Below, piece after piece: positions 1 to 60,564 of a stretch of 60,564 nt of DNA. The translations under genes and the position numbers were made by a program. How positions within the stretch are numbered: position 1 is the first letter of the stretch; each line of letters opens with the position of its first letter. Below the pieces are notes generated by a model that ran no database searches, had not been told where the DNA came from, and worked only from the letters and a program-made list of their open reading frames with translations. Origin of the DNA: Spirochaetota bacterium (GTDB lineage Bacteria; Spirochaetota; Spirochaetia; SZUA-6; Fen-1364); the NCBI GenBank assembly GCA_026398635.1, contig JAPLSM010000042.1, forward strand, positions 1-60,564. Reading direction: 5' to 3'.

Positions 1-30
1 TATACTCCAAGAGGTTGAGCACCACCGGGA

Positions 31-252
31 TTAGCATGATCGCATGATCAGCTCCTTCTGGGGCACCTCTTCTCCGTTGCGGAACAACTCGATGACGTGG
101 TTTCTGGCAAGAATCCTGTTCGTATGGCCGATGCTCCTGCCCGAAGTGCGTGCCCCGTCCTTGTCGTAGACCCGGTAGTAGAAGACTTTCCCGTGCTTTA
201 TCTTCCTGAGATAGAGACTGAATGATTCTCGGTGCTTCACAGCGTCCTCCAT
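31..252 (-). pseudogene. Probable remnant of a phage-type tyrosine integrase (N-terminal arm-binding-like segment only)
   Basis: The 73-aa ORF (..SFSLYLRKIKHGKVFYYRVYDKDGARTSGRSIGHTNRILA..) resembles the short N-terminal domain of tRNA-targeting integrases. It stops at TAA (31-33) with no catalytic domain. It lies about 120 nt beyond the 3' end of tRNA-fMet. Local G+C is about 50% versus roughly 65-70% elsewhere. The window edge hides whatever lies further left. Confidence 0.35.
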
Positions 253-325
253 GCGCGCCAGTTGGCTACGAACTGGCTACAGTTGTTGGAGGACAAGAGA
301 CAGGCTGTACCGGGGGTACCTTAAT

Positions 326-365
326 CCTTCAACAGCAACGACTACGGAGCCGTTGCCGTTGAAGG
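326..365 (-). terminator. Strong hairpin immediately downstream of the tRNA (possible terminator or processing structure)
   Basis: ccttcaacagcaacg (326-340) pairs with cgttgccgttgaagg (351-365): a 15-bp stem with one mismatch and a 10-nt loop. It starts 5 nt after the tRNA 3' end on the minus strand. It is followed by AUUAAGG, so the U-tract is weak. Confidence 0.4.
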
Positions 366-370
366 ACCTA

Positions 371-443
371 TAGCAGGGGCAGGACTTGAACCTGCGACCT
401 CCGGGTTATGAGCCCGACGAGCTGCCAACTGCTCTACCCTGCG
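371..443 (-). tRNA. Initiator tRNA-Met (tRNA-fMet, anticodon CAT), no encoded CCA
   Basis: The reverse complement reads CGCAGGG-TA-GAGC-AGTTGGCA-GCTC-G-TCGGG-CTCATAA-CCCGG-AGGTC-GCAGG-TTCAAGT-CCTGC-CCCTGCT-A, a clean 73-nt cloverleaf. Initiator hallmarks are present: unpaired position 1-72 (C1/U72), A11:U24, and three consecutive G:C pairs at the base of the anticodon stem. It is near-identical to the E. coli tRNA-fMet core GCTCGTCGGGCTCATAACCCG. Confidence 0.93.
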
Positions 444-453
444 TCGTACGCGT

Positions 454-482
454 AAAATACACTAAATCCTGGTCGATGTCAA
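454..482 (-). promoter_or_regulatory. Sigma70-type promoter for the tRNA
   Basis: The minus strand reads TTGACA (482-477), a 17-nt spacer, then TATTTT (459-454). The -10 ends about 10 nt upstream of the tRNA 5' end. Confidence 0.55.
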
Positions 483-665
483 GGACGATCTGAGCCGTCT
501 GACCTGGCCGCCGGCACCCCGGCTCGGGGTCCGCGGAAGGGGTGCGCGCCGCGGTATCGCTGTCGGCCTCGCTGTTTTCACCCGCTCCGCGGCTCGTTCC
601 GATGGGACTCCTGCCCTCGCGCGCCAAAGTCGCGTAAGGGCGTCCGCCTCGCACTTGCGGCTCTC

Positions 666-731
666 GCAACTCGCTGCGCGAGTTGCTGTCGCCGCTTCGC
701 TACTTTCAACCGCAAAGCGGCTGAAAGTAGC
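666..731. other. Two adjacent perfect or near-perfect hairpins in the tRNA/ABC-operon intergenic region
   Basis: H1 is gcaactcg-ctgcg-cgagttgc (666-686), an 8-bp perfect stem. H2 is gctactttcaaccgc-aaa-gcggctgaaagtagc (699-731), a 15-bp stem with one mismatch. A TTGACA hexamer follows at 736-741. Function unknown. Confidence 0.3.
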
Positions 732-792
732 TGACTTGACAATGCATATGCTTTCGAGTGAAGTATATACATACACTCAAGGAGGTGCGTGC

Positions 793-1515
793 ATGTTCAA
801 GAGAATCGTGACCGCCCTGTTGCTCGCGGCAGTGCTCTTCGGCTTTGCGGCCTGCGCGAAGAAGACGACGAAGATCGTCATCGCTACCGACATGGTCGAC
901 GAGAGCAAAAACATCGTCGGCTTCGACATCGACCTGATGACCGCCGCGGCGAAGGCGGGCGGGTTCGAGGTCGAGTTCAAGAACACCGCCTGGGACGGCA
1001 TCTTCGCGGGCCTCGAGGGCGCCAAGTACGACGCGGTCATGTCCTCGGTCACCATCACCGACGAGCGGAAGCAGACCATGGACTTCTCGGTCCCGTACAT
1101 CAACGCCGGCCAGATCCTCGTGGTGAAGAGCACGGTGACGGGCGTCGAGAAGCTCGCCGACCTCTCGGGCAAGACTGTAGCCGCGCAGATCGGCACCACG
1201 GGCGCCTTCGAGATCGGCAAGTACTCGGACGTGAAGAAAAAGGAGTACGACGAGATCGGGCTCGCGTTCGCCGACCTCGCCAACGGCCGGGTCGACGCCG
1301 TGGTCTGCGACACGCCCGTTGCCGCCCAGTCCGCGCTGCAGAACGACGAGTACAAGGGCACCCTGAAGATCGTCGGTAAGCCGTTCACCGACGAGTACTA
1401 CGGGGTGGCGGTGAAGAAGGGCAACAAGAAGATTCTCGACCCCATCAACAAGGGCCTGCAGAAGGTCCTCGACTCCGGCGAGAACAAGACCATCGAGGCG
1501 AAGTGGTTGAGGTAA
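793..1515 (+). CDS. Amino-acid ABC transporter substrate-binding lipoprotein (polar amino acid / glutamine-type family)
   Basis: ATG at 793 is preceded by AAGGAGG (779-785). Lipobox signal MFKRIVTALLLAAVLFGFAAC. The body has typical family-3 SBP motifs (GFDIDL, WDGI..L..GKYD, TITDERK, DFS.PY). The ORF-track start at 655 is rejected as an upstream extension. Confidence 0.9.
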   Translation: MFKRIVTALLLAAVLFGFAACAKKTTKIVIATDMVDESKNIVGFDIDLMTAAAKAGGFEVEFKNTAWDGIFAGLEGAKYDAVMSSVTITDERKQTMDFSVPYINAGQILVVKSTVTGVEKLADLSGKTVAAQIGTTGAFEIGKYSDVKKKEYDEIGLAFADLANGRVDAVVCDTPVAAQSALQNDEYKGTLKIVGKPFTDEYYGVAVKKGNKKILDPINKGLQKVLDSGENKTIEAKWLR

Positions 1516-2319
1516 CGCCCTCAGGGCGTCCGGGCAGGGCCCCTCGGCCCGAGATCCGCCAGACGCGGATCGAGGTCACCGACGGGGCCCTGATCCCCGA
1601 CCGGGGGGAGAAGAGCGTCTTCTCCGCCTGGAACTTATCGTTCTTCGGGGCCGTCGCACTCCTGGTCATCCTGCCCCTCGTCTCTCCCAAGCCCTACCTG
1701 GACATCCTCCGGTTCATCCCCGACGGCGTCGTGATGACCCTGCTCGTCACGGTCCTCTCGATCCTCTGCGCCCTGCCGATCGGGCTCCTCGCGGGCGTGG
1801 GACGGATCGCACGGAACAAGGTGCTGAACCGGATCGCCACGGTCTACGTGGAGGTCGTCAGAGGCATCCCGCTGCTGGCCCAGATCTTCTACATCTACTA
1901 CGCATTGGCCAAGTTGCTGCCGCTCCAGGACATCGTCGCCGCGGTCATCGCGATGGGCTTCTGCTACGGTGCCTACATCGGCGAGATCTTCCGGGCCGGC
2001 CTCCAGTCCATCCCCCGGGGCCAGATGGAGGCCGCCATCGCCCTGGGGCTTTCCCGGGGCCAGGCCATCCGGCACATCATCCTGCCGCAGACGGTGCGGG
2101 TCGTGCTGCCGCCGCTCGGCAACGAGTTTATCGCCCTGCTGAAGGACTCCTCGCTCGTGTCGATCCTGGCGGTGTCGGACCTGCTGCGCCGCAGCAGGGA
2201 ATATGCGTCCAAGACCTTCAACTATTTCGAGGCGTTCACCGTGGCAGCCCTCGTCTACCTCGTGCTCACCCTGTTCTTCTCCCGCCTCGTGGCCCTCATG
2301 GAAGGAAGGATGCAGCACC

Positions 2320-2333
<14 letters not shown>
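1503..2333 (+). CDS. Amino-acid ABC transporter permease (His/Glu/Gln/Arg type)
   Basis: Membrane protein with the EAA-type loop (..[29 protein letters not shown]...IILPQ). The GTG at 1503 overlaps the SBP stop by 13 nt and has GAGG upstream. No better in-frame start was seen, so the start is uncertain. Confidence 0.85.
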
Positions 2334-3052
<719 letters not shown>

Positions 3053-3054
<2 letters not shown>

Positions 3055-3079
3055 AAAAGCCCCCGATGCGGGGGCTTTG
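3053..3079. terminator. Bidirectional intrinsic terminator between the ABC operon and rpsU
   Basis: AAAAAA-GCCCCCG-ATG-CGGGGGC-TTT: a 7-bp GC stem (3059-3065 / 3069-3075) flanked by an A-run and a T-run. It lies between the convergent stops at 3054 and 3081. Confidence 0.8.
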
Positions 3080-3080
3080 T

Positions 3081-3299
3081 CTAGTAGCTCTTCATGGAGG
3101 CGAGCTTTCGCTGCCGCTTCATCCGCTTCCGCTCGAGGGCCTTCTTCTTCCGGTTTAGGATTGCGGACGGCTTCTCGAAGAACTCGCGTTTCTTCCATTC
3201 GCGAATGATCCCCTCCTTCTCGACCATGCGCTTGAAGCGCTTGATGGCCTTCTCGAGGGGCTCTTCGGACCCGACTTCGATGTACGCGATGTGACTCAC
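3081..3299 (-). CDS. rpsU: 30S ribosomal protein S21
   Basis: The 72-aa basic protein (...[41 protein letters not shown]) is a typical S21. GTG start with GGAGGGAGG upstream. Confidence 0.93.
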
Positions 3300-3323
3300 C
3301 TCCCTCCGTTGTAGGGTGTACCG

Positions 3324-3351
3324 AGCATAGCGAACGGCAGGGTTTTGTCAA
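3324..3351 (-). promoter_or_regulatory. Sigma70-type promoter for rpsU
   Basis: The minus strand reads TTGACA (3351-3346, overlapping the M23 stop codon), a 17-nt spacer, then TATGCT (3329-3324). Confidence 0.5.
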
Positions 3352-4370
3352 TCGACCGCGGGGATCGCTGCCGCAGGCATCGCTGCCGCGGGGATCGGCC
3401 ACCTTCCGGGCACGAGCGGCAGGCCCGCAGTGAGCAGGTCCGGGTCCACGGCAACTCCGCCGGCCTCAACTTCCCAATGCAAGTGGGGGCCCGTGGCAAG
3501 GCCCGTCTTCCCCACGGTTCCCAGGATCTGCCCCTTCGTGAGCAGCTCGCCTTCCCGCACGTTCACCGCGCTCAGGTGGCAATATAACGAGTAGAGGCCG
3601 GGGAGGTGCTCGATTACCACCGTCCACCCGGTGACAATACGCTCCTTCGCCATCACCACTCTTCCACTGCCACACGCGGCGACCGGCGTACCCTCGGGGA
3701 GTGCGAGGTCCACCCCGTTGTGCACCGAGAGGTCGGTGCGGCCATCGTCGTAGAGGTACTCCCGCCGATCCCCGTACCCGGCGGTCCGGCGGGGCTTCGC
3801 GAGCGGCAGGGCGAACGCGCCGGTCTCGTGCACCGCAGCCGGGTCCGCGCCCGCGAGGAGGCGCGCAAGCTCAACGGCTTCCGCGGTTTTGCGCGGATCC
3901 GGCTGCGTCCGAAGCGTGGTCAGCGTGCTGCTGAGGGGGATGGTCTCCGAAGCGAAAGTCCGGGCCGTCACCCGGAACGGCAGATGTATTCCCGGTAGCC
4001 ACAGCTCGTGCCCGCCCGGTCGGGCGGTCGGGGGGACACCGATGAGCGACAGCCACCCGGTACCCCAGCGGAAGGACGTGCCCCGGGACAGGATCCGGCC
4101 CCTGCCGTCCATCAGCACGGTCGGGAAGGACTCCCGGGACTCCGGGGTGTACACGACCGCGAGCCCACCCGGAGGGGCCGCGTCCTGGTACCACGCGAGC
4201 AAGGAACGGACACGGGGCGCAAAGCTGCCGCCGTCCCCGTCCGCCGGCAGCCGGTCGTACCGAACCGCCGGCACGATCCGGAGGACGGGTCCCGTCGGCG
4301 TCGGCTCGATCGCTTCGGCCGACGGAGCTCCCGCGAAGACGAGGAGCAGGAGGAGGACGATCGCGCTCAT
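3348..4370 (-). CDS. M23 family metallopeptidase (LytM/NlpD-like), secreted
   Basis: Signal peptide MSAIVLLLLLVFAGAPSAEA. C-terminal M23 motifs HNGVDLA, GWTVVIEH, GLATGPHLHWEV. The ATG at 4370 overlaps the recJ stop (ATGA 4367-4370). The 628-aa ORF-track version is an artefactual extension through recJ. Confidence 0.9.
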   Translation of the reverse strand: MSAIVLLLLLVFAGAPSAEAIEPTPTGPVLRIVPAVRYDRLPADGDGGSFAPRVRSLLAWYQDAAPPGGLAVVYTPESRESFPTVLMDGRGRILSRGTSFRWGTGWLSLIGVPPTARPGGHELWLPGIHLPFRVTARTFASETIPLSSTLTTLRTQPDPRKTAEAVELARLLAGADPAAVHETGAFALPLAKPRRTAGYGDRREYLYDDGRTDLSVHNGVDLALPEGTPVAACGSGRVVMAKERIVTGWTVVIEHLPGLYSLYCHLSAVNVREGELLTKGQILGTVGKTGLATGPHLHWEVEAGGVAVDPDLLTAGLPLVPGRWPIPAAAMPAAAIPAVD

Positions 4371-6469
4371 TTCTTCAAATCGACGACGTTGAGCCGGAGG
4401 TTTTCCGATGAACCCCAGGTGTTCCGCTCGAGCCGGTAGACGACGTCCACCGGATCTCCTACCGCGAACTCCGACGGGAACCGGGCGGCCGCGTTCCAGT
4501 ACACCCCGGGCCAACGGCTCTTCCCCGCGTCGAACAGCAGCTTGAGATGGCTGAGGTCCCTTCGGCCGATCAGCTCGCACTGGGCAATGCGCAGGCCCCG
4601 GGTGAGGAAGAGCAGGTGCGGGTTGCCCTCGCCGTAGGGTTCGAAGAGGTCCAGGACCTTCGCGAGGTCGGGCGTGAGATACGCCAGGGGCACCTCGGCG
4701 TCGATCGACAGGACCTCCTCCCCGCGGCTCGGAAGCTCCATCTCCTCGATGCGCGCCGCGTAGTCTGACAGGAACCCGGCGAGCGCGCCGCGGGGCATGC
4801 TGAAACCCCCGGCGAAGTCGTGGCCGCCGCTCGTCGTGAAGTGGCGCGAGAACCGGGAGAAGAACCCCGCGATGAATCCCTCCGCGGCTGCCCGGATCGA
4901 GCCGACGGCCCGGTCGCCCGACTCGGCTACCACCACGGCCGGCGCCTTGAAAAAGCCCTGCAGCCGGGACGCCATGATGCCCGTGATGCCGCGGGGGATG
5001 CGTTCGTCGTGCACCAGCACGCATCGGCCTCCGCTCGTCTCGAAGCTCTCCCGCGCCTGGGCAAGCGCCGCCTGCCACGCGCTCTCCCCGAGCGTGCGCC
5101 GCCGGCTGTCCAGCTCGAACAGGTCGGCCACGAGGACCTCGATCTCGCCGAGGGCCTCGGCGAGGAAGAGCCGGGTCGCCTTGCCCGGCTCTCCCATGCG
5201 GCCCGCGGAGTTCAGTACGGGCGCCACCTGCCATGCCACGTCCGTGGCGCTGATGCGCTTGCCCAGCAGGTCCTTCTTCATGAGCAGCTGCCTGAGGCCG
5301 GTCCGCTCCCCGCGGCGCAGCACCTCCAGGCCCTGGCGCACGAGAATCCGGTTCTCATCGACGAGCGGCATCAGGTCCGCCAGGGTGCCCAGGGTGACGA
5401 GGTCCATGCGGCGCAGGGCGGGCGCGAGGCGTTCCCGCTCGCGCTCGAGCACGAGCGACCGGAACAGGTCCGCCAGGGTGTCGATCTCCGCAGGCGGCCG
5501 GTCGCGGTAGCGCGCCTCGCGCGACTCGGACTGAATAGCGAGCAGGCTGCGGCCCGCGAGGCCGGGGAGATACTGGCGCACGAGCGGGCCAATGTCCTCG
5601 ATCTCGAGGGAGGCCTCCGGGAACGCCTGGGCAAGGAGCCGCGCCTGGCCCGGGGCGTCGAGCACGAGCACCTCCGTGCCGGCTGCGAGCGCTTCGATTC
5701 GTGTGGCCTCCAGAGGGACCATGCCCGGCACGACCAGCTCCATGGCCCGGCCTGTCTCCACGAGGTTGACCAGGCGCACGGCGTCGACGGCGACGGCTCC
5801 ATTGGCAGGCCGGGCGGCGATCAGGCACACCGGTGCGCCGAAGAAGGGCCCCTGAGAGAACCGCAGCGCCCATTCGAGCTTGGCCGCCACCGCGCACCCC
5901 GCCAGATCGCGGAACGGATAGCCGGGCAGCTTGGGATTGACCACGGCGAAGGCCGGCGGCAGCTCGGCCGGCGGGTTGTGGTGGTCGACCACGATCGTCT
6001 CGATGCCGAGCCCCGCGGCCAGCTCGATCTCTGCGCGGTTGGAGATGCCGCAGTCCACGGTGATGACGAGGCCGGTGCCATGACCGGCCGCCTCCTCGAC
6101 CGCCTTCACCGAAAGGCCGTACCCCTCCTCGCCCTCCGGCAGCGTCCAGTGCACCTCGGCGCCGAGCTCCTTGAGCGCCTCGACGAGCAGCACCGTGGCC
6201 GTCACCCCGTCGACGTCCCGGTCGCCGAACACGAGGATGCGCTCGCCGCTCTCGATGGCCGACGAGATGCGCTCCACGGCATCGGCCATCGCGGGCATGA
6301 GGAAAGGGTTGTGGAGGAATTTGGGGTCGTTCTCGAGGATCGCGCGCACCTGCGCGGGGCTGCCCAAGGAGCGGCGCGCGAGAATGGCAGCGGGCAGCAG
6401 GTCGATCCCGTAACGGCGTGACAGCTCCCGCACCTCGGATGGGTCGATTTCGGTCTTCTTCCAGATCAT
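4367..6469 (-). CDS. recJ: Single-stranded-DNA-specific exonuclease RecJ
   Basis: DHH family motifs (ILVFGDRDVDGVTATVLL, ITVDCG, VVDHHNP) plus the DHHA1 region (GGHDFAGGFS). Length is 700 aa. Its ATG overlaps the upstream stop (ATGA 6466-6469). Confidence 0.93.
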   Translation of the reverse strand: MIWKKTEIDPSEVRELSRRYGIDLLPAAILARRSLGSPAQVRAILENDPKFLHNPFLMPAMADAVERISSAIESGERILVFGDRDVDGVTATVLLVEALKELGAEVHWTLPEGEEGYGLSVKAVEEAAGHGTGLVITVDCGISNRAEIELAAGLGIETIVVDHHNPPAELPPAFAVVNPKLPGYPFRDLAGCAVAAKLEWALRFSQGPFFGAPVCLIAARPANGAVAVDAVRLVNLVETGRAMELVVPGMVPLEATRIEALAAGTEVLVLDAPGQARLLAQAFPEASLEIEDIGPLVRQYLPGLAGRSLLAIQSESREARYRDRPPAEIDTLADLFRSLVLERERERLAPALRRMDLVTLGTLADLMPLVDENRILVRQGLEVLRRGERTGLRQLLMKKDLLGKRISATDVAWQVAPVLNSAGRMGEPGKATRLFLAEALGEIEVLVADLFELDSRRRTLGESAWQAALAQARESFETSGGRCVLVHDERIPRGITGIMASRLQGFFKAPAVVVAESGDRAVGSIRAAAEGFIAGFFSRFSRHFTTSGGHDFAGGFSMPRGALAGFLSDYAARIEEMELPSRGEEVLSIDAEVPLAYLTPDLAKVLDLFEPYGEGNPHLLFLTRGLRIAQCELIGRRDLSHLKLLFDAGKSRWPGVYWNAAARFPSEFAVGDPVDVVYRLERNTWGSSENLRLNVVDLKK

Positions 6470-7776
6470 GGTCCGGCGATCTCCTCGATCACCAGCGGGT
6501 AGTCGGGCGGGGGCTCGTCGGCGTACGAATAAGCGCCGGCCACCAGGCGGCGCGCCTCCTCGAGCCGCGCCTCGTCGTCCGCGTGCACGACGGCCACCTC
6601 GTCGTTGGCGCGCACCCGGTCGCCCCTCACCTTCACCAGCGTGATGCCGACGCCGGGCAGAACCCGGTCCTCCTTGCGCAAGCGGCCCGCGCCGAGCACC
6701 ACGCCCGCCACGCCGATCGCCCGGGCGTCCACGCGCCGGACGTACCCCTCGGCGGGGGTCGTCACCGGCCGGCTCAGTCGCGCTCGGGGGCTCCGGCGCG
6801 GGTCCAGCAGGGCCTGCACGTCACCGCCCTGGAACTCCACGTTCGCGAGGAACCGCCGCCACGCCGAACCGTCGGCGAGCCGGGTCCGGGCGATGCGCTC
6901 GCCCTCGTCGGGATCGGGGCACAGGCCGCCGAGAGCGAGCATCCACCCCGCCAGCCGCAGGGTGAGGGCTTCGAGATCCGCCGGCCCCCGGCCCTGCAGG
7001 CAGCCCACCGCCTCCTCCACCTCGAGGAAGTTGCCGACCGTGCGCCCCAGGGGCTGGTCCATGTCGGTGATGAGCGCCGCCGCGCGCCTGCCGAGTTCCC
7101 CGGCCGCCCGCACGAGCGAGACGGCCAGCTCCCGGGCCTGCTCGGGCCGCTGCATGAAGGCGCCGCTGCCCGTTTTCACGTCGAAGACCAGCGCCGAGGC
7201 GCCCTCGGCGAACTTCTTCGAGAGGATGCTCGCGGTGATGAGCGGCACGGACTCCACGGTCCCCGTCACGTCGCGCAGAGCGTAGAGCCGCCGATCGGCG
7301 GGCACCACGGTGTCGCTCTGCCCGATCATGGCGAACCCGATGCGCTCGATTCCCTCGGCGAACCGGGCCGGCGGGAGGTCGGTGCGATAACCGGGGATGC
7401 TCTCGAGCTTGTCGAGCGTGCCCCCGGTGTGCCCCAGCGACCGTCCGCTCATCATGGGCACGCGCAGGCCGCACGCCGCGGCGAGGGGCGCGAGCGGCAG
7501 CGACACCTTGTCGCCGACCCCGCCGGTCGAATGCTTGTCCACCAGCGGGCCGCCGACCCGGGACAGGTCGATCACCTCACCGGAGCGGATCATGGCACGG
7601 GTGAGGCAGGCCGTCTCGGCATTGCTCATGCCCCGGCACACCACGGCCATCAGGAACGCGGCGGCCTGGTAGTCCGGTATCTCCCCGCGCGCGATGCCCT
7701 GGACGAGGAACTCGATCTCCTCCTCGCTGAGCTCGGCGCCGTCGCGCTTCCTGATGATGAGGTCTACGGGTCTCAA
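6466..7776 (-). CDS. Thymidine / pyrimidine-nucleoside phosphorylase
   Basis: Hallmark N-terminus ..IIRKRDGAELSEEEIEFLVQGIARGEIPDYQAAAFLMAVVCRGMS..E, and DKHSTGGVGDKVSL. A TTG at 7776 overlapping the thpR stop (TTGA) gives a typical ~436-aa length. The exact start is uncertain; the ORF-track start at 7860 lies inside thpR. Confidence 0.88.
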   Translation of the reverse strand: MRPVDLIIRKRDGAELSEEEIEFLVQGIARGEIPDYQAAAFLMAVVCRGMSNAETACLTRAMIRSGEVIDLSRVGGPLVDKHSTGGVGDKVSLPLAPLAAACGLRVPMMSGRSLGHTGGTLDKLESIPGYRTDLPPARFAEGIERIGFAMIGQSDTVVPADRRLYALRDVTGTVESVPLITASILSKKFAEGASALVFDVKTGSGAFMQRPEQARELAVSLVRAAGELGRRAAALITDMDQPLGRTVGNFLEVEEAVGCLQGRGPADLEALTLRLAGWMLALGGLCPDPDEGERIARTRLADGSAWRRFLANVEFQGGDVQALLDPRRSPRARLSRPVTTPAEGYVRRVDARAIGVAGVVLGAGRLRKEDRVLPGVGITLVKVRGDRVRANDEVAVVHADDEARLEEARRLVAGAYSYADEPPPDYPLVIEEIAGP

Positions 7777-8330
7777 CGCTCCTCCCGGTCGAACGCGATT
7801 GCCGCAAGCGGCACGTAGGTCGGGCCGCGCGGCCCGAGAATCGACTGGAACAGTACACACTCCCCGAAGACGAAATCAAGGCGGGGTGCCTCGAACCCGT
7901 CGAGCACGTCGGGCGAGGGGGCCGGGGTCCCGGCCCGGGCGAGCGTGACGTGCGCGGAAAAGCCCTTCGGGTCCTCCCGGAACCCCAGGTCCGCGATCCG
8001 CGACTCCAGCGCTCGCTGAAACTCGCACACCGGTCCGGCGCCGGCCCCGATACCGATCCAGATCACCCGGGGGCTCCCGCGCTCGGGAAACCTGCCGAGG
8101 TTGCCGAACGAGACGGGCAGCGCCGGGCCGCGCAGGCTCGGGTCGCGCCAGAGTCCGGCGAGCCGGCGCACGCCTCCCTCGTCCACCTCGCCGAAGAAGT
8201 GCAGGGTCAGATGCAGACCTTCGCGCCTGACCGGCCTGAGTCCCGGCCATCGGGCACGCAGCGCGGCAGCCACGGGCGCGAGCGAGTCGAGCGCTTCGCG
8301 CGGCAGAGGCAGGGCAGCGAACACGCGCAT
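7773..8330 (-). CDS. thpR: RNA 2',3'-cyclic phosphodiesterase (2H family, ThpR/LigT)
   Basis: 185 aa with the two H-x-T-x motifs of 2H phosphoesterases (HLTLHF and HVTLAR). The ATG at 8330 shares one base with the recO stop (TGATG). Confidence 0.85.
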   Translation of the reverse strand: MRVFAALPLPREALDSLAPVAAALRARWPGLRPVRREGLHLTLHFFGEVDEGGVRRLAGLWRDPSLRGPALPVSFGNLGRFPERGSPRVIWIGIGAGAGPVCEFQRALESRIADLGFREDPKGFSAHVTLARAGTPAPSPDVLDGFEAPRLDFVFGECVLFQSILGPRGPTYVPLAAIAFDREER

Positions 8331-9100
8331 CAGCGCTGTCCGAGCGAGCGCAGCGAGGCGAGATCGGTCTCGAGCACGCCGCGGATCGCGTGCTGCAGCG
8401 CTTTCCCGAGCCCCGCGAGCGACGACGGGTCGAGGCTTATTGCGAGGGAAGCCGCGAGGTCGAGGTCGCGCGTCGCCTCGAGGTAGCGCCGGGCCCCGGC
8501 GCTCAGCGGGAGCCCCGCGCCACCCGCGCACGCCCCGCACGCGATACCGCCCGGGGCGGCGAGCCAGGCGGCGCCCTCCGCCTCGCCGAAGGCCCGCCCG
8601 CAGCGCTCGCACGCCGATGCGTCGGGCCGGTAGCCTGCCAGATCGAGGAACCGCCAGAGAAACTGTGCAGTGGCGTAGGGCGCCCGGTCGGCCCCGCCGG
8701 CTTCCAGCGCGCGCAGGCAGGCGAGCAGGAGCCGGTAGAGCCCCCCGGTGGTCTCGCCTGCCGCAATGGACTTCAGCACGACCTCGGCCCACAGCGAGGC
8801 GGCCTCTATGCGGCCGAGGTCGGTGCGCAGGCCTTCGAAACTTTCCCTCACCTCGAGGTCCGTCACCTTGTAGGTGTTCTTCACCGGGTCGTGGTACAGC
8901 CGGGCGAGCGAGTGAGCGAACGGCTCGCTGCCGGTGCGCAGAGCGCTGTGCATCTTCCACGCACCGTAGGCCGCGGCATGCACGAGCCCCAGATCGGCGG
9001 TCAGCAGCACGAGCCCCTTGTGGCTCTCGCCCATGCGCTCCCTGCGGATCACGATGGCGGGCGTCGAGAGGTTGCGGAAGGTCTGCATGGGCGACGCCAT
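8330..9100 (-). CDS. recO: DNA repair protein RecO
   Basis: 256 aa. The N-terminal OB-like region (PAIVIRRERMGESHKGLVLLT..GLV.A.A.GA) and the C-terminal Cys-x2-Cys ... Cys-x2-Cys zinc motif (CERCGRA...CGAC) are typical of RecO. An alternative ATG lies at 9088. Confidence 0.85.
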   Translation of the reverse strand: MASPMQTFRNLSTPAIVIRRERMGESHKGLVLLTADLGLVHAAAYGAWKMHSALRTGSEPFAHSLARLYHDPVKNTYKVTDLEVRESFEGLRTDLGRIEAASLWAEVVLKSIAAGETTGGLYRLLLACLRALEAGGADRAPYATAQFLWRFLDLAGYRPDASACERCGRAFGEAEGAAWLAAPGGIACGACAGGAGLPLSAGARRYLEATRDLDLAASLAISLDPSSLAGLGKALQHAIRGVLETDLASLRSLGQR

Positions 9101-9172
9101 GATATCGGAGAAGCCCGGCGGTGCGCAATCGAGCCCCGATGCCTCAGTGCGCAGCGCGAGCCCGGATCCCAC

Positions 9173-9201
9173 TTGACCGCGGCCGGCACCCTTCGTACTT
9201 T
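9173..9201 (+). promoter_or_regulatory. Putative promoter of lon, positioned for a leaderless transcript
   Basis: TTGACC (9173-9178), a 17-nt spacer, then TACTTT (9196-9201). Only 7 nt (TTTGAAG) separate the -10 from the lon ATG at 9209, and there is no Shine-Dalgarno. Confidence 0.4.
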
Positions 9202-9208
9202 TTTGAAG

Positions 9209-11547
<2,339 letters not shown>

Positions 11548-11548
<1 letters not shown>

Positions 11549-12339
11549 TGCGCGCGCGCCTCGCCCCGCTCCTGCTGCTCGCGGCCCTGGCCGGGTGCAC
11601 GTCCCGGCAGCCCGTGAGTCCCCGCTTCAGCTACACCAAGGGCGAGTTCCGGGCGTTCGCCGCGACGCTTCCTTCCGACGTGTCGGTTCGGGCCCTCGCC
11701 GAGCCCGAACGGTTCCTGGAGCTCCTCGCCGGAGCGCTCGGGGCTCCGACCGGGGTGCTGCAGCTGGTGGACAAGGCGCACGGCCTCGACCGGTCCTGGA
11801 CGCCTTCGGACCTGGTCGATCTATCGGGGGGGAAGCTGAGCCTGCCGAAAGCCGGCCTGCGCCTGCGGACGGTCGCAATGGAGGACCTGCTCGCCATGAG
11901 CGATGCCGCACACACCGACGGAGCGGTGCTCACGATCTCGTCAGCCTGGCGCTCGTGGGACACTCAGGCTGCCCTCCGCGCCAAAGCCCTGGAGACGCAG
12001 CCGCGCGAGCAGGTGGACCGGGAGCTCGCCGCCCCCGGGCACTCCCAGCACCAGCTCGGCACCGCGATCGACCTCGGCTCCATCGATGATTCATTCGCGG
12101 ATACCGCGGCCGGCCGATGGATGGCCGCCAATGCGTGGCGGTACGGGTGGTCGATGTCGTACCCGCGGGACCGCGAAAGCGAGACCGGCTACCGGTGGGA
12201 GTCCTGGCACTTCCGATGGATCGGGCGTCCCGCCGCAGAGCTCGTGCAGTCGTTCTTCGGGGACAGCCAGCAGCAATTCCTGGAGTTCTACGCAGCCAGC
12301 GAGACGGCTCTCAGGGCGAAGCTGCGCATGCCTGCCTAA
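11548..12339 (+). CDS. M15 family D-alanyl-D-alanine carboxypeptidase (VanY-like) lipoprotein
   Basis: Lipobox LLLAALAGC. Zn-peptidase motifs SAWRS, PGHSQHQLGTAIDL and WESWHFRW. The ATG shares one base with the lon stop (TGATG 11546-11550). Confidence 0.85.
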
Positions 12340-12902
12340 CGGAGGTCTTCCGCCGGCACCCTGAACGCACCCTGGCGCAGGATCCTGAAGGGCTGGCTCG
12401 AAGCATCGACGATGGTCGAAGGCTCGGCGTCCGGCAGGTCGCCGCCGTCCAGCACCAGGTCCACTTCAGATTCGAACTCCGCGATGATGTCCGCCGCGCG
12501 CCACAGCGACGGTCTCCCGGTGCGGTTTGCGCTCGTGGACAGGAGCGGCTGCCCGAGCCCGGCGATGAGCTCGCGCAGCCACGCCGCCGCGGGGATGCGC
12601 AGCGCCAGCGTTGCGCCCCCTTTCACGGGGAGCACCAGGGTGAGCGGTCCGGGCCAATGTCGGGCGAGATGATCGGGTGCGGCCCGGCCGGTCAGCCGTA
12701 GCGCCCAGGACGCATCCGCCGCGAGCCGCAGAAAGGGCTTGCCCTCGTCGCGGCCTTTCAAAGCGCGGATCCTGGCGTCAGCCTCCGGATCGATGCCGAC
12801 GATGCCGTAGATCGTGTCGCAGGGGATGATCGCCACGCCGCCGCCCGCGAGCAGCGCCGCGAGCGTACGCACCGCGGCGGGGTCAGCGGCGGCGAGCACC
12901 AT
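12336..12902 (-). CDS. tsaC: L-threonylcarbamoyladenylate synthase (TsaC/YrdC family)
   Basis: Motifs IIPCDTIYGIVG, LKGRDEGKPF, PGPLTLVLP, LRIP, LLSTSANRTGRP, PSTIVD. The ATG at 12902 gives ~188 aa. The 3' end converges on and overlaps the M15 gene by 4 nt. Confidence 0.88.
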   Translation of the reverse strand: MVLAAADPAAVRTLAALLAGGGVAIIPCDTIYGIVGIDPEADARIRALKGRDEGKPFLRLAADASWALRLTGRAAPDHLARHWPGPLTLVLPVKGGATLALRIPAAAWLRELIAGLGQPLLSTSANRTGRPSLWRAADIIAEFESEVDLVLDGGDLPDAEPSTIVDASSQPFRILRQGAFRVPAEDLR

Positions 12903-13329
12903 GGAGCGGACGCCGGCCTCGCCGGCCGAACAAGAAGACGAGCAGCGCTGTGAACACGGCGACGCCAAACCCCGCTGTCTTGAGCCATGGGCCGCGGTCA
13001 TGCCGCGGCGTCTTCATGCGCAGGAGCGTTCCAACCTCGTACGGCTCGGCCCCCGTCCGCCCCCCCTCGATGCGCAGCACCCGGTCCTCGGGCCGGTACA
13101 GCCCGAGGTCGCGCGCGAGCACCTCGGTGCGTCGAGGGTCGTCGCGAAGACTCCCGAGCTCCGCCTGCAAGGAACGGTTCAGGCCGTCGAGGTCCTTCAC
13201 ATTGCCCTCGAGCCGGTCCCGGTAGTCCGTGAGGCGGTCGAACGCGGAGACGCCCGAATCTCCGAAGAGGTACACGAGCAGCGAACCGATGGTATATGCC
13301 AGCAGAGCGAACAGCAGGAGCCTGCGCAT
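12883..13329 (-). CDS. ftsB: Septum formation initiator family protein (FtsB/DivIC-like)
   Basis: N-terminal TM helix (MRRLLLFALLAYTIGSLLVYLF), then a coiled coil (YRDRLEGNVKDLDGLNRSLQAELGSLRDDP..EVLARDLGLYRP.DRV). It also has a second C-terminal hydrophobic helix. Confidence 0.7.
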   Translation of the reverse strand: MRRLLLFALLAYTIGSLLVYLFGDSGVSAFDRLTDYRDRLEGNVKDLDGLNRSLQAELGSLRDDPRRTEVLARDLGLYRPEDRVLRIEGGRTGAEPYEVGTLLRMKTPRHDRGPWLKTAGFGVAVFTALLVFLFGRRGRRPLHGARRR

Positions 13330-13386
13330 GGGTGTCCTTTCTGATGTACGGCGCGGCGTTCCGTTCTGTTGAATGAAATTCTTGTA

Positions 13387-13416
13387 TTGACAACGGCAAA
13401 ACGGCGGCACTACACT
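13387..13416 (+). promoter_or_regulatory. Putative sigma70-type promoter of the acidic-protein/Maf operon
   Basis: TTGACA (13387-13392), an 18-nt spacer, then TACACT (13411-13416), about 85 nt upstream of the ATG at 13502. Confidence 0.45.
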
Positions 13417-13501
13417 TAAATCGACCGGGGCGCCAGGTGCAAGTGGATGGGCGTTCGTGCCGATGATGAAGGGTGATCATGCGGAACCTCAGGAGTGACC
13501 A

Positions 13502-15109
13502 ATGGCGAGGGATGTGAACGTTGGCCCTGCGGCGGAAAAGAAGCTCGAGCGCTACGGCGTGTGGGTCAAGGTCGAACCCCGCGACGTCACCCGCGACCTC
13601 GGCGGCAGCTTCGAGCTGACCGACCTCGAACCCCAGGCTGCCGGCGCATCCCCGGCGCGCGCATCTTTCACCGACGAGGAGGAGCACCTGCTCGACGAGC
13701 TGGAGACCGGCGTCGGCCATGAGGTCGCGGCCGGCACGCAGCTCGAGCTCGAGTCGCTCGACGAGCGGTTGTCCACTCCCTCCTCTGACGAGGAGCTGCC
13801 CGAGCTCGAGCTCGAGGATGCCGTGGAAGTCCCCCTCACCGACGGCAAGCCGAGCGCGGAGCGCTTCGACGACCTCGAGGCCATCGAGAGCGAGATTTCC
13901 CCGAGGCCTTCCGGCGCCTCGCGTCAGCCGGAGATCCTCTCGCGCATCGAGCGCGAGCTGCGCTCGATCCGTTCCGACCTCTCCGCGCTGAAGAAGGAGC
14001 TCGCCGACCTGCGCCGGCCCGGCGCCGGGATGGCACCGGACAGCACCGAGGCCGGACCGAAGGCGGGTTTCTTCGAGGAGGAGGAGGACGACACGATCGC
14101 CCTCACCGGCGACGAGCTCGACAACATCCTGAACACCGCCGACATCACCGAGGAGGCCGCCGAGGCGCCCGCCGCTGAAGCGGATTTGGCCGAGGTCGGC
14201 GACGCCGGTACGCTCTCGGACCGCGGCGACATCCTCGATTACGAAGAGCCCGCGGCCGCCGCAGAGTCCATCGCCGAACCCGTGGAGGAGCTCGAGGCGG
14301 TCACCGACCTGGAACTCGAGCTGCCGGACAGCGCGCCCGTTGAGCTCATGCTCGATGACGCCGGAGCCACGTCCGCCGAGACCGGCGAGCTTCCCACACT
14401 CGACCTCGAGGGCATTCCCGAAATCGAAGGGGCCGGCGAGGCGGAGCTCGAGGAGCTGCCCGCGGAAGAGGACACCATCGCCGACGCGGACCTGGTGGCC
14501 GATCTCGAAGAGATTCCCGGCACGCCGGGTCCGAAGCCGCAGTCGACGTTCCCGGAGGTCGACCTGAAGGAACTCGCCGCCACGCAGGACACGGGCCACG
14601 AATCGATCCTGTCGATGGACGACCTCGCGGCGTCCGACCTCGCGGAGCTCGAAGCGGTCGCCGAGGACTCGGCACCGGCGGCCGGCGCGTCCATCGAGAT
14701 CGATTTCGAGCAGGCCGCCGCTCCCGCCGAGGCGGGAACCGGGGTCGAAGAGGTCGAGACGCTCGAAGCCGTCGAGGATCTCGAGGATCTCGAGGAGGTC
14801 GCCGAAACGCTCGAAGCCGTCGAGGATCTCGAGGAGGTCGCCGAGACGCTCGAGGAAGCCCCGGCCGTCGAGGAACCGGTTAGGAAGCCCGAACCTCCGC
14901 GCCCGGCCCGGCAGACGGAACCTGCCCCGGCCGCCGGACAGACGCTGGTGATGAACGAATCGCTCAAGAAGGACCTGCGCAACGTGCTGGGAGTGATCGA
15001 CGAGCTGCTCGACGCACTGCCGGAGAAGAAGATCCGTGAATTCGCCAAATCGGAGCACTTTGCCGTCTACAAGAAGCTCTTCGAAGACCTAGGCCTGGAT
15101 ACAGAGTAG
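13502..15109 (+). CDS. Highly acidic, low-complexity repeat protein of unknown function
   Basis: AGGAG lies 6 nt upstream of the ATG. The 535-aa protein has a short basic/hydrophobic N-terminus (KKLERYGVWVKVEP), a very long D/E/A/L/P-rich middle, and a conserved-looking C-terminus (LKKDLRNVLGVIDELLDALPEKKIREFAKSEHFAVYKKLFEDLGL). No family was recognised. Confidence 0.75.
   Translation: MARDVNVGPAAEKKLERYGVWVKVEPRDVTRDLGGSFELTDLEPQAAGASPARASFTDEEEHLLDELETGVGHEVAAGTQLELESLDERLSTPSSDEELPELELEDAVEVPLTDGKPSAERFDDLEAIESEISPRPSGASRQPEILSRIERELRSIRSDLSALKKELADLRRPGAGMAPDSTEAGPKAGFFEEEEDDTIALTGDELDNILNTADITEEAAEAPAAEADLAEVGDAGTLSDRGDILDYEEPAAAAESIAEPVEELEAVTDLELELPDSAPVELMLDDAGATSAETGELPTLDLEGIPEIEGAGEAELEELPAEEDTIADADLVADLEEIPGTPGPKPQSTFPEVDLKELAATQDTGHESILSMDDLAASDLAELEAVAEDSAPAAGASIEIDFEQAAAPAEAGTGVEEVETLEAVEDLEDLEEVAETLEAVEDLEEVAETLEEAPAVEEPVRKPEPPRPARQTEPAPAAGQTLVMNESLKKDLRNVLGVIDELLDALPEKKIREFAKSEHFAVYKKLFEDLGLDTE
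14747..14860 (+). repeat. In-frame tandem repeat (39-nt unit, about 2.7 copies) inside the acidic protein gene
   Basis: The unit gaggaggtcgccgaaacgctcgaagccgtcgaggatctc is repeated at 14747, 14792 and 14831 (the last partial), with an extra gaggatctc duplication at 14783-14791. It encodes EEV(A/E)ETLEAVEDL. Confidence 0.8.
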
Positions 15110-15113
15110 CGCC

Positions 15114-16286
15114 ATGAGCCTTCTGGAGAAGGCGTCCGCCTTCGCCCGTGCGAAGAGCTTGCTCCACCGCAGCCTCGAGCTGCTGAGCGAAGAGCCTTCC
15201 TCCGCACCCGCCGGACCTGCCGAGCCCTCCGTCTTCGACGTGCCCGTCTTCCGGATCCGGGTCAAAAACACCGAGCCGGAGAAAAACCCCGAATCCGCAC
15301 CGGCGCCGTCCAGGACAGCTCCTCCCGTGCCGTCTGCTGCCGCCGACCCGGCCGCGTTCACGGAAGAACTCGCCGGCGAGGTGGCCTCCCTCGAACCGAC
15401 GATCGACCTGCCCTCCCGACTCTTCGGGCTCCTCAAGGACCGCCTTGGGATCGCGAAGGGAGCGCTCCTGCTCCACGACACCGTGCGCCAGGTCTTCGCC
15501 CCGTGGGCCGCGGCCGGCTACGACGCTGCGACGCTCCGACGGCTGCGCATCCCACCGGAGGGCACCGTGTTCGGCCGTCTCGTCGGCAGCCTCCCGGTCG
15601 AGGTATCCGATCCGAAGGGCATCGCGGATCTTCGTCGCTTCTTCTCGTCCCGCGAATCGGGCAACTTCGAGCGGCTCCTCCTCGCGCCGTTCTCCGCGGG
15701 CGACCGGCTCCTCGGAGCGCTGCTCGTCTCGCAGATCGCTCCTCCCATTCCCGCCGGGTCGCCGCTCACAGACTGCCTTGCGCGGGCTGCAGCTGCCGCC
15801 CTGCCCGCGCTGCAGCGCCTCCGCGACGAGATCCTCCGTCCCGGACGCGCGGGCCCGGTCTCGCCTCGGGAGGCCCGGGAGGACCTCACCCGGTTCCTCG
15901 CCGCCCACACCCGGGGGACGCAGCCGTTCACCGTGTTCCCGCTTTCCCTCGAGCGCTGCCGGAAACGGGTGATCTCGGCGAACCCGTGGTTCGACCCCTT
16001 CCGGCTCGAGGAAGATCTTCGCAGCGTGGTGTCCGGCTTCACCGCAGACCTGGGCCGAGCGGTGCATCTCGGCCGTCTGCGTTTCCTCGTCGCGGTACGC
16101 GACCTCTCGGCCGCCGACACGGACCTGTTCGTCCACCAGCTGGCATCGCTGCTCGGCTCGCTCTTCCACGCGACCTCCTTCGAGCCCGCCGACGCGGAGG
16201 TCGGCACCGCGCGGACCTTCCCCGACGGTGCTGAGGGCACCCCCGAGGCCGCCGCCGAGCTCCTCGCCTCGCTCGCCGCGTCCTGA
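15114..16286 (+). CDS. Hypothetical protein (possible GAF-like middle and degenerate GGDEF-like C-terminus)
   Basis: 390 aa, starting 5 nt after the preceding stop. The middle segment GALLLHD..FAPWAAAGYD...LLLAPF..GDRLLGALLVS looks GAF-like. The C-terminal ..FTVFPLSLE..HLGRLRFLVAV.. resembles a GGDEF fold without the GGDEF motif. Both domain calls are by eye and weak. Confidence 0.65.
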   Translation: MSLLEKASAFARAKSLLHRSLELLSEEPSSAPAGPAEPSVFDVPVFRIRVKNTEPEKNPESAPAPSRTAPPVPSAAADPAAFTEELAGEVASLEPTIDLPSRLFGLLKDRLGIAKGALLLHDTVRQVFAPWAAAGYDAATLRRLRIPPEGTVFGRLVGSLPVEVSDPKGIADLRRFFSSRESGNFERLLLAPFSAGDRLLGALLVSQIAPPIPAGSPLTDCLARAAAAALPALQRLRDEILRPGRAGPVSPREAREDLTRFLAAHTRGTQPFTVFPLSLERCRKRVISANPWFDPFRLEEDLRSVVSGFTADLGRAVHLGRLRFLVAVRDLSAADTDLFVHQLASLLGSLFHATSFEPADAEVGTARTFPDGAEGTPEAAAELLASLAAS

Positions 16287-16295
16287 GCCCCCCCA

Positions 16296-17915
16296 ATGGT
16301 CGAGCCCTTCACGTCCCGTGGCGGCCTCCCGAGCCTGCGGGTGAACGGCGTAGCCCTGCACTCCCCCTACGACCCGGCCGCGGAGGCGCGCCGGTTCGTC
16401 CGTGAGACGCTCGGCGCGACGCCGGTCTCGACGGTGGTGCTGCTCGGTGAGGGCCTCGGGTACCTCGGGGCAGCCGTGATCGAAACCGCGCCCGAGGCCC
16501 GGCTCGTGACCGTCTGCTACTCGCCCGAGGTGGACCGGCACGCCGTGCGCCGAGCGGCCGCAGCCTGGAACCCCTCCGCGCCCGTCGGGCTGGGCGACTT
16601 CCTCCGCCGAACGATCGGCGAGCTGGACGTCGAAGGCCTGCGGGTCATAGAGTGGCCGGCCTCCGCGCGCCTCTTCCCCGAGGTCTCGCAGCAGGCGAAC
16701 CTCGCCGTGCGGGCCGTGGTGCGCGAGCTGAACGGCAGCTGTGCCACCGCCGCCGCCATGGGCCGGCTGTGGATGCGCGGCGCGGTCTGGAATCTCGTCT
16801 CGATCGACACCGTGCTGGAGGGTCCCCCCTGCGCCCCGGACCGGCCGGTGGTGATCGCCGCTTCGGGTCCGACGCTCCTGCGGTGTCTTCCCGACATTGC
16901 GCGGGTGCGATCCGGCATCGACCTGTGGGCGCTGCCCTCCGCGGCCTGCGCGCTCAGCGCAGCGGGACTTCACCCGGACCTCGTCGTCCTCACCGACCCG
17001 GGGCACTGGGCGATGGTCCACCTGCACTTCGCATCCTCGCGCTGCCCCGTCCTCATGCCCCTGTCAGCCGCGCGCGGCATGTGGAGGATCGGGGAGCCGG
17101 TCCGGCTGCTGAGCCAGGGCACGTTCCTCGAGCGCGAGCTGCTTTCAGCCGTCGGTGTCGAGGTGCCGCTGGCGGAGCCCCATGGCACCGTGGCTGCCAC
17201 GGCTCTCGATCTCGCGCTGGCTTCCACTCGCGGCCCGGTGACGCTCGCCGGGCTCGACCTGTGCGCGCTCGACAGCGAAACGCACGTCAGGCCGAACGCC
17301 TTCGATGCGCTGCTTCGGGCCGACGATGACCGCCTCTCGCCGCATTACGGGCTCGCGTATACCCGTGCGCGTGCCGGGGAATCGTCTTCCCGGATCGTCG
17401 ACGGCCTCCGCGTCCGGGTGTCTCGAAGCCTCGACACCTACGCAGGATGGCTCGCGCACCGGGCTGCCGCCACGCGCGGCAGGGTCTTCCGGCTCCACCC
17501 TTCCCCCGTCGAGCTGCCCGGTACCGTCCTCCTCGACGGTTCACGGCTCTCGGCGCTCGTCTCATCGGCTCCGGCATGCGCTTCGGGACCACAGATGCAT
17601 CCGGATCCCCGGTGGCCGTCTGCAGCCGCGCGCAGGGACGCGGCGTTGAGTGTACTCTCACGCTGGGTGAAGGTCCTCGGCCGGGGAGCGGCAGAGGCGC
17701 GCGCCGGCTCCTGGGCGGAAGCCCTTGCAGGATCGCCCGAGCTGGCGGACCTCGCGTGGCACGCCGCGGCCCGCGACATGATCGACGCGAAGCGCCGGCA
17801 GCGGCTCGGAGACGCGGCGGGCGCGCAGGCAGCCGTTGTCGGCCTGCTCGAGGACGCCGGCGCGTTCGTCCGCTCGCTCGGCGCCCGGCTCGGGACCGGC
17901 GTCCCCCTGCCGTGA
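16296..17915 (+). CDS. Motility-accessory-factor-like protein (Maf / MptE-like DUF115 family)
   Basis: The N-terminus (..SRGGLPSLRVNGVALHSPYDPAAEARRF) and the core (PVVIAASGPTLLRCL......LHPDLVVLTDPG) match the Maf/DUF115 pattern (GPS/TL ... PD....D) seen in flagellin nonulosonic-acid glycosyltransferase candidates. Confidence 0.7.
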   Translation: MVEPFTSRGGLPSLRVNGVALHSPYDPAAEARRFVRETLGATPVSTVVLLGEGLGYLGAAVIETAPEARLVTVCYSPEVDRHAVRRAAAAWNPSAPVGLGDFLRRTIGELDVEGLRVIEWPASARLFPEVSQQANLAVRAVVRELNGSCATAAAMGRLWMRGAVWNLVSIDTVLEGPPCAPDRPVVIAASGPTLLRCLPDIARVRSGIDLWALPSAACALSAAGLHPDLVVLTDPGHWAMVHLHFASSRCPVLMPLSAARGMWRIGEPVRLLSQGTFLERELLSAVGVEVPLAEPHGTVAATALDLALASTRGPVTLAGLDLCALDSETHVRPNAFDALLRADDDRLSPHYGLAYTRARAGESSSRIVDGLRVRVSRSLDTYAGWLAHRAAATRGRVFRLHPSPVELPGTVLLDGSRLSALVSSAPACASGPQMHPDPRWPSAAARRDAALSVLSRWVKVLGRGAAEARAGSWAEALAGSPELADLAWHAAARDMIDAKRRQRLGDAAGAQAAVVGLLEDAGAFVRSLGARLGTGVPLP

Positions 17916-19570
17916 GCGCGCTGCTCGAAGCCAACCTCCGGGCGCTCTCGAGCCGCGACCCGGCGCTCGCCGGTATCGTGCGTGCCGCCGCGCCGGACCC
18001 GGGCCTGTCGTTCACCACGTCAAAGTCCGGTCTCCCGGTGCCGGTCCGGCGCGACGGCCCTGCCCTGCACTCCCGAGTCGACCCGGTGCGGGAAGCCAGC
18101 CGGCTCGCCGCAACGCTGCCGCCCGCGGGCGTTGCGGTCTTCCTGGGGCTTGGCGGCGGCTACGCACCAGCCGCCCTCTTGTCGTCCGGCAGCCTCTTCG
18201 CCGGCGTGATCGTCGAGCGCGGTGCACCCGTGCTCCGCGCCCTCCTCGAGCACATCGACCTGTCGCGGCTGCTCGCCGACCCGCGGATCGCGGTGGTGAC
18301 CGACCCCGCGGCCGTCACCGGCGCGGTGCTCGAAGCCTGGGCTCCCGCCCTGATGGGCGACCTGCGCACCGTGCCCCTCCGTCCCTGGTGCGACACGGAC
18401 CTCGCCTTCTTCGACCGGGCTGCCGCGGCGCTCGAGGCTGCCCGGGAACTCGCTTCCGCAGATTGGGCGGCGCAGGCACGGTTCGGCCGGCGGTGGTTCA
18501 CGAACGCCCTGCTCAACCTGCCGGCTGTCGAACGGGCCCGACTGTCGATACCTCCGGTCGGTTCTGCCATCGTGACCGGCGCAGGACCTTCGCTGGACCG
18601 GTTTGCGGGCTGCCTTCCCGGGGAGCGTCCGGGCAGGCTGCTCGCCGCCACTGACACCTCGCTGCCGGCCCTCCTCGCGCGGGGCATCGTGCCCGACCTC
18701 GCGATCTCCATCGACTGCCAGCTCTACGGGTACCATCACGTCATGGCAGGCATCCCGGCCGACCTGCCCCTGCTGCTCGACCTGTCCTCACCACCGGCAC
18801 TCGCACGGTCGCACCGGAACGTCGGCTTCTTCGCGAGCGGGCATCCCCTCGCCCGCTGGGTATCGCGACACTGGCGGAGCCTGCCGGACGTGGACACCTC
18901 CGGCGGCAACGTCACCCACGCGGCGGTTTCGACGGTCCACGCCCTCGGCGCACAAGAGGTGCGGCTCGCCGGTGTGGACTTCTCATATCCCCTCGGCAGC
19001 CCCTACGCCCGGGGCACCTGGCTGCACCCGTACTTCCGGTCCCGGGAGGACCGGTGTTCACCCTCCGAGGGAAGGTTCTTCGGAATGCTCGTGGCAGACC
19101 CCGGGACGATCCGCGAAGCAGCTCCCGAAGGCCCCCGGTACACCTCTCCGCTCATGGCCGGCTACCGCCGGGCCTTCGAGCAGTTCACCGGCTCGCTTGA
19201 CGCGATCATCCTCGACGACTGGTGCCTGGGTCCGGGCCTCCGCGTCCGGCGCGGGACCGGACCATCGCCTGCCCGGTGGGACGGGGGTTTCTCGATGGGC
19301 TCACCGCGCTCGGGGTGGCGGCGGATGCTCGGCTCGTACACGACGCTCGTCGCGGGGCTTTCGGCTCCCGGTCGGCCGCTCGCCGCCTGGTGGCACGGTT
19401 TGGAGCCTGCCCACCGGGAAGCCTGGCAGACCCTCCTTCCCCTCCTGCCCGGCCTTGCGGGCGACCCTGTTGAGGACCGGGGGGCTCTTCTCGAGCGCGC
19501 ACGGCGATGGGCGCTGTCTCAGGTTTCACTCTTCCTTGCGGTAGACGACGGCGGCATACCCCACGAATGA
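17912..19570 (+). CDS. Second Maf / MptE-like DUF115 family protein (paralogue)
   Basis: The GTG start overlaps the previous stop (GTGA 17912-17915). N-terminus LLEANLRALSSRDPALAGIV...SKSGLPVPV..DGPALHSRVDPVREA. Core AIVTGAGPSLDRF....TDTSLPALLARGIVPDLAISIDCQ. The ORF-track start at 17447 is an extension. Confidence 0.72.
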   Translation: MSALLEANLRALSSRDPALAGIVRAAAPDPGLSFTTSKSGLPVPVRRDGPALHSRVDPVREASRLAATLPPAGVAVFLGLGGGYAPAALLSSGSLFAGVIVERGAPVLRALLEHIDLSRLLADPRIAVVTDPAAVTGAVLEAWAPALMGDLRTVPLRPWCDTDLAFFDRAAAALEAARELASADWAAQARFGRRWFTNALLNLPAVERARLSIPPVGSAIVTGAGPSLDRFAGCLPGERPGRLLAATDTSLPALLARGIVPDLAISIDCQLYGYHHVMAGIPADLPLLLDLSSPPALARSHRNVGFFASGHPLARWVSRHWRSLPDVDTSGGNVTHAAVSTVHALGAQEVRLAGVDFSYPLGSPYARGTWLHPYFRSREDRCSPSEGRFFGMLVADPGTIREAAPEGPRYTSPLMAGYRRAFEQFTGSLDAIILDDWCLGPGLRVRRGTGPSPARWDGGFSMGSPRSGWRRMLGSYTTLVAGLSAPGRPLAAWWHGLEPAHREAWQTLLPLLPGLAGDPVEDRGALLERARRWALSQVSLFLAVDDGGIPHE

Positions 19571-20359
19571 TTCATCGATGTGCACGTCCCTGCTCGTCCG
19601 GTAGTCGAGCAGCTCGCCCCGCGTCACCCCGGCTTCTCGGGCGAACGCCATGGCGGCGATGGCTCCCCCGGCAGAGCATGCCGAATGCTCTCCGACGCCC
19701 CGCTCGCGCGCACCGGCCTCGTCCATGGCGAGCAACGCGTCGATGAAGCGCCGATCGTTCACGCCGCTCACCCAGTCCACGGCCCTCGCTCCGGACCCGA
19801 CCGGAGCGAACCCGTAGTTCGGCCCGTAGTGGGTGAGGTCCGTCGAGCCCACCACGGCGACCCGGATCCCTGCAGCCCGCGCCGCCTCGGCGATGGCCCG
19901 GCCGAGCTCGCCGGCCCGGGGCGACGGCGGGGCCCGCATGCCCAGGCACCGTGCTTCGGGGAAGAAATACCTCGCAAAGGGCAGCTGCACCTCCACCGTG
20001 TTGTCCGCCCACCGATCCTCGCCCATCGGCACGCGCGCCTTCATCTGCGAGAGCAGCTCGAGGTCTGCCGGTATGTTCCCGAGGGGTGTTTCGTATTCCT
20101 CGTCGAACGCGCACAGGATGCCGTCAGCAGGAGCCAGGTGTCCGCCGATAATGACGATGGTGTCGATATCCTCAGCCAGGCTGGCGAAGACCGCGCAAGC
20201 GAGCGCGCCCGAGAACTCCCACCCGGCGTGCGGCGCGACGCCCGCCACGGCCCCCCGGCGGGGCGGCGACGGGCCGAGCATGGCCTGCACGGCGTCGCGC
20301 ACGCCGTGCGCCGTCCCGGGGTACCACCCGGCCGGCAGGCACCTCCTCCGCACGCCCAT
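19526..20359 (-). CDS. MEMO1-family protein (AmmeMemoRadiSam system protein B-like)
   Basis: Motifs AGWYPG, GVAPHAGWEFSG, ADNTVEVQLPF, VVGSTDLTHYGPNYGF, EHSACSAGGAI, and a C-terminal VGYAAVVY. The 3' end overlaps the convergent Maf gene by 45 nt. Confidence 0.85.
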   Translation of the reverse strand: MGVRRRCLPAGWYPGTAHGVRDAVQAMLGPSPPRRGAVAGVAPHAGWEFSGALACAVFASLAEDIDTIVIIGGHLAPADGILCAFDEEYETPLGNIPADLELLSQMKARVPMGEDRWADNTVEVQLPFARYFFPEARCLGMRAPPSPRAGELGRAIAEAARAAGIRVAVVGSTDLTHYGPNYGFAPVGSGARAVDWVSGVNDRRFIDALLAMDEAGARERGVGEHSACSAGGAIAAMAFAREAGVTRGELLDYRTSRDVHIDESFVGYAAVVYRKEE

Positions 20360-20451
20360 CAGCGCCTCCGACCCGATTGTACGCCGCCGCCGGCCCCACG
20401 TCTATCGCGGTAGACGGCCTTCAGCTATACTGCAGGAGCGGAAACAGCCGT

Positions 20452-21624
20452 ATGGGTAGACAGTTCTCGTGGATCTTCCTCGGCGTCAGCGCCGCATTCT
20501 TCCTCTTCATCACCGGCCTGACCGGGTACCGCATCGACACGGTGCGCCGGGCGAACGCGCAGTCCGCCTATGTCCGCGCCGTCGCGCTGGCGGCACGCAG
20601 CCGTTCGCTCGCCGCCGGACCGGGCGGCTTCGCCGGACCGCTTTTCAAGGACGGGATGAAGGAGAGCTTCGAGGCCGACGGCCGGCTGCTGCTCGCCGCG
20701 GTGCGGTCCGACGCGGGGGGCTTCCTCTGGCTGATGGCCCGCGACCTCCGTGCCCTCGAGGACCCCGCCGAGCCGACCCCCAGCTGGCGCGGCACCCCCG
20801 TCTACCGGGTCAACCGGGGGTACGAGCGGCTCGTGACGCAGCCCCTGTCGTCCGGCCCGGAAGGCTTCGGCGTGGTGTTCGACGGTGTCTTCGTCGTGCT
20901 CGGCCGCGAGGACCTCTCCCCCGTGCTGCGCGACGACCTGTACCTGTTCCTCGCGTTCCTTCTCGCGAGCGGCATCTTCATGCTGCTGACGATCGGGTAC
21001 CCGGAGGCGCGCTCGACGGCGGGCGCACCGGGTTCTTCACCGGCCGCGGGAGCGCGGCCGGCTGCGGCCCCGGGGCCGTTCGCTTCCCGCATTCCCGCCG
21101 ATGCCCTCGGCGCGCACGGGCGGTCGTTCGCCTCGCCCTCCACCGGACTGGTCTGGGCCGAGCACCTGGCCCCCCGCCTGAAGGCGGAGATCGATCGGGC
21201 CGCCGCGTCCGACCAGGACCTCTCCTTCGCCCGTGTCGTGCTCGACCTGCCTCCCGACGCCGGCGGATCCGATGCCGCCGCGGCGGAGGTAGCCCGGCAG
21301 CTGCGTTCCTCGTTCCCCGTAGCGGACCTCCTGTTCGAGAGCGGGCCCGGCAGCTTCTCCGTTCTGCTGCCCGACCAGGACCTCGACCAGGCCGTGCGGA
21401 CCCTCGAAGGCCTGCGTTCCCGCGTGGCGGCCGCCGCATCAGGCGGCACGCGGTGCACACTGTCCGTCGGCGTGAGCGCGCGCGGCAGCCGGCTTATCGA
21501 GGAGAACACGCTGCTCGTCGAGGCCGAGATAGCGTCCGGCAGGGCGGTGCGTGAGGGCGGCAACCGGGTCGTCGGCTTCAGGGCTGATCCTGCAAAGTTC
21601 CGGGCGGCGCTCGGCGGCGTTTAG
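20452..21624 (+). CDS. Membrane-anchored protein with degenerate GGDEF-like domain
   Basis: The ATG at 20452 is followed by the TM helix WIFLGVSAAFFLFITGLTGY, and there is a second TM helix mid-protein. The C-terminal ..FARVVLDL....DLLFESGPGSFSVLLPDQDLDQAVRTLEGLRSRV...LSVGVSAR...LVEAEIASGRAVREGGNRVVGF follows the GGDEF-domain layout, but the active-site GG(D/E)EF reads GPGSF. Confidence 0.7.
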   Translation: MGRQFSWIFLGVSAAFFLFITGLTGYRIDTVRRANAQSAYVRAVALAARSRSLAAGPGGFAGPLFKDGMKESFEADGRLLLAAVRSDAGGFLWLMARDLRALEDPAEPTPSWRGTPVYRVNRGYERLVTQPLSSGPEGFGVVFDGVFVVLGREDLSPVLRDDLYLFLAFLLASGIFMLLTIGYPEARSTAGAPGSSPAAGARPAAAPGPFASRIPADALGAHGRSFASPSTGLVWAEHLAPRLKAEIDRAAASDQDLSFARVVLDLPPDAGGSDAAAAEVARQLRSSFPVADLLFESGPGSFSVLLPDQDLDQAVRTLEGLRSRVAAAASGGTRCTLSVGVSARGSRLIEENTLLVEAEIASGRAVREGGNRVVGFRADPAKFRAALGGV

Positions 21625-21658
21625 CGGCGCTCGCGGTTCGGCTTGGGCCGCCCCCCCT

Positions 21659-22585
21659 TCAATCCTCGTGCGGCAGGGGGACGTGCTGGAGATCCCGGCA
21701 CAGGAACGTCTCGGGGAAGATCTCCTTCGCCTCGCCGAGGAGGCGCTTCAGCTCGCGGTCCGCGTAGCGCGGGCTGTAGTGGATGAGGCCGAGTCGGTGC
21801 GCGCCGGCCTCCCGGGCGATCCGGGCCGCCTGCGCCGCGGTGAGGTGCCGCTTCTCGGCCGCCGTCTCGGCGAGCTCCTCGTCGAACATGCCCTCGCAGA
21901 TGAACAGGTCCGAACCGCGCGCGAAATCCGCGAGGCCCGGCGCGGCCACGGTGTCCGTGGCGAAGCAGAACTTGCGTCCGCGGCGCCGCTCGCCGAGCAC
22001 CTCCCGGGGCTGCACGACCCTGCCGTCGGCCAGGCTCACCGCTTCCCCATCCTGCAGCGTGCTCCACATCGGCCCGCGCGGCACGCCGAGCGCTTCGGCC
22101 TGCTCGGGGTGGAAGATGCCGGGCCGCTGGTCCTCCTCGAGGCACCACGCCAGGCAGGGCCGGGTGTGCACGAGCGGGTGCGATGTGACGCGGAACCCCT
22201 CCCCCTCGTACGCCTCGACGCCGGGCTCCACCTCCCGCACGACGATCTCGTAGTTGATGTGCATCTCGAGCGTGTCCCGCATGGCGGCGACGACGTCGCG
22301 GATGCGCGGCGGGCCGTAGATGTACAGGGGTTCGTCCCGGTCGACCTGCGAGGACAGCATCAGGATGCCCGGAAGCCCCGTGACGTGGTCGGCGTGGGTG
22401 TGGGAGATGAAGATCGCTGTGATCTTCTTCCAGCGCAGGTTGAGCCGGCGCAGCGACACCTGCGTGCCCTCGCCGCAGTCGAAGAGGAAGAGTTCCCCCT
22501 CCCGGCGCACGAGCACGGAGGTCAGGGCGCGCCCGGGCAGGGGCATCATGCCTCCCGAGCCGAGGACGAACAGCTCGAGGTTCAC
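21659..22585 (-). CDS. rnz: Ribonuclease Z (metallo-beta-lactamase fold)
   Basis: N-terminus LELFVLGSGGMMPLPGRALTSVLV, then LFDCGEGTQ, and the His motif ISHTHADHVTGLPGIL. The GTG start overlaps the upstream stop (GTGA 22582-22585). Length is ~308 aa. Confidence 0.88.
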   Translation of the reverse strand: MNLELFVLGSGGMMPLPGRALTSVLVRREGELFLFDCGEGTQVSLRRLNLRWKKITAIFISHTHADHVTGLPGILMLSSQVDRDEPLYIYGPPRIRDVVAAMRDTLEMHINYEIVVREVEPGVEAYEGEGFRVTSHPLVHTRPCLAWCLEEDQRPGIFHPEQAEALGVPRGPMWSTLQDGEAVSLADGRVVQPREVLGERRRGRKFCFATDTVAAPGLADFARGSDLFICEGMFDEELAETAAEKRHLTAAQAARIAREAGAHRLGLIHYSPRYADRELKRLLGEAKEIFPETFLCRDLQHVPLPHED

Positions 22586-25539
22586 ACCGGCACCTCCCGC
22601 ACCGCATCGGCGAGCTCGGGAAGGTCCCGGACCGCCTCGTCGATCGCGGCCCGGCCCGCCAGTACCGCCGTGCTGCCCCGGTCCCAGCCGTCGAGCAGGC
22701 CGCTGGCGGCCGCGGCGAGGTCGCGCCCCGTGCAATCCAGTACGAGCCGACGGCGCGCGAGCCGGTCCGGTTCCCCGATGCCGCGGAGCCGGCGCTGCAG
22801 GCTGAGGAACCCCTTCTCGCCCGGATCCAGGGGATGGTCCTCCCTGCCGACGGTGCCGACCACCGCGCGTTCGACCTCGTCGGCCTCCGGGCCGCTCACC
22901 GCGAAATCTTCGAGGGCCGCGCGGAAGGCGCCGAGTGTGCGGGCGATCTTCGGGTCCCGGTAGGATCCCAGGACGAACAGCCCTTCGACGGGACGCGGGT
23001 ACGCCCAGGCGCCGTACGCCCCTCCCTCGCGCCGGATCTTCTCCCAGAGCGTGCCGGTGGTCAGCAGGTGGCCGAGCACGGACGCGTGGACGCTGCGCCG
23101 GTCTCGCCAGGGGAATCCGGGCACCACGCGCGACGCGTACCCCACCGGTGTTCCCGCCGCGAGCGATTCCGCGCGCATCCATGCTGATGCGGTCGCTTCG
23201 ATTCCCGCTGTTTCGGCCCGGATGCCGGCGGCGGGCAGCACCGCGTGGACCGCCTCGAGGCTGCGCTCCGCCTCGCCGAAGCCGTCTGCCTCGTCGGTCA
23301 CGTTGAACAGCACATTGTCCCGGGTGATCAAGATGGCGCGCAGCTCCTCAAGCTCGGCCGCGAGGGACCCGAGACGGCCCTCGAGGCCGTCCGACAGCCC
23401 GTGCAGGAACTCGAGCTGGCTGATGCCGTGCCAGCGCTCCTCGACGGCCATCGCCGCCGATACCCGGCTGCCCGCGCGCAGGGCGGCGAACCGGGTGCCC
23501 GCCGGCAGCAGCGCCGCCTTCAGGTCGTTCCGCAGCTCGAGCACGATGTCGCGCAGGCGCGCCAGGTCGCGGAAATCGGCCCCCGCGGCGAGGCCGGCCA
23601 CGAGGGCGAGCGCCTCGGACAGCATCGGCCTCAGCGCACGCGTGCGGAGGAAGAGGTGCCCCGAGACGCCGCCCGGGTTTTCGACCGTGGCTCCCGCGTC
23701 CAGCACGGCCGTCAGCCCCCCGGTGAGCCGGAACAGCTCGAGGGCGGTCGCGGCATAACCCGCGCCCGGGACGCCGCACCCGCAGACCGCCCTGGCCAGA
23801 AGAGGCAGCAGCAGGGACTGCCGTTCCGTGAGCCCGTCGGCGCGGAAGCAGAGGTCAACGTAGACGACCCCGTTGGTGAACAAATCGTGCCGCAGCAGGG
23901 GGGCGCCGCACGCGAGGCGTCCCTCGCTCACGGGGATCACCTCGGGCTCGCGGCGCAGGGCGGCACGGCCGATCACAGGGATGAGCGCGAGCTCCTCGGG
24001 CGTCTCCACCCGGGACTGGAACGTCTCGAAGGCGCGCTGCTCCGCGGCCTGGCGGGCCCGGTCCGCGGCGGATATCCGCCGCTGGACGGCTGCGATCCGT
24101 CCGCGCTCGTCCGCGGCGTCGCGAGCCTCCTGCCCCGCGTCGGGCCTGACCACAAGCGTGGCCCGGTGGAGGTTGCCGAGCAGACGACCGGCCGCGAGGC
24201 GTTCGAAGAACCGGCCGTCGGCGGCGAGCCGTCGCTTCAGCGTTGCCATCACGGGCGTGAACTCGAGGCTGTCCACCGGGTCGGCCCCGTTCGACCACCC
24301 GCGAAGGACCCTGCGCATCAGGCGGAGTGCGTAGGGGCTGCCGTTGCCACGGATCTCCCGGTGCCGGAACTCGACCCGGTTGAGGGTGGAGGCCACGACC
24401 CGCTCGCCGATGCCCCGCTCCGCGAGCGTCGCCAGGGTGCCGAGCACGAGCCGCTCGACGTCGTCCGCCCGGTCGGGCTCCGTGCCCCTGAGGCCGACCG
24501 AGAACACGGCCCGGCAGGCCTCGGTCTCCAGCCCCGTTACCGGCGCCACGTCCTCGCCGAGGCCCGAGTCGGTGAGCGCCTTCCACAGGGGAGAGCCGGG
24601 AGTGCCGACGAGCGCGTCGGACAGCACCTCGAGAGCGAGCAGCTCCTCCCGGTCTGCGACCGACGGCCCGAGCCAGCTGACCGCCACCGTGCTGCGCCGC
24701 TCCGTGGGAGTGCCCGCGGGCACCGGGAACGTCCGCTCGAGTCTCGCGGGCGCAGTCCAGGGCGACGGCTCGGGAAGACGCGCGTCGATCCGCTCGGCGG
24801 CGAACGAGGAGAGAAACCGCTCCTGCAGGAACGCGAGCTCCTCCTCGACCGGAATGTCGCCGTAGAGGAAGATCCGGCAGTTGGAGGGGTGGTACCAGCG
24901 CCGGTGGTACGCGCGCAGGCCCTCCGGGGTGAGCATCGGGATCGCGCGCGGGTCGCCCCCGGAATCCCGGCCGAGCGGCGTGTCTGGGAAAAGCGCTCGC
25001 AGCGCCCACTCCCCGGCAAGCGCCTCGGGGCTCGCGTACGCGCCCTTCATCTCGTTCAGCACCACGCCCGCGAAGCCGGCCCGGCCGGCGGCGTTCTCGA
25101 GCCGCCATCCCTCCTGGCGGAAGGTCTCGTCCCTCAATAGGGGGAAGAACACCGCGTCGCCGTACACGTCGAGGAGGTTGAAGAAGTCTCGGGGCGTACA
25201 GCTCGCGGCTGGGTACACAGTGTGGTCGGGGTAGGTGAAGGCATTGAGGAAGGTCGACACGCTGCCGCGCATCAGCACGGTGAACGGCTCGCGCAGCGGG
25301 AAGCGGGCCGAACCGGCGAGCACTGAGTGCTCGAGGATGTGCGCCGCGCCGGTGTCGTCGAGCGCGGGGGTGGCGAACGAAAACGCGAACAGGTTCTCCG
25401 TGTCCGCAGAGGCGAGGTGGAGAACCTCGCATCCCGTGGCCGCGTGACGGAACACCCGGGCGCGGCACCGGTACTCATCCACCGCGCGCTCGGCAAGCTG
25501 CAGGAATCCCTGGATCGTCGCGCCCTTCACGGTGCCCAC
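22582..25539 (-). CDS. M16 family metallopeptidase (PreP/insulinase-like, M16C)
   Basis: Inverted zinc motif HILEHSVLAGS in the N-terminal domain, ~980 aa, with the characteristic ..TFLNAFTYPDHTVYP.. The start is uncertain: GTG at 25539 or 25530 is preferred. The Arg-rich N-terminal stretch back to 25647/25722 looks non-coding and would collide with epmA. Confidence 0.85.
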   Translation of the reverse strand: MGTVKGATIQGFLQLAERAVDEYRCRARVFRHAATGCEVLHLASADTENLFAFSFATPALDDTGAAHILEHSVLAGSARFPLREPFTVLMRGSVSTFLNAFTYPDHTVYPAASCTPRDFFNLLDVYGDAVFFPLLRDETFRQEGWRLENAAGRAGFAGVVLNEMKGAYASPEALAGEWALRALFPDTPLGRDSGGDPRAIPMLTPEGLRAYHRRWYHPSNCRIFLYGDIPVEEELAFLQERFLSSFAAERIDARLPEPSPWTAPARLERTFPVPAGTPTERRSTVAVSWLGPSVADREELLALEVLSDALVGTPGSPLWKALTDSGLGEDVAPVTGLETEACRAVFSVGLRGTEPDRADDVERLVLGTLATLAERGIGERVVASTLNRVEFRHREIRGNGSPYALRLMRRVLRGWSNGADPVDSLEFTPVMATLKRRLAADGRFFERLAAGRLLGNLHRATLVVRPDAGQEARDAADERGRIAAVQRRISAADRARQAAEQRAFETFQSRVETPEELALIPVIGRAALRREPEVIPVSEGRLACGAPLLRHDLFTNGVVYVDLCFRADGLTERQSLLLPLLARAVCGCGVPGAGYAATALELFRLTGGLTAVLDAGATVENPGGVSGHLFLRTRALRPMLSEALALVAGLAAGADFRDLARLRDIVLELRNDLKAALLPAGTRFAALRAGSRVSAAMAVEERWHGISQLEFLHGLSDGLEGRLGSLAAELEELRAILITRDNVLFNVTDEADGFGEAERSLEAVHAVLPAAGIRAETAGIEATASAWMRAESLAAGTPVGYASRVVPGFPWRDRRSVHASVLGHLLTTGTLWEKIRREGGAYGAWAYPRPVEGLFVLGSYRDPKIARTLGAFRAALEDFAVSGPEADEVERAVVGTVGREDHPLDPGEKGFLSLQRRLRGIGEPDRLARRRLVLDCTGRDLAAAASGLLDGWDRGSTAVLAGRAAIDEAVRDLPELADAVREVPV

Positions 25540-25645
25540 TATACGGGCGGGCCCGCGGCCTGTCCACCCGGAGCGGCGCCTCGGCGACGGTCGCTGCGGC
25601 CGCCGCCCTTTACGACCCTGCGGCCGGTCCCTATAGTCTTTAGCC

Positions 25646-26635
25646 ATGCAGCCGGACCTGCGTGCGCGGCTCAGCCGCTCCGATCGGTTCACTCGGGAGA
25701 TCCGGGAGTTCTTCGCCGGCAACGGCTATGTCGAGGTGGACACGCCGTGCCTCACCCCGTTCCTGATCCCGGAGCCGGCCATCGAGGTCTTCAGCACCGC
25801 GTTCCACCCGGCCGCGGGGGGCAGCGTGGAGATGTACCTCGCACCCTCGCCCGAGCTCTGGATGAAGCGGCTCATCGCCGCCGGCTCGGGGAGCATCTTC
25901 CAAATGGCGAAAAGCTTCCGAAACGGGGACCTCGGCGGCCGGCTGCACAATCCCGAGTTCCGCCTGCTGGAGTGGTACACGGTCGGCGCCTCCTGCCATG
26001 ACCAGATCGCGACCACTGAGGAGCTGGTGTCCCGACTCCTGTCGGCCGATCCACCCGAGACGCACGCGGAGCGCCTGGGGCCGCCGTTTCGGGTGATGAC
26101 CATGCAGGAAGCGTTCCGCGATCTCGCCGGCATGGATCTGGCCCGGTGCATGGCGACCGGTGACTTGATCGAGGCTGCGCGCTCGCGGGGGGCGGACGCC
26201 CGGGACGACTGGACCTGGGAGCAGGCGTTCCACGGCGTGTTCCTGGCAGCCGTGGAGCCACGGCTGCCGCGCGACCGACCGCTGGTGCTCACGGACTGGC
26301 CCGCGCAGGTGCCGACCACCGCCCGGCGCCGGCCGGGCACCCCCTGGGCCGAGCGGTGGGAGCTGTACCTCGATGGGGTCGAGGTGGCCAACTGCTACAC
26401 CGAGGAAACGGACCCCCGGGAGGTCGACCGGTTCATGGCTGATGAGGCGCGGCGCCAGCGCGACGCCCGGGTGGTGCCCCGGGTGGACGAGGGCTACGGC
26501 CGCCTCTTCGCGGGCGGGTTCCCCGATTGCGCGGGCGTGGCCCTCGGCGTCGACCGGCTCGAGATGGTCTTCCGCGGCGAGCGGTCCCTGGAGGGGGTGA
26601 TTAATTTCCCCCTCTCTGCTATAGTCCGCGGCTGA
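25646..26635 (+). CDS. epmA: Elongation factor P--(R)-beta-lysine ligase (EpmA/PoxA/GenX, truncated LysRS-like)
   Basis: Class II aaRS core without an anticodon domain: R..IREFFAGNGYVEVDTP.L, LAPSPELWMKRLIAAG...IFQMAKSFRNGD.G..HNPEF.LLEWY, ELYLDGVE.AN, G.PDCAGVALGVDRL. It lies directly upstream of efp. Confidence 0.88.
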   Translation: MQPDLRARLSRSDRFTREIREFFAGNGYVEVDTPCLTPFLIPEPAIEVFSTAFHPAAGGSVEMYLAPSPELWMKRLIAAGSGSIFQMAKSFRNGDLGGRLHNPEFRLLEWYTVGASCHDQIATTEELVSRLLSADPPETHAERLGPPFRVMTMQEAFRDLAGMDLARCMATGDLIEAARSRGADARDDWTWEQAFHGVFLAAVEPRLPRDRPLVLTDWPAQVPTTARRRPGTPWAERWELYLDGVEVANCYTEETDPREVDRFMADEARRQRDARVVPRVDEGYGRLFAGGFPDCAGVALGVDRLEMVFRGERSLEGVINFPLSAIVRG

Positions 26636-26663
26636 TTCCCACACTTCGTTTCGGAGCGTCCAC

Positions 26664-27224
26664 ATGATCAGGGCGAGCGACATCTCTAAGGGCACCTTCC
26701 TCCTCATCAATGGCCAGGTGTACGCCTGCGCCGAGCGCGAGTACGTGAACCCGGGCAAGGGCGCGTCCTTCGTGCGCCTGAAGCTGAAGAACATCAAGAA
26801 CGGCAGTGTGCTGCGCCAGACCAACAAGGCCGTGGACGAGCTCGAGGAGTGCAGCGTCGAGTACCGGGACGTGCAGTACCTGTACGCCGACGACGAGAAC
26901 TACCACTTCATGGACAACGCGAACTACGAGCAGTTCACGATCGGCATCGCGGGCGAGGAGGAGAAGCGCGACTTCCTGAAGGAAGGCGAGGTCTACTCGA
27001 TCATCTTCTGGGAGCGCCAGGCCATCGACATCAAGCTGCCCACCAAGATGGTCTTCACCGTCAAGGAGGCCGAGCGCGCCGAGAGGGGCGACACCGTGAG
27101 CGGTGCCACCAAGCCCGTCGTTTGCGAGACGGGCCTCAAGGTGCGCGTTCCGCTTTTCATCAAGGAAGGCGACCGCATCCTCGTGAACACCGAGACCCGG
27201 GAGTACCAGGAGCGGGTCAACTAG
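26664..27224 (+). CDS. efp: Elongation factor P
   Basis: 186 aa with the ..EYVNPGKGASFVRLKLKN.. loop carrying the modifiable Lys, and the ..GDTVSGATKPV..ETG..V.VPLFI..GD.I.V.T....Y..R motif. Confidence 0.95.
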   Translation: MIRASDISKGTFLLINGQVYACAEREYVNPGKGASFVRLKLKNIKNGSVLRQTNKAVDELEECSVEYRDVQYLYADDENYHFMDNANYEQFTIGIAGEEEKRDFLKEGEVYSIIFWERQAIDIKLPTKMVFTVKEAERAERGDTVSGATKPVVCETGLKVRVPLFIKEGDRILVNTETREYQERVN

Positions 27225-27230
27225 GGCCCC

Positions 27231-28385
27231 GTGTCGCCCATCGTGTTCCTGGTCGCTGCGGCCCACGCCACGAACGACCTGTACATGGGCTTCCTCTCCA
27301 CCCTCTATCCCGTCATCCGGGCCCGCTTCGGGCTCTCCCTCGCCATGGTGGGTACCGTCTCGATGGTGGCGGGCATGGCCTCGGCGTTCAGCCAGCCCCT
27401 GTTCGGCGCCCTGTTCGACCGCCGCGGTGTGGCCGTCTCGCTGCACCTAGCGCCGCTCGTAACGGCCGTCTTCATCAGCCTGCTCTCCCGGGCCCCGAGC
27501 GTCCCCGTCCTGCTCGTGCTGCTCTTCCTCGGGTGCATCGGTTCGGCCGCGTTCCATCCCAAGGGCGCCTCGATCACACCGGTCTTAAGCGGCAACCGGC
27601 CCGAGATCGGCATGGCGGTCTTCAGCGCGACGGGGAACCTCGGCTTCGCGGCCGGTCCCACGGTGATGGCCTTCTTCATCGCTGCGTGGGGCTGGAATGC
27701 GTCCCCCGTCCTCATCGCCCCCGCGGTGGTGGTCGTCGCGCTGCTCTTCGTGCTGCTGCCGCCCCGGCGCATCGAGGAACACACGAAGGGAAGGACCGAG
27801 ATCACGCTGCGCGGCCTGGTCGCGGACCGGGCCGGTTTCGCCGCGGTGCTGCGCCTCATCTTCATCAACTTCTGCCTGACCGTGGCCATCAGGGCGCTGC
27901 AGACCTTCCTGAGCATCCATCTCACCGATCTCGGCCAACCCGTGACCTCGGCCGGACTGCTCCTGACCGCCATGCTCGCCCTCGGCGCTCTGGCCTCGAT
28001 CCTGGTGAGCTCCCTGTCCCGGCGCATCGACGCCCGGGCGCTCGTGGCCTCCTCGATCCTCGCCGGGCCGCCCCTGGGCGTGGCAGGGGTGCTCCTGCTG
28101 CCGTCAGCGCTCGGCTGGGTCCTGGTCGCGCTGTCCGGCATGGCTCTGAGCTGGTCGAACCCCGTGCTCATCCTGAAGGCCCAGCGCCACGCCGGCGACT
28201 CGCCAGCCATGGCGTCTTCGCTGCTCATGGGGCTTTCCTGGGGCCTCGGGGGGATTGCGATGCTGCCCCTCGGCGCGTTCGGGGAGGCGCTCGGGACGCG
28301 GACGTTGCTGGTCGCTGCCGGGCTCGTGCCCCTGCTCGGGATCGTGTCGTGCTTCAGGCTGCCTCGAGACACGGACGTCCGCTGA
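27231..28385 (+). CDS. MFS transporter
   Basis: 384 aa with about 12 hydrophobic helices and the MFS-type loop motif G.LFDRRG. GTG start 7 nt after the efp stop. Confidence 0.8.
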   Translation: MSPIVFLVAAAHATNDLYMGFLSTLYPVIRARFGLSLAMVGTVSMVAGMASAFSQPLFGALFDRRGVAVSLHLAPLVTAVFISLLSRAPSVPVLLVLLFLGCIGSAAFHPKGASITPVLSGNRPEIGMAVFSATGNLGFAAGPTVMAFFIAAWGWNASPVLIAPAVVVVALLFVLLPPRRIEEHTKGRTEITLRGLVADRAGFAAVLRLIFINFCLTVAIRALQTFLSIHLTDLGQPVTSAGLLLTAMLALGALASILVSSLSRRIDARALVASSILAGPPLGVAGVLLLPSALGWVLVALSGMALSWSNPVLILKAQRHAGDSPAMASSLLMGLSWGLGGIAMLPLGAFGEALGTRTLLVAAGLVPLLGIVSCFRLPRDTDVR

Positions 28386-29789
28386 TCACTCCCAGAGGTA
28401 CTCGCCCTGCACGTACGTGTCGGGTCCCCCCCGTTCCGCGGCTGCCGCAGCGGCATCGCACGCCGCGAGGTACGCCCGGAGGCTGGCCTCGATCACGTCG
28501 GGGCTCGCGTGCCGGCCGTGGAATCGCCGGCCCCGGTGCTCGATCGTCACCGTGACCTCGGCGGGCGCATCGGTCCCGGTCGCGAGGGTGTGCAATGAGA
28601 AGAGCGCGAGCCGGGGCGTGAAACCGATGGCCCGGTCCACCGCCCGGAAGAGCGCGTCGACCGGACCGGCGCCGTGCGAGCTCTGCACCAGCCGGGCATC
28701 GCCGCGCCGGATCGCCACCACGGCGGCGGGCGGCGTGCCGCTTCCCGTCTGAACGGAGAAGCTCTCCAGCCTGAAAACCGACAGTTCCTCCATAAGTTCG
28801 GGCGGGACCACGCCGCCGCCCCGCGGGGGCCTGCCAACGGTCCGCGGTTCGAGCAGCCCGCGCAGGCGCGGTTCCAGGGCTCGGCGGGCGTGTGAGCCGG
28901 GCGTCGGCGCGAGGGCCGCCTCGCCGATGAGCGGCGCGTTCGGATGCGCCCGCACGCCCGTGAGTGCCTCGAGGAGGCGCGCGGCGCCCCACAGCTCCTC
29001 GAGCCGGATGCCGTGCTCCAGCCCCAGGTCGTGGCCGAACACCTCGAGCAGGGCCGCCAGCTGCTCGAGCGAGGCGTTGCCGGCCCGCTCGCCCACGCCG
29101 CCCAGCGTCACTTCGGCGTGGACCGCGCCAGCCTGCAGGGCGGCCAGGGTGTTCGCAGCCGCGAGTCCGAGGTCGTTGTGGCAGTGGATGCCTATCGCGG
29201 GCCCGTCGGCACCCGCGATGCCGCAGGCCCATGCCGCGATCTCCGCGGCCCCCGCTGGAGAGAGGGTCCCATTGGTGTCCGCGATGTCGAACACGTCGGC
29301 GCCGGCCTCCCGGCAGGCGGCGAGCGCCTCCCCGAGGAACTTCCGGTCCGCCTGGGGCGCCTCGCTCGGCGAGAACGCGACCCGGGCGCCGGCCTCCCTG
29401 CCGATCCGGATGCAGGCCTGGATGTCTTCGAGCGCCTCAGCCGCCGAGCGCTTCACGACCCCGGCGAGCGCGTGGGCGGACACGGGCATGAAGAGGTGCA
29501 GATACGGGCGGTCCGTCCCCTCGAGCGCCCTCAATGTCGGCTCCATGTCGCGCGCAGCGCACCGGGCGAGGCCCGCGATGCACGGCCCTTCCACGTCGCT
29601 GGCCACGGCAGCCACGCATTCAGCCTCCTCCGGCGAGGAGACGGGGTAGCCCGCTTCGATCACGTCCACCCCGAGACGCGCGAGCCGCCGGGCGAGGGCC
29701 ACCCGGTCCTTCAGGGTCAGGACGGCGAAGGGGAGCTTGCCGCCGTCCCGCAGGGTCGTGTCGAGAATCTCGATTCTGCGCCGCACCAT
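28386..29789 (-). CDS. 2-isopropylmalate synthase / citramalate synthase family protein
   Basis: The ATG at 29789 gives MVRRRIEILDTTLRDGGK (the HMGL-like N-terminus). Also IGIHCHNDLGLAAANTLAAL and a C-terminal LeuA-dimer-like regulatory domain. No other leu/ilv genes are nearby, so LeuA versus CimA was not resolved. Confidence 0.8.
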   Translation of the reverse strand: MVRRRIEILDTTLRDGGKLPFAVLTLKDRVALARRLARLGVDVIEAGYPVSSPEEAECVAAVASDVEGPCIAGLARCAARDMEPTLRALEGTDRPYLHLFMPVSAHALAGVVKRSAAEALEDIQACIRIGREAGARVAFSPSEAPQADRKFLGEALAACREAGADVFDIADTNGTLSPAGAAEIAAWACGIAGADGPAIGIHCHNDLGLAAANTLAALQAGAVHAEVTLGGVGERAGNASLEQLAALLEVFGHDLGLEHGIRLEELWGAARLLEALTGVRAHPNAPLIGEAALAPTPGSHARRALEPRLRGLLEPRTVGRPPRGGGVVPPELMEELSVFRLESFSVQTGSGTPPAAVVAIRRGDARLVQSSHGAGPVDALFRAVDRAIGFTPRLALFSLHTLATGTDAPAEVTVTIEHRGRRFHGRHASPDVIEASLRAYLAACDAAAAAAERGGPDTYVQGEYLWE

Positions 29790-29895
29790 GGGATCATGAT
29801 AGACCAAACCGTCGAAGCGCGGTAGCGGGCCATGGCGGCAAGCAGGCGACGGCAAGAGACGTCCGGCGAAGATCGCGCCGGCTCCAGCGCGCGGG

Positions 29896-32757
29896 CTATC
29901 GCGTGCCCTCGAGCTCCCGCGCCCAGCTGCTGTCCGGATACTCCTTGCGCAGCCGGTCCTCGAAGCTGCGGGCCCGGTCGCGTTCACCCCGTGCCCGAGC
30001 CACCCGGGCTGCCTGGGCGAGGCCTTCGGCCGCGAGGTCCTCGATATCGGGGAAGAGGTATGCCAGGGTCAGGAACTCCTCGACCGCCTCGGCGGTGCGG
30101 CCATTCACCTCGAGCAGCCTGGCCTTCGCCATCCGGGCCTCGGCGCCGAGGCGGTCGGCGCGCGAGGAGGCGAGGGAATCCAGGGTCTCGAGCGCCCGGA
30201 CGGTGTCGCCGATGGCCGCGTAGTAGCGGCCTGTCAGCAGGCCCGCTTCGGCCGCGGCCCGGTCGGCGAGCGGCTTTCCCCGGACCGCCGTGAGGATGGC
30301 CATCGCCTCCTCGGGGTTCTCGGGCAGGATCAGGCCGGCGCAGGCGATGCGCAGCCGGGCGACCGTCCCCGTTGCAAGGCCTTTCGCGGCGCGCACCTTC
30401 GCGTCCCAGGTCCGGGCCTGTCCCGCTCCGCCCGCGGCCTCCAGGGCCCGGGCGAAGGTGTCCAGGACCGTTTCGAGCATCACGCCCTGCGGCCGGCTGC
30501 CCAGGTACGACCAGCACAGCTCGAGCGCACTCCCGGCATCACCGGCAGCGAGGGCGGCATCGGCGGCCCGGGCAAGCGCGGAATCGGCGAGCGGGCTCGC
30601 GGCGAAGTCGCGCGCCACGCGCAGGAAGAGGTCGCGGGCCTCCGCAGGCTTCCCCTGCTCGAGCGCCCGCGAGGCGAGCTTCGTGAAGGCGTCCGGGGCA
30701 AGCGCGCCCCCGGGGTGTTCGCGGGCAAGTCGGTCGAAGACGACCGTGGCCTCGGCGGCCGAACCGGACCGCGAGAGCGCCCAGCCCTTCTCGTACAGGG
30801 CCAGCTCGCGGATGTCCCGGCCCGCCGAGGCGAGCGCCAGGACCTCGTCGAACCGGCCGACGGCTTCGCGGTCCCTGCCGAGCAGGGTCTCGCACACGCC
30901 CGCCCTCAGGAGCATCTCGGTCCGGCGCGGATCGGCCGGGAAACGAATCGATGCGTCGAGAAAGGTATCGCGCGCCTCGGCGACACGGTTGAGCCGGAAC
31001 AGGCTCCATCCCAGCCAGTACAGCGCCTCCGCCGCCTCGCCCCCGCCGAGCGCGGCTGCTTCCCGGAACCGGTCCGCGGCCTCGTCGAGGCGCTCGAGAC
31101 GGTAGAGGGTACGGGCCGCGTGCATCGTCACCTCAGCCTCGCGCTCCGTACCCTTCACCTTCCGGCGCAGGCCCTCGAAGTCGGCGAGCGCACGGTCGTA
31201 CGACCCGAGATTGAAGCGCGAGACAGCGATGCCGAGCTGGGCGCGCACTGCCAGGTCCGCTGCCGGTCCGCCGGAGAGCACGGATTCGAAGAACGGCAGC
31301 GCCCGGGAGTACTCCCCGCGGCGGGTGTACACGAAGCCGATGCCGTAGGACGCCTCGGCCTTGTACGACGATTTGGGGAAGTCCCTGGCGAGGCGCGTGT
31401 AATCCTCCAGCGCGTCCGCGAGCCGGTCGGCCCTCAGCGCGGCGCCCGCCCGCCGGAAGAGGTGCTCGTCGGTGCGCGCCGAGCCGGGGAACCCCTTCAC
31501 CAGCTCGTCCCAGCGCGCCCAGGCCCCGGCAGCGTCGCCCTGCCTTTCCAGCACCGAGGCCAGGAGGCGCAGCGCCGGCTCCCGCTCCGCGCCCGCGGGG
31601 AACCGCGAAGCGTACGCGGCAAGCGCCGCGGCGGCCTCCCGGTCCCTGCCGAGCCCGGCGAGGAGCGTGCTCTGCTCAAACAGGGCCCGCGCGGAGGTCG
31701 CGGCGGAAGGGCCGGCTGAAGCCTGCGCGAGCAGCGCTGCCGCCTGTTCGCGCCGGCCGAGTGCGGCCTGCGTGAGACCCATGGCGAGCCGTGTCGCCTG
31801 CCGCGACGCGTCGTCAGCTGCCACGGCGAGCGACTTCCCGTAGAGTGCGAGCGCCTCCTCGTACTTCTTCCGGCCGTAGAGGATGTCGCCCTGCAGGCGC
31901 AGGGCTGCCGACCGATGGACGCCCCGCGGCCAGGCCGCCAGGAGCGCATCGAGCTGCTGCAGAGCAGCGTCGGGTTTTCCCGCCCGGGCCAGTATGCCCG
32001 CGATCCGGAACATCGCGGTCTCCCGGTACGGCGAATCCTGGTAGACGGACAGGAGCGTGCGGTACCGCTTCTCCGCCGCGGCGTCCGACTCCAGCGCGTA
32101 TTCGCTCTCGGCGAGGAAGAAGACCGCGTCGCGCACGAACGCGCTTCCGGGGTGGTCGGCGAGAACCTTCGCGTAGAGGTCGCGCGCGGCCGCGTACCGG
32201 CCGGCACGATACTCGATGCCGGCGAGCCGGTAGAGCGCCTCGGCGAGCACGTCGCCGTCCGGTTTCTCGGCGGCGAGCGTCCGGTAGACGGCCGCCGCCT
32301 CGGCTGCCCGGCCGAGCTCCTCGAGAGCGGTGCCGGTGAGGAGCTCCGCGCGGTGGCGCCACGCGGGGTCCGCCTCCGGACTGGTGAGAAGTGCCTGGAG
32401 CGCTTCCCTGGCCTTTTCGGGCTTTCCGAGTTTCAGCCATGAGGCGCCGAGCCACCAGCCGGCCTGAAGGGCGAGCTGGGAGGACGGGGCCGTGCGGCGG
32501 AGGGTTTCGAGGTGTTCGACCGCATCCGCGGGCCGGTCGAGCAGGTACAGCGAGGCGCCGAGCAGGTACGCCGCCTCGGCGGCACGGGCGCTCGCCGGCC
32601 AGTCATCGAGCAGCCTCTGGAAGCTTTTCGCGGCGAGGGCGTACTGCCCGTCGCCGAAAGCGGCCTTGCCGGCGCGGGCGAGATCGTCGGCGCTCTCCGC
32701 CCAGGCAGCGGCGGCGAGCGCGATCAGGGCTGCGGCGATCGCCGCACGGCGCCTCAT
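29896..32757 (-). CDS. Large secreted tetratricopeptide-repeat protein (953 aa)
   Basis: Signal peptide [20 protein letters not shown]. The remainder is almost entirely TPR-like A/L/R/Y-rich helical repeats (..A.Y.LG..Y....Y..A...F..). Its ATG overlaps the clpC stop (ATGA 32754-32757). Confidence 0.8.
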
Positions 32758-35423
32758 GTGGCGGCTGGCTCCGGTTCGCGCCCGGCACCGCCGTCGGCCG
32801 GGGTGACCGGATCCTGCGCCGTCCCGGCCTCGCCGCCCTCGGCGTCCTCACCGGTGTCCGCAGTTTCCCCGGCTTCCGCAGTTTCTCCGGCTTCCGCAGT
32901 TTCTCCGGCTTCCGCAGTTTCTCCGGCTTCCGCAGTTTCCCCGGCTTCCACCGGCTCGGGCTTCTCGCCCCGCCGACGGAAGGCGATCTTATCGTTTCTG
33001 AGCTCAACCTCCACGGTGTCGCCTTCGGAGAACCGGCCCTTGAGGATCTCGATGGACAGGGGGTCCTCCACCTCCTTCTGCAAGAGGCGCCGCAGCGGCC
33101 GTGCCCCGTACTTCTCGTCGAAGCCCTTCCCGATCAGCCACTCCCGGGCCCGCTTCTTCATCTCGAGCCGGATCTTCTGCTCGCCGAGCCGTGTCCCGAT
33201 CTCCTTCACCATGATGTCGAAGACCTGTCCGAGATGGCCGCGGTCGAGGTTGTGGAACACCACGATCTCGTCGATCCGGTTGATGAACTCGGGGTTGAAG
33301 GCTCGCTTGACCTCGTTCATCACGAAGCTGCGCATGTCCCGCTGGTTCATGCCGCCCTCCTCGCTCTGGAAGCCGAGCAGGGTGTCCTTGTTGATCTCCC
33401 GGGCCCCGAGGTTCGACGTCATGATGAGCACCGCGTTGCGGAAGCTGACCGCGTGGCCGAGATTGTCCGCGAGCTGCCCCTCCTCGAGAACTTGCAGCAG
33501 GACGTTGAACACGTCGGGGTGCGCCTTCTCGATCTCGTCGAGCAGCACCACGCTGAACGGGCGCCGCCGGATCTTCTCGGTGAGGAGTCCTCCCTCCTCG
33601 TAGCCCACGTAGCCCGGGGGCGCGCCCACGAGCCGGCTGACGTTGTGCTTCTCCATGAAGTCCGACATGTCGATGCGGATCAGCGCGTCCTCGTCGCCGA
33701 AGAGGAAGCCCGCCAGGGTGCGGGCCACGTGGGTCTTGCCGACCCCCGTGCCCCCGAGGAAGATGAACGAGCCGAGGGGCCGCCGGGCGCTCGAGAGGCC
33801 CGTGCGCGAGCGCCGGATGGCGGAGGCGATCACCGAGATCGCCTCGTCCTGGCCCACCACGGTGCGGTGCATCTCCTCCTCGATGTGCAGCAGCTTCTCG
33901 CTCTCGCTCTGTACGATGCGCGAGAGCGGGATGCCCGTCATATCGGAGATGACCTGCTGGATGTCCTCGACGCCGACCACGTTCTCCTCGGGCCGGACGG
34001 ATCCCTCCCAGGATTTCTTGATCTCCTCGACGCGCGCGCGCAGCTGGCGCACCGTGTCGCGCACCGCCGCGGCCTTCTCGTAGCTCTGCGTGTTGACGAG
34101 GTTCGCCTTCTCCACGTTCAGGCGCTCGATCTCCTTCTCGAGGTCGGAGAGCTCCTTGGGCCGGATCGACGTGTGGATCCGCTTGCGCGATCCGCTCTCG
34201 TCCACGAGGTCGATGGCCTTGTCGGGCAGGAAGCGCTCGGTGATGTACCGGCGCGAGAGCGTGGCTGCCGCCTCGAGGGCGCTGTCGGCGTAGCTCACCT
34301 TGTGGTGCGCCTCGTAGTTCTTCTTGACGCCCTTCAATATCGCCACGGTCTCCTCGACCGATGGCTCCTTGACCACGATGGGCTGGAACCGGCGCTCGAG
34401 CGCCCCGTCGCGCTCGATGTGCTTCTTGTACTCGTTCAGCGTCGTGGCTCCGATGCACTGCAGCTCGCCGCGCGAGAGGGCCGGCTTCAGCATGTTCGAC
34501 GCGTCGATGGCGCCCTCGGCCCCGCCGGCACCGATGATCGTGTGCAGCTCGTCGATGAACAGCACCACGTTGCCCGCCGAGAGGATCTCCTTCATGACCC
34601 GCTTGAGGCGCTCCTCGAACTCGCCCCGGTACTTCGTGCCTGCCACGAGCGAGGCGAGGTCGAGCACGAGCACCCGCTTGCCCACGAGCACCTCGGGCAC
34701 CGTGCCCTCGATGATCTTCTGGGCCAGGCCCTCGACGATGGCGGTCTTGCCGACGCCGGGCTCGCCGATCAGCACGGGGTTGTTCTTGGTCCGGCGCGCG
34801 AGGATCTGGATGACCCGCTGGATCTCCTTCTCCCGGCCGATCACGGGGTCGAGCTTCCCCTCCCGGGCGAGGGCGGTGAGATCGCGGCCGAACTCGTCGA
34901 GCGTCGGGGTGGGCTTGCGCGAGGCGGACGCCGCCTTCTTGCGGGCGGTGCCGGCCTGTCCAGGGCCGTTCGGGCGCGGTTCTCCCCCGCCGCTGATGGC
35001 GAGGATCGCCTCGCGCAGCACGTTCGGGGTCACGTTGTACTTCGCGAGGTAGCGCGAGACCACCGCACCCTGCTCCTTCGCCGCGGCGAGCAGCAGGTGC
35101 TCGGTGCCGATGTACTCGTGGCCCATGCCCCGGGCCTCCTCGGCGGAGTCCTCGAGGATCTTCTGCCCGCGCTTCGAAGGCGGCACGTCGCCGAGGATGA
35201 GGCCGCCCTTGCCCTTGGGCAGGCTGCGCTCGATCTCGGCCTGCATCTCCTCGAGGGTGACCTTCACCCGCTGCAGGGCCTTCACGGCCACCCCTTCCCC
35301 GTCGCGGAGCAGCGCGAGGATGATGTGCTCCGGCAGCAGCTGGTCGGAGTGGAAGCGCTTGGCCTCCTCCTGGGCGAGGATGGTGAGCACCTTCTGAGCT
35401 CTCTGCGTCAGTCCCTTGAACAT
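32754..35423 (-). CDS. clpC: ATP-dependent Clp protease ATP-binding subunit ClpC, with an unusual acidic repeat tail
   Basis: ATG at 35423 ([13 protein letters not shown]..). Two Clp_N repeats, AAA+ 1 ([22 protein letters not shown]), a UVR-like linker (YEKAAAVRD), AAA+ 2 ([22 protein letters not shown]), and a C-terminal D2-small domain. A ~75-aa (AGETAE)n tail follows. Confidence 0.93.
32857..32946 (-). repeat. Five head-to-tail copies of an 18-nt unit (in-frame VNTR) in the clpC 3' end
   Basis: Plus-strand unit tccgcagtttcYccggct at 32857, 32875, 32893, 32911 and 32929. The three inner copies are identical and the outer two differ at one base. It encodes AGETAE x5. Confidence 0.9.
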
Positions 35424-35431
35424 GATGCGAT

Positions 35432-36517
35432 TCAGCCTCCCCCGCTGCCGGGTACTGCCCCCGCAACGGCCTGCCGGACCATCCGGGCCCGGGTCCAATC
35501 GATCTGCCTGCCGTCCGCCGCGTCGTGCCGGCCGGCGAGCAGGTGCTGCACGTGCGCCTTCCGCACGAGGTACAGCAGCGCGGTGATCTCGGCCAAGCCG
35601 GGCCGGTCCGCCATGCCGAGGGCGACCCCCAGGCGCAGCGACGCGAGCGAATCCACCGCCTCGCGCATGGTGAGGTAGCGGCAGTAGGTCAGCAGGCCGA
35701 GGGCCCGAAACACCCGGTCCTCGAGGTCCATCCTGCGCCGCGCGGCCAGCTCCTCGCGGGTGCGCGTTTCCCACGCGGAGAGCTGCACCGCGACCCGCCC
35801 GAGGGCCGCGGCGATATCCCGCCCGCCCTGCCCGATGGTGAGCTCGTTCGCCACCAGGTACAGGTCGCCGAGGCTCTCGCTCGCCTCGCCGAAGAATCCC
35901 CGGATCGACACCCCGATCTGCGCGGTGGCCTTCATGGCCTTGGCGAGCAGACCGCTCATCGCGAGGGCCGGCAGGTGCAGCATGAGCGACGCCCGCATGC
36001 CCGTGCCGAGGTTCGCGACCGCCGTGTTGAGGTACCCCCACTCGCGCGACACGGCGAACGGCAGGGAACCCGCGAGGGCGTCGTCGAGCGCGTCTATCCG
36101 GGCGAGGAGGCGCTCCAGGCAGGAGCCGGCCCCCAGGCATGCGAGGCGCAGGTGGTCCTCCTCGCAGATCACCGCGGTGGTGCCGGCGTCGTCGGCGAGG
36201 GCCACGGCGCGCTGCTTTTCCAGCGAAAACGCCTGCCCGATCAGACCTCTCTCGAAGAGAATGCGCCGCTCCAGCGGGGCGAGCTCGTCGAGATACAGGA
36301 TCGCGAATTCGCCGCTGTTCGGCAAATGCCGGATCGCCTCGAGGATCTCCTCGCGGAGGCGGGCTTCCTCCTCGGCGGAGCAGGTGCCGGGGTACGGGTG
36401 GGTGCGCAGGTTGCGCGCGAGGCGTACCCGGGAGGCCACCACCACGCCGGCGTCGCTTCCCGGTTCGCGCATCCAGGCGGCCAGGTCGCCCGGGCCGCTG
36501 AACTCAAACACCGGCAT
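35432..36517 (-). CDS. mcsB: Protein arginine kinase McsB
   Basis: ATP:guanido phosphotransferase family: ..[20 protein letters not shown].., ..[25 protein letters not shown].., ..[12 protein letters not shown]... ATG at 36517. It ends 8 nt before clpC. Confidence 0.9.
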
Positions 36518-36998
36518 CGAGGTCCCTGATGCGGTCGCGCAGGCGCGCCGCGCGCTCGTAGTCCTCACCCTCGACCGCGGCCCGAAGCTCGGCCGCCAGC
36601 TCCTCGCGGTCCCCGCCGTCGGCGGCCGGACCCGACAGCTCTCGGGGCAGCTTGCCCGCGTGCCGGGGCCGGGGGGCCATCTGTGAGAGGATGCGCTTCA
36701 GGTCGTCGCCGAAGGCCTCGTAGCACTCCGCGCACCCCGCCCGGCCCCGCTTGCGGAACTCCACAGCAGCGAGGCCGCACCGGGGGCAGGCGGCTGGGGA
36801 TGGGGCTCCGCCCTGCGCCTGCGCGCCGTCGATGAGCCCGGCGAGCAGGTCGCCGACGGAAATCTCGGTATCCTCCTCACGGATGAAGCCCCGCTCCTGG
36901 GCGCACTCCTCGCAGAGGTGCAGCTCCTGGAAACCGTTCTTCTGCATCTGCCGGACGTGAATGAGGGCGTCCCGCAGGCCGCACGTGTCGCATTTCAT
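36504..36998 (-). CDS. mcsA: McsA (UvrB/UvrC-motif, zinc-finger activator of McsB)
   Basis: 164 aa with MKCDTCG......LCEEC and CPRCG....GRAGCAECY zinc-finger pairs, plus a C-terminal UVR motif (EDYERAARLRDRIRDL). It overlaps mcsB by 14 nt. Confidence 0.85.
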   Translation of the reverse strand: MKCDTCGLRDALIHVRQMQKNGFQELHLCEECAQERGFIREEDTEISVGDLLAGLIDGAQAQGGAPSPAACPRCGLAAVEFRKRGRAGCAECYEAFGDDLKRILSQMAPRPRHAGKLPRELSGPAADGGDREELAAELRAAVEGEDYERAARLRDRIRDLDAGV

Positions 36999-37007
36999 AC
37001 CGTCTTC

Positions 37008-37052
37008 ATTATAACGCGTGAAGGCCTGCCAAGGCCAACGACGCAACGCGTT
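37008..37052 (-). promoter_or_regulatory. Putative promoter/operator of mcsA-mcsB-clpC
   Basis: The minus strand has a perfect TATAAT (37013-37008) only 9 nt (GAAGACGGT) upstream of the mcsA ATG, with no Shine-Dalgarno. Immediately upstream is a nested inverted repeat AACGCGT(T) ... GGCCT-TGGC-AGGCC ... ACGCGTT (37013-37052). The -35 is poor (TTGGCC with a 19-nt spacer). Confidence 0.4.
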
Positions 37053-37096
37053 CCGGCGCTGCGCCGGCCGCAGGAGCAGGGTGTGGGAACTGCCCG

Positions 37097-38395
37097 TTAA
37101 CTGCGGCGCAGCAGCTCGAGCGGCGACAGACGACCGGCCCTTCGGGCGGGCAGCCAGGCCGCGAGACACGCGACGAGCAGCGTCCCGGCAGCGGCTGACG
37201 CAACCTCGAATGCCCGGAGGCGTACGGGGATGCTCTGGAGGTAGTAGGCGCTCTGGAACAGGGTCAGGCGACCCCCGGAACCGGCGCCGGAGGTGAAAGG
37301 CGAGCGCGCGAGGTCGAAAACCCCGGCCGCGAAGTTCAGCAGCCGGTCGAGAGTTGCGATGATGCCATTGATGTTGACTGCCAGGAGAAGTCCGGTCGCA
37401 ATGCCGAGAGCCGTGCCCGCGACGGCCGCGGACAGGCCGGCGAACAGGAACGACCGGGTGAGCACCGCGGGACGCGCGCCGATGCCGAGCAGGATTCCGA
37501 TTTCCTGCCGTCGCTCGAGTACGAGCATCAGCACGGTGGACGACACGTTGGCGGCTGCCACCACGACGATGAGGCTCATGATCAGAACGAGCAGCCACCG
37601 CGTGGTCTCGAACGAAGCGAGGCGCGAGCGCTCCAGGTCGCGCCACGTGGATACCCGTGCGTCGGGCCCGAGCGCCTCGGCCACCCGGGAGGCGACGGTC
37701 GAGAGGTCCCTGAAAGGATCGGCGACCTTCACTCCCAGGATGGTGCGCGCGCCACGCGGGGGCAGCGCCGCCGCCGCGTCCGCGAGCGCCGCGTAAGCCA
37801 CGGCCTTGTCCAGCTCCTGGTAGCCGGTTTCATAGATGCCGCCCACGGTGAGCCGCGTCACCCGGGGCAGCACGGCGGCCTCGCCCGTGAGCCCCGCCAC
37901 GGCCAGCACCGTGTCGCCCAGGCGCGCACCGAGCGTCCGGGCCAGGGCAGCACTGATCAGTACCGTGCGGGGCCGCGTGAGATCGAGAGACCCCGCGGAC
38001 GCCGACAGGTACCGGTGCAGACCCTCGTCCCTGGCGAAGGAGACGGGATCCACGCACCGGAGGGTGACACCCGCCGAGCGGGTCGAAATGGCGAGCAGCA
38101 CGGTCGCCTGGCGCTCGGCGGTGGCTGCGCGCACGTCCGGAAGCTTCTCCACGACTCGGGCTGCCGCGACGAGGTCGTCCATGTCCAGCGCCGCGGGCAG
38201 TGAGGCCTGCAGGTGGTGGCTCCCGATCTCGAGGAGGCGCTCGGTGATACCCTCGATCATGCCCGTGGAGACCTCCATCACGACCACGAGCGGCACGAGC
38301 CCGAGGGCGATGCCGGCGACCGCGCCCCTGAGGTAGCGCCCGGTGCCGGACCGGCCCCGCAAGGTGCGCAGGCCGAGGAAGACGAACTCTTTCAT
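37097..38395 (-). CDS. Lipoprotein-releasing ABC transporter permease (LolC/LolE family, FtsX domain)
   Basis: Begins [14 protein letters not shown]. It has an N-terminal TM helix, a MacB-like periplasmic domain, and a C-terminal FtsX 3-TM bundle (..LERRQEIGILLGIGARP...). Its ATG overlaps the lolD stop (ATGA 38392-38395). Confidence 0.85.
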   Translation of the reverse strand: MKEFVFLGLRTLRGRSGTGRYLRGAVAGIALGLVPLVVVMEVSTGMIEGITERLLEIGSHHLQASLPAALDMDDLVAAARVVEKLPDVRAATAERQATVLLAISTRSAGVTLRCVDPVSFARDEGLHRYLSASAGSLDLTRPRTVLISAALARTLGARLGDTVLAVAGLTGEAAVLPRVTRLTVGGIYETGYQELDKAVAYAALADAAAALPPRGARTILGVKVADPFRDLSTVASRVAEALGPDARVSTWRDLERSRLASFETTRWLLVLIMSLIVVVAAANVSSTVLMLVLERRQEIGILLGIGARPAVLTRSFLFAGLSAAVAGTALGIATGLLLAVNINGIIATLDRLLNFAAGVFDLARSPFTSGAGSGGRLTLFQSAYYLQSIPVRLRAFEVASAAAGTLLVACLAAWLPARRAGRLSPLELLRRS

Positions 38396-39072
38396 GCCGG
38401 CACCAGGACCCCGCCGGCGAGCTCGTAGCGCCGTTCGGCCCGGGCAGCCAGGGCTCGGTCGTGGGTCGCGAGCAGCAGCACGCATCCCTCGCGCGCGACG
38501 AGGGGAAAAAGGAGGTCCTCGACCATCCGGGCATTGCGCTCGTCGAGGTTTCCCGTCGGCTCGTCAGCGAGGATGAGCCGGGGCCGGTTCATCAGGGCCC
38601 GGGCGACGGCCACACGCTGCCGTTCTCCTCCGGAAAGCTCCAGCGGGTAGGCGTCGGCCCGGCTGGCCAGGCCCACGTCGTCGAGCAGCTCGCGGGCCCG
38701 GTCCCTGGTCCCCGCGGCGCCCCGGGAGGCGAGCATGCCGGGGATCAGGAGGTTCTCCAGGGCCGTGAAATCGCGCAGCAGGAAGTGGAACTGGAAGACG
38801 AATCCCACGTGCCGGCTGCGGTAGGCGCTGAGGGCCGTCTCGTCGAGCGTCGTGATGTCCGTACCGTCCACGACGACCGAGCCGCCCGTGGGCCGATCGA
38901 GGCCGCCCACGAGGGAGAGCAGCGTGCTCTTGCCCGAGCCACTCTCGCCCGTCACGGCGACGCTCGTTGGCCGCTCGACGTCCAGGTCGACGCCGCGCAG
39001 CACCTCGAGAGTTTCGCCGCCGGCCTGGAAGGACCGCACGAGCGATCGCACGGAAAGCAGCGACTCATTCAT
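38392..39072 (-). CDS. lolD: Lipoprotein-releasing ABC transporter ATP-binding protein LolD-like
   Basis: Walker [12 protein letters not shown], signature [15 protein letters not shown], Walker [13 protein letters not shown]. Length is 226 aa. It is flanked by two LolC/E-type permeases. Confidence 0.88.
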
Positions 39073-40417
39073 GGCGCAGCACCTCCGCGGGGCGGAATCG
39101 GGACACGGCCCGGGATGCCGCGTACGCGGCGAACGTGCACGAGAAGATCGCGAGGAAGGCCACGAAGAATGCCTCCCGGGGAAGCACGCGCGAGGGCACC
39201 TCCACGAGGTAGAAGGACGTCGGGGAGAAGATCGCGAACCCCGTACCGTCTCCGCCGCCGATGCGCGAGACGAGTCCGAGCGCCGCGTTCACCACCGCCT
39301 CGACGCCCGAGAAGACCGCGTTGATATTGCCCGCCAGGAGCAGGCCGAGTGCGGTGCCCGCGATCGCACCGGCCAGGCCCACCACGAGCCCCTCGGACAC
39401 GAAGATGTACTGGAGCTGCCGGGGTGGCACGCCGAGGGCCTTGAGCACCGCGATATCCTCGGTACGCTCGAGCACCGTTCGGCGCTGCGCGTGGTAGGTG
39501 TTGAACCCCACCACCACGAAGATGATGCCGACGAGCGCGAGCATGAGGAGCTTTTCCACGAGCAGGGCGTCGAAGAACGAACGGTTGTACGCCCTCCAGC
39601 TCTCCGCCGCATATCCCGAACCCTCGAGTGCGGCCGACACCGCGGGCAGGGCCCGGCGGTCCGCGAACCGGTCGGCCAGCTTCACGCCCCAGGTGACGGG
39701 CAGACCCTCGGCCGCGGGCCCCGAGAGGGCGACGAACACCAGGCCCGCGTCGTAGTCGTAGTACCCGCAACGGTACACGCCCGTCACCCGGAGGGCCGTT
39801 CGGCGCGCCTGCGGCCGTCCGTCGTCCGTCCAGCCGAGCCAGGAGAGGTACAAGGTGTCGCCGGGCCCGGTTCCGAGCCAGGCTGCGAGCTCGGCGCCGA
39901 TCACGACCGCATCGGCGGACGCGAGGTCGAGGGAGCCCTCGACCATCGAGAGGTGTGCCGCCTGCGAGGGGTCACGGGAGGCGAGGTCCGGGGGCACGGC
40001 CCTGACCACGGCTGGCCGGGCCCGGGAGTACGGGCCCTGCACCAGGGCCTGCCGCTCGGCGAACGGCACTACCGCGCGGACGCCGGGGACCGCGCCGATC
40101 CGCGTGGCGAGGTCCTGTCCGGCGGAGAGGGCGTCAGCTGCGGAGGCCCCCGGCGCTCTTCCGGTGGAGTCGGCACCTACGCCGCCCTGTGGTGCCGCCT
40201 TCCCGGCGGTCGGAACCGCCAGGAGGTGGTAGGAGCTGATCTCGACGATGCTCTCGATGAAGCCGAGCTGGAAGCCGTTCATCACCCCGAGCACCACCGT
40301 GAGGGTCGTCACACCCAGAGCCACACCGAGCATCGACAGCAGGGCTGCCGGCGATCCGCCCGAGCGGCGCCGGGTGCGCACGTAGCGCAGCGAAACGAGG
40401 GAGACGAGCCGGATCAT
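39065..40417 (-). CDS. Lipoprotein-releasing ABC transporter permease (LolC/LolE family), second copy
   Basis: MIRLVSLVSLRYVRTRRR.. with the same architecture as 37097-38395 (..LERTEDIAVLKALGVPP..). Its ATG overlaps the upstream stop (ATGA 40414-40417). Confidence 0.85.
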   Translation of the reverse strand: MIRLVSLVSLRYVRTRRRSGGSPAALLSMLGVALGVTTLTVVLGVMNGFQLGFIESIVEISSYHLLAVPTAGKAAPQGGVGADSTGRAPGASAADALSAGQDLATRIGAVPGVRAVVPFAERQALVQGPYSRARPAVVRAVPPDLASRDPSQAAHLSMVEGSLDLASADAVVIGAELAAWLGTGPGDTLYLSWLGWTDDGRPQARRTALRVTGVYRCGYYDYDAGLVFVALSGPAAEGLPVTWGVKLADRFADRRALPAVSAALEGSGYAAESWRAYNRSFFDALLVEKLLMLALVGIIFVVVGFNTYHAQRRTVLERTEDIAVLKALGVPPRQLQYIFVSEGLVVGLAGAIAGTALGLLLAGNINAVFSGVEAVVNAALGLVSRIGGGDGTGFAIFSPTSFYLVEVPSRVLPREAFFVAFLAIFSCTFAAYAASRAVSRFRPAEVLRHE

Positions 40418-41541
40418 GGCGCGAACGTCCGTTCGCCCACGACCCTGCCGTCGAGGACGACTTCCTCCCGGATGCGCGTGTCGCCATGGTAATGCACACG
40501 GAGGAAGAGATCTCCGTCGTCGAACAGCTCCTCGACGCGCTCGTCCGCGGTCGTGTGGATCACGTTCTTTACCCGTGTGCCCCGGATGAAGTGCTCCTCG
40601 CGTTCGAGGGCGCCGTCCGCGGCCCAGGTGTTGCGCACCTCCTCGGTACCCCCCGTTCCCGTGCGGCGCATCACGAGCACCCTGCCCGCGTCGTCCCGGG
40701 TCCACGAGATACGCTTCGTGATGGCGCCGGCGACCGTCGTGGTCTCGGCGACCACGCCGCCGGCCGCGTCGTAGGAAGCCTCCACCACCTTCTTTTCGGC
40801 AGGCCACTCGGTCGTCGAAGAGACGGGCGTGCGTGACTCACCCGCGTAGGCGAGCCGTTCGCGGGACACGAGGCCGGCCAGTCCGCTCTGCTCGCGTACC
40901 GCGGCCCGGCCGGCTTCGTCGTAGCGAGTCGTCCTCGATGCATCTCCATCGCGCGTGCGTTCCTCGGACACCGCGGCTCCGCCGGCCACGGATCCCGTAC
41001 CGCCCGCGGCCTGGCTCTCGGTGCGCAGGCTCCCGTCGGCCGCCGTCCAGCGCACTTCGCGCAGCCGGCCCGACGGAGCGGTGACGTACTCCGCCGTGGT
41101 TGAGGGCGACCCGTCGGCAGCGAACACCCTGACCCGTACGAGCCGGCCCGATGCGTACTCGAAGACGGACCGGCTCGAGGGCAGACCGGCCTTGAACAGC
41201 TCCTCCTGCAGCAGTTCTCCCGCGGCGCCCGAGAGCCGGCGAGCCGTGATCGCTCCCCCGCGCTCCTCCCGTTCCTCGGTCCTGCCGTCCGCCGACCGGA
41301 CGAGGGTCCAGCGCCGCTGCTCCGTTCCGCCGCTGAACAGGCGGCGAGTCTCCACCCAGCCTCCGCTGCTGCCGGTGCGCTCGACGGCGAGGACCCACGG
41401 GAACTCGTCGGTCCGGAAGGCGGGGATCGGCTCGATGGCCAGGCCCATCTCGTCGGAACGGAACCAGCGGGCATCGGCGGACACCCGGGCGGCGAGGAGC
41501 GCGGCGAGCGCGAGGAGCGAGATCCGGACGGCGCGTCTCAT
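40414..41541 (-). CDS. Secreted hypothetical protein with short YD/RHS-like repeats
   Basis: Signal peptide MRRAVRISLLALAALLAARVSA. Recurrent units such as VFAADGSPS, WTAADGSLR, TRYDEAGRAAV, ASYDAAGGVV, WTRDDAGRVLV and TWAADGALE. Its ATG overlaps the ftsY stop (ATGA 41538-41541). Confidence 0.7.
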   Translation of the reverse strand: MRRAVRISLLALAALLAARVSADARWFRSDEMGLAIEPIPAFRTDEFPWVLAVERTGSSGGWVETRRLFSGGTEQRRWTLVRSADGRTEEREERGGAITARRLSGAAGELLQEELFKAGLPSSRSVFEYASGRLVRVRVFAADGSPSTTAEYVTAPSGRLREVRWTAADGSLRTESQAAGGTGSVAGGAAVSEERTRDGDASRTTRYDEAGRAAVREQSGLAGLVSRERLAYAGESRTPVSSTTEWPAEKKVVEASYDAAGGVVAETTTVAGAITKRISWTRDDAGRVLVMRRTGTGGTEEVRNTWAADGALEREEHFIRGTRVKNVIHTTADERVEELFDDGDLFLRVHYHGDTRIREEVVLDGRVVGERTFAP

Positions 41542-42410
41542 CCGAGCAGGCTTTCGAGGTACCGCTCGATGTCGAACGGCTCGAGGTCCTCGGGTTTCTC
41601 CCCGATGCCGACGAAGGCAAACGGCACGCCGAGCGCGCGCGAGATCGGGACGACCATCCCGCCCTTGGCGGTCGAATCGTACTTGGCCAGCACCATGGCG
41701 TCGACGCCCACGGCCGCGTGGAAGACCTCGGCCTGCGCGAGGGCGTTCTGACCCGTCGTGGCGTCCAGCACGAGGAGGCGCCGCGAGGCGTCGCCCGGCG
41801 CCTTCGCCCGCACGATCCGGTCGATTTTCGCCAGCTCCTTGACGAGCGCCTCCCGGTTGTGCAGCCGGCCGGCCGTGTCGGCGATCACGAGCTCCGCCCC
41901 CCGGGCCCGGGCGCTCGCGATGCCGTCGAAGATGACCGCCCCGGGGTCTGCACCCGGCTCCTGCGCCACGACGGGCAGGCCGAGCCGCTCGCCCAGCAGG
42001 CGCAGCTGGTCGATGGCCGCGGCCCGGAACGTGTCGCCCGCTACGAGCACCGTGGACTCGATGCCCTGGCTCCGCTGGTACCATCGGGCGAGCTTGGCGA
42101 TGGTGGTGGTCTTCCCCACCCCGTTCACCCCGAGCACGAGCAGCACCGTCAACGTGCCCCGGGGCAGCACAAGAGGCCTGGCCACGACCATACCTCGCAG
42201 GCGCGCGCGCAAGAGGCCGACGACCTCGTCGCGGCCACCGGCCCGGCCGGCCTTGAGCTCCGTGCGGAGACCGTCCACGAGCTCGGCGGAGATGCGGGCT
42301 CCGATATCCGCCTCGACCAGCGCATCCTCGAGGTCCTCGAGGAGCCCCTCGTCCACGCCTCCCCGGGCGAACAGCTCGCGCAACCGTTTCGCCAGGCCCC
42401 GCAGCGGCAT
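41538..42410 (-). CDS. ftsY: Signal recognition particle receptor FtsY (NG domain only)
   Basis: GVNGVGKTTTIAKLA, VAGDTFRAAAIDQL, IADTAGRLHN, VLAKYDSTAKGG. About 290 aa with no acidic A-domain. The ATG at 42410 shares one base with the upstream stop. Confidence 0.92.
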   Translation of the reverse strand: MPLRGLAKRLRELFARGGVDEGLLEDLEDALVEADIGARISAELVDGLRTELKAGRAGGRDEVVGLLRARLRGMVVARPLVLPRGTLTVLLVLGVNGVGKTTTIAKLARWYQRSQGIESTVLVAGDTFRAAAIDQLRLLGERLGLPVVAQEPGADPGAVIFDGIASARARGAELVIADTAGRLHNREALVKELAKIDRIVRAKAPGDASRRLLVLDATTGQNALAQAEVFHAAVGVDAMVLAKYDSTAKGGMVVPISRALGVPFAFVGIGEKPEDLEPFDIERYLESLLG

Positions 42411-43879
42411 CACGGTTTTTCCCCCAGGCCCGCTGACCGGTCGGCAGACCTGACGTAACGCACGATGTTGTACACGGTCCACCCTGCGAGCACGACGCTG
42501 ACTCCCAGGCCGCCGAGATACGCGTAGTAAAAACCCAAGCTGAAGCCGGCCGCCCGCGCGGTACCCGCCGTGTCCCCCTTGCCTGACAGCCGGCTGGCCT
42601 CGGCAGCCCAGTCGACGGCCCAGCTGTAGGTGTAGAACGGCACGGGCAGCGACAGCATGAACCAGCCGAACGATCCATAGAACCGGTCCCGCGAGGCCTT
42701 CTGCTGCGCGTCCGAATGCATGGTCGCTTCTGAAAGCGAGAACGAGATCTGCGCGGGCGAGGACGGACCGACCATGAGCGCAGCCTCGGGACCGTCGGGC
42801 AGCGAGACGACGAGCCGGGCCCGCTCGCCGGGCCGGGGGATGTCGAGGGGCGTCCGTCCCTGCCACACCGCGTCCAGCCAGGCGTCCGCGCCGGGCGGAT
42901 CACTCGCCACGGCGATGGTGCCGAGGTCCAGCGCCTCGAGGGCGATCGCGAGGGAGGTCACGGTCCCCGCCGGGAGGTCGACCGTCCGCACCTCCTCATG
43001 GTATCCCGGCGCGCTCACCCTGATCTCGTGGCTGCCCGGTTCGAGATCGTCGAAACGGGACCGGCCCGTGCCGGGGGGGATGCCGTCGACGAGCACCGAA
43101 GCTGCCACCGGCTGCGCCGCCACCGCGAGCGATGCCCAGGGCCTGCCCAGAAGCAATCCGGCGAGCCCCCGCCCCGCATCCGCGACCCGGTCGTACAGCT
43201 CCCCCCGGGTCGCGGCATCCCGCCAGGTGAAGACCACGGATTCCCGGGCTGCGTCCCAGGCCCACACGTCCACCAGGAAATAGCCGGATGCTTCGCGCAC
43301 CGATCCACCCACCAGCAGGTCGACGTCCTCCCGCGACGCGGTTTCGCCACGCGAGCCGAACGGCGCCGCGAGCAGGAGGCCGGGCTCCGAGCCGTCCTTG
43401 AAGGTGATGGGTTTCGCGTCGGGCACGTCGACTGCCGACGGGTCGAGGCCGTCGAGCCACGCGAGCCGGTTCATCGCGTCGGAGAGCGCGTCCGAGGCCA
43501 CCGGTGAGGCCGGCGCGGCGGCCTGGGTCTCGCGGAACGCGGCAGCGTCCCGCGCATCGCGGAGGCTGTCGAGGGAGGCGAGCAGCGTACGGCGTTCGCG
43601 GGCGATCGCAGCCCGGGCAATCGCCGCCCGGCCGTCCGCGTCGATGGCGTGCGCGTCGAGCCCCGCGACCTGGTCGCGCAGCATCAGCGGAACGCTCCAG
43701 GCGAGCCATGCGTCGCCGGGGGCGAGCCCTTCCCCCCAAAAGGCCGTGATCCCCACGGTCCATCGCTCACGGGTGTCCACCGGGGGCGTGAACGGCGCGG
43801 CCGCGGCGCGCGCGAGCGTCATCGGACCCGCAGCCAGGAGGAGGAAGACGGCGACGGCGCGCGCGGGCGACGAGAGCAT
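42410..43879 (-). CDS. PEGA-domain protein with C-terminal membrane anchor
   Basis: Signal peptide MLSSPARAVAVFLLLAAGPMTLARA. Two PEGA-like modules (VLVDGIPPGTG..LEPGSHEIRVSAPGYHEE and AWLDAVWQGRTPLDIP). C-terminal hydrophobic helices. The ATG shares one base with the cheY stop. Confidence 0.75.
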   Translation of the reverse strand: MLSSPARAVAVFLLLAAGPMTLARAAAAPFTPPVDTRERWTVGITAFWGEGLAPGDAWLAWSVPLMLRDQVAGLDAHAIDADGRAAIARAAIARERRTLLASLDSLRDARDAAAFRETQAAAPASPVASDALSDAMNRLAWLDGLDPSAVDVPDAKPITFKDGSEPGLLLAAPFGSRGETASREDVDLLVGGSVREASGYFLVDVWAWDAARESVVFTWRDAATRGELYDRVADAGRGLAGLLLGRPWASLAVAAQPVAASVLVDGIPPGTGRSRFDDLEPGSHEIRVSAPGYHEEVRTVDLPAGTVTSLAIALEALDLGTIAVASDPPGADAWLDAVWQGRTPLDIPRPGERARLVVSLPDGPEAALMVGPSSPAQISFSLSEATMHSDAQQKASRDRFYGSFGWFMLSLPVPFYTYSWAVDWAAEASRLSGKGDTAGTARAAGFSLGFYYAYLGGLGVSVVLAGWTVYNIVRYVRSADRSAGLGEKP

Positions 43880-44247
43880 CAGACGATGTCGAGCGCCTTC
43901 TTGAGGGCGGAGATGATGCGCTGAGGCTGGAACGGTTTGACGATGAAGTCCTTGGCCCCGAGCTGGATGGCCTGCACGATCAGCCGCTGCTGGCCGAGCG
44001 CCGAGCAGATGATGATCCGGGCCGCCGGGTCGTGTTCTCTGATCTTCTTCAGGGCGGTGAGGCCGTCCATGCCGGGCATCGTGATGTCCATCAGCACGAC
44101 GTCGGGCCGCTTGTCGAGGTAGACGCGGATCGCCTCTTCGCCGTTGGACGCCTCGCCCACCACGCGGAAGCCGGCCTTCTCGAGGATATCCCGTAGCACG
44201 ATCTTGATGAAGGCCAGGTCGTCGACGATCATGACGTTGACCGCCAT
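43879..44247 (-). CDS. cheY: Single-domain response regulator (CheY-like)
   Basis: 122 aa with the receiver signature MIVDDL, VVLMDITMPGMDG, IIICSALG and DFIVKPF. GGAGGGGGG Shine-Dalgarno. No other che genes are in the window. Confidence 0.75.
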   Translation of the reverse strand: MAVNVMIVDDLAFIKIVLRDILEKAGFRVVGEASNGEEAIRVYLDKRPDVVLMDITMPGMDGLTALKKIREHDPAARIIICSALGQQRLIVQAIQLGAKDFIVKPFQPQRIISALKKALDIV

Positions 44248-44274
44248 CGCTCTCCCCCCCTCCGCGGGCGTCCG

Positions 44275-45376
44275 CTACCGGCCCAGCCACTGCATCTTGA
44301 GCCACGCCTCGATGAACCCGTCGAGGCCCCCATCCATGACCGCCTGGATGTTGCCGACCTCGTACTTCGTGCGGTGGTCCTTCACGAGGGTGTAGGGCTG
44401 GAACGTGTACGAGCGGATCTGGCTGCCCCAGGCGATCTCCTTCTTCTCGGACCCGAGCTTCTCGCGCTCCCGGTCCCGCTCGCCCTTGTAGTGCTCGTAC
44501 AGGCGCGAGCGCAGCACCTTCATGGCAAAGGCCTTGTTCTTGAACTGGCTGCGCTCGTTCTGGCACTGCACCACGATGCCTGTGGACAGGTGCGTAATGC
44601 GCACCGCGCTGTCGGTCTTGTTGACGTGCTGGCCGCCGGCGCCGCCGGCCCGGTAGGTGTCGATGCGCAGCTCCTCGGGCTTGATGTCCACGTCGATGGT
44701 GTCGTCGAGTACCGGGAAGACGAACGCCGAGGCGAACGAAGTGTGACGGCGCGCGTTGGAGTCGAACGGCGAGATGCGCACGAGCCGGTGCACGCCGCTC
44801 TCCGACTTCAGGTACCCATAGGCGTAGTCGCCGTTCACCTGCACGGTGACGCTCTTGATGCCGCCCTCCGCTTCGAGCAGGTCGATGATGTCGACCTGGT
44901 AGCCGTGGCGTTCCGCCCACCGTGTGTACATGCGCAGCAGCATCTGCACCCAGTCGCACGCCTCGGTGCCTCCCGCGCCCGAGTGGATCGTGAGGAAGGC
45001 GGACGCGGGGTCGTTCTCGCCCGAGAGCAGCTCCAGCACCTTCAGCTCCGCGTACCGCCCCTCCAGGCGCCCGCAGGTTGCCGCGAGCTCCTCCTCGAGG
45101 GACGCATCGCCTTCCTCCGCAGCGAGCCGGTGGATGCCCGCGAGGTCGTCGAACTGCGAGCGAAGCCCCTGCCAGGGCTCGTAGCGTCGCTTCAACGCCT
45201 TCAGGCGCCCGAGCGTCTCGCCCGCGCGCTCCTTGTCCCCCCAGAAGTCCTGGCGGGCCGTCTCGCGCTCTATCTCCGCGATCTGCTGCTTCAGGGTCTC
45301 GGGGTCAAAGACCCCTCCAAGTCTCGTCGATCCGGGCGCCGAGTCCCTGGATCCTGGTCTCGAGTTCCGCGAGCAT
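44275..45376 (-). CDS. prfB: Peptide chain release factor 2, expressed via programmed +1 frameshift
   Basis: Frame 0: ATG 45376 ... AGG GGT CTT TGA (the stop is at 45307-45305). Frame +1 continues as GAC CCC GAG... into the 306-aa ORF-track product, which carries SPF (ISPFDS) and GGQ (GAGGQHVNK). CDS = join(45376..45308, 45306..44275) on the minus strand. Confidence 0.93.
45305..45320 (-). promoter_or_regulatory. RF2 autoregulatory +1 frameshift site
   Basis: The minus strand reads TGGAGGGGT-CTT-TGA-C: an internal Shine-Dalgarno-like GGAGGGG 2-3 nt upstream of the slippery CUU UGA C, the same as the canonical bacterial prfB site. Confidence 0.9.
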
Positions 45377-45379
45377 GTC

Positions 45380-45652
45380 CTACCTCGTCACCACCAGCCG
45401 GCGCCACCGTTTCTCTTTCAATACCGTGATCGCGAGCGTGCCGCCCACGGGGTACTGGTAGAACCGGAGGCTGTCGTCGGCGTCCATGACCCGGTCGAGG
45501 TCGTGCTTCAGCCGGCCCAGGGCGTCCTCGCTCACCGCCGCGCTTTCCCAAGCGTCCCCGAGTACCCGCTGGAACCCGTACCGGACCAGCAGCTCCTCCG
45601 CCGCGCGACGGTGGTCCTCCGCGGCGAACTCGCTGGCGACGGCCACGAACAT
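45380..45652 (-). CDS. Small Cas2-like / ferredoxin-fold protein (90 aa), function unknown
   Basis: The sequence is MFVAVASEFAAEDHRRAAEELLVRYGFQRVLGDAWESAAVSEDALGRLKHDLDRVMDADDSLRFYQYPVGG.... Its spacing and several signature residues resemble Cas2 by eye. The stop lies 3 nt before the prfB ATG. The start was chosen at the ATG at 45652, because the longer ORF-track version overlaps the FabK-like gene and is Arg/Pro-rich. There is no clear Shine-Dalgarno. Confidence 0.5.
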   Translation of the reverse strand: MFVAVASEFAAEDHRRAAEELLVRYGFQRVLGDAWESAAVSEDALGRLKHDLDRVMDADDSLRFYQYPVGGTLAITVLKEKRWRRLVVTR

Positions 45653-45710
45653 GACGTGAGTGTAGGCAATCAGGCCCGGGGTGTCAAAGGGTGCCGGCGT
45701 TCTTCCCGGG

Positions 45711-46826
45711 TCATGCCGGCGTCCACCCGGGCGCGGCGAGGGGCCGGGACGCCGCCTCGAACTCTTCCTGCAGCCTTTCCACAAGCTCCCTCACCGGGAC
45801 GATCCCCCGCTCCCTGCCGGCATTCGCGCCCACGAAGGCGAAGCCGTGCTCCAGCCTGCCTTTCTTCGCGTTCATCAGGGCCTGGGCGATGCAGTAGGGG
45901 GTGTGCTCGTGATCGCAGGTCCTCAGACAGTGGTAGGGGCATGTGTAGGGCTTCTTTTTGCCTTCGCCGACATCGTCGATGAACCGGTTGCGGATCGCCC
46001 TCCCCGGCATGCCCACGGGGCTGTCGATGATCACGACGTCTTCCTGTTTCGCCTCCAGATAGGCGTGCTTGAAGTCGATCGACGCGTCGCACTCGCTGGT
46101 GGTGACGAATCGGGTCGCCATCTGCACCCCCGCGGCGCCCATCTCGAGGTACTTCTGGATATCCCCGCCGGTATAGATCCCGCCGGCGGGCACCACGGGG
46201 ATGGCCCGTCCTTGCGCCTCCTCGAACGGCCGCAGCTCCTTCATGACCTCTGGGACGAGTCTTTCCAGCGCAAAGCGGGGATCGGCGATCTGCTCCCGCT
46301 TGAACCCGAGGTGCCCCCCCGCCATTGGTCCTTCCACGACCACCGCGTCGGGGAGGTACCCGTGCCGGTCCAGCCATATCCGGGAGATGATCCGCGCGGC
46401 CTTTCCAGAGGACACGATGGGAACGAGCTTCGTCTTCCTGCTTCCCGCGAGGAACCCGGGAAGGTCGACGGGCAGCCCGGCGCCCGCGAAGATGACGTCG
46501 ACTGCCTCCTCGATCGCCACTTTCACCATGTCCGCGAAATTGGTCATGGCGACCATGATATTCACGCCGAGAATTCCGCGGGTGGCCTCCCTGGCCTTGC
46601 GGATCTCCTTCCTCAATGCCCTGATGTTCGCTTCGAGGAAATTCTTGAGGAAATCCGGCTCGTCCATGCCGATTCCAGCCGTGCTGATGACGCCGATCCC
46701 GCCCTGGTTGGCAACCGCGCCGGCAAGCCCTGCCAGGGAGATGCCCACACCCATGCCGCCCTGGATGATGGGGATCTTCGAACCCAGTATGCCCGAGGCC
46801 AGCTTCGCGAGGCTCTTGAAACTCAT
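45711..46826 (-). CDS. Nitronate monooxygenase family flavoprotein (FabK-like enoyl-ACP reductase II / NPD)
   Basis: IPIIQGGMGVGIS, GGIGVIS, EGPMAGGHLGF, VPAGGIYTG, plus a Cys-rich C-terminal insert (CPYHCLRTCDHEHTPYC). AAGGA Shine-Dalgarno. Confidence 0.82.
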   Translation of the reverse strand: MSFKSLAKLASGILGSKIPIIQGGMGVGISLAGLAGAVANQGGIGVISTAGIGMDEPDFLKNFLEANIRALRKEIRKAREATRGILGVNIMVAMTNFADMVKVAIEEAVDVIFAGAGLPVDLPGFLAGSRKTKLVPIVSSGKAARIISRIWLDRHGYLPDAVVVEGPMAGGHLGFKREQIADPRFALERLVPEVMKELRPFEEAQGRAIPVVPAGGIYTGGDIQKYLEMGAAGVQMATRFVTTSECDASIDFKHAYLEAKQEDVVIIDSPVGMPGRAIRNRFIDDVGEGKKKPYTCPYHCLRTCDHEHTPYCIAQALMNAKKGRLEHGFAFVGANAGRERGIVPVRELVERLQEEFEAASRPLAAPGWTPA

Positions 46827-46905
46827 TCACTTCATCCTTTTCGCCCCATCCCGAATACCGAGCGTCAAGCCTGCTCGAGAAGCATGACAACGTACCCTAT
46901 CAAAT

Positions 46906-46940
46906 TGATCAGATATAAACAAGAAATCATCATCTGATCA
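46906..46940. promoter_or_regulatory. Perfect 9-nt inverted repeat in an AT-rich divergent intergenic region (candidate operator)
   Basis: TGATCAGAT (46906-46914), a 17-nt spacer, then ATCTGATCA (46932-46940). Each half contains the TGATCA palindrome. It lies between the divergent starts at 46826 and 47041, in the most AT-rich stretch of the window. Confidence 0.4.
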
Positions 46941-47040
46941 GTGTTTGATGCGCAAGTACTCATGGATGAGCGTGGGATGTGGCACGGGCCTCTGGACACG
47001 GCAGGTCCCGCCGACGACAATGACGAGGGGGGATTGCCTC

Positions 47041-47961
47041 ATGCGACTCCGGACCTTTCCGCTGCTCCTCGCGCTCGCCGCGGCTTCAGCCGCCGCCCAG
47101 GTGGCGGGCCCGGCCGCCTCCGAGCTGACGGGCGAAGAGCAGCTCGCGGCCCGCATCACGGGCATCGCGGCCGCCGCGGCGGACGGCTCCGCCATCGAGG
47201 TGACCTTCGTGTCGTCCGATCCCCGGCGCGACCTCCTCGTGTTCTGGGGCACCGCGCCGATGACCACGGCCGAGGGCCTTCTGCGTTCCACCGCCAAGGC
47301 GCAGCTCGATGCCGGCGCCGTGCGCTACGCCGTCCCCGTGCTGCCGGGCACCGACTACTGGTTCGCCGTGCTCGACGCTGGACTGTACAAGGTGGGCGGT
47401 GTGCCCCTGGTGCCGGGCGAGAACACCACCGCCCGCGGAGTACGGGTACCGGCTGCTGCGGCCTCCTCCCCGGTGGCCGCTTCCACCCAGCGCAATCAAC
47501 CCCTTCCCTCCCTCCAGCTCGGCGTCTCGGTCAGCACCGGACGGGAGGTGGAGACGGGAGGCCTGCCGGAGGTCCCGACCGAGCGGGGCGTGTCCCCCAC
47601 GACCGCGCTGGCTATCGCCGAACTGCTGCGGGAAGCCGGACCGGTTCCCCGGCCGATTCTCAAGGTTCAGGTGCTGAGCGAGGACGTCGCAGGCGGCGAC
47701 CAGGTGCTGCAGAGCGTGGCTTCCGGCGCCCTCGCGAGCGGCGACTGGGCCGGCGCGGAAAAGAAGCTGAAGGATTTTTTGAGTCTTCGCCGCACGCCCG
47801 AGCTCAGGGCCCTGGCCCGGTTCTACCTGGGCCAGGCCTACTGGTTCCAGGGCCGGCTGCGCGAAGCGTTCTTCGAGTTCCTCGGGTGCGAGGACACGCT
47901 CCCCCGCGAGTCCCGTGCGTGGCAGGATGCCTGCCTCGGCGGGCTCGCGGCCCGCAGCTGA
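47041..47961 (+). CDS. Secreted hypothetical protein with C-terminal TPR-like module
   Basis: ATG at 47041 gives the signal peptide MRLRTFPLLLALAAASAAAQ. The C-terminal ..GDWAGAEKKLKDFL......ALARFYLGQAYWFQGRLREAFFEF is TPR/YbgF-like. Confidence 0.7.
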   Translation: MRLRTFPLLLALAAASAAAQVAGPAASELTGEEQLAARITGIAAAAADGSAIEVTFVSSDPRRDLLVFWGTAPMTTAEGLLRSTAKAQLDAGAVRYAVPVLPGTDYWFAVLDAGLYKVGGVPLVPGENTTARGVRVPAAAASSPVAASTQRNQPLPSLQLGVSVSTGREVETGGLPEVPTERGVSPTTALAIAELLREAGPVPRPILKVQVLSEDVAGGDQVLQSVASGALASGDWAGAEKKLKDFLSLRRTPELRALARFYLGQAYWFQGRLREAFFEFLGCEDTLPRESRAWQDACLGGLAARS

Positions 47962-48048
47962 CCATCCGCGTAGCGTAAGGGCCCTCGGCCGACCTCAGCC
48001 CTCCCTGGATTGAGTCGGCCTTCCGTCCATCCATGGACTCGGCCGACC

Positions 48049-50055
48049 TTAACCATCCTTGGTCTGGATGTCCACTGCTTTCTCGAAGCCGATGCTCAGG
48101 TGGTTCTCCCAGGCGGTATTCGGTCCGAGATCGAGGTCCCACATCGGCACCAGGCACTGGCACTGGTACTCGGGCTCCCCGGCGCCCGGTGGCTCGGGCA
48201 TGGTCTCGACCGGCAGGCTCCAGCAGCGGAACGGCGCGGCGGACGAGAGCGTGATGGACACGCCGTTCGGCACGTCGCGCAGGAGCAGCCCCGTGGCGGA
48301 CTCGATCTCGCGGGCGTCCGTGCCGATCTCCGTCGACGCGTCCTCGCCGATCAGGAAGAGGCGGCCGTCGCCGGCCGAACGCGATGCGAGGGACACGTTG
48401 ATTTCTACGCCGAGCCGCGTCCGAAGGCCCGTGTCGCCTCCGACGGCCACCCGGTAGTACACGTCGATCGAGCGGGGACGGAAGACGTAGCGCTTCTCGA
48501 TGCGCACCGCCGCCTCGCGGCCGCCGGCGCGCACGGGGCCCGCGGTGCACAGCAGCACCTCGGGCAGCGTGCGGTTCAGCTCCGCGGTCTGCCACACCGT
48601 GCGCCCGAAGACGGCGGAATCGGTCGTGCCCGCGGCGAAGTCCGCGAGGCCGGACGCGTCGTCGAGGAAATGGTCGATGAAGGCGTGGCGCGGCAGCCGC
48701 TCGGCGTCCCGCCGGTCGCGCTCGCGGGACACGAGGGTGTCGAGGTAGTTCCATGACGCCGGCAGGAAATCCAACTCGAACAGCGCGCCGCCCCGGGCGT
48801 GGAGGTACGCGTTCAGCTCGGAACCCTGGTACAGGTACTCGGTGCCATTGTCCGCGTCGAAGTCGACCCCGATGATCGACGGCGCAAAGATCTCCGTCGC
48901 TCGGATGATCTTCTCGGCCTCGATCAGCGAGCGGTAGACCGCCTTGCGCTGCACGTTCGCGTGCAGACCGCCCGAGCCGCCGAACCAGTAGGCGTGGTGG
49001 CTCTGGCCCTTCCACAGCTCGTTCTGCGCCGCGCGCTTGCGGTAGCGGTCGCCGCGCAGCTGGTTCACGAGCACGTGGGTGTGCATCATCTTCGCGTACA
49101 TGAGCCCGCTTTCGGGGTAGCGCACGAAGAACTGGCGGAAGTACCCGCCCGGCGGGGGCGTGCCCGCCCCGCCTTCTGCGGCGTCCCGGGCTTCGCGCCA
49201 GGCCTTCCGGCGGTCGGGGTCCAGCGACCACTCCGCCATGAGCTGCGACGAGCAGTTCGGGAAGTAGAGCCGGGAAGAGGGTGGTGAGGCACGAAGGTGC
49301 GCGCTCGGCGTCACCGGCTCGAGCCAGGACGCGTTCTCACGGACAAGGCCAAGCAGCTCCTCGAGCCAGCCATTCGAGGCGAACGGGGGACCCGTCCTGG
49401 CGCCGTCCCCGACGAGAGCGACGACCGTCGACGGTCCCCCGTAGGACTCGGCGATGGCGGCGAGCGCCGCCACGAGCCCGGCCGGGCTCATTGACGCGGC
49501 CCGGGCCAGGAGGCGCGTCTGCACGGGGATGACCGCCACGTGCTTGCCCTGGTCCTCGGCCACACAAGCGCGCAGCAGGTCGGAGCCTCCGGCGCCCGCG
49601 AGGCCGAGCTGCGTCTCGTCCAGGAACGTGTACTCCATGCCACCGGTCCGCAGCGTGGAGGCGAGCGACGGGTCCCACACCTGTTCGGCCAGCCAGCAGC
49701 CCCGGGGCCGGGTGCCAAAGCGCACCCTCAGCGACGTGGTCATCTTCTCCAGCTGGCCCAGCCGGTCGTTTGCGGGGATCATGGGGAGGATCGGGTCGTA
49801 GTACCCTCCGCCGACGATCTCCACCTGGCGCCGCCCCACCATTTCGGCGATCAGCATCACCAGCTCTGGGTGGCGCTCCTCGAGCCACTCGAGCAGCAGC
49901 CCGCTGTAATGCAGCGCGGCCGGCACCTCGGGGAAGGCGTAGAGTGTGCTGAGGAAGGGCCGGAGGGCTTCCTGGTAGACGGCCTCGGTCACCGCTTCCG
50001 GCTGCCCCAACGGAAGATGGCTGTGCGTCCCGATGATGACGGCCAGGCGGTTCAT
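48049..50055 (-). CDS. Glycoside hydrolase family 57 protein (alpha-amylase / 4-alpha-glucanotransferase type)
   Basis: N-terminus MNRLAVIIGTHSHLPLGQ, then ..HYSG.LLEWLEE..PE, ..EIVGGGYYDPILPMIP..DR..Q, and ..GCWLAEQVWDPSL......GMEYTFLDE. These are typical GH57 conserved regions. Confidence 0.88.
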   Translation of the reverse strand: MNRLAVIIGTHSHLPLGQPEAVTEAVYQEALRPFLSTLYAFPEVPAALHYSGLLLEWLEERHPELVMLIAEMVGRRQVEIVGGGYYDPILPMIPANDRLGQLEKMTTSLRVRFGTRPRGCWLAEQVWDPSLASTLRTGGMEYTFLDETQLGLAGAGGSDLLRACVAEDQGKHVAVIPVQTRLLARAASMSPAGLVAALAAIAESYGGPSTVVALVGDGARTGPPFASNGWLEELLGLVRENASWLEPVTPSAHLRASPPSSRLYFPNCSSQLMAEWSLDPDRRKAWREARDAAEGGAGTPPPGGYFRQFFVRYPESGLMYAKMMHTHVLVNQLRGDRYRKRAAQNELWKGQSHHAYWFGGSGGLHANVQRKAVYRSLIEAEKIIRATEIFAPSIIGVDFDADNGTEYLYQGSELNAYLHARGGALFELDFLPASWNYLDTLVSRERDRRDAERLPRHAFIDHFLDDASGLADFAAGTTDSAVFGRTVWQTAELNRTLPEVLLCTAGPVRAGGREAAVRIEKRYVFRPRSIDVYYRVAVGGDTGLRTRLGVEINVSLASRSAGDGRLFLIGEDASTEIGTDAREIESATGLLLRDVPNGVSITLSSAAPFRCWSLPVETMPEPPGAGEPEYQCQCLVPMWDLDLGPNTAWENHLSIGFEKAVDIQTKDG

Positions 50056-50065
50056 CGCGTCAATC

Positions 50066-50656
50066 CTACCGCACCAGGCCGGCGAGGAACACCTGGTCGA
50101 AGGCGGTGAAGGCGAGCGCGGCCAGCCCGGCCGAGACCAGCGCCCGCGGCATGCCGCTCATGGACGACGGTGCCTCCCCCGGCCCGAGCCGGTCCGCGAT
50201 GCCTGTGAGGATCGACAGGGCGACGAGCAACCCGGCGCCGGCGGCGAGCCCGGCGACCAGGCTCTCAGTGAGCCCGAATCCCGACCGGGCCACGACGAGC
50301 ACCGTACCGAGCGCGGCGACAGAGGCGCCCGACGGGCGGAGTACGGAGCCGAACAGGTCCGCGGTGCGAGACGTCACCCGGCGAAGGACGAGCCGGGCAA
50401 GCGAGGCGATGCCGGCCGTTGCAAGGATGATTGCGGGCGTCTGCATCCAGGCCACGCCGAGCGGCTCGAGCACATGCACGCGAAGGGCCCACATGGCAGC
50501 TGCGGAAGAGACCGCCAGCAGGGCGGACGCGAGACCGGCTGCTGCGGCACGCCGCAGGTCCAGCCCTTCGGTGGTTCCGGGATCGAGGCCGAGCATCCTA
50601 GCAAACAGCACGTGCTCCACCAGCGAAAAGGTGAGAAGGATACCCGGCCAGCTCAT
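50066..50656 (-). CDS. rnfA: RnfA-like membrane subunit (divergent, lacks both conserved Cys)
   Basis: 196 aa, and it aligns end to end by eye with E. coli RsxA. LVEHVLFARMLGLDPG corresponds to LVNNFVLVKFLGLCPF. SGMPRALVSAGLAALAFTAF corresponds to [20 protein letters not shown]. Its ATG overlaps the rnfE-like stop (ATGA 50653-50656). Confidence 0.75.
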   Translation of the reverse strand: MSWPGILLTFSLVEHVLFARMLGLDPGTTEGLDLRRAAAAGLASALLAVSSAAAMWALRVHVLEPLGVAWMQTPAIILATAGIASLARLVLRRVTSRTADLFGSVLRPSGASVAALGTVLVVARSGFGLTESLVAGLAAGAGLLVALSILTGIADRLGPGEAPSSMSGMPRALVSAGLAALAFTAFDQVFLAGLVR

Positions 50657-51321
50657 CCCGCGTCTCCCGGCGTCGTGCGACGAGCCCCCCGACGCGCAAC
50701 GAAGCTGACGAGACCCGCAAGGTACCCGGCTGCGATCAGGCCGGCGAACGGCGAGAGCAGGCTTCGGGCCGGCGCATTCGAAAGTCCGGGCAGGCGGAAC
50801 ACCCAGCCAACCGCGACGCCGGGGAGCGTGAAGGTGCCGGCTCCGAGTGCCTCGCGCACGAGTGCGGTCAGGCCGGCACCGCCGAGGAACGCGAGACCCG
50901 CGACCATCGCTCGTGCAGCGGCGCGCCGAGTCCGGTCTTTTGGCTGCGCGTCCGTCAGCACGGCTGCCGCGACGGGCCCCGACATGACGACTACGGTGAG
51001 AGGGAGGTAGATGCCGAGGTCCGCGCTCACCGAGGGCAGCCAGGTCAAAGCCGCGAGGTCGGCCCCGCACGCGAGCACGGCGCCGGCGAGGAGGACCGCG
51101 AGCGAGCCCACTGCGGGGGGTATCCTGTCGGCGACGAGAGCGGCGACGAGAGCCGTCGCGAGCAGCGACACGATCGCTGCGGCGGACAGCCATAGGGCAG
51201 CGGACACCGTAACCGCGGCCGCGAGCGACGGGACGATCGCGGCGATCAGCTCGGGCAGGCCGGCGGTTCGGTCAGGGACCGGCGCAGCCGCGGACGGCAG
51301 CGGAGCTTGCGGATTCATCAT
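50653..51321 (-). CDS. rnfE: RnfE-like membrane subunit (divergent, lacks both conserved Cys)
   Basis: 222 aa. [20 protein letters not shown] corresponds to RsxE [35 protein letters not shown] corresponds to LGSLREIIGNGTL. Its ATG overlaps the rnfD stop (ATGA 51318-51321). Confidence 0.72.
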   Translation of the reverse strand: [222 protein letters not shown]

Positions 51322-52379
51322 GCGGACCTCCGGGGCCGGGTCCACCGGTCCAGCAGCGGGGAGAGGCAATTGCTGAGCAGCACCGCGAGGCCGATGCCCT
51401 CCACCGCGGAGCCGTGGAACCGCAGGAGGAAGGTGAGCGCGCCGATTATGGCTCCGAACGCAATCCTCCCCCACCGGGTCATGGGCGAGGTGACGGGATC
51501 GGTGGCCATGTAAAAACCCGCAAGCACGATCCCGCCCGAGAAGAGGTGGAACACCGCGCCGCCCCGGAAGAGGCCGTCCCCCGCCGGGATCCCTCCCAGG
51601 GCCCAAGCGAGCAGCGCGAAGACCCCGAACAGGGCAGCGGGTATCTCCCATCGGATGATGCGCCGCCACAGCAGTACCGCGGCGCCGGCCGCGAGCAGGA
51701 TCACTGACGCCTCGCCGATGCATCCCGCGTGAAGGCCGGCGAGCATGTCGAGCAGTCCCCGTGGCGCGGCCATGCCGAGCGGCGACAGCAGGTGTGCGTT
51801 CAGCCACGAGACCACGGCATCGTCGGTACGGCTGAACGGGTAGCCGGCGGCAGTGAGCGCGGCGAACGGTCCCCCGGCGGATGCTCCCGCTGCCGCGGCG
51901 GCGGCCAGGGGCGTGGCCGCGGACACGGCGTCGGCGGACAGGAACCGCGTCGGCAGCCACGCGGACATCGCCGCCGGCCACGACAGCGCGACGAAAGCCC
52001 GGCCGGCGAGCGCGGGGTTCATCCAGTTCCTGCCCAACCCACCGAACCCCTGCTTGACCACCGCGATGCCGAAGCCGGCTGCAGCGGCCGGCACGTACCA
52101 TGGGGATCCGGGCGGCATCGAAAGACCGACGAGCAATCCGGTCAGGAAGGCGGTGCCATCGTCGAGCGTGAACCGGCGTCTGAAGCCGGCCGTCACGAGC
52201 TCGGTTACGAGCGCCGAGCCGATGGCAGCGGCGAGCACCGTGGCCGCGGCTGGGCCGTAGCAGAGCACACCCCAGCCTGCGGCCGGCAGCAGGCAGGCGG
52301 CCGCGATCAAGGCGAAAGCCGGCGTGCGCATTCCCGCGTGCAGGTGCGGAGCGGCCGCGACGGCGACTCTCGGGCTCAC
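51318..52379 (-). CDS. rnfD: RnfD-like membrane subunit
   Basis: Strong by-eye similarity to RsxD: SPH.H, DGTAFLTGLLVGLSMPP..PW, KQ.FGGLG.N.MNPA, DAVSAATPL (the flavinylation-type Thr is kept), FYMATDPVTSP, AVLLSN...PL.D. The GTG start overlaps the rnfC stop (GTGA 52376-52379). Confidence 0.88.
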   Translation of the reverse strand: MSPRVAVAAAPHLHAGMRTPAFALIAAACLLPAAGWGVLCYGPAAATVLAAAIGSALVTELVTAGFRRRFTLDDGTAFLTGLLVGLSMPPGSPWYVPAAAAGFGIAVVKQGFGGLGRNWMNPALAGRAFVALSWPAAMSAWLPTRFLSADAVSAATPLAAAAAAGASAGGPFAALTAAGYPFSRTDDAVVSWLNAHLLSPLGMAAPRGLLDMLAGLHAGCIGEASVILLAAGAAVLLWRRIIRWEIPAALFGVFALLAWALGGIPAGDGLFRGGAVFHLFSGGIVLAGFYMATDPVTSPMTRWGRIAFGAIIGALTFLLRFHGSAVEGIGLAVLLSNCLSPLLDRWTRPRRSA

Positions 52380-53710
52380 TCAGCACCCCCGGCCGATCGG
52401 ACCCGGGCTTCGCGCAGCCCGGCCGCAAGGGGGATGCGCGACGGGCACGCGTACGAGCAGCAGCCGCACCCCGTGCACTCCCCGAGCCCTTCCGTTGAAG
52501 CCCGTGCGAGCGCTCCGGACTCTGCGATCTCGTGCAGCCGCACGGGCACGAGCCCCCAGGGACAGGCATCGAGACACCGACCGCATCGCAGGCAGGGCCG
52601 CCGCCGGCCCCGAGCCAGGTCGCCCCGGGCGAGAAGCAGTACCGCGGGGACTTCCTGCGTGACGGGAACCTCCTGCCAGTCCGCGCTGCCCGGAAAAGCG
52701 TGACCCTGCATCGCGCCGCCGAACACGACCGCGGCCGGCCGGGCCACGAGGCCCCCGGCCTCCTCCACCAGCTCTCCGGCACGGGTACCGACGCGAACCT
52801 TGAGGTTCCGGGGCGCCCCGAGCGCCGGGCCGGCCACGGTGACGATGCGTTCGAAGCAGGGCTTGCCAAGAACCACAGCATCGCGCAGCGCGGCGAACGA
52901 GGAGACGGAGGTCACCACCGCGCCCAAGTCCAGGGCGGTGCCCCCGCGGGGCACTTCCCGGCCGAGCAGCGCCGCCGCGAGACGCGTTTCCTCTTCCTGC
53001 GGGTAGCGTCCGTCGAAGACCGCCACCTCGAGGGTTCCTCCCGACGCGCGGAACGCGGCCGCGACCGCGTCCGCAGCCTGCGCAGCATCGCCGGTCACGG
53101 CCAGGACGACCCGCCGGCACCCGAGCACCGCCTGCGCGATCCGCAGGCCTTCGGCGACATCCCCGGGCCGGTCCGCCAGCTGCCGGAACTCCGCGGCGAG
53201 CCACGGTTCGCTTTCCACGGCATTCGCCAGGAGCACCTGTGGAGACCGGCCCCGAGCCGTGGCGAACCGCACGGCGAGCGGCTCGCAATGGCCGTCGAGC
53301 GCAACGCCCGCCTCCCCGACGATTGTGAGGATTTGCGAGGGTCCAAGATGCGTCCAATCGCGCACGGGCCGAGGCCGGCCCGACTGGGCGAAAGTTCCGC
53401 CGAGCTCGATCACGACGGCCTGGCCGGTCGTGCCGTCGCTCAGGAGGACCTCGCGGACCTCGACCACCGCGCCGGGGATCGACGCGTGGACAGGCGCTGA
53501 ACTCTGATCGGGGGGGCGGCCGATCAGCTCCCCCTCCGCCACCCGGTCGCCGGGCGCGACGAGGCAGACAGCGGCCGAACCCCCGCGCCGACGCATCGGC
53601 ACCACAGCCACCGACGGCATGGCCGCGTTGACGATGGGGGCACGTCGGCTCTCCTGGCTGTGCGGCGGGAGATGAATCCCGCCCCGCGGGAACGTGAGGG
53701 GTTGCGTCAT
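52376..53710 (-). CDS. rnfC: RnfC-like subunit (2x[4Fe-4S] motifs kept; nucleotide/flavin loop apparently degenerate)
   Basis: N-terminal FPRGGIHLPPH corresponds to RsxC FNGGIHPPE. LLANAVESEPWLAAE corresponds to LIINAAECEPYITAD. The C-terminus has CLRCGRCLDACP and CTGCGCCSYACPSRIPL. Its ATG overlaps the upstream stop (ATGA 53707-53710). Confidence 0.82.
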   Translation of the reverse strand: MTQPLTFPRGGIHLPPHSQESRRAPIVNAAMPSVAVVPMRRRGGSAAVCLVAPGDRVAEGELIGRPPDQSSAPVHASIPGAVVEVREVLLSDGTTGQAVVIELGGTFAQSGRPRPVRDWTHLGPSQILTIVGEAGVALDGHCEPLAVRFATARGRSPQVLLANAVESEPWLAAEFRQLADRPGDVAEGLRIAQAVLGCRRVVLAVTGDAAQAADAVAAAFRASGGTLEVAVFDGRYPQEEETRLAAALLGREVPRGGTALDLGAVVTSVSSFAALRDAVVLGKPCFERIVTVAGPALGAPRNLKVRVGTRAGELVEEAGGLVARPAAVVFGGAMQGHAFPGSADWQEVPVTQEVPAVLLLARGDLARGRRRPCLRCGRCLDACPWGLVPVRLHEIAESGALARASTEGLGECTGCGCCSYACPSRIPLAAGLREARVRSAGGAE

Positions 53711-55245
53711 CGGGTGCGGCGCCTGCGGGCTGGCTCAGTTATCGCCCAAAGGCCGAGGCGCATCAAGAGTCGCCGCGCTGCCGGCCCGACGAGCGGCGCG
53801 CCAAGCAGGGCAAGGCATGCGAGCGCTGCCGGGACCGCCTGGAGGAGCGCGGCCCAGGGAGCCCGGAAGCGGACTTCCACCGCCCGGCGCTGTTCGATCA
53901 GCAGCCGTTCGACCGTACCGGACCGGAAACCGGCGACAGCCAGGTCGAGCCAGCCAGGATCGAACCGCACCACGGTGCGAGGCGCCTCGATGAGCGATCC
54001 GCCGCTCCCGTCCGCATACTCGCGCAGACGCACCCGTTCCTCTCGGGCCGGAAGCAGGGGCGAGGTGCCCTCGGCGGCACCGAATGCGATTGTCTGCAGC
54101 GAAGCGGCATGGCCGACAGCTTCCGCCAACCCCGGCAGCCGGCCTGCATCCCTGGCCCGAACAGCTGCCTCGATGCCGGTCCGGCTGCCGGCTCCTGCGA
54201 GGGACACCTGGCGCGGCAGCGGCACCTGCAGCCGGGACAAGCCCGCGGGCACCGTCACGAGGAGCCCGGCCGCCAGGGCGGCTGCGAGTGGAGCGAACAC
54301 CGTACGCCGAGGCGGGGCCAGGATGGGCACCGGCTCGAACCGGCCCCTGCCCTGCCGCAACGGGGAGCGCAGCTGCAGGAGCGGCCAGGCGAGCTCAGCC
54401 AGCAGCTCGAGGCACAGCATGCTCGCGCCCATCCGTGTCGCCCGGTACACGGCAGCATCACCCGTGGCGATGACCGCGACGGCGACGCCGAGGAGCACGC
54501 CGATGCGCATCCCGGCCCGCCCGGACTGCGGGGAGGACCGGCGGCCATGCGCGTGCCGTACCCCGTCAGCCGCGCGGGGCATCCAGAAGTACAGCGCAGT
54601 GCAGACGAAACACAGGTCCGACGGCCCGCCGTTCAGGAGGCCTGGCAGCCAGGCGAAAATGCCGGCCGCCGCGAGCAGCAAGCCTCGACGAGTCTCCCGG
54701 CGCAGGCACCAGGCTACCGCAAGAGCGAAACCGAGCGCAGCGACCGGCACGGAGATCCTCGCGAGAGGCTCGAGCTCGAGCAGCTGCCAGCTGCCCCGCG
54801 GCACGCCGTCAGCATCGAACGTCCGGGCGAAGCGCAGCCAGGCCGCTATCCGACCGCGGGTCGCCGGCACGTAGGCTGCGACGAGCCTGCGACCGCCGTC
54901 CCAGGCCTGGAAATACCTGGGCACGCCTGACAGCCAGGCATCCATGCGCGAGTCGAGCGGGTCGAGACGGGCCTCCAGGGCGGCGACCCGCAGCGTCTCG
55001 ATCTCGGAGAAGACGTCGATCCTGACGATCGCGGTGGCCCGGCTGACCGATCCCGGAGCGGCTGCCTGCAGGGCCGCTTCCACGGCAGGGGCCGCGGCCT
55101 CGCGGTAGAGCAGCACGTACCAACCCCGCCAGCCCGAGGTCGGACGGACCGCCGGGGACGGGATCTCGGGCACGAGCATCAGCGCCAATATCACGGAGAG
55201 CACGAACGGCAGGTTGCGGGGATCCAACACGATGCGTCGCAGCAT
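53707..55245 (-). CDS. Uncharacterised polytopic membrane protein (512 aa)
   Basis: An N-terminal TM helix, a ~150-aa soluble segment, a cluster of about 6 TM helices (residues ~170-340), a second soluble segment, and a C-terminal TM helix. No family was recognised. It is translationally coupled to rnfC. Confidence 0.7.
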   Translation of the reverse strand: MLRRIVLDPRNLPFVLSVILALMLVPEIPSPAVRPTSGWRGWYVLLYREAAAPAVEAALQAAAPGSVSRATAIVRIDVFSEIETLRVAALEARLDPLDSRMDAWLSGVPRYFQAWDGGRRLVAAYVPATRGRIAAWLRFARTFDADGVPRGSWQLLELEPLARISVPVAALGFALAVAWCLRRETRRGLLLAAAGIFAWLPGLLNGGPSDLCFVCTALYFWMPRAADGVRHAHGRRSSPQSGRAGMRIGVLLGVAVAVIATGDAAVYRATRMGASMLCLELLAELAWPLLQLRSPLRQGRGRFEPVPILAPPRRTVFAPLAAALAAGLLVTVPAGLSRLQVPLPRQVSLAGAGSRTGIEAAVRARDAGRLPGLAEAVGHAASLQTIAFGAAEGTSPLLPAREERVRLREYADGSGGSLIEAPRTVVRFDPGWLDLAVAGFRSGTVERLLIEQRRAVEVRFRAPWAALLQAVPAALACLALLGAPLVGPAARRLLMRLGLWAITEPARRRRTR

Positions 55246-55257
55246 GAGCGCGGACCG

Positions 55258-55740
55258 TCAGAGGCTGCAGAACGCGACAGCGATGAAGAAGCCGATCAGC
55301 GCGCCCACGATGACCTCGGGACCCGTGTGGCCGTGGATCTCCTTGACGGGCTTCACCCGGTGCTTCCGGTCCCGGGCGAGGTACCGGAGGAGCTGGTTGA
55401 TGGCCCGCGCCTGCATCCCGGCCGCCCGGCGCACGCCGAGGGCGTCCCGGAAGATGATGATGGCGTAGAAGAGCGTCACGATGAACAGCGGCGTGTCCAC
55501 CCCCTGCACGAAGCCCACGGACGTGGCCAGCGCCGACACGACTGCCGAGTGGCTGCTCGGCATCCCGCCGGTGGTCCAGAACAGGTTGAGGAGAATGCCC
55601 TTGGCAGTGCGCGGCCGGTTACGAAGCATCGCGACGAGGGACTTCAGGATCTGCGCGGTGAACCAGCTCGAGAACGCGGAGAGGAACACGGGGTGCGCGA
55701 ACAGTCCGGTGAGTTGGTCGACGACGTGCAGGGTGGCCAC
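55258..55740 (-). CDS. Divergent PAP2 family membrane protein (YuiD/DUF212-like)
   Basis: ..FSSWFTAQILK........GGMPSSHSAVVSALATSVG......LF.V.L.FA.I...DA.GVRR..G.QA.....L... is characteristic of the acid-phosphatase/vanadium-haloperoxidase-related DUF212 family. GTG start at 55740; the start is uncertain. Confidence 0.8.
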   Translation of the reverse strand: MATLHVVDQLTGLFAHPVFLSAFSSWFTAQILKSLVAMLRNRPRTAKGILLNLFWTTGGMPSSHSAVVSALATSVGFVQGVDTPLFIVTLFYAIIIFRDALGVRRAAGMQARAINQLLRYLARDRKHRVKPVKEIHGHTGPEVIVGALIGFFIAVAFCSL

Positions 55741-55821
55741 CGGCGCGCAGTCTCCCGCCGCCCACTGTGTTTGTCAAGCCAGCGACGTGCGAAGCACGCG
55801 GCGATAGCCCAGGCGTAGCAA

Positions 55822-55851
55822 TCGACAATCTTGACAAATCGTACGTATACT
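55822..55851 (+). promoter_or_regulatory. Putative sigma70-type promoter of the radical SAM gene
   Basis: TCGACA (55822-55827), an 18-nt spacer, then TATACT (55846-55851). An alternative reading is TTGACA (55831-55836), 17 nt, then TAGTTT. It lies about 55 nt upstream of the ATG at 55907. Confidence 0.4.
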
Positions 55852-55906
55852 GTTAGTTTGCTCTGTAGAAGCCATCATAGCGGCATTGCTGCAAGGAGGG
55901 GTACGT

Positions 55907-57322
55907 ATGATACGGAAGGTGAGCATCCTCGAGGTGAAAAGCGAACACCTCCACATCTTCTCGCGATTCGAGCTTCCCCGGATCGGCGCCACGCTCCTCG
56001 CGACGATCCTGCACGACCGCGGCCTCGACGCCGAGGCCCTGTTCCTGAGCCGCGCCGCCCTCCTCGCCCGGCGCATCGAGACCGACCTCGCGGGCATCTC
56101 GACCATCACCGCCACCGCGCCCGCATCCTACGCCGTGGCGGACGACCTGCGTCGGCGGGGCATCCCGGTGGTCTTCGGGGGGCCCCACGCGAGCTTCCAG
56201 CCGGAGGAGGCACTCACGCACGGCGACTACTGCCTCGTGGGCGAGGCCGAGCAGTCGCTGCCGATGCTCGTGGAGGCCCTGAACGGCGAGCGGACGCTGG
56301 ACGAGGTGCCGGGGCTGGTGTGGCGCCGGGAGGGCATGGTGGTCCGCAACGCCCCCGCACGCCCCATCGACGACCTCGACAGCCTGCCGTTCCCCGACTA
56401 CAGCCTCCTCGACATGGGGCGCCGGAGGATGGGAGCCTTCCTGCTCGGAGGCTCGATCGTGCCGGTCCAGACCTCCCGGGGCTGCCCCTACGACTGCTCC
56501 TTCTGCTCGGTCACGGGCATGTTCGGCAAGCGCTACCGGTTCCGCTCCACAGCGAACGTCATCGCCGAACTCGAGCGCTACCGGCCGAACCAGAACATCT
56601 TCTTTTACGACGACAATTTCGCCGCCAACTCCCGGCACACCCGTGAGCTGCTCCAGGCCATGATCGAGCGGAACTTCCGCTTCCACTGGTCAACCCAGGT
56701 GCGCGCGGACGTCGCCCGCGACCCCGACCTCCTGGACCTGATGGTCCGCGCCGGATGCAGCACCGTGTTCATCGGTTTCGAGAGCGTGGACCCGCGGGCA
56801 CTCGCGGAGATGCACAAGGGTCAGTCGGTCGAGGAGATGCGCCACGCGGTGCACGAGCTGCACCGGCGCGGTGTCCACGTACACGGCATGTTCGTCTTCG
56901 GGTTCGACGCCGACAGCCCCGACACGGTGCACGCCACCGTGGACTTCGCCATCCGGGAGCGTATCGACTCGGTCCAGTTCCTGCTGCTGACCCCGCTGCC
57001 CGGCTCTGCGCTGTTCGAGCGCCTCTCGGCCGAGGGTCGGCTGAACGACCGGGACTGGGACGACTACGACGCGCACCACGTCACGTTCCGGCCCACCGGC
57101 TTCACGGCCTGGAAGCTTCAGCTCGCCCAGATCAGAGCCCATGCCCGTTTCTACTCGTGGGCTCGGGTGCTTGGCCGGCTGCTGCACGGCAAGCTCGCCG
57201 GGTTCCTCGTCGGCGTCTACGCCCACGGGCTCAACCGGCGCTGGAAGTGGAAGGAACGACGGTACCTCAGGGCCCTGCGCCGGCCGATGAACGCCGGCCG
57301 GACGCTGCCGGCCGCGGGCTGA
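55907..57322 (+). CDS. B12-binding-domain radical SAM protein (class B), substrate unknown
   Basis: AAGGAGGGG lies 6 nt upstream of the ATG at 55907. N-terminal Rossmann-like cobalamin-binding-type domain (..GISTITATAP....A..LRRRGIPVVFGGPHAS). Radical SAM cluster motif SRGCPYDCSFCS. TIM-barrel motifs FFYDDNF, VFIGFES, VHGMFVFG. Confidence 0.85.
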   Translation: MIRKVSILEVKSEHLHIFSRFELPRIGATLLATILHDRGLDAEALFLSRAALLARRIETDLAGISTITATAPASYAVADDLRRRGIPVVFGGPHASFQPEEALTHGDYCLVGEAEQSLPMLVEALNGERTLDEVPGLVWRREGMVVRNAPARPIDDLDSLPFPDYSLLDMGRRRMGAFLLGGSIVPVQTSRGCPYDCSFCSVTGMFGKRYRFRSTANVIAELERYRPNQNIFFYDDNFAANSRHTRELLQAMIERNFRFHWSTQVRADVARDPDLLDLMVRAGCSTVFIGFESVDPRALAEMHKGQSVEEMRHAVHELHRRGVHVHGMFVFGFDADSPDTVHATVDFAIRERIDSVQFLLLTPLPGSALFERLSAEGRLNDRDWDDYDAHHVTFRPTGFTAWKLQLAQIRAHARFYSWARVLGRLLHGKLAGFLVGVYAHGLNRRWKWKERRYLRALRRPMNAGRTLPAAG

Positions 57323-57368
57323 AGACCGCGCGGGGGGCGACCCGCTTGCCGCGGCCGCGCTGGCGGGT

Positions 57369-58145
57369 ATGATGGTACGCGTGGCCGATTCGCGGCGGGG
57401 CCGCTCCCCCGGACTGCTCGCTCGACTCCTGCCCTGGCTGCAGCGCGGTCCCCAGGTGTACGCGCTCGTGGGCCGCAGCGGCACCGGCAAGAGCTACAAG
57501 GCCCGGGCGATCGCGCAACGATACGGCATCGAGCTCATCATCGACGACGGTCTCATCATCAGGAACGGCACGATCATCGCGGGCCGGTCGGCCAAGCGCG
57601 AGAAGGGCATCATCAGCGCCGTGCGCACGGCCGTGTTCGCGAATCCCGACCAGGTCGCGGACGCGCGCCGCGTGCTCGCCGCCGAGCGCTTCCGGCGCAT
57701 CCTCGTCATCGGCACCTCCCTGAAGATGGTTCAGCGGATCGTGGCAACCCTCGAACTGCCGGCGATAGTACGGATCATCCCGATCGAGCAGGCGGCCAGC
57801 CGTGAGGAGATCGCCCGCGCGCTGCGCGTGCGGACCGAGCAGGGCAAGCACATCATCCCGGTGCCTTCCGTGGAGATCAAGCGCTCCTACCCCCACATCT
57901 TCTTCGAAAGCATGAAGGAGCTGATCGCGGGGACCCGGCGGGGCTTCGGCCGCAGGCCGCAGGACGCGCATCTCGTCGAGAAGACCGTGGTGCGCCCGCC
58001 CTACAGCCGCCCGGCCAGGGCGAAGCTAAAGCCCGCGGCGAAGCCTGACGCGGCGGCTGCGCCGACCGACGGATCGGCTCAGCTCGCGCCCAGGGCGAAG
58101 CCCGACGCGGCGGAGAAGCCCCTCGTTGCGCGACCGGAGACCTGA
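57369..58145 (+). CDS. P-loop NTPase-like hypothetical protein with Lys/Pro/Ala-rich tail
   Basis: Walker A-like ALVGRSGTGKSYKA, a possible Walker B ELIIDDG, and a low-complexity C-terminal tail (AKPDAA repeats). No family was recognised. Confidence 0.65.
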   Translation: MMVRVADSRRGRSPGLLARLLPWLQRGPQVYALVGRSGTGKSYKARAIAQRYGIELIIDDGLIIRNGTIIAGRSAKREKGIISAVRTAVFANPDQVADARRVLAAERFRRILVIGTSLKMVQRIVATLELPAIVRIIPIEQAASREEIARALRVRTEQGKHIIPVPSVEIKRSYPHIFFESMKELIAGTRRGFGRRPQDAHLVEKTVVRPPYSRPARAKLKPAAKPDAAAAPTDGSAQLAPRAKPDAAEKPLVARPET

Positions 58146-58152
58146 AAAGCGT

Positions 58153-58181
58153 TTGACAGCCCCTCCGGGCGGCACTACTAT
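58153..58181 (+). promoter_or_regulatory. Putative sigma70-type promoter
   Basis: TTGACA (58153-58158), a 17-nt spacer, then TACTAT (58176-58181), 18 nt upstream of the ATG at 58200. Confidence 0.5.
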
Positions 58182-58199
58182 CGGACAGCAGGGGGCCGC

Positions 58200-59387
58200 A
58201 TGCGAACACCCATCGCCGTCATCCTCCTCGTCCTCGCCTGCGCCGCCAGCTCCGCGCAGGAAGCGAAGCTCTACGTGGCCGAGTCTGCACACTACCGGGT
58301 CAGCGCCGAAACCTCCCAGTCCCAGGCCGACGAGGTGGCCCGGCGCATGGAAGCCGTGCTGCGCCTCGCCAACGACATCTTCCACTTCGACCTCGAACGC
58401 CTCCCCGCGAAGATGCGCGTGCGCCTCTTTCGGGACGAGGTCGCCTTCAACGCCTACCTGAAACCGATCGCCGCACAAACCCGCACGGATTTCGTTTTCC
58501 TCGCATACCCCGAGCCCGAGAAATCGGAGCTGTTGTGCTTCCCGCGCGCGGAGAAAGCCTTCTCCGCATCGCTCATCCACCAGGCCGTGGTGCAGCTCTC
58601 CCGGTCCTACATCGTGAACACGCCCGTCTGGCTCCGCGAGGGCGTAGCCGCGTACCTCGAGGCCGCCGCATGGGACGCGAAGACCTCCTCCTGCCTGTTC
58701 CGGCCGAACCTCGCGTGGCTCGACCCGCTGCGCGCTGCCGTGCGCGGGGAGACGGCCCTCGTGCCGCTCGCGGACCTGCTGGTGTTCACCCGGGAGAGGG
58801 CCCAGGCGAAGCTCGACATCTTCTACCCCGAGGCGTGGGGGCTCGTGCACTTTCTCGTGAGCTCGCCGGACCGCGGGCACAACCGCATCCTCTGGGACGC
58901 CGTCTCCTCCCTCGAAGCGACGTCATCGCTCGAGGAAAACTCGCAGGCCGTGCGCAAGAGCGTCTTCGGCTGGCTCGGGGCAGAGAAGGTCTTCCAGGAC
59001 TTCAAGGCGTACATCCTAGGGATGAAGAACTCCACCGATCTGGCACGGGAGGGAGCCGAACTGTACGCGAAGGGTGATCTGGACATGGCGAAGGCTTCCC
59101 TGCTCGCCTCGGTCGACCTCGACCCTGCGGGCTCCACGGCCCTCTACTATCTCGGCCTGGTAGCCTACGGACGCCGGGAGTACGCGGAGGCCGAGGGCTG
59201 GTACCTGCGCGCCTACGACGCCGGCGCGGGCGCCGGCCTCATCAACTACGCGTTGGGCGTGAACGCCTTCGCGGCCGGGAAGTACGACACCTCGTCGAAG
59301 TACCTGAAGCTCGCGCGCGATGCCGACCCCGGGTTCTATGCGGAGAAGGTCGACGCCCTGCTCAAGAGGCTTGAGGGCCTGAAGTAG
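58200..59387 (+). CDS. Secreted protein with DUF1570-like N-domain and C-terminal TPR repeats
   Basis: Signal peptide MRTPIAVILLVLACAASSAQ. The N-domain starts ..HYRV.AE.S...A......E........F.. and includes WLREGVAAYLE. C-terminal TPR units (AELYAKGDLDMAKASLLASVDLDP, ALYYLGLVAYGRREYAEAEGWYLRAY). The domain call is weak. Confidence 0.7.
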   Translation: MRTPIAVILLVLACAASSAQEAKLYVAESAHYRVSAETSQSQADEVARRMEAVLRLANDIFHFDLERLPAKMRVRLFRDEVAFNAYLKPIAAQTRTDFVFLAYPEPEKSELLCFPRAEKAFSASLIHQAVVQLSRSYIVNTPVWLREGVAAYLEAAAWDAKTSSCLFRPNLAWLDPLRAAVRGETALVPLADLLVFTRERAQAKLDIFYPEAWGLVHFLVSSPDRGHNRILWDAVSSLEATSSLEENSQAVRKSVFGWLGAEKVFQDFKAYILGMKNSTDLAREGAELYAKGDLDMAKASLLASVDLDPAGSTALYYLGLVAYGRREYAEAEGWYLRAYDAGAGAGLINYALGVNAFAAGKYDTSSKYLKLARDADPGFYAEKVDALLKRLEGLK

Positions 59388-60549
59388 ACTGCCCGACGTC
59401 GCGCCGGGGTCCTCGACGCCTGCCGCCCCGCCGGTGGCGCTTCTTTTTCGGCGGCACGAGTTCCGCCCCGATCTCCTGCAACACATCCAGCGCGGCACGT
59501 GCCAGGTCACGGCGCGAGGGAAACAACGGCTCCGAGGCGGTGCGGAGGTAGTGCGCGATGACGATGTCGGGCTCCGGGCCGACGAACCGCGCGCGCTCCG
59601 CCAGCAGCAGGTCGCGGAACAGGAATGAGAACAGGGCCTCCCGCTCCAGGGGCCGGCCGGCACGGGTCTCGTCGTCGAGCGCCGCGAGCCGGACGCCGAG
59701 CGATGAATCCGCGAGTTTCCGGGCGGTCGGCCGCAGGCTCGCGTCCACGGCCGGCAGCAGCACCTCGGTCACCCGGTAGCGCCACGCCAGCTCGAGAATG
59801 TCAGCGGCATTGCCCGAGGCGAGGATCTTGTACACCTCTTCGGTGACCCGCTCGCGCGAGCAATCGAGCAGCCCCCGGCGCAGCCGCTTGATGAGCATCC
59901 CCATGCCCATCGTGATGGGGAACCCGGTGTAGCTGGCGTACTTCAACGCCCGGATCATGCGTACCGGGTCCTCGTTGAACGACTCCTCGGCGTTGCCCAG
60001 GGTGCGCAGACGCCTGCGCCGCACATCGTCGAGGCCGCCCACGTAGTCCACGATCTGCTCGTCGAGCGGCTCGTAATAGAGCGCGTTGATCGTGAAGTCG
60101 CGCCGACGCGCGTCCTCCTCCATCGTCCCGAAGAAGTTCTCGGAACCCTCCCGCATCTCGGCCCGGAAGGTCGTCACTTCCACCCACTTGTCCCGGCCGA
60201 AGTAGACGTGCACGATGCGGAACCGCCGGCCGATGAGGCGCGCGGTGCGGAACAGGCGCCGCAGCTGCTGCGGGGTGGCGTCCGTGGCGATGTCGAAGTC
60301 CTTTGGCTTGCGGCCGACGAGCAGGTCGCGTACCGCGCCGCCCACGATATAGGCGTGGAAGCGCGCCCGGCGAAGTGTCCGGCACACCCACAGCGCGTCG
60401 GGGTCCACGAGATGGTGCTCGAGGCCGTGCTCGTCGCGCGTGTAGATGTGGGCTTTCTTCTCTACCGTGCCGTTTTCTGAACTACCGTATCTGAGGAGCA
60501 ATGTGCATTCCCTGATGAAAAACGGATATCGTGCCCCCAAGGTAGCCAC
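59362..60549 (-). CDS. pcnB: Poly(A) polymerase / tRNA nucleotidyltransferase family protein (PcnB-like)
   Basis: ..AYIVGGAVRDLLVGRKPKDFDIATDATP..L..LF...R.IGRRF.IVHV... and ..RRDFTINALYY.. are the Pol-beta-type NTase motifs of the PcnB/CCA family. The basic C-terminal tail favours PcnB. The 3' end overlaps the convergent gene by 26 nt. Confidence 0.8.
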   Translation of the reverse strand: MATLGARYPFFIRECTLLLRYGSSENGTVEKKAHIYTRDEHGLEHHLVDPDALWVCRTLRRARFHAYIVGGAVRDLLVGRKPKDFDIATDATPQQLRRLFRTARLIGRRFRIVHVYFGRDKWVEVTTFRAEMREGSENFFGTMEEDARRRDFTINALYYEPLDEQIVDYVGGLDDVRRRRLRTLGNAEESFNEDPVRMIRALKYASYTGFPITMGMGMLIKRLRRGLLDCSRERVTEEVYKILASGNAADILELAWRYRVTEVLLPAVDASLRPTARKLADSSLGVRLAALDDETRAGRPLEREALFSFLFRDLLLAERARFVGPEPDIVIAHYLRTASEPLFPSRRDLARAALDVLQEIGAELVPPKKKRHRRGGRRRGPRRDVGQSTSGPQAS

Positions 60550-60564
60550 CGGTCCGGGGAAGGT

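What the first reader, a model, noticed from the sequence alone, without database searches (positions are those of the whole stretch)
50066..53710. Rnf-derived C-D-E-A module lacking rnfG, rnfB and the Fe-S cysteine ligands of RnfA/RnfE
Four minus-strand genes are joined by 4-nt start/stop overlaps (GTGA 52376-52379, ATGA 51318-51321, ATGA 50653-50656). By eye they align with E. coli RsxC, RsxD, RsxE and RsxA.

- **Missing genes.** Canonical operons are rnfCDGEAB or rnfABCDGE. Here D overlaps E, so there is no room for rnfG. The gene 10 nt after rnfA is a GH57 glycosidase, so there is no rnfB.
- **Lost cysteines.** Each small membrane subunit normally has two Cys-containing motifs (RsxA FLGLCPF and TTNCAVLG; RsxE LGLCPLLAVT and VTNCIVVG). 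These supply the ligands of the intramembrane Fe-S centre in Nqr/Rnf structures. The aligned segments here read MLGLDPG and PSGASVAALG in the RnfA-like protein, and [10 protein letters not shown] and LTVVVMSGP in the RnfE-like protein. All four Cys are gone.
- **RnfC-like protein.** It keeps both CxxCxxCxxxCP motifs. The segments aligned to GLGGAGFPT and AAECEPY read EAGVALDGH and NAVESEPW; this alignment is less certain.
- **RnfD-like protein.** It is well conserved, including DAVSAATPL aligned to RsxD DGISQATPL, so the flavinylated Thr is kept.

Overall, most of the canonical electron path is missing. That argues for a repurposed or non-canonical Rnf-derived complex rather than a standard ferredoxin:NAD+ oxidoreductase.
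Basis: partly seen in the sequence, partly recalled or inferred. Interest (0 to 1): 0.75.

Follow-up and report, generated by a model that had tools for sequence, protein, structure and literature searches.

The report
Stripped-down spirochaete Rnf-like membrane complex
Four translationally coupled genes encode a cut-down relative of the Rnf ion-pumping redox enzyme that has lost two subunits, its membrane iron-sulfur centre and probably its NADH-flavin site, yet selection keeps it intact in a group of spirochaete-like bacteria, so it cannot be doing the textbook reaction.

Summary
On the minus strand, rnfC-, rnfD-, rnfE- and rnfA-like genes (50066-53710) are joined by 4-nt overlaps, with no rnfG or rnfB in the operon or elsewhere in the 60-kb window.

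- **Lost features.** The RnfA-like protein has no cysteine at all and the RnfE-like protein has one, at a non-ligand position. The four-Cys membrane [2Fe-2S] centre therefore cannot exist. The residues implicated in redox-driven Na+ pumping are also replaced. The FMN loop of RnfC (G[LM]GGAxFP) is degenerate.
- **Kept features.** Both [4Fe-4S] motifs of RnfC, the flavinylated Thr of RnfD and its riboflavin ligands are retained.
- **Not pseudogenes.** The genes are intact in four genomes with dN/dS of 0.22-0.43.
- **Conserved cluster.** The module sits in DUF212, a novel 512-aa membrane protein, C-D-E-A, GH57.
- **Relatives.** Relatives, some labelled Spirochaetota, form a graded series of G, B and Cys losses.
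- **Prior literature.** The cluster resembles the uncharacterised "noncanonical Rnf" of Treponema pallidum (tp0147-tp0153).

My best reading is a one-way RnfC-RnfD transmembrane electron path with RnfA/E kept as a cluster-free scaffold. That mechanism is inferred, not shown. I class it as a new variant of a known kind.

The parts
55258..55740 (-). DUF212 (divergent PAP2 family) membrane protein. It is the first gene of the conserved cluster, 12 nt upstream of the 512-aa ORF.
   Evidence: Pfam PF02681 at 2e-41. It occupies the same position in L053, L055, L056, L057, L006 and L044. dN/dS is 0.21-0.28.
53707..55245 (-). 512-aa polytopic membrane protein with no known family. Its stop overlaps the rnfC start (ATGA), making it a probable lineage-specific subunit or partner.
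   Evidence: - No Pfam or NCBIfam hit.
- 28 homologues at 52-87% identity, all annotated hypothetical.
- It lies directly upstream of rnfC in every locus whose upstream flank I examined. This includes the Spirochaetales MAG L006, whose 544-aa ORF matches at hhalign 98.3%, E 2e-14.
- The AF2 model (pLDDT 65 overall; 74 for residues 1-300) shows TM1, an alpha/beta domain at 40-155, then 5 TM helices.
- Foldseek returns only RND pumps, and only weakly: best E 1e-3 to 2.5e-3, TM-score 0.2-0.35.
- dN/dS is 0.41-0.55.
52376..53710 (-). RnfC-like cytoplasmic subunit (444 aa). Two [4Fe-4S] motifs are kept at 52559-52594 and 52442-52477. The FMN loop is degenerate (ALDGHCEP, 53279-53302).
   Evidence: TIGR01945 at 303 bits against a cut-off of 246. 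PDB 7zc6_C at E 2.7e-68. Motif table against canonical RnfC.
51318..52379 (-). RnfD-like membrane subunit (353 aa). It keeps the flavinylation motif DAVSAATPL (T156, 51906-51932) and the equivalents of the riboflavin ligands N123 and D249.
   Evidence: PF03116 at 4.5e-89. TIGR01946 at 225 bits against a cut-off of 207. PDB 7zc6_D at 4.5e-49. Motif table.
50653..51321 (-). RnfE-like membrane subunit (222 aa) without cluster ligands. V30 replaces Cys (51211-51237). The TM4 loop carries a 6-residue insertion and no Cys (50959-51006).
   Evidence: PF02508 at 6.8e-11. TIGR01948 at 31 bits against a cut-off of 213. hhalign to canonical RnfE at 94.7%, E 6e-8. Residue table. A single Cys at position 85.
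50066..50656 (-). RnfA-like membrane subunit (196 aa) with no cysteine at all. D25 (50576-50593) and V113 (50306-50338) replace the ligands. E88, T110, T111, Y105 and Q85 are also replaced.
   Evidence: PF02508 at 2.3e-15. TIGR01943 at 81 bits against a cut-off of 229. Gap-free alignment to 9eri_A at E 3.6e-18. Residue tables.
48049..50055 (-). GH57 alpha-amylase/4-alpha-glucanotransferase-like gene, 10 nt downstream of rnfA. It is a conserved neighbour and the last gene of the cluster.
   Evidence: Pfam PF03065, PF09094 and PF09095. It has the same position in L053, L055-L057 and L064. In L044 it follows rnfB.

Best explanation
This is a selected, stripped-down derivative of the Rnf complex belonging to a cluster that recurs in Spirochaetota-labelled MAGs and related contigs. 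The cluster reads DUF212, a 512-aa membrane protein, rnfC-D-E-A, GH57.

**Shown.**
- The ferredoxin-side half of the canonical electron loop has been deleted. That half is the RnfB clusters, then the RnfA/E [2Fe-2S] centre, then the RnfG FMN.
- The NADH/FMN loop of RnfC is degenerate.
- What remains redox-competent by sequence is a single linear path: the two [4Fe-4S] clusters of RnfC on the cytoplasmic side, then riboflavin, then the covalently bound FMN of RnfD on the periplasmic side.

**Inferred.**
- The complex no longer works as a ferredoxin:NAD+ oxidoreductase or as a redox-driven Na+ pump of the A. woodii type.
- Instead it acts as a one-way transmembrane electron conduit between a cytoplasmic low-potential carrier that docks on RnfC and an unidentified periplasmic partner.
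- RnfA/E are kept as a cluster-free structural core, possibly with a cation site built on the conserved Asp25.
- The 512-aa protein supplies periplasmic domains in the place vacated by RnfG and RnfB.
For: **Losses.**
- There is no rnfG or rnfB in the operon or the window.
- RnfA has 0 Cys and RnfE has 1 non-ligand Cys.
- The ligand and Na+-coupling residues are invariant in six canonical loci. These are RnfA C25, Q85, E88, Y/F105, P107, L108, T110, T111, N112 and C113, and RnfE C25, R67, N107, C108 and E115. In the window clade nearly all of them are replaced, including every ligand Cys. Their roles are described in PMC11889175.
- The RnfC loop G[LM]GGAxFP is invariant in canonical loci but reads ALDGHCEP here.

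**Retentions.**
- All 8 Fe-S Cys of RnfC are conserved in every relative.
- RnfD keeps T156, N123 and D249.
- RnfC and RnfD still pass the NCBIfam cut-offs, whereas RnfA and RnfE fall far below them.

**Selection.**
- All ORFs are intact in the window, L055, L057 and L053.
- dN/dS is 0.25-0.32 for C, 0.24-0.27 for D, 0.34-0.43 for E and 0.22-0.34 for A among the close genomes (window, L055, L057). The neighbours DUF212 and GH57 give 0.16-0.28.

**Order of events.**
- L006 and L059 keep G with 2-3 Cys.
- L044 keeps B with 1 Cys and has an unrecognisable ORF in the G slot.
- The L053/L064 group lacks G and B, and its Cys decay among sequences 73-84% identical. The ligand pairs are C/C, C/V, S/V and Y/T.
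- The window clade has none of these features.

**Precedent for single-path Rnf derivatives.**
- The two-subunit Nqr/Rnf-like systems are proposed to carry unidirectional electron flow (PMC8238504, PMC11334425).
- In the Firmicute-like locus L060, C-D-G-E-A lacks RnfB and all four A/E Cys, yet keeps an intact RnfC FMN loop and the RnfG SGAT motif.
Against: - No donor, acceptor or ApbE/Ftp gene is identified, and none lies in the window.
- Loss of FMN/NADH binding by RnfC is inferred from one loop only.
- Without RnfG, the RnfD flavin has no known partner, so the remaining path may be inactive or may serve as a sensor.
- RnfA is under purifying selection as strong as RnfD. Asp/Glu at position 25 is conserved in 14 of 15 clade members. 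Both points suggest RnfA/E do more than scaffold.
- L053 keeps all four Cys without an adjacent G or B. These genes could therefore be encoded elsewhere in such genomes.
- dS may be underestimated in a 70% GC genome with strong codon bias.
- The RND-like resemblance of the 512-aa protein is weak.
Confidence: 0.4

Rival explanations
1. The RnfA/E pair has become a redox-independent cation (Na+/H+) channel or transporter. A buried carboxylate (Asp25 of RnfA) plus nearby Ser/Thr replace the [2Fe-2S] centre as the ion site. RnfC-RnfD then act as a redox sensor or regulator, or the complex couples ion flow to the RND-like 512-aa partner.
For: - Asp/Glu at the C25 position occurs in 14 of 15 window-clade sequences.
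- It recurs in about 12 of 28 independent Cys-less 50%-identity clusters, with Ser at C113 in about 18 of 28. Cys->Asp needs two nucleotide changes, which hints at selection.
- RnfA dN/dS is as low as that of RnfD.
- In A. woodii, Na+ passes through RnfA/E next to the cluster.
- Foldseek hits for the 512-aa protein are exclusively PMF-driven RND pumps.
Against: - Other ion-pathway residues (E88, T110, T111; RnfE R67, E115) are also replaced by non-liganding residues.
- One clade member has Val at position 25 (P0030).
- The RND resemblance is weak (TM-score 0.2-0.35), and no proton-relay triad is conserved.
- This reading does not explain the strict retention of eight Fe-S Cys in RnfC or the flavin sites in RnfD.
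Confidence: 0.2
2. It is still a working ferredoxin/flavodoxin:NAD+ oxidoreductase ion pump. This is what has been proposed for the T. pallidum noncanonical Rnf. The missing parts (RnfG, RnfB, ApbE) would be encoded elsewhere, or replaced by the 512-aa protein and unrecognised cofactor sites.
For: - The published model for T. pallidum assumes an Rnf-type pump fed by flavodoxin (PMC4436053, PMC7512555).
- L053 keeps four Cys without an adjacent G or B.
- Only 60 kb of the genome is visible.
Against: - No Cys are available for the RnfA/E cluster, and that cluster is the coupling site of the pump.
- The RnfC FMN loop is degenerate.
- The 512-aa protein has one invariant Cys, one invariant His and no Fe-S, haem or flavinylation motif.
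- RnfA/E score 31-81 bits against NCBIfam cut-offs of 213-229.
Confidence: 0.05
3. RnfC-RnfD remain the only functional unit, and RnfE/RnfA plus the 512-aa protein are slowly decaying passengers: relaxed selection heading towards pseudogenes.
For: - E and the 512-aa protein have the highest dN/dS (0.34-0.55).
- E and A have diverged far below family cut-offs.
- Cys ligands decay piecemeal in relatives.
Against: - All ORFs are intact with conserved length and 4-nt coupling in four genomes down to 34-43% identity.
- About 30 metagenomic RnfA-like sequences are nearly all full length, mostly 196 aa.
- dN/dS is well below 1, and for A it is comparable with DUF212.
- Packing motifs such as VAGLAAGAG and the loop prolines are invariant.
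Confidence: 0.05
4. The cluster acts in envelope or carbohydrate physiology, using the Rnf remnant only as a membrane anchor or assembly platform. The conserved neighbours fit such a role: a DUF212 PAP2-like phosphatase, a membrane protein with RND-like topology, and a GH57 glucanotransferase.
For: - DUF212, the 512-aa protein and GH57 are strictly syntenic neighbours across loci at 34-90% identity.
- tp0147-tp0153 are reported as co-transcribed in T. pallidum, as data not shown in PMC4436053.
Against: - Synteny alone does not show a functional link.
- GH57 and DUF212 are separated from the core by 10-12 nt rather than overlapping it.
- In L044, rnfB lies between rnfA and GH57.
- Retention of the Fe-S and flavin motifs argues for redox chemistry.
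Confidence: 0.1

Closest known systems
Canonical Rnf complex (RnfABCDGE; structures 9eri A. woodii, 7zc6 C. tetanomorphum, 8ahx A. vinelandii)
   Same: - Homologous C, D, E and A subunits in the C-D-(G)-E-A gene order.
- RnfC N-terminal barrel, 51K-like domain and two [4Fe-4S] motifs.
- RnfD flavinylation Thr and riboflavin ligands.
- RnfA aligns without gaps over residues 6-187.
   Different: - No RnfG and no RnfB.
- No [2Fe-2S] ligands.
- Na+-coupling residues replaced.
- RnfC FMN loop degenerate.
- An extra 512-aa membrane protein translationally coupled to rnfC.
Treponema pallidum 'noncanonical Rnf' cluster tp0147-tp0153 (Deka et al. 2015, PMC4436053; 2020, PMC7512555)
   Same: - It is a spirochaete cluster in which only RnfC (TP0152), RnfD (TP0151) and an RnfE-like protein (TP0149, about 30% identity) are recognisable.
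- These sit among unassigned membrane proteins, and no RnfG-type FMN motif was found.
- The authors report co-transcription of tp0147-tp0153.
- Spirochaetota-labelled MAG loci L006 and L044 share the DUF212, hypothetical protein, rnfC-D arrangement with the window.
   Different: - I could not compare it directly with T. pallidum sequences here.
- The T. pallidum cluster has a gene (tp0150) in the G slot, whereas the window has none.
- The published model still treats it as a flavodoxin:NAD+ ion pump. The window's version cannot use the known pumping mechanism.
- The loss of the A/E cysteines was not reported in the papers I read.
Na+-NQR (NqrABCDEF)
   Same: The membrane core is homologous (NqrB/D/E = RnfD/E/A). 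It also sets a precedent for a cofactor-free homologue kept as a structural subunit: NqrA is an RnfC relative without FMN or Fe-S.
   Different: - Here the opposite parts are lost. RnfC keeps its Fe-S clusters, while A/E lose their cluster.
- There is no NqrC or NqrF.
- nqr models score far below their cut-offs.
Two-subunit Nqr/Rnf-like systems (Meheust et al. 2021 PMC8238504; Huang et al. 2024 PMC11334425)
   Same: These are partial Rnf/Nqr derivatives that retain only one of the two transmembrane electron paths. They are proposed to move electrons one way from the cytosol to an extracytosolic flavin.
   Different: - Those consist of an RnfD-NqrF fusion plus an RnfG-like protein. They lack the RnfD flavinylation site and occur mainly in Actinobacteria and CPR.
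- The window has separate RnfC and RnfD subunits with the flavinylation motif, keeps cluster-free E and A, and has no FMN_bind protein.
RnfB-less, Cys-less rnfCDGEA cluster in a low-GC (Firmicute-like) metagenome contig
   Same: There is no rnfB. RnfA (D25/S113) and RnfE (F/S) lack all four ligands. Asp sits at the C25 position.
   Different: It keeps a canonical RnfC FMN loop and a large RnfG with the SGAT motif, so an NADH-to-extracytosolic-FMN path is complete. It has no 512-aa partner, DUF212 or GH57.

Membership tests
Rnf complex (ferredoxin:NAD+ oxidoreductase, RnfABCDGE) | Six subunits A, B, C, D, E and G encoded together | tested here: not met
   Only C, D, E and A are present. The D/E and C/D genes overlap, and GH57 starts 10 nt after A. 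There is no FMN_bind, RnfB or ApbE in the 60.5-kb window. The rest of the genome was not visible.
Rnf complex (ferredoxin:NAD+ oxidoreductase, RnfABCDGE) | Four conserved Cys (two in RnfA, two in RnfE) ligating the intramembrane [2Fe-2S] cluster | tested here: not met
   RnfA-like has 0 Cys. RnfE-like has 1 Cys at a non-ligand position. The aligned residues are D25/V113 in RnfA and V30 plus a Cys-free insertion in RnfE.
Rnf complex (ferredoxin:NAD+ oxidoreductase, RnfABCDGE) | NuoF-like FMN/NADH site in RnfC (glycine-rich loop G[LM]GGAxFP) | tested here: not met
   The loop is invariant in six canonical loci and A. woodii, but reads ALDGHCEP, DLDGYPQP or ALDGHPEP in the window clade. This is sequence-level only; binding was not measured.
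Rnf complex (ferredoxin:NAD+ oxidoreductase, RnfABCDGE) | Two [4Fe-4S] motifs in the RnfC C-terminal ferredoxin domain | tested here: met
   CLRCGRCLDACP and CTGCGCCSYACP are conserved in all relatives.
Rnf complex (ferredoxin:NAD+ oxidoreductase, RnfABCDGE) | RnfD covalent-FMN Thr in a Dxx[ST]xA[TS] motif, plus riboflavin ligands (A. woodii N123, D249) | tested here: met
   DAVSAATPL (T156), with N and D retained. Flavinylation itself was not testable.
Rnf complex (ferredoxin:NAD+ oxidoreductase, RnfABCDGE) | Each subunit reaches the curated NCBIfam cut-off for its subfamily model | tested here: inconclusive
   C (303 against 246) and D (225 against 207) pass. E (31 against 213) and A (81 against 229) fail, although both pass the Pfam PF02508 gathering score.
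Rnf complex (ferredoxin:NAD+ oxidoreductase, RnfABCDGE) | Fd:NAD+ oxidoreductase activity coupled to Na+/H+ translocation | not testable with these tools
   This needs biochemistry. The residues required for coupling in A. woodii are replaced.
Spirochaete noncanonical Rnf cluster (T. pallidum tp0147-tp0153 type) | Conserved cluster: hypothetical membrane protein, rnfC, rnfD, (G slot), rnfE-like, rnfA-like, in a spirochaete genome | tested here: met
   The arrangement matches Spirochaetales MAG L006 and Spirochaetota MAG L044, including DUF212 and a homologue of the 512-aa protein (hhalign 98.3%).
Spirochaete noncanonical Rnf cluster (T. pallidum tp0147-tp0153 type) | Orthology to the T. pallidum proteins TP0148-TP0153 themselves | not testable with these tools
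   No T. pallidum sequences were reachable. The link rests on the description in PMC4436053.
Na+-NQR | NqrA-F subunit set; NqrF FAD/2Fe-2S subunit; cofactor-free NqrA | tested here: not met
   The nqr NCBIfam models score far below their cut-offs. For example, nqrB scores 141 against 350 and nqrE scores 38 against 248. There is no NqrC or NqrF, and the C subunit keeps its Fe-S motifs.
Two-subunit Nqr/Rnf-like system (Meheust 2021) | RnfD/NqrB domain fused to an NqrF-type NAD-binding domain (PF00175), next to an FMN_bind protein or ApbE | tested here: not met
   RnfD-like is a single-domain 353-aa protein with PF03116 only. There is no FMN_bind or ApbE nearby.

The most novel reading that the evidence does not exclude
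A whole subfamily of Rnf-derived complexes, in Spirochaetota-labelled relatives and independently in other phyla, may have abandoned the semicircular, ion-pumping electron loop.

- The RnfC-RnfD half would be kept as a one-way transmembrane wire.
- The RnfA/E [2Fe-2S] pocket would be rebuilt around a conserved carboxylate into a non-redox cation site.
- A new membrane protein with RND-like topology would replace RnfG and RnfB.

If the Treponema pallidum cluster is of this type, the proposed flavin-based Rnf 'pump' of the syphilis spirochaete does not generate its ion gradient by the known mechanism.
Probability: 0.3. Interest if true: 0.8.

Novelty: new variant of a known kind. Interest (0 to 1): 0.62.

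Why it matters
- **A natural dissection of the enzyme.** Recent structures place the intramembrane [2Fe-2S] cluster of RnfA/E at the heart of redox-driven Na+ pumping in Rnf and Nqr. A complex kept by selection that lacks that cluster, RnfG, RnfB and probably the NADH site separates the two halves of the enzyme. It shows that the RnfC-RnfD half, with a cluster-free A/E core, has a use of its own.
- **A graded series of intermediates.** The graded series of losses in related contigs gives intermediates that can be compared experimentally.
- **Bearing on T. pallidum.** The published energy-conservation model for Treponema pallidum relies on an uncharacterised 'noncanonical Rnf' pump. If its subunits share these losses, the model needs revision.
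- **A possible new membrane function.** Asp/Glu recurs at the former ligand position in many independent Cys-less lineages. This points to a possible new, non-redox function for this membrane fold.

Tried and rejected
- **Genome scan for close relatives.** The organism is therefore inferred only as a high-GC relative of Spirochaetota-labelled MAGs.
- **Organism names.** The listing of cluster members gave no organism names or accessions.
- **Third homologue search.** A search with a profile of Cys-less RnfA representatives was pulled towards canonical Firmicute RnfA. Only 4 of 120 hits lacked a Cys, but it made P0221 and P0242 available for context look-ups.
- **Structure of the 512-aa protein.** The C-terminal half is poorly predicted. 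Foldseek gives only weak RND-pump matches (best E 1e-3 to 2.5e-3, TM-score 0.2-0.35, rmsd about 20 A). I treat this as a topological resemblance, not homology. I found no RnfG-like or RnfB-like fold and no cofactor motif.
- **Promoter and terminator scan of 47600-56100.** It found nothing above chance inside the cluster.
- **Pseudogene hypothesis.** Rejected on intact ORFs and dN/dS.
- **G or B fused inside the ORFs.** Rejected. The Pfam architectures are single-family, and lengths match canonical subunits.
Rejected as evidence, because the E-x-EP core is conserved.
- **Literature.** I found no description of Cys-less RnfA/E. The 2025 Rnf/Nqr review does not mention such variants or spirochaetes.

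Full report
**1. What is in the sequence**

The window is about 70% G+C. On the minus strand, seven genes are tightly packed:

| Gene | Coordinates | Size |
|---|---|---|
| DUF212 | 55258-55740 | 160 aa |
| unannotated membrane protein | 53707-55245 | 512 aa |
| rnfC-like | 52376-53710 | 444 aa |
| rnfD-like | 51318-52379 | 353 aa |
| rnfE-like | 50653-51321 | 222 aa |
| rnfA-like | 50066-50656 | 196 aa |
| GH57 | 48049-50055 | 668 aa |

- A fourth, ATGA at 53707-53710, couples the 512-aa ORF to rnfC.
- DUF212 and GH57 are separated from the core by 12 and 10 nt.
- The flanking genes are divergent or convergent, so the seven genes form one likely transcription unit.
- A consensus promoter and terminator scan found nothing informative.

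**2. Family assignment**

| Subunit | Pfam | NCBIfam bits vs cut-off |
|---|---|---|
| RnfC | RnfC_N 4e-21; Complex1_51K 1e-23; Fer4 dicluster | TIGR01945: 303 vs 246 |
| RnfD | PF03116 4.5e-89 | TIGR01946: 225 vs 207 |
| RnfE | PF02508 6.8e-11 | rnfE model: 31 vs 213 |
| RnfA | PF02508 2.3e-15 | rnfA model: 81 vs 229 |

C and D are good Rnf subunits. E and A belong to the Rnf-Nqr membrane-subunit family but are strongly divergent.

**3. The cysteine losses are rigorous**

- RnfA-like aligns without a single gap to residues 6-187 of the solved A. woodii RnfA (9eri_A, E 3.6e-18). The ligands C25 and C113 correspond to D25 and V113.
- RnfE-like aligns to solved RnfE only weakly as a single sequence (E 0.007).
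- A profile of the clade aligns to a profile of canonical RnfE with 94.7% probability (E 6e-8). This puts V30 at the first ligand. The second ligand falls in a 6-residue insertion without Cys.
- Independently of any alignment, RnfA-like contains no cysteine and RnfE-like contains one (C85), away from both motifs. A four-Cys [2Fe-2S] centre is therefore impossible.

**4. The Na+-coupling apparatus is also gone**

- Kumar et al. (PMC11889175) show that reduction of the A/E cluster attracts Na+ and drives the inward/outward switch. They identify these residues:
  - RnfA: E88, T110, T111, Y105 and Q85.
  - RnfE: R67, E115 and N107.
- These positions are invariant in six canonical loci from Firmicutes, Synergistales, Gammaproteobacteria and one spirochaete.
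- In the window clade the RnfA positions read R88, G110, A111, V105 and S85. RnfE E115 and N107 are replaced by non-equivalent residues, and R67 has no conserved counterpart.

**5. RnfC and RnfD**

- Both CxxCxxCxxxCP motifs of RnfC are conserved in every relative examined.
- The glycine-rich loop G[LM]GGAxFP is different. By established knowledge of NuoF/Nqo1, it binds FMN. RnfC's FMN site is NuoF-like (PMC9588780).
  - It is invariant in canonical RnfC.
  - It reads ALDGHCEP in the window, with similar degenerate versions in the clade.
- RnfD keeps the flavinylation motif DAVSAATPL (T156) and the two residues that hydrogen-bond riboflavin in A. woodii, N123 and D249.

**6. No G or B**

- Nothing can be encoded between D and E, or between A and GH57.
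- Pfam scans of 37 further ORFs across the window found only housekeeping genes, such as Lon, ClpC/McsB, EF-P, LeuA, RecJ and ABC transporters.
- tblastn with RnfG and RnfB from relatives found nothing (best E above 0.1; the RnfB 'hits' are RnfC's own Fe-S motifs).
- The rest of the genome is unknown.

**7. Not pseudogenes**

- About 30 metagenomic RnfA-like proteins at 59-85% identity are nearly all full length, mostly 196 aa. None has a Cys at either ligand position.
- All seven genes are intact in three further contigs (L055, L057, L053).
- Pairwise dN/dS (NG86) among the close genomes (window, L055, L057) is listed below. Comparisons with the distant L053 give higher ratios (0.47-0.57 for C, D, E and A; 0.71 for the 512-aa protein) at saturated dS.

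| Gene | dN/dS |
|---|---|
| rnfC-like | 0.25-0.32 |
| rnfD-like | 0.24-0.27 |
| rnfE-like | 0.34-0.43 |
| rnfA-like | 0.22-0.34 |
| 512-aa protein | 0.41-0.55 |
| DUF212 | 0.21-0.28 |
| GH57 | 0.16-0.20 |

- Codon bias in a high-GC genome probably depresses dS, so the true ratios are, if anything, lower.

**8. Evolutionary context**

The order DUF212, hypothetical protein of about 515 aa, C, D, E, A, GH57 recurs in L052, L053 and L055-L057. Further downstream lie prfB, a CheY-like gene, a PEGA-domain gene and ftsY. L064 carries the C-D-E-A-GH57 part.

Two MAGs labelled Spirochaetales (L006) and Spirochaetota (L044) share the DUF212, homologue, rnfC-rnfD part. The L006 544-aa ORF matches the 512-aa family at hhalign 98.3%, E 2e-14.

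These relatives form a series:

| Locus or group | A/E Cys kept | RnfG | RnfB | RnfC FMN loop |
|---|---|---|---|---|
| L059 | 3 | present | contig ends at rnfA | degenerate |
| L006 | 2 | present | contig ends just after rnfA | degenerate |
| L044 | 1 | 152-aa ORF with no family in the G slot | present | degenerate |
| L053/L064 group | variable (see below) | absent | absent | near-canonical |
| window clade | 0 | absent | absent | degenerate |

- In the L053/L064 group, RnfA sequences only 16-27% different carry ligand pairs C/C, C/V, S/V and Y/T.
- The most economical reading is that G and B were lost first. The cluster ligands then drifted.

**9. Breadth**

- An exhaustive HMMER search of 1.84 billion representatives with the clade's RnfA profile gave 4072 relatives.
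- Among the 148 nearest that I analysed, 67 lack at least one ligand Cys and about 30 lack both.
- Many share an 'AFD-type' signature with the window protein: N-terminal M[ST][YW]xGI and C-terminal AFDxxxLxxLxG.
- In Cys-less sequences, the C25 position is Asp or Glu in about 12 of 28, and C113 is Ser in about 18 of 28.
- Asp/Glu25 is kept in 14 of 15 window-clade members.
- A low-GC, Firmicute-like contig (L060) carries rnfC-D-G-E-A without rnfB. All four A/E Cys are lost, but the RnfC FMN loop and RnfG are intact.
- Cys-less A/E is thus a recurrent state, apparently associated with loss of the ferredoxin-side input.

**10. The 512-aa partner**

- It has no family hit.
- Only clade-restricted homologues were found by sequence search.
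- It has one invariant Cys, one invariant His and no cofactor motif.
- AlphaFold models (pLDDT 65 for the whole protein; 74 for residues 1-300) give an N-in TM helix and an alpha/beta domain (residues 40-155, periplasmic by the positive-inside rule). Five TM helices follow, then a poorly predicted second extracytoplasmic region and a final TM helix.
- Foldseek against the PDB returns only RND transporters, with weak scores.
- I regard it as a lineage-specific membrane subunit of unknown fold class. It possibly occupies the space left by the TM anchors and periplasmic domain of RnfG and RnfB.

**11. Mechanism**

Shown:
- The canonical loop cannot operate. That loop runs Fd, RnfB, A/E [2Fe-2S], RnfG FMN, RnfD FMN, riboflavin, RnfC Fe-S, FMN, NAD+.
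- The only cofactor sites conserved by sequence form one linear path from the RnfC Fe-S clusters to the periplasm-facing FMN of RnfD.

Inferred, at about 40% confidence:
- The complex is a one-way transmembrane electron conduit.
- A/E serve as a cluster-free structural core.
- This is analogous in logic to the unidirectional two-subunit Nqr/Rnf-like systems (PMC8238504, PMC11334425) and to the L060 type.

Main rival, at about 20%:
- A/E have been rebuilt around Asp25 into a non-redox cation pathway.

I consider a working Fd/Fld:NAD+ pump with missing parts supplied in trans, and decay towards pseudogenes, to be unlikely.

**12. Relation to the literature**

- Deka et al. (PMC4436053) described a 'noncanonical Rnf' in T. 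pallidum (tp0147-tp0153).
  - RnfC, RnfD and an RnfE-like protein are recognisable.
  - No RnfG-type flavinylation motif was found.
  - The flanking membrane proteins are unassigned.
- Later papers keep it as a flavodoxin-driven pump in the energy model (PMC7512555).
- Full-text searches found no report that RnfA/E ligands are missing in any lineage. The 2025 Rnf/Nqr review does not mention such variants.
- I could not reach T. pallidum sequences. Orthology to tp0148-tp0153 is therefore a well-motivated inference, not a result.

**13. Verdict**

- It is a new variant of a known kind. It is an extreme, selection-maintained reduction of Rnf, within a cluster type already flagged as noncanonical but never analysed at this level.
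- Interest is moderate to high. It gives a natural experiment on which half of Rnf can stand alone. It also gives a concrete, checkable challenge to the proposed Rnf pump of pathogenic treponemes.

Noticed in passing
window 44275-45387 (-), site at about 45306-45312: The prfB (RF2) gene carries the classical programmed +1 frameshift site CTT TGA C, preceded by a Shine-Dalgarno-like GGAGGGG. This is why ORF listing shows a 306-aa ORF plus an upstream fragment.
   Followed up: partly
L019 5216-11325 (Spirochaetes MAG Zod_Metabat.1046): This is a different non-canonical Rnf. RnfA/E keep all four Cys and RnfG is present. However, RnfC has a deletion of the FMN loop, RnfD lacks the flavinylated Thr (FSFEYPL) and has D249->E, and RnfB is a 691-aa protein that continues beyond its ferredoxin part into a region I judged by eye, untested, to be GltD-like NAD(P)H-oxidoreductase. 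The nucleotide site may have moved to the RnfB side.
   Followed up: partly
L060 5797-11865 (ENA ERZ27245261, GC 38%): A Firmicute-like rnfC-D-G-E-A cluster without rnfB, followed by DUF4015. RnfA (D25/S113) and RnfE (F/S) have lost all four cluster ligands. RnfC keeps GMGGEAFP, and the 344-aa RnfG keeps SGAT. It is a candidate one-way path from NADH to extracytosolic flavin.
   Followed up: partly
L062 611-2510; L063 504-1696: An RnfE / RnfA (D25/T113, Cys-less) pair is directly followed by an NrfA-like multihaem cytochrome c552 gene. This is another unusual Rnf-derived context.
   Followed up: no
proteins P0077-P0222: Among the 148 analysed 50%-identity representatives nearest the window-clade RnfA profile, 67 lack at least one [2Fe-2S] ligand and about 30 lack both. 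The first ligand is replaced by Asp/Glu in about 12 of 28, and the second by Ser in about 18 of 28. A distinct 'AFD-type' RnfA subfamily (C-terminal AFDxxxLxxLxG) contains the window protein.
   Followed up: partly
L053, L064 and proteins P0033-P0037: This group of contigs lacks rnfG and rnfB. RnfA proteins only 16-27% different from each other carry ligand pairs C/C, C/V, S/V and Y/T. The cluster ligands appear to be decaying among close relatives.
   Followed up: yes
window 16296-19570 (+): Two adjacent or overlapping ORFs each carry an MptE-like (DUF115, motility-accessory-factor type) domain. The gene boundaries in this stretch are unclear.
   Followed up: no
window 32754-36568 (-): A McsB-like ATP:guanido phosphotransferase gene sits next to a ClpC/ClpB-type AAA+ chaperone. 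This is a protein-arginine-phosphorylation quality-control pair that I associate mainly with Firmicutes (from memory, not checked here).
   Followed up: no
L044 8764-9222 (+): A 152-aa ORF occupies the rnfG slot between rnfD and rnfE. It has an N-terminal TM helix but no FMN_bind hit and no SGAT motif. It may be a degenerate RnfG remnant, and a candidate counterpart of T. pallidum tp0150.
   Followed up: partly
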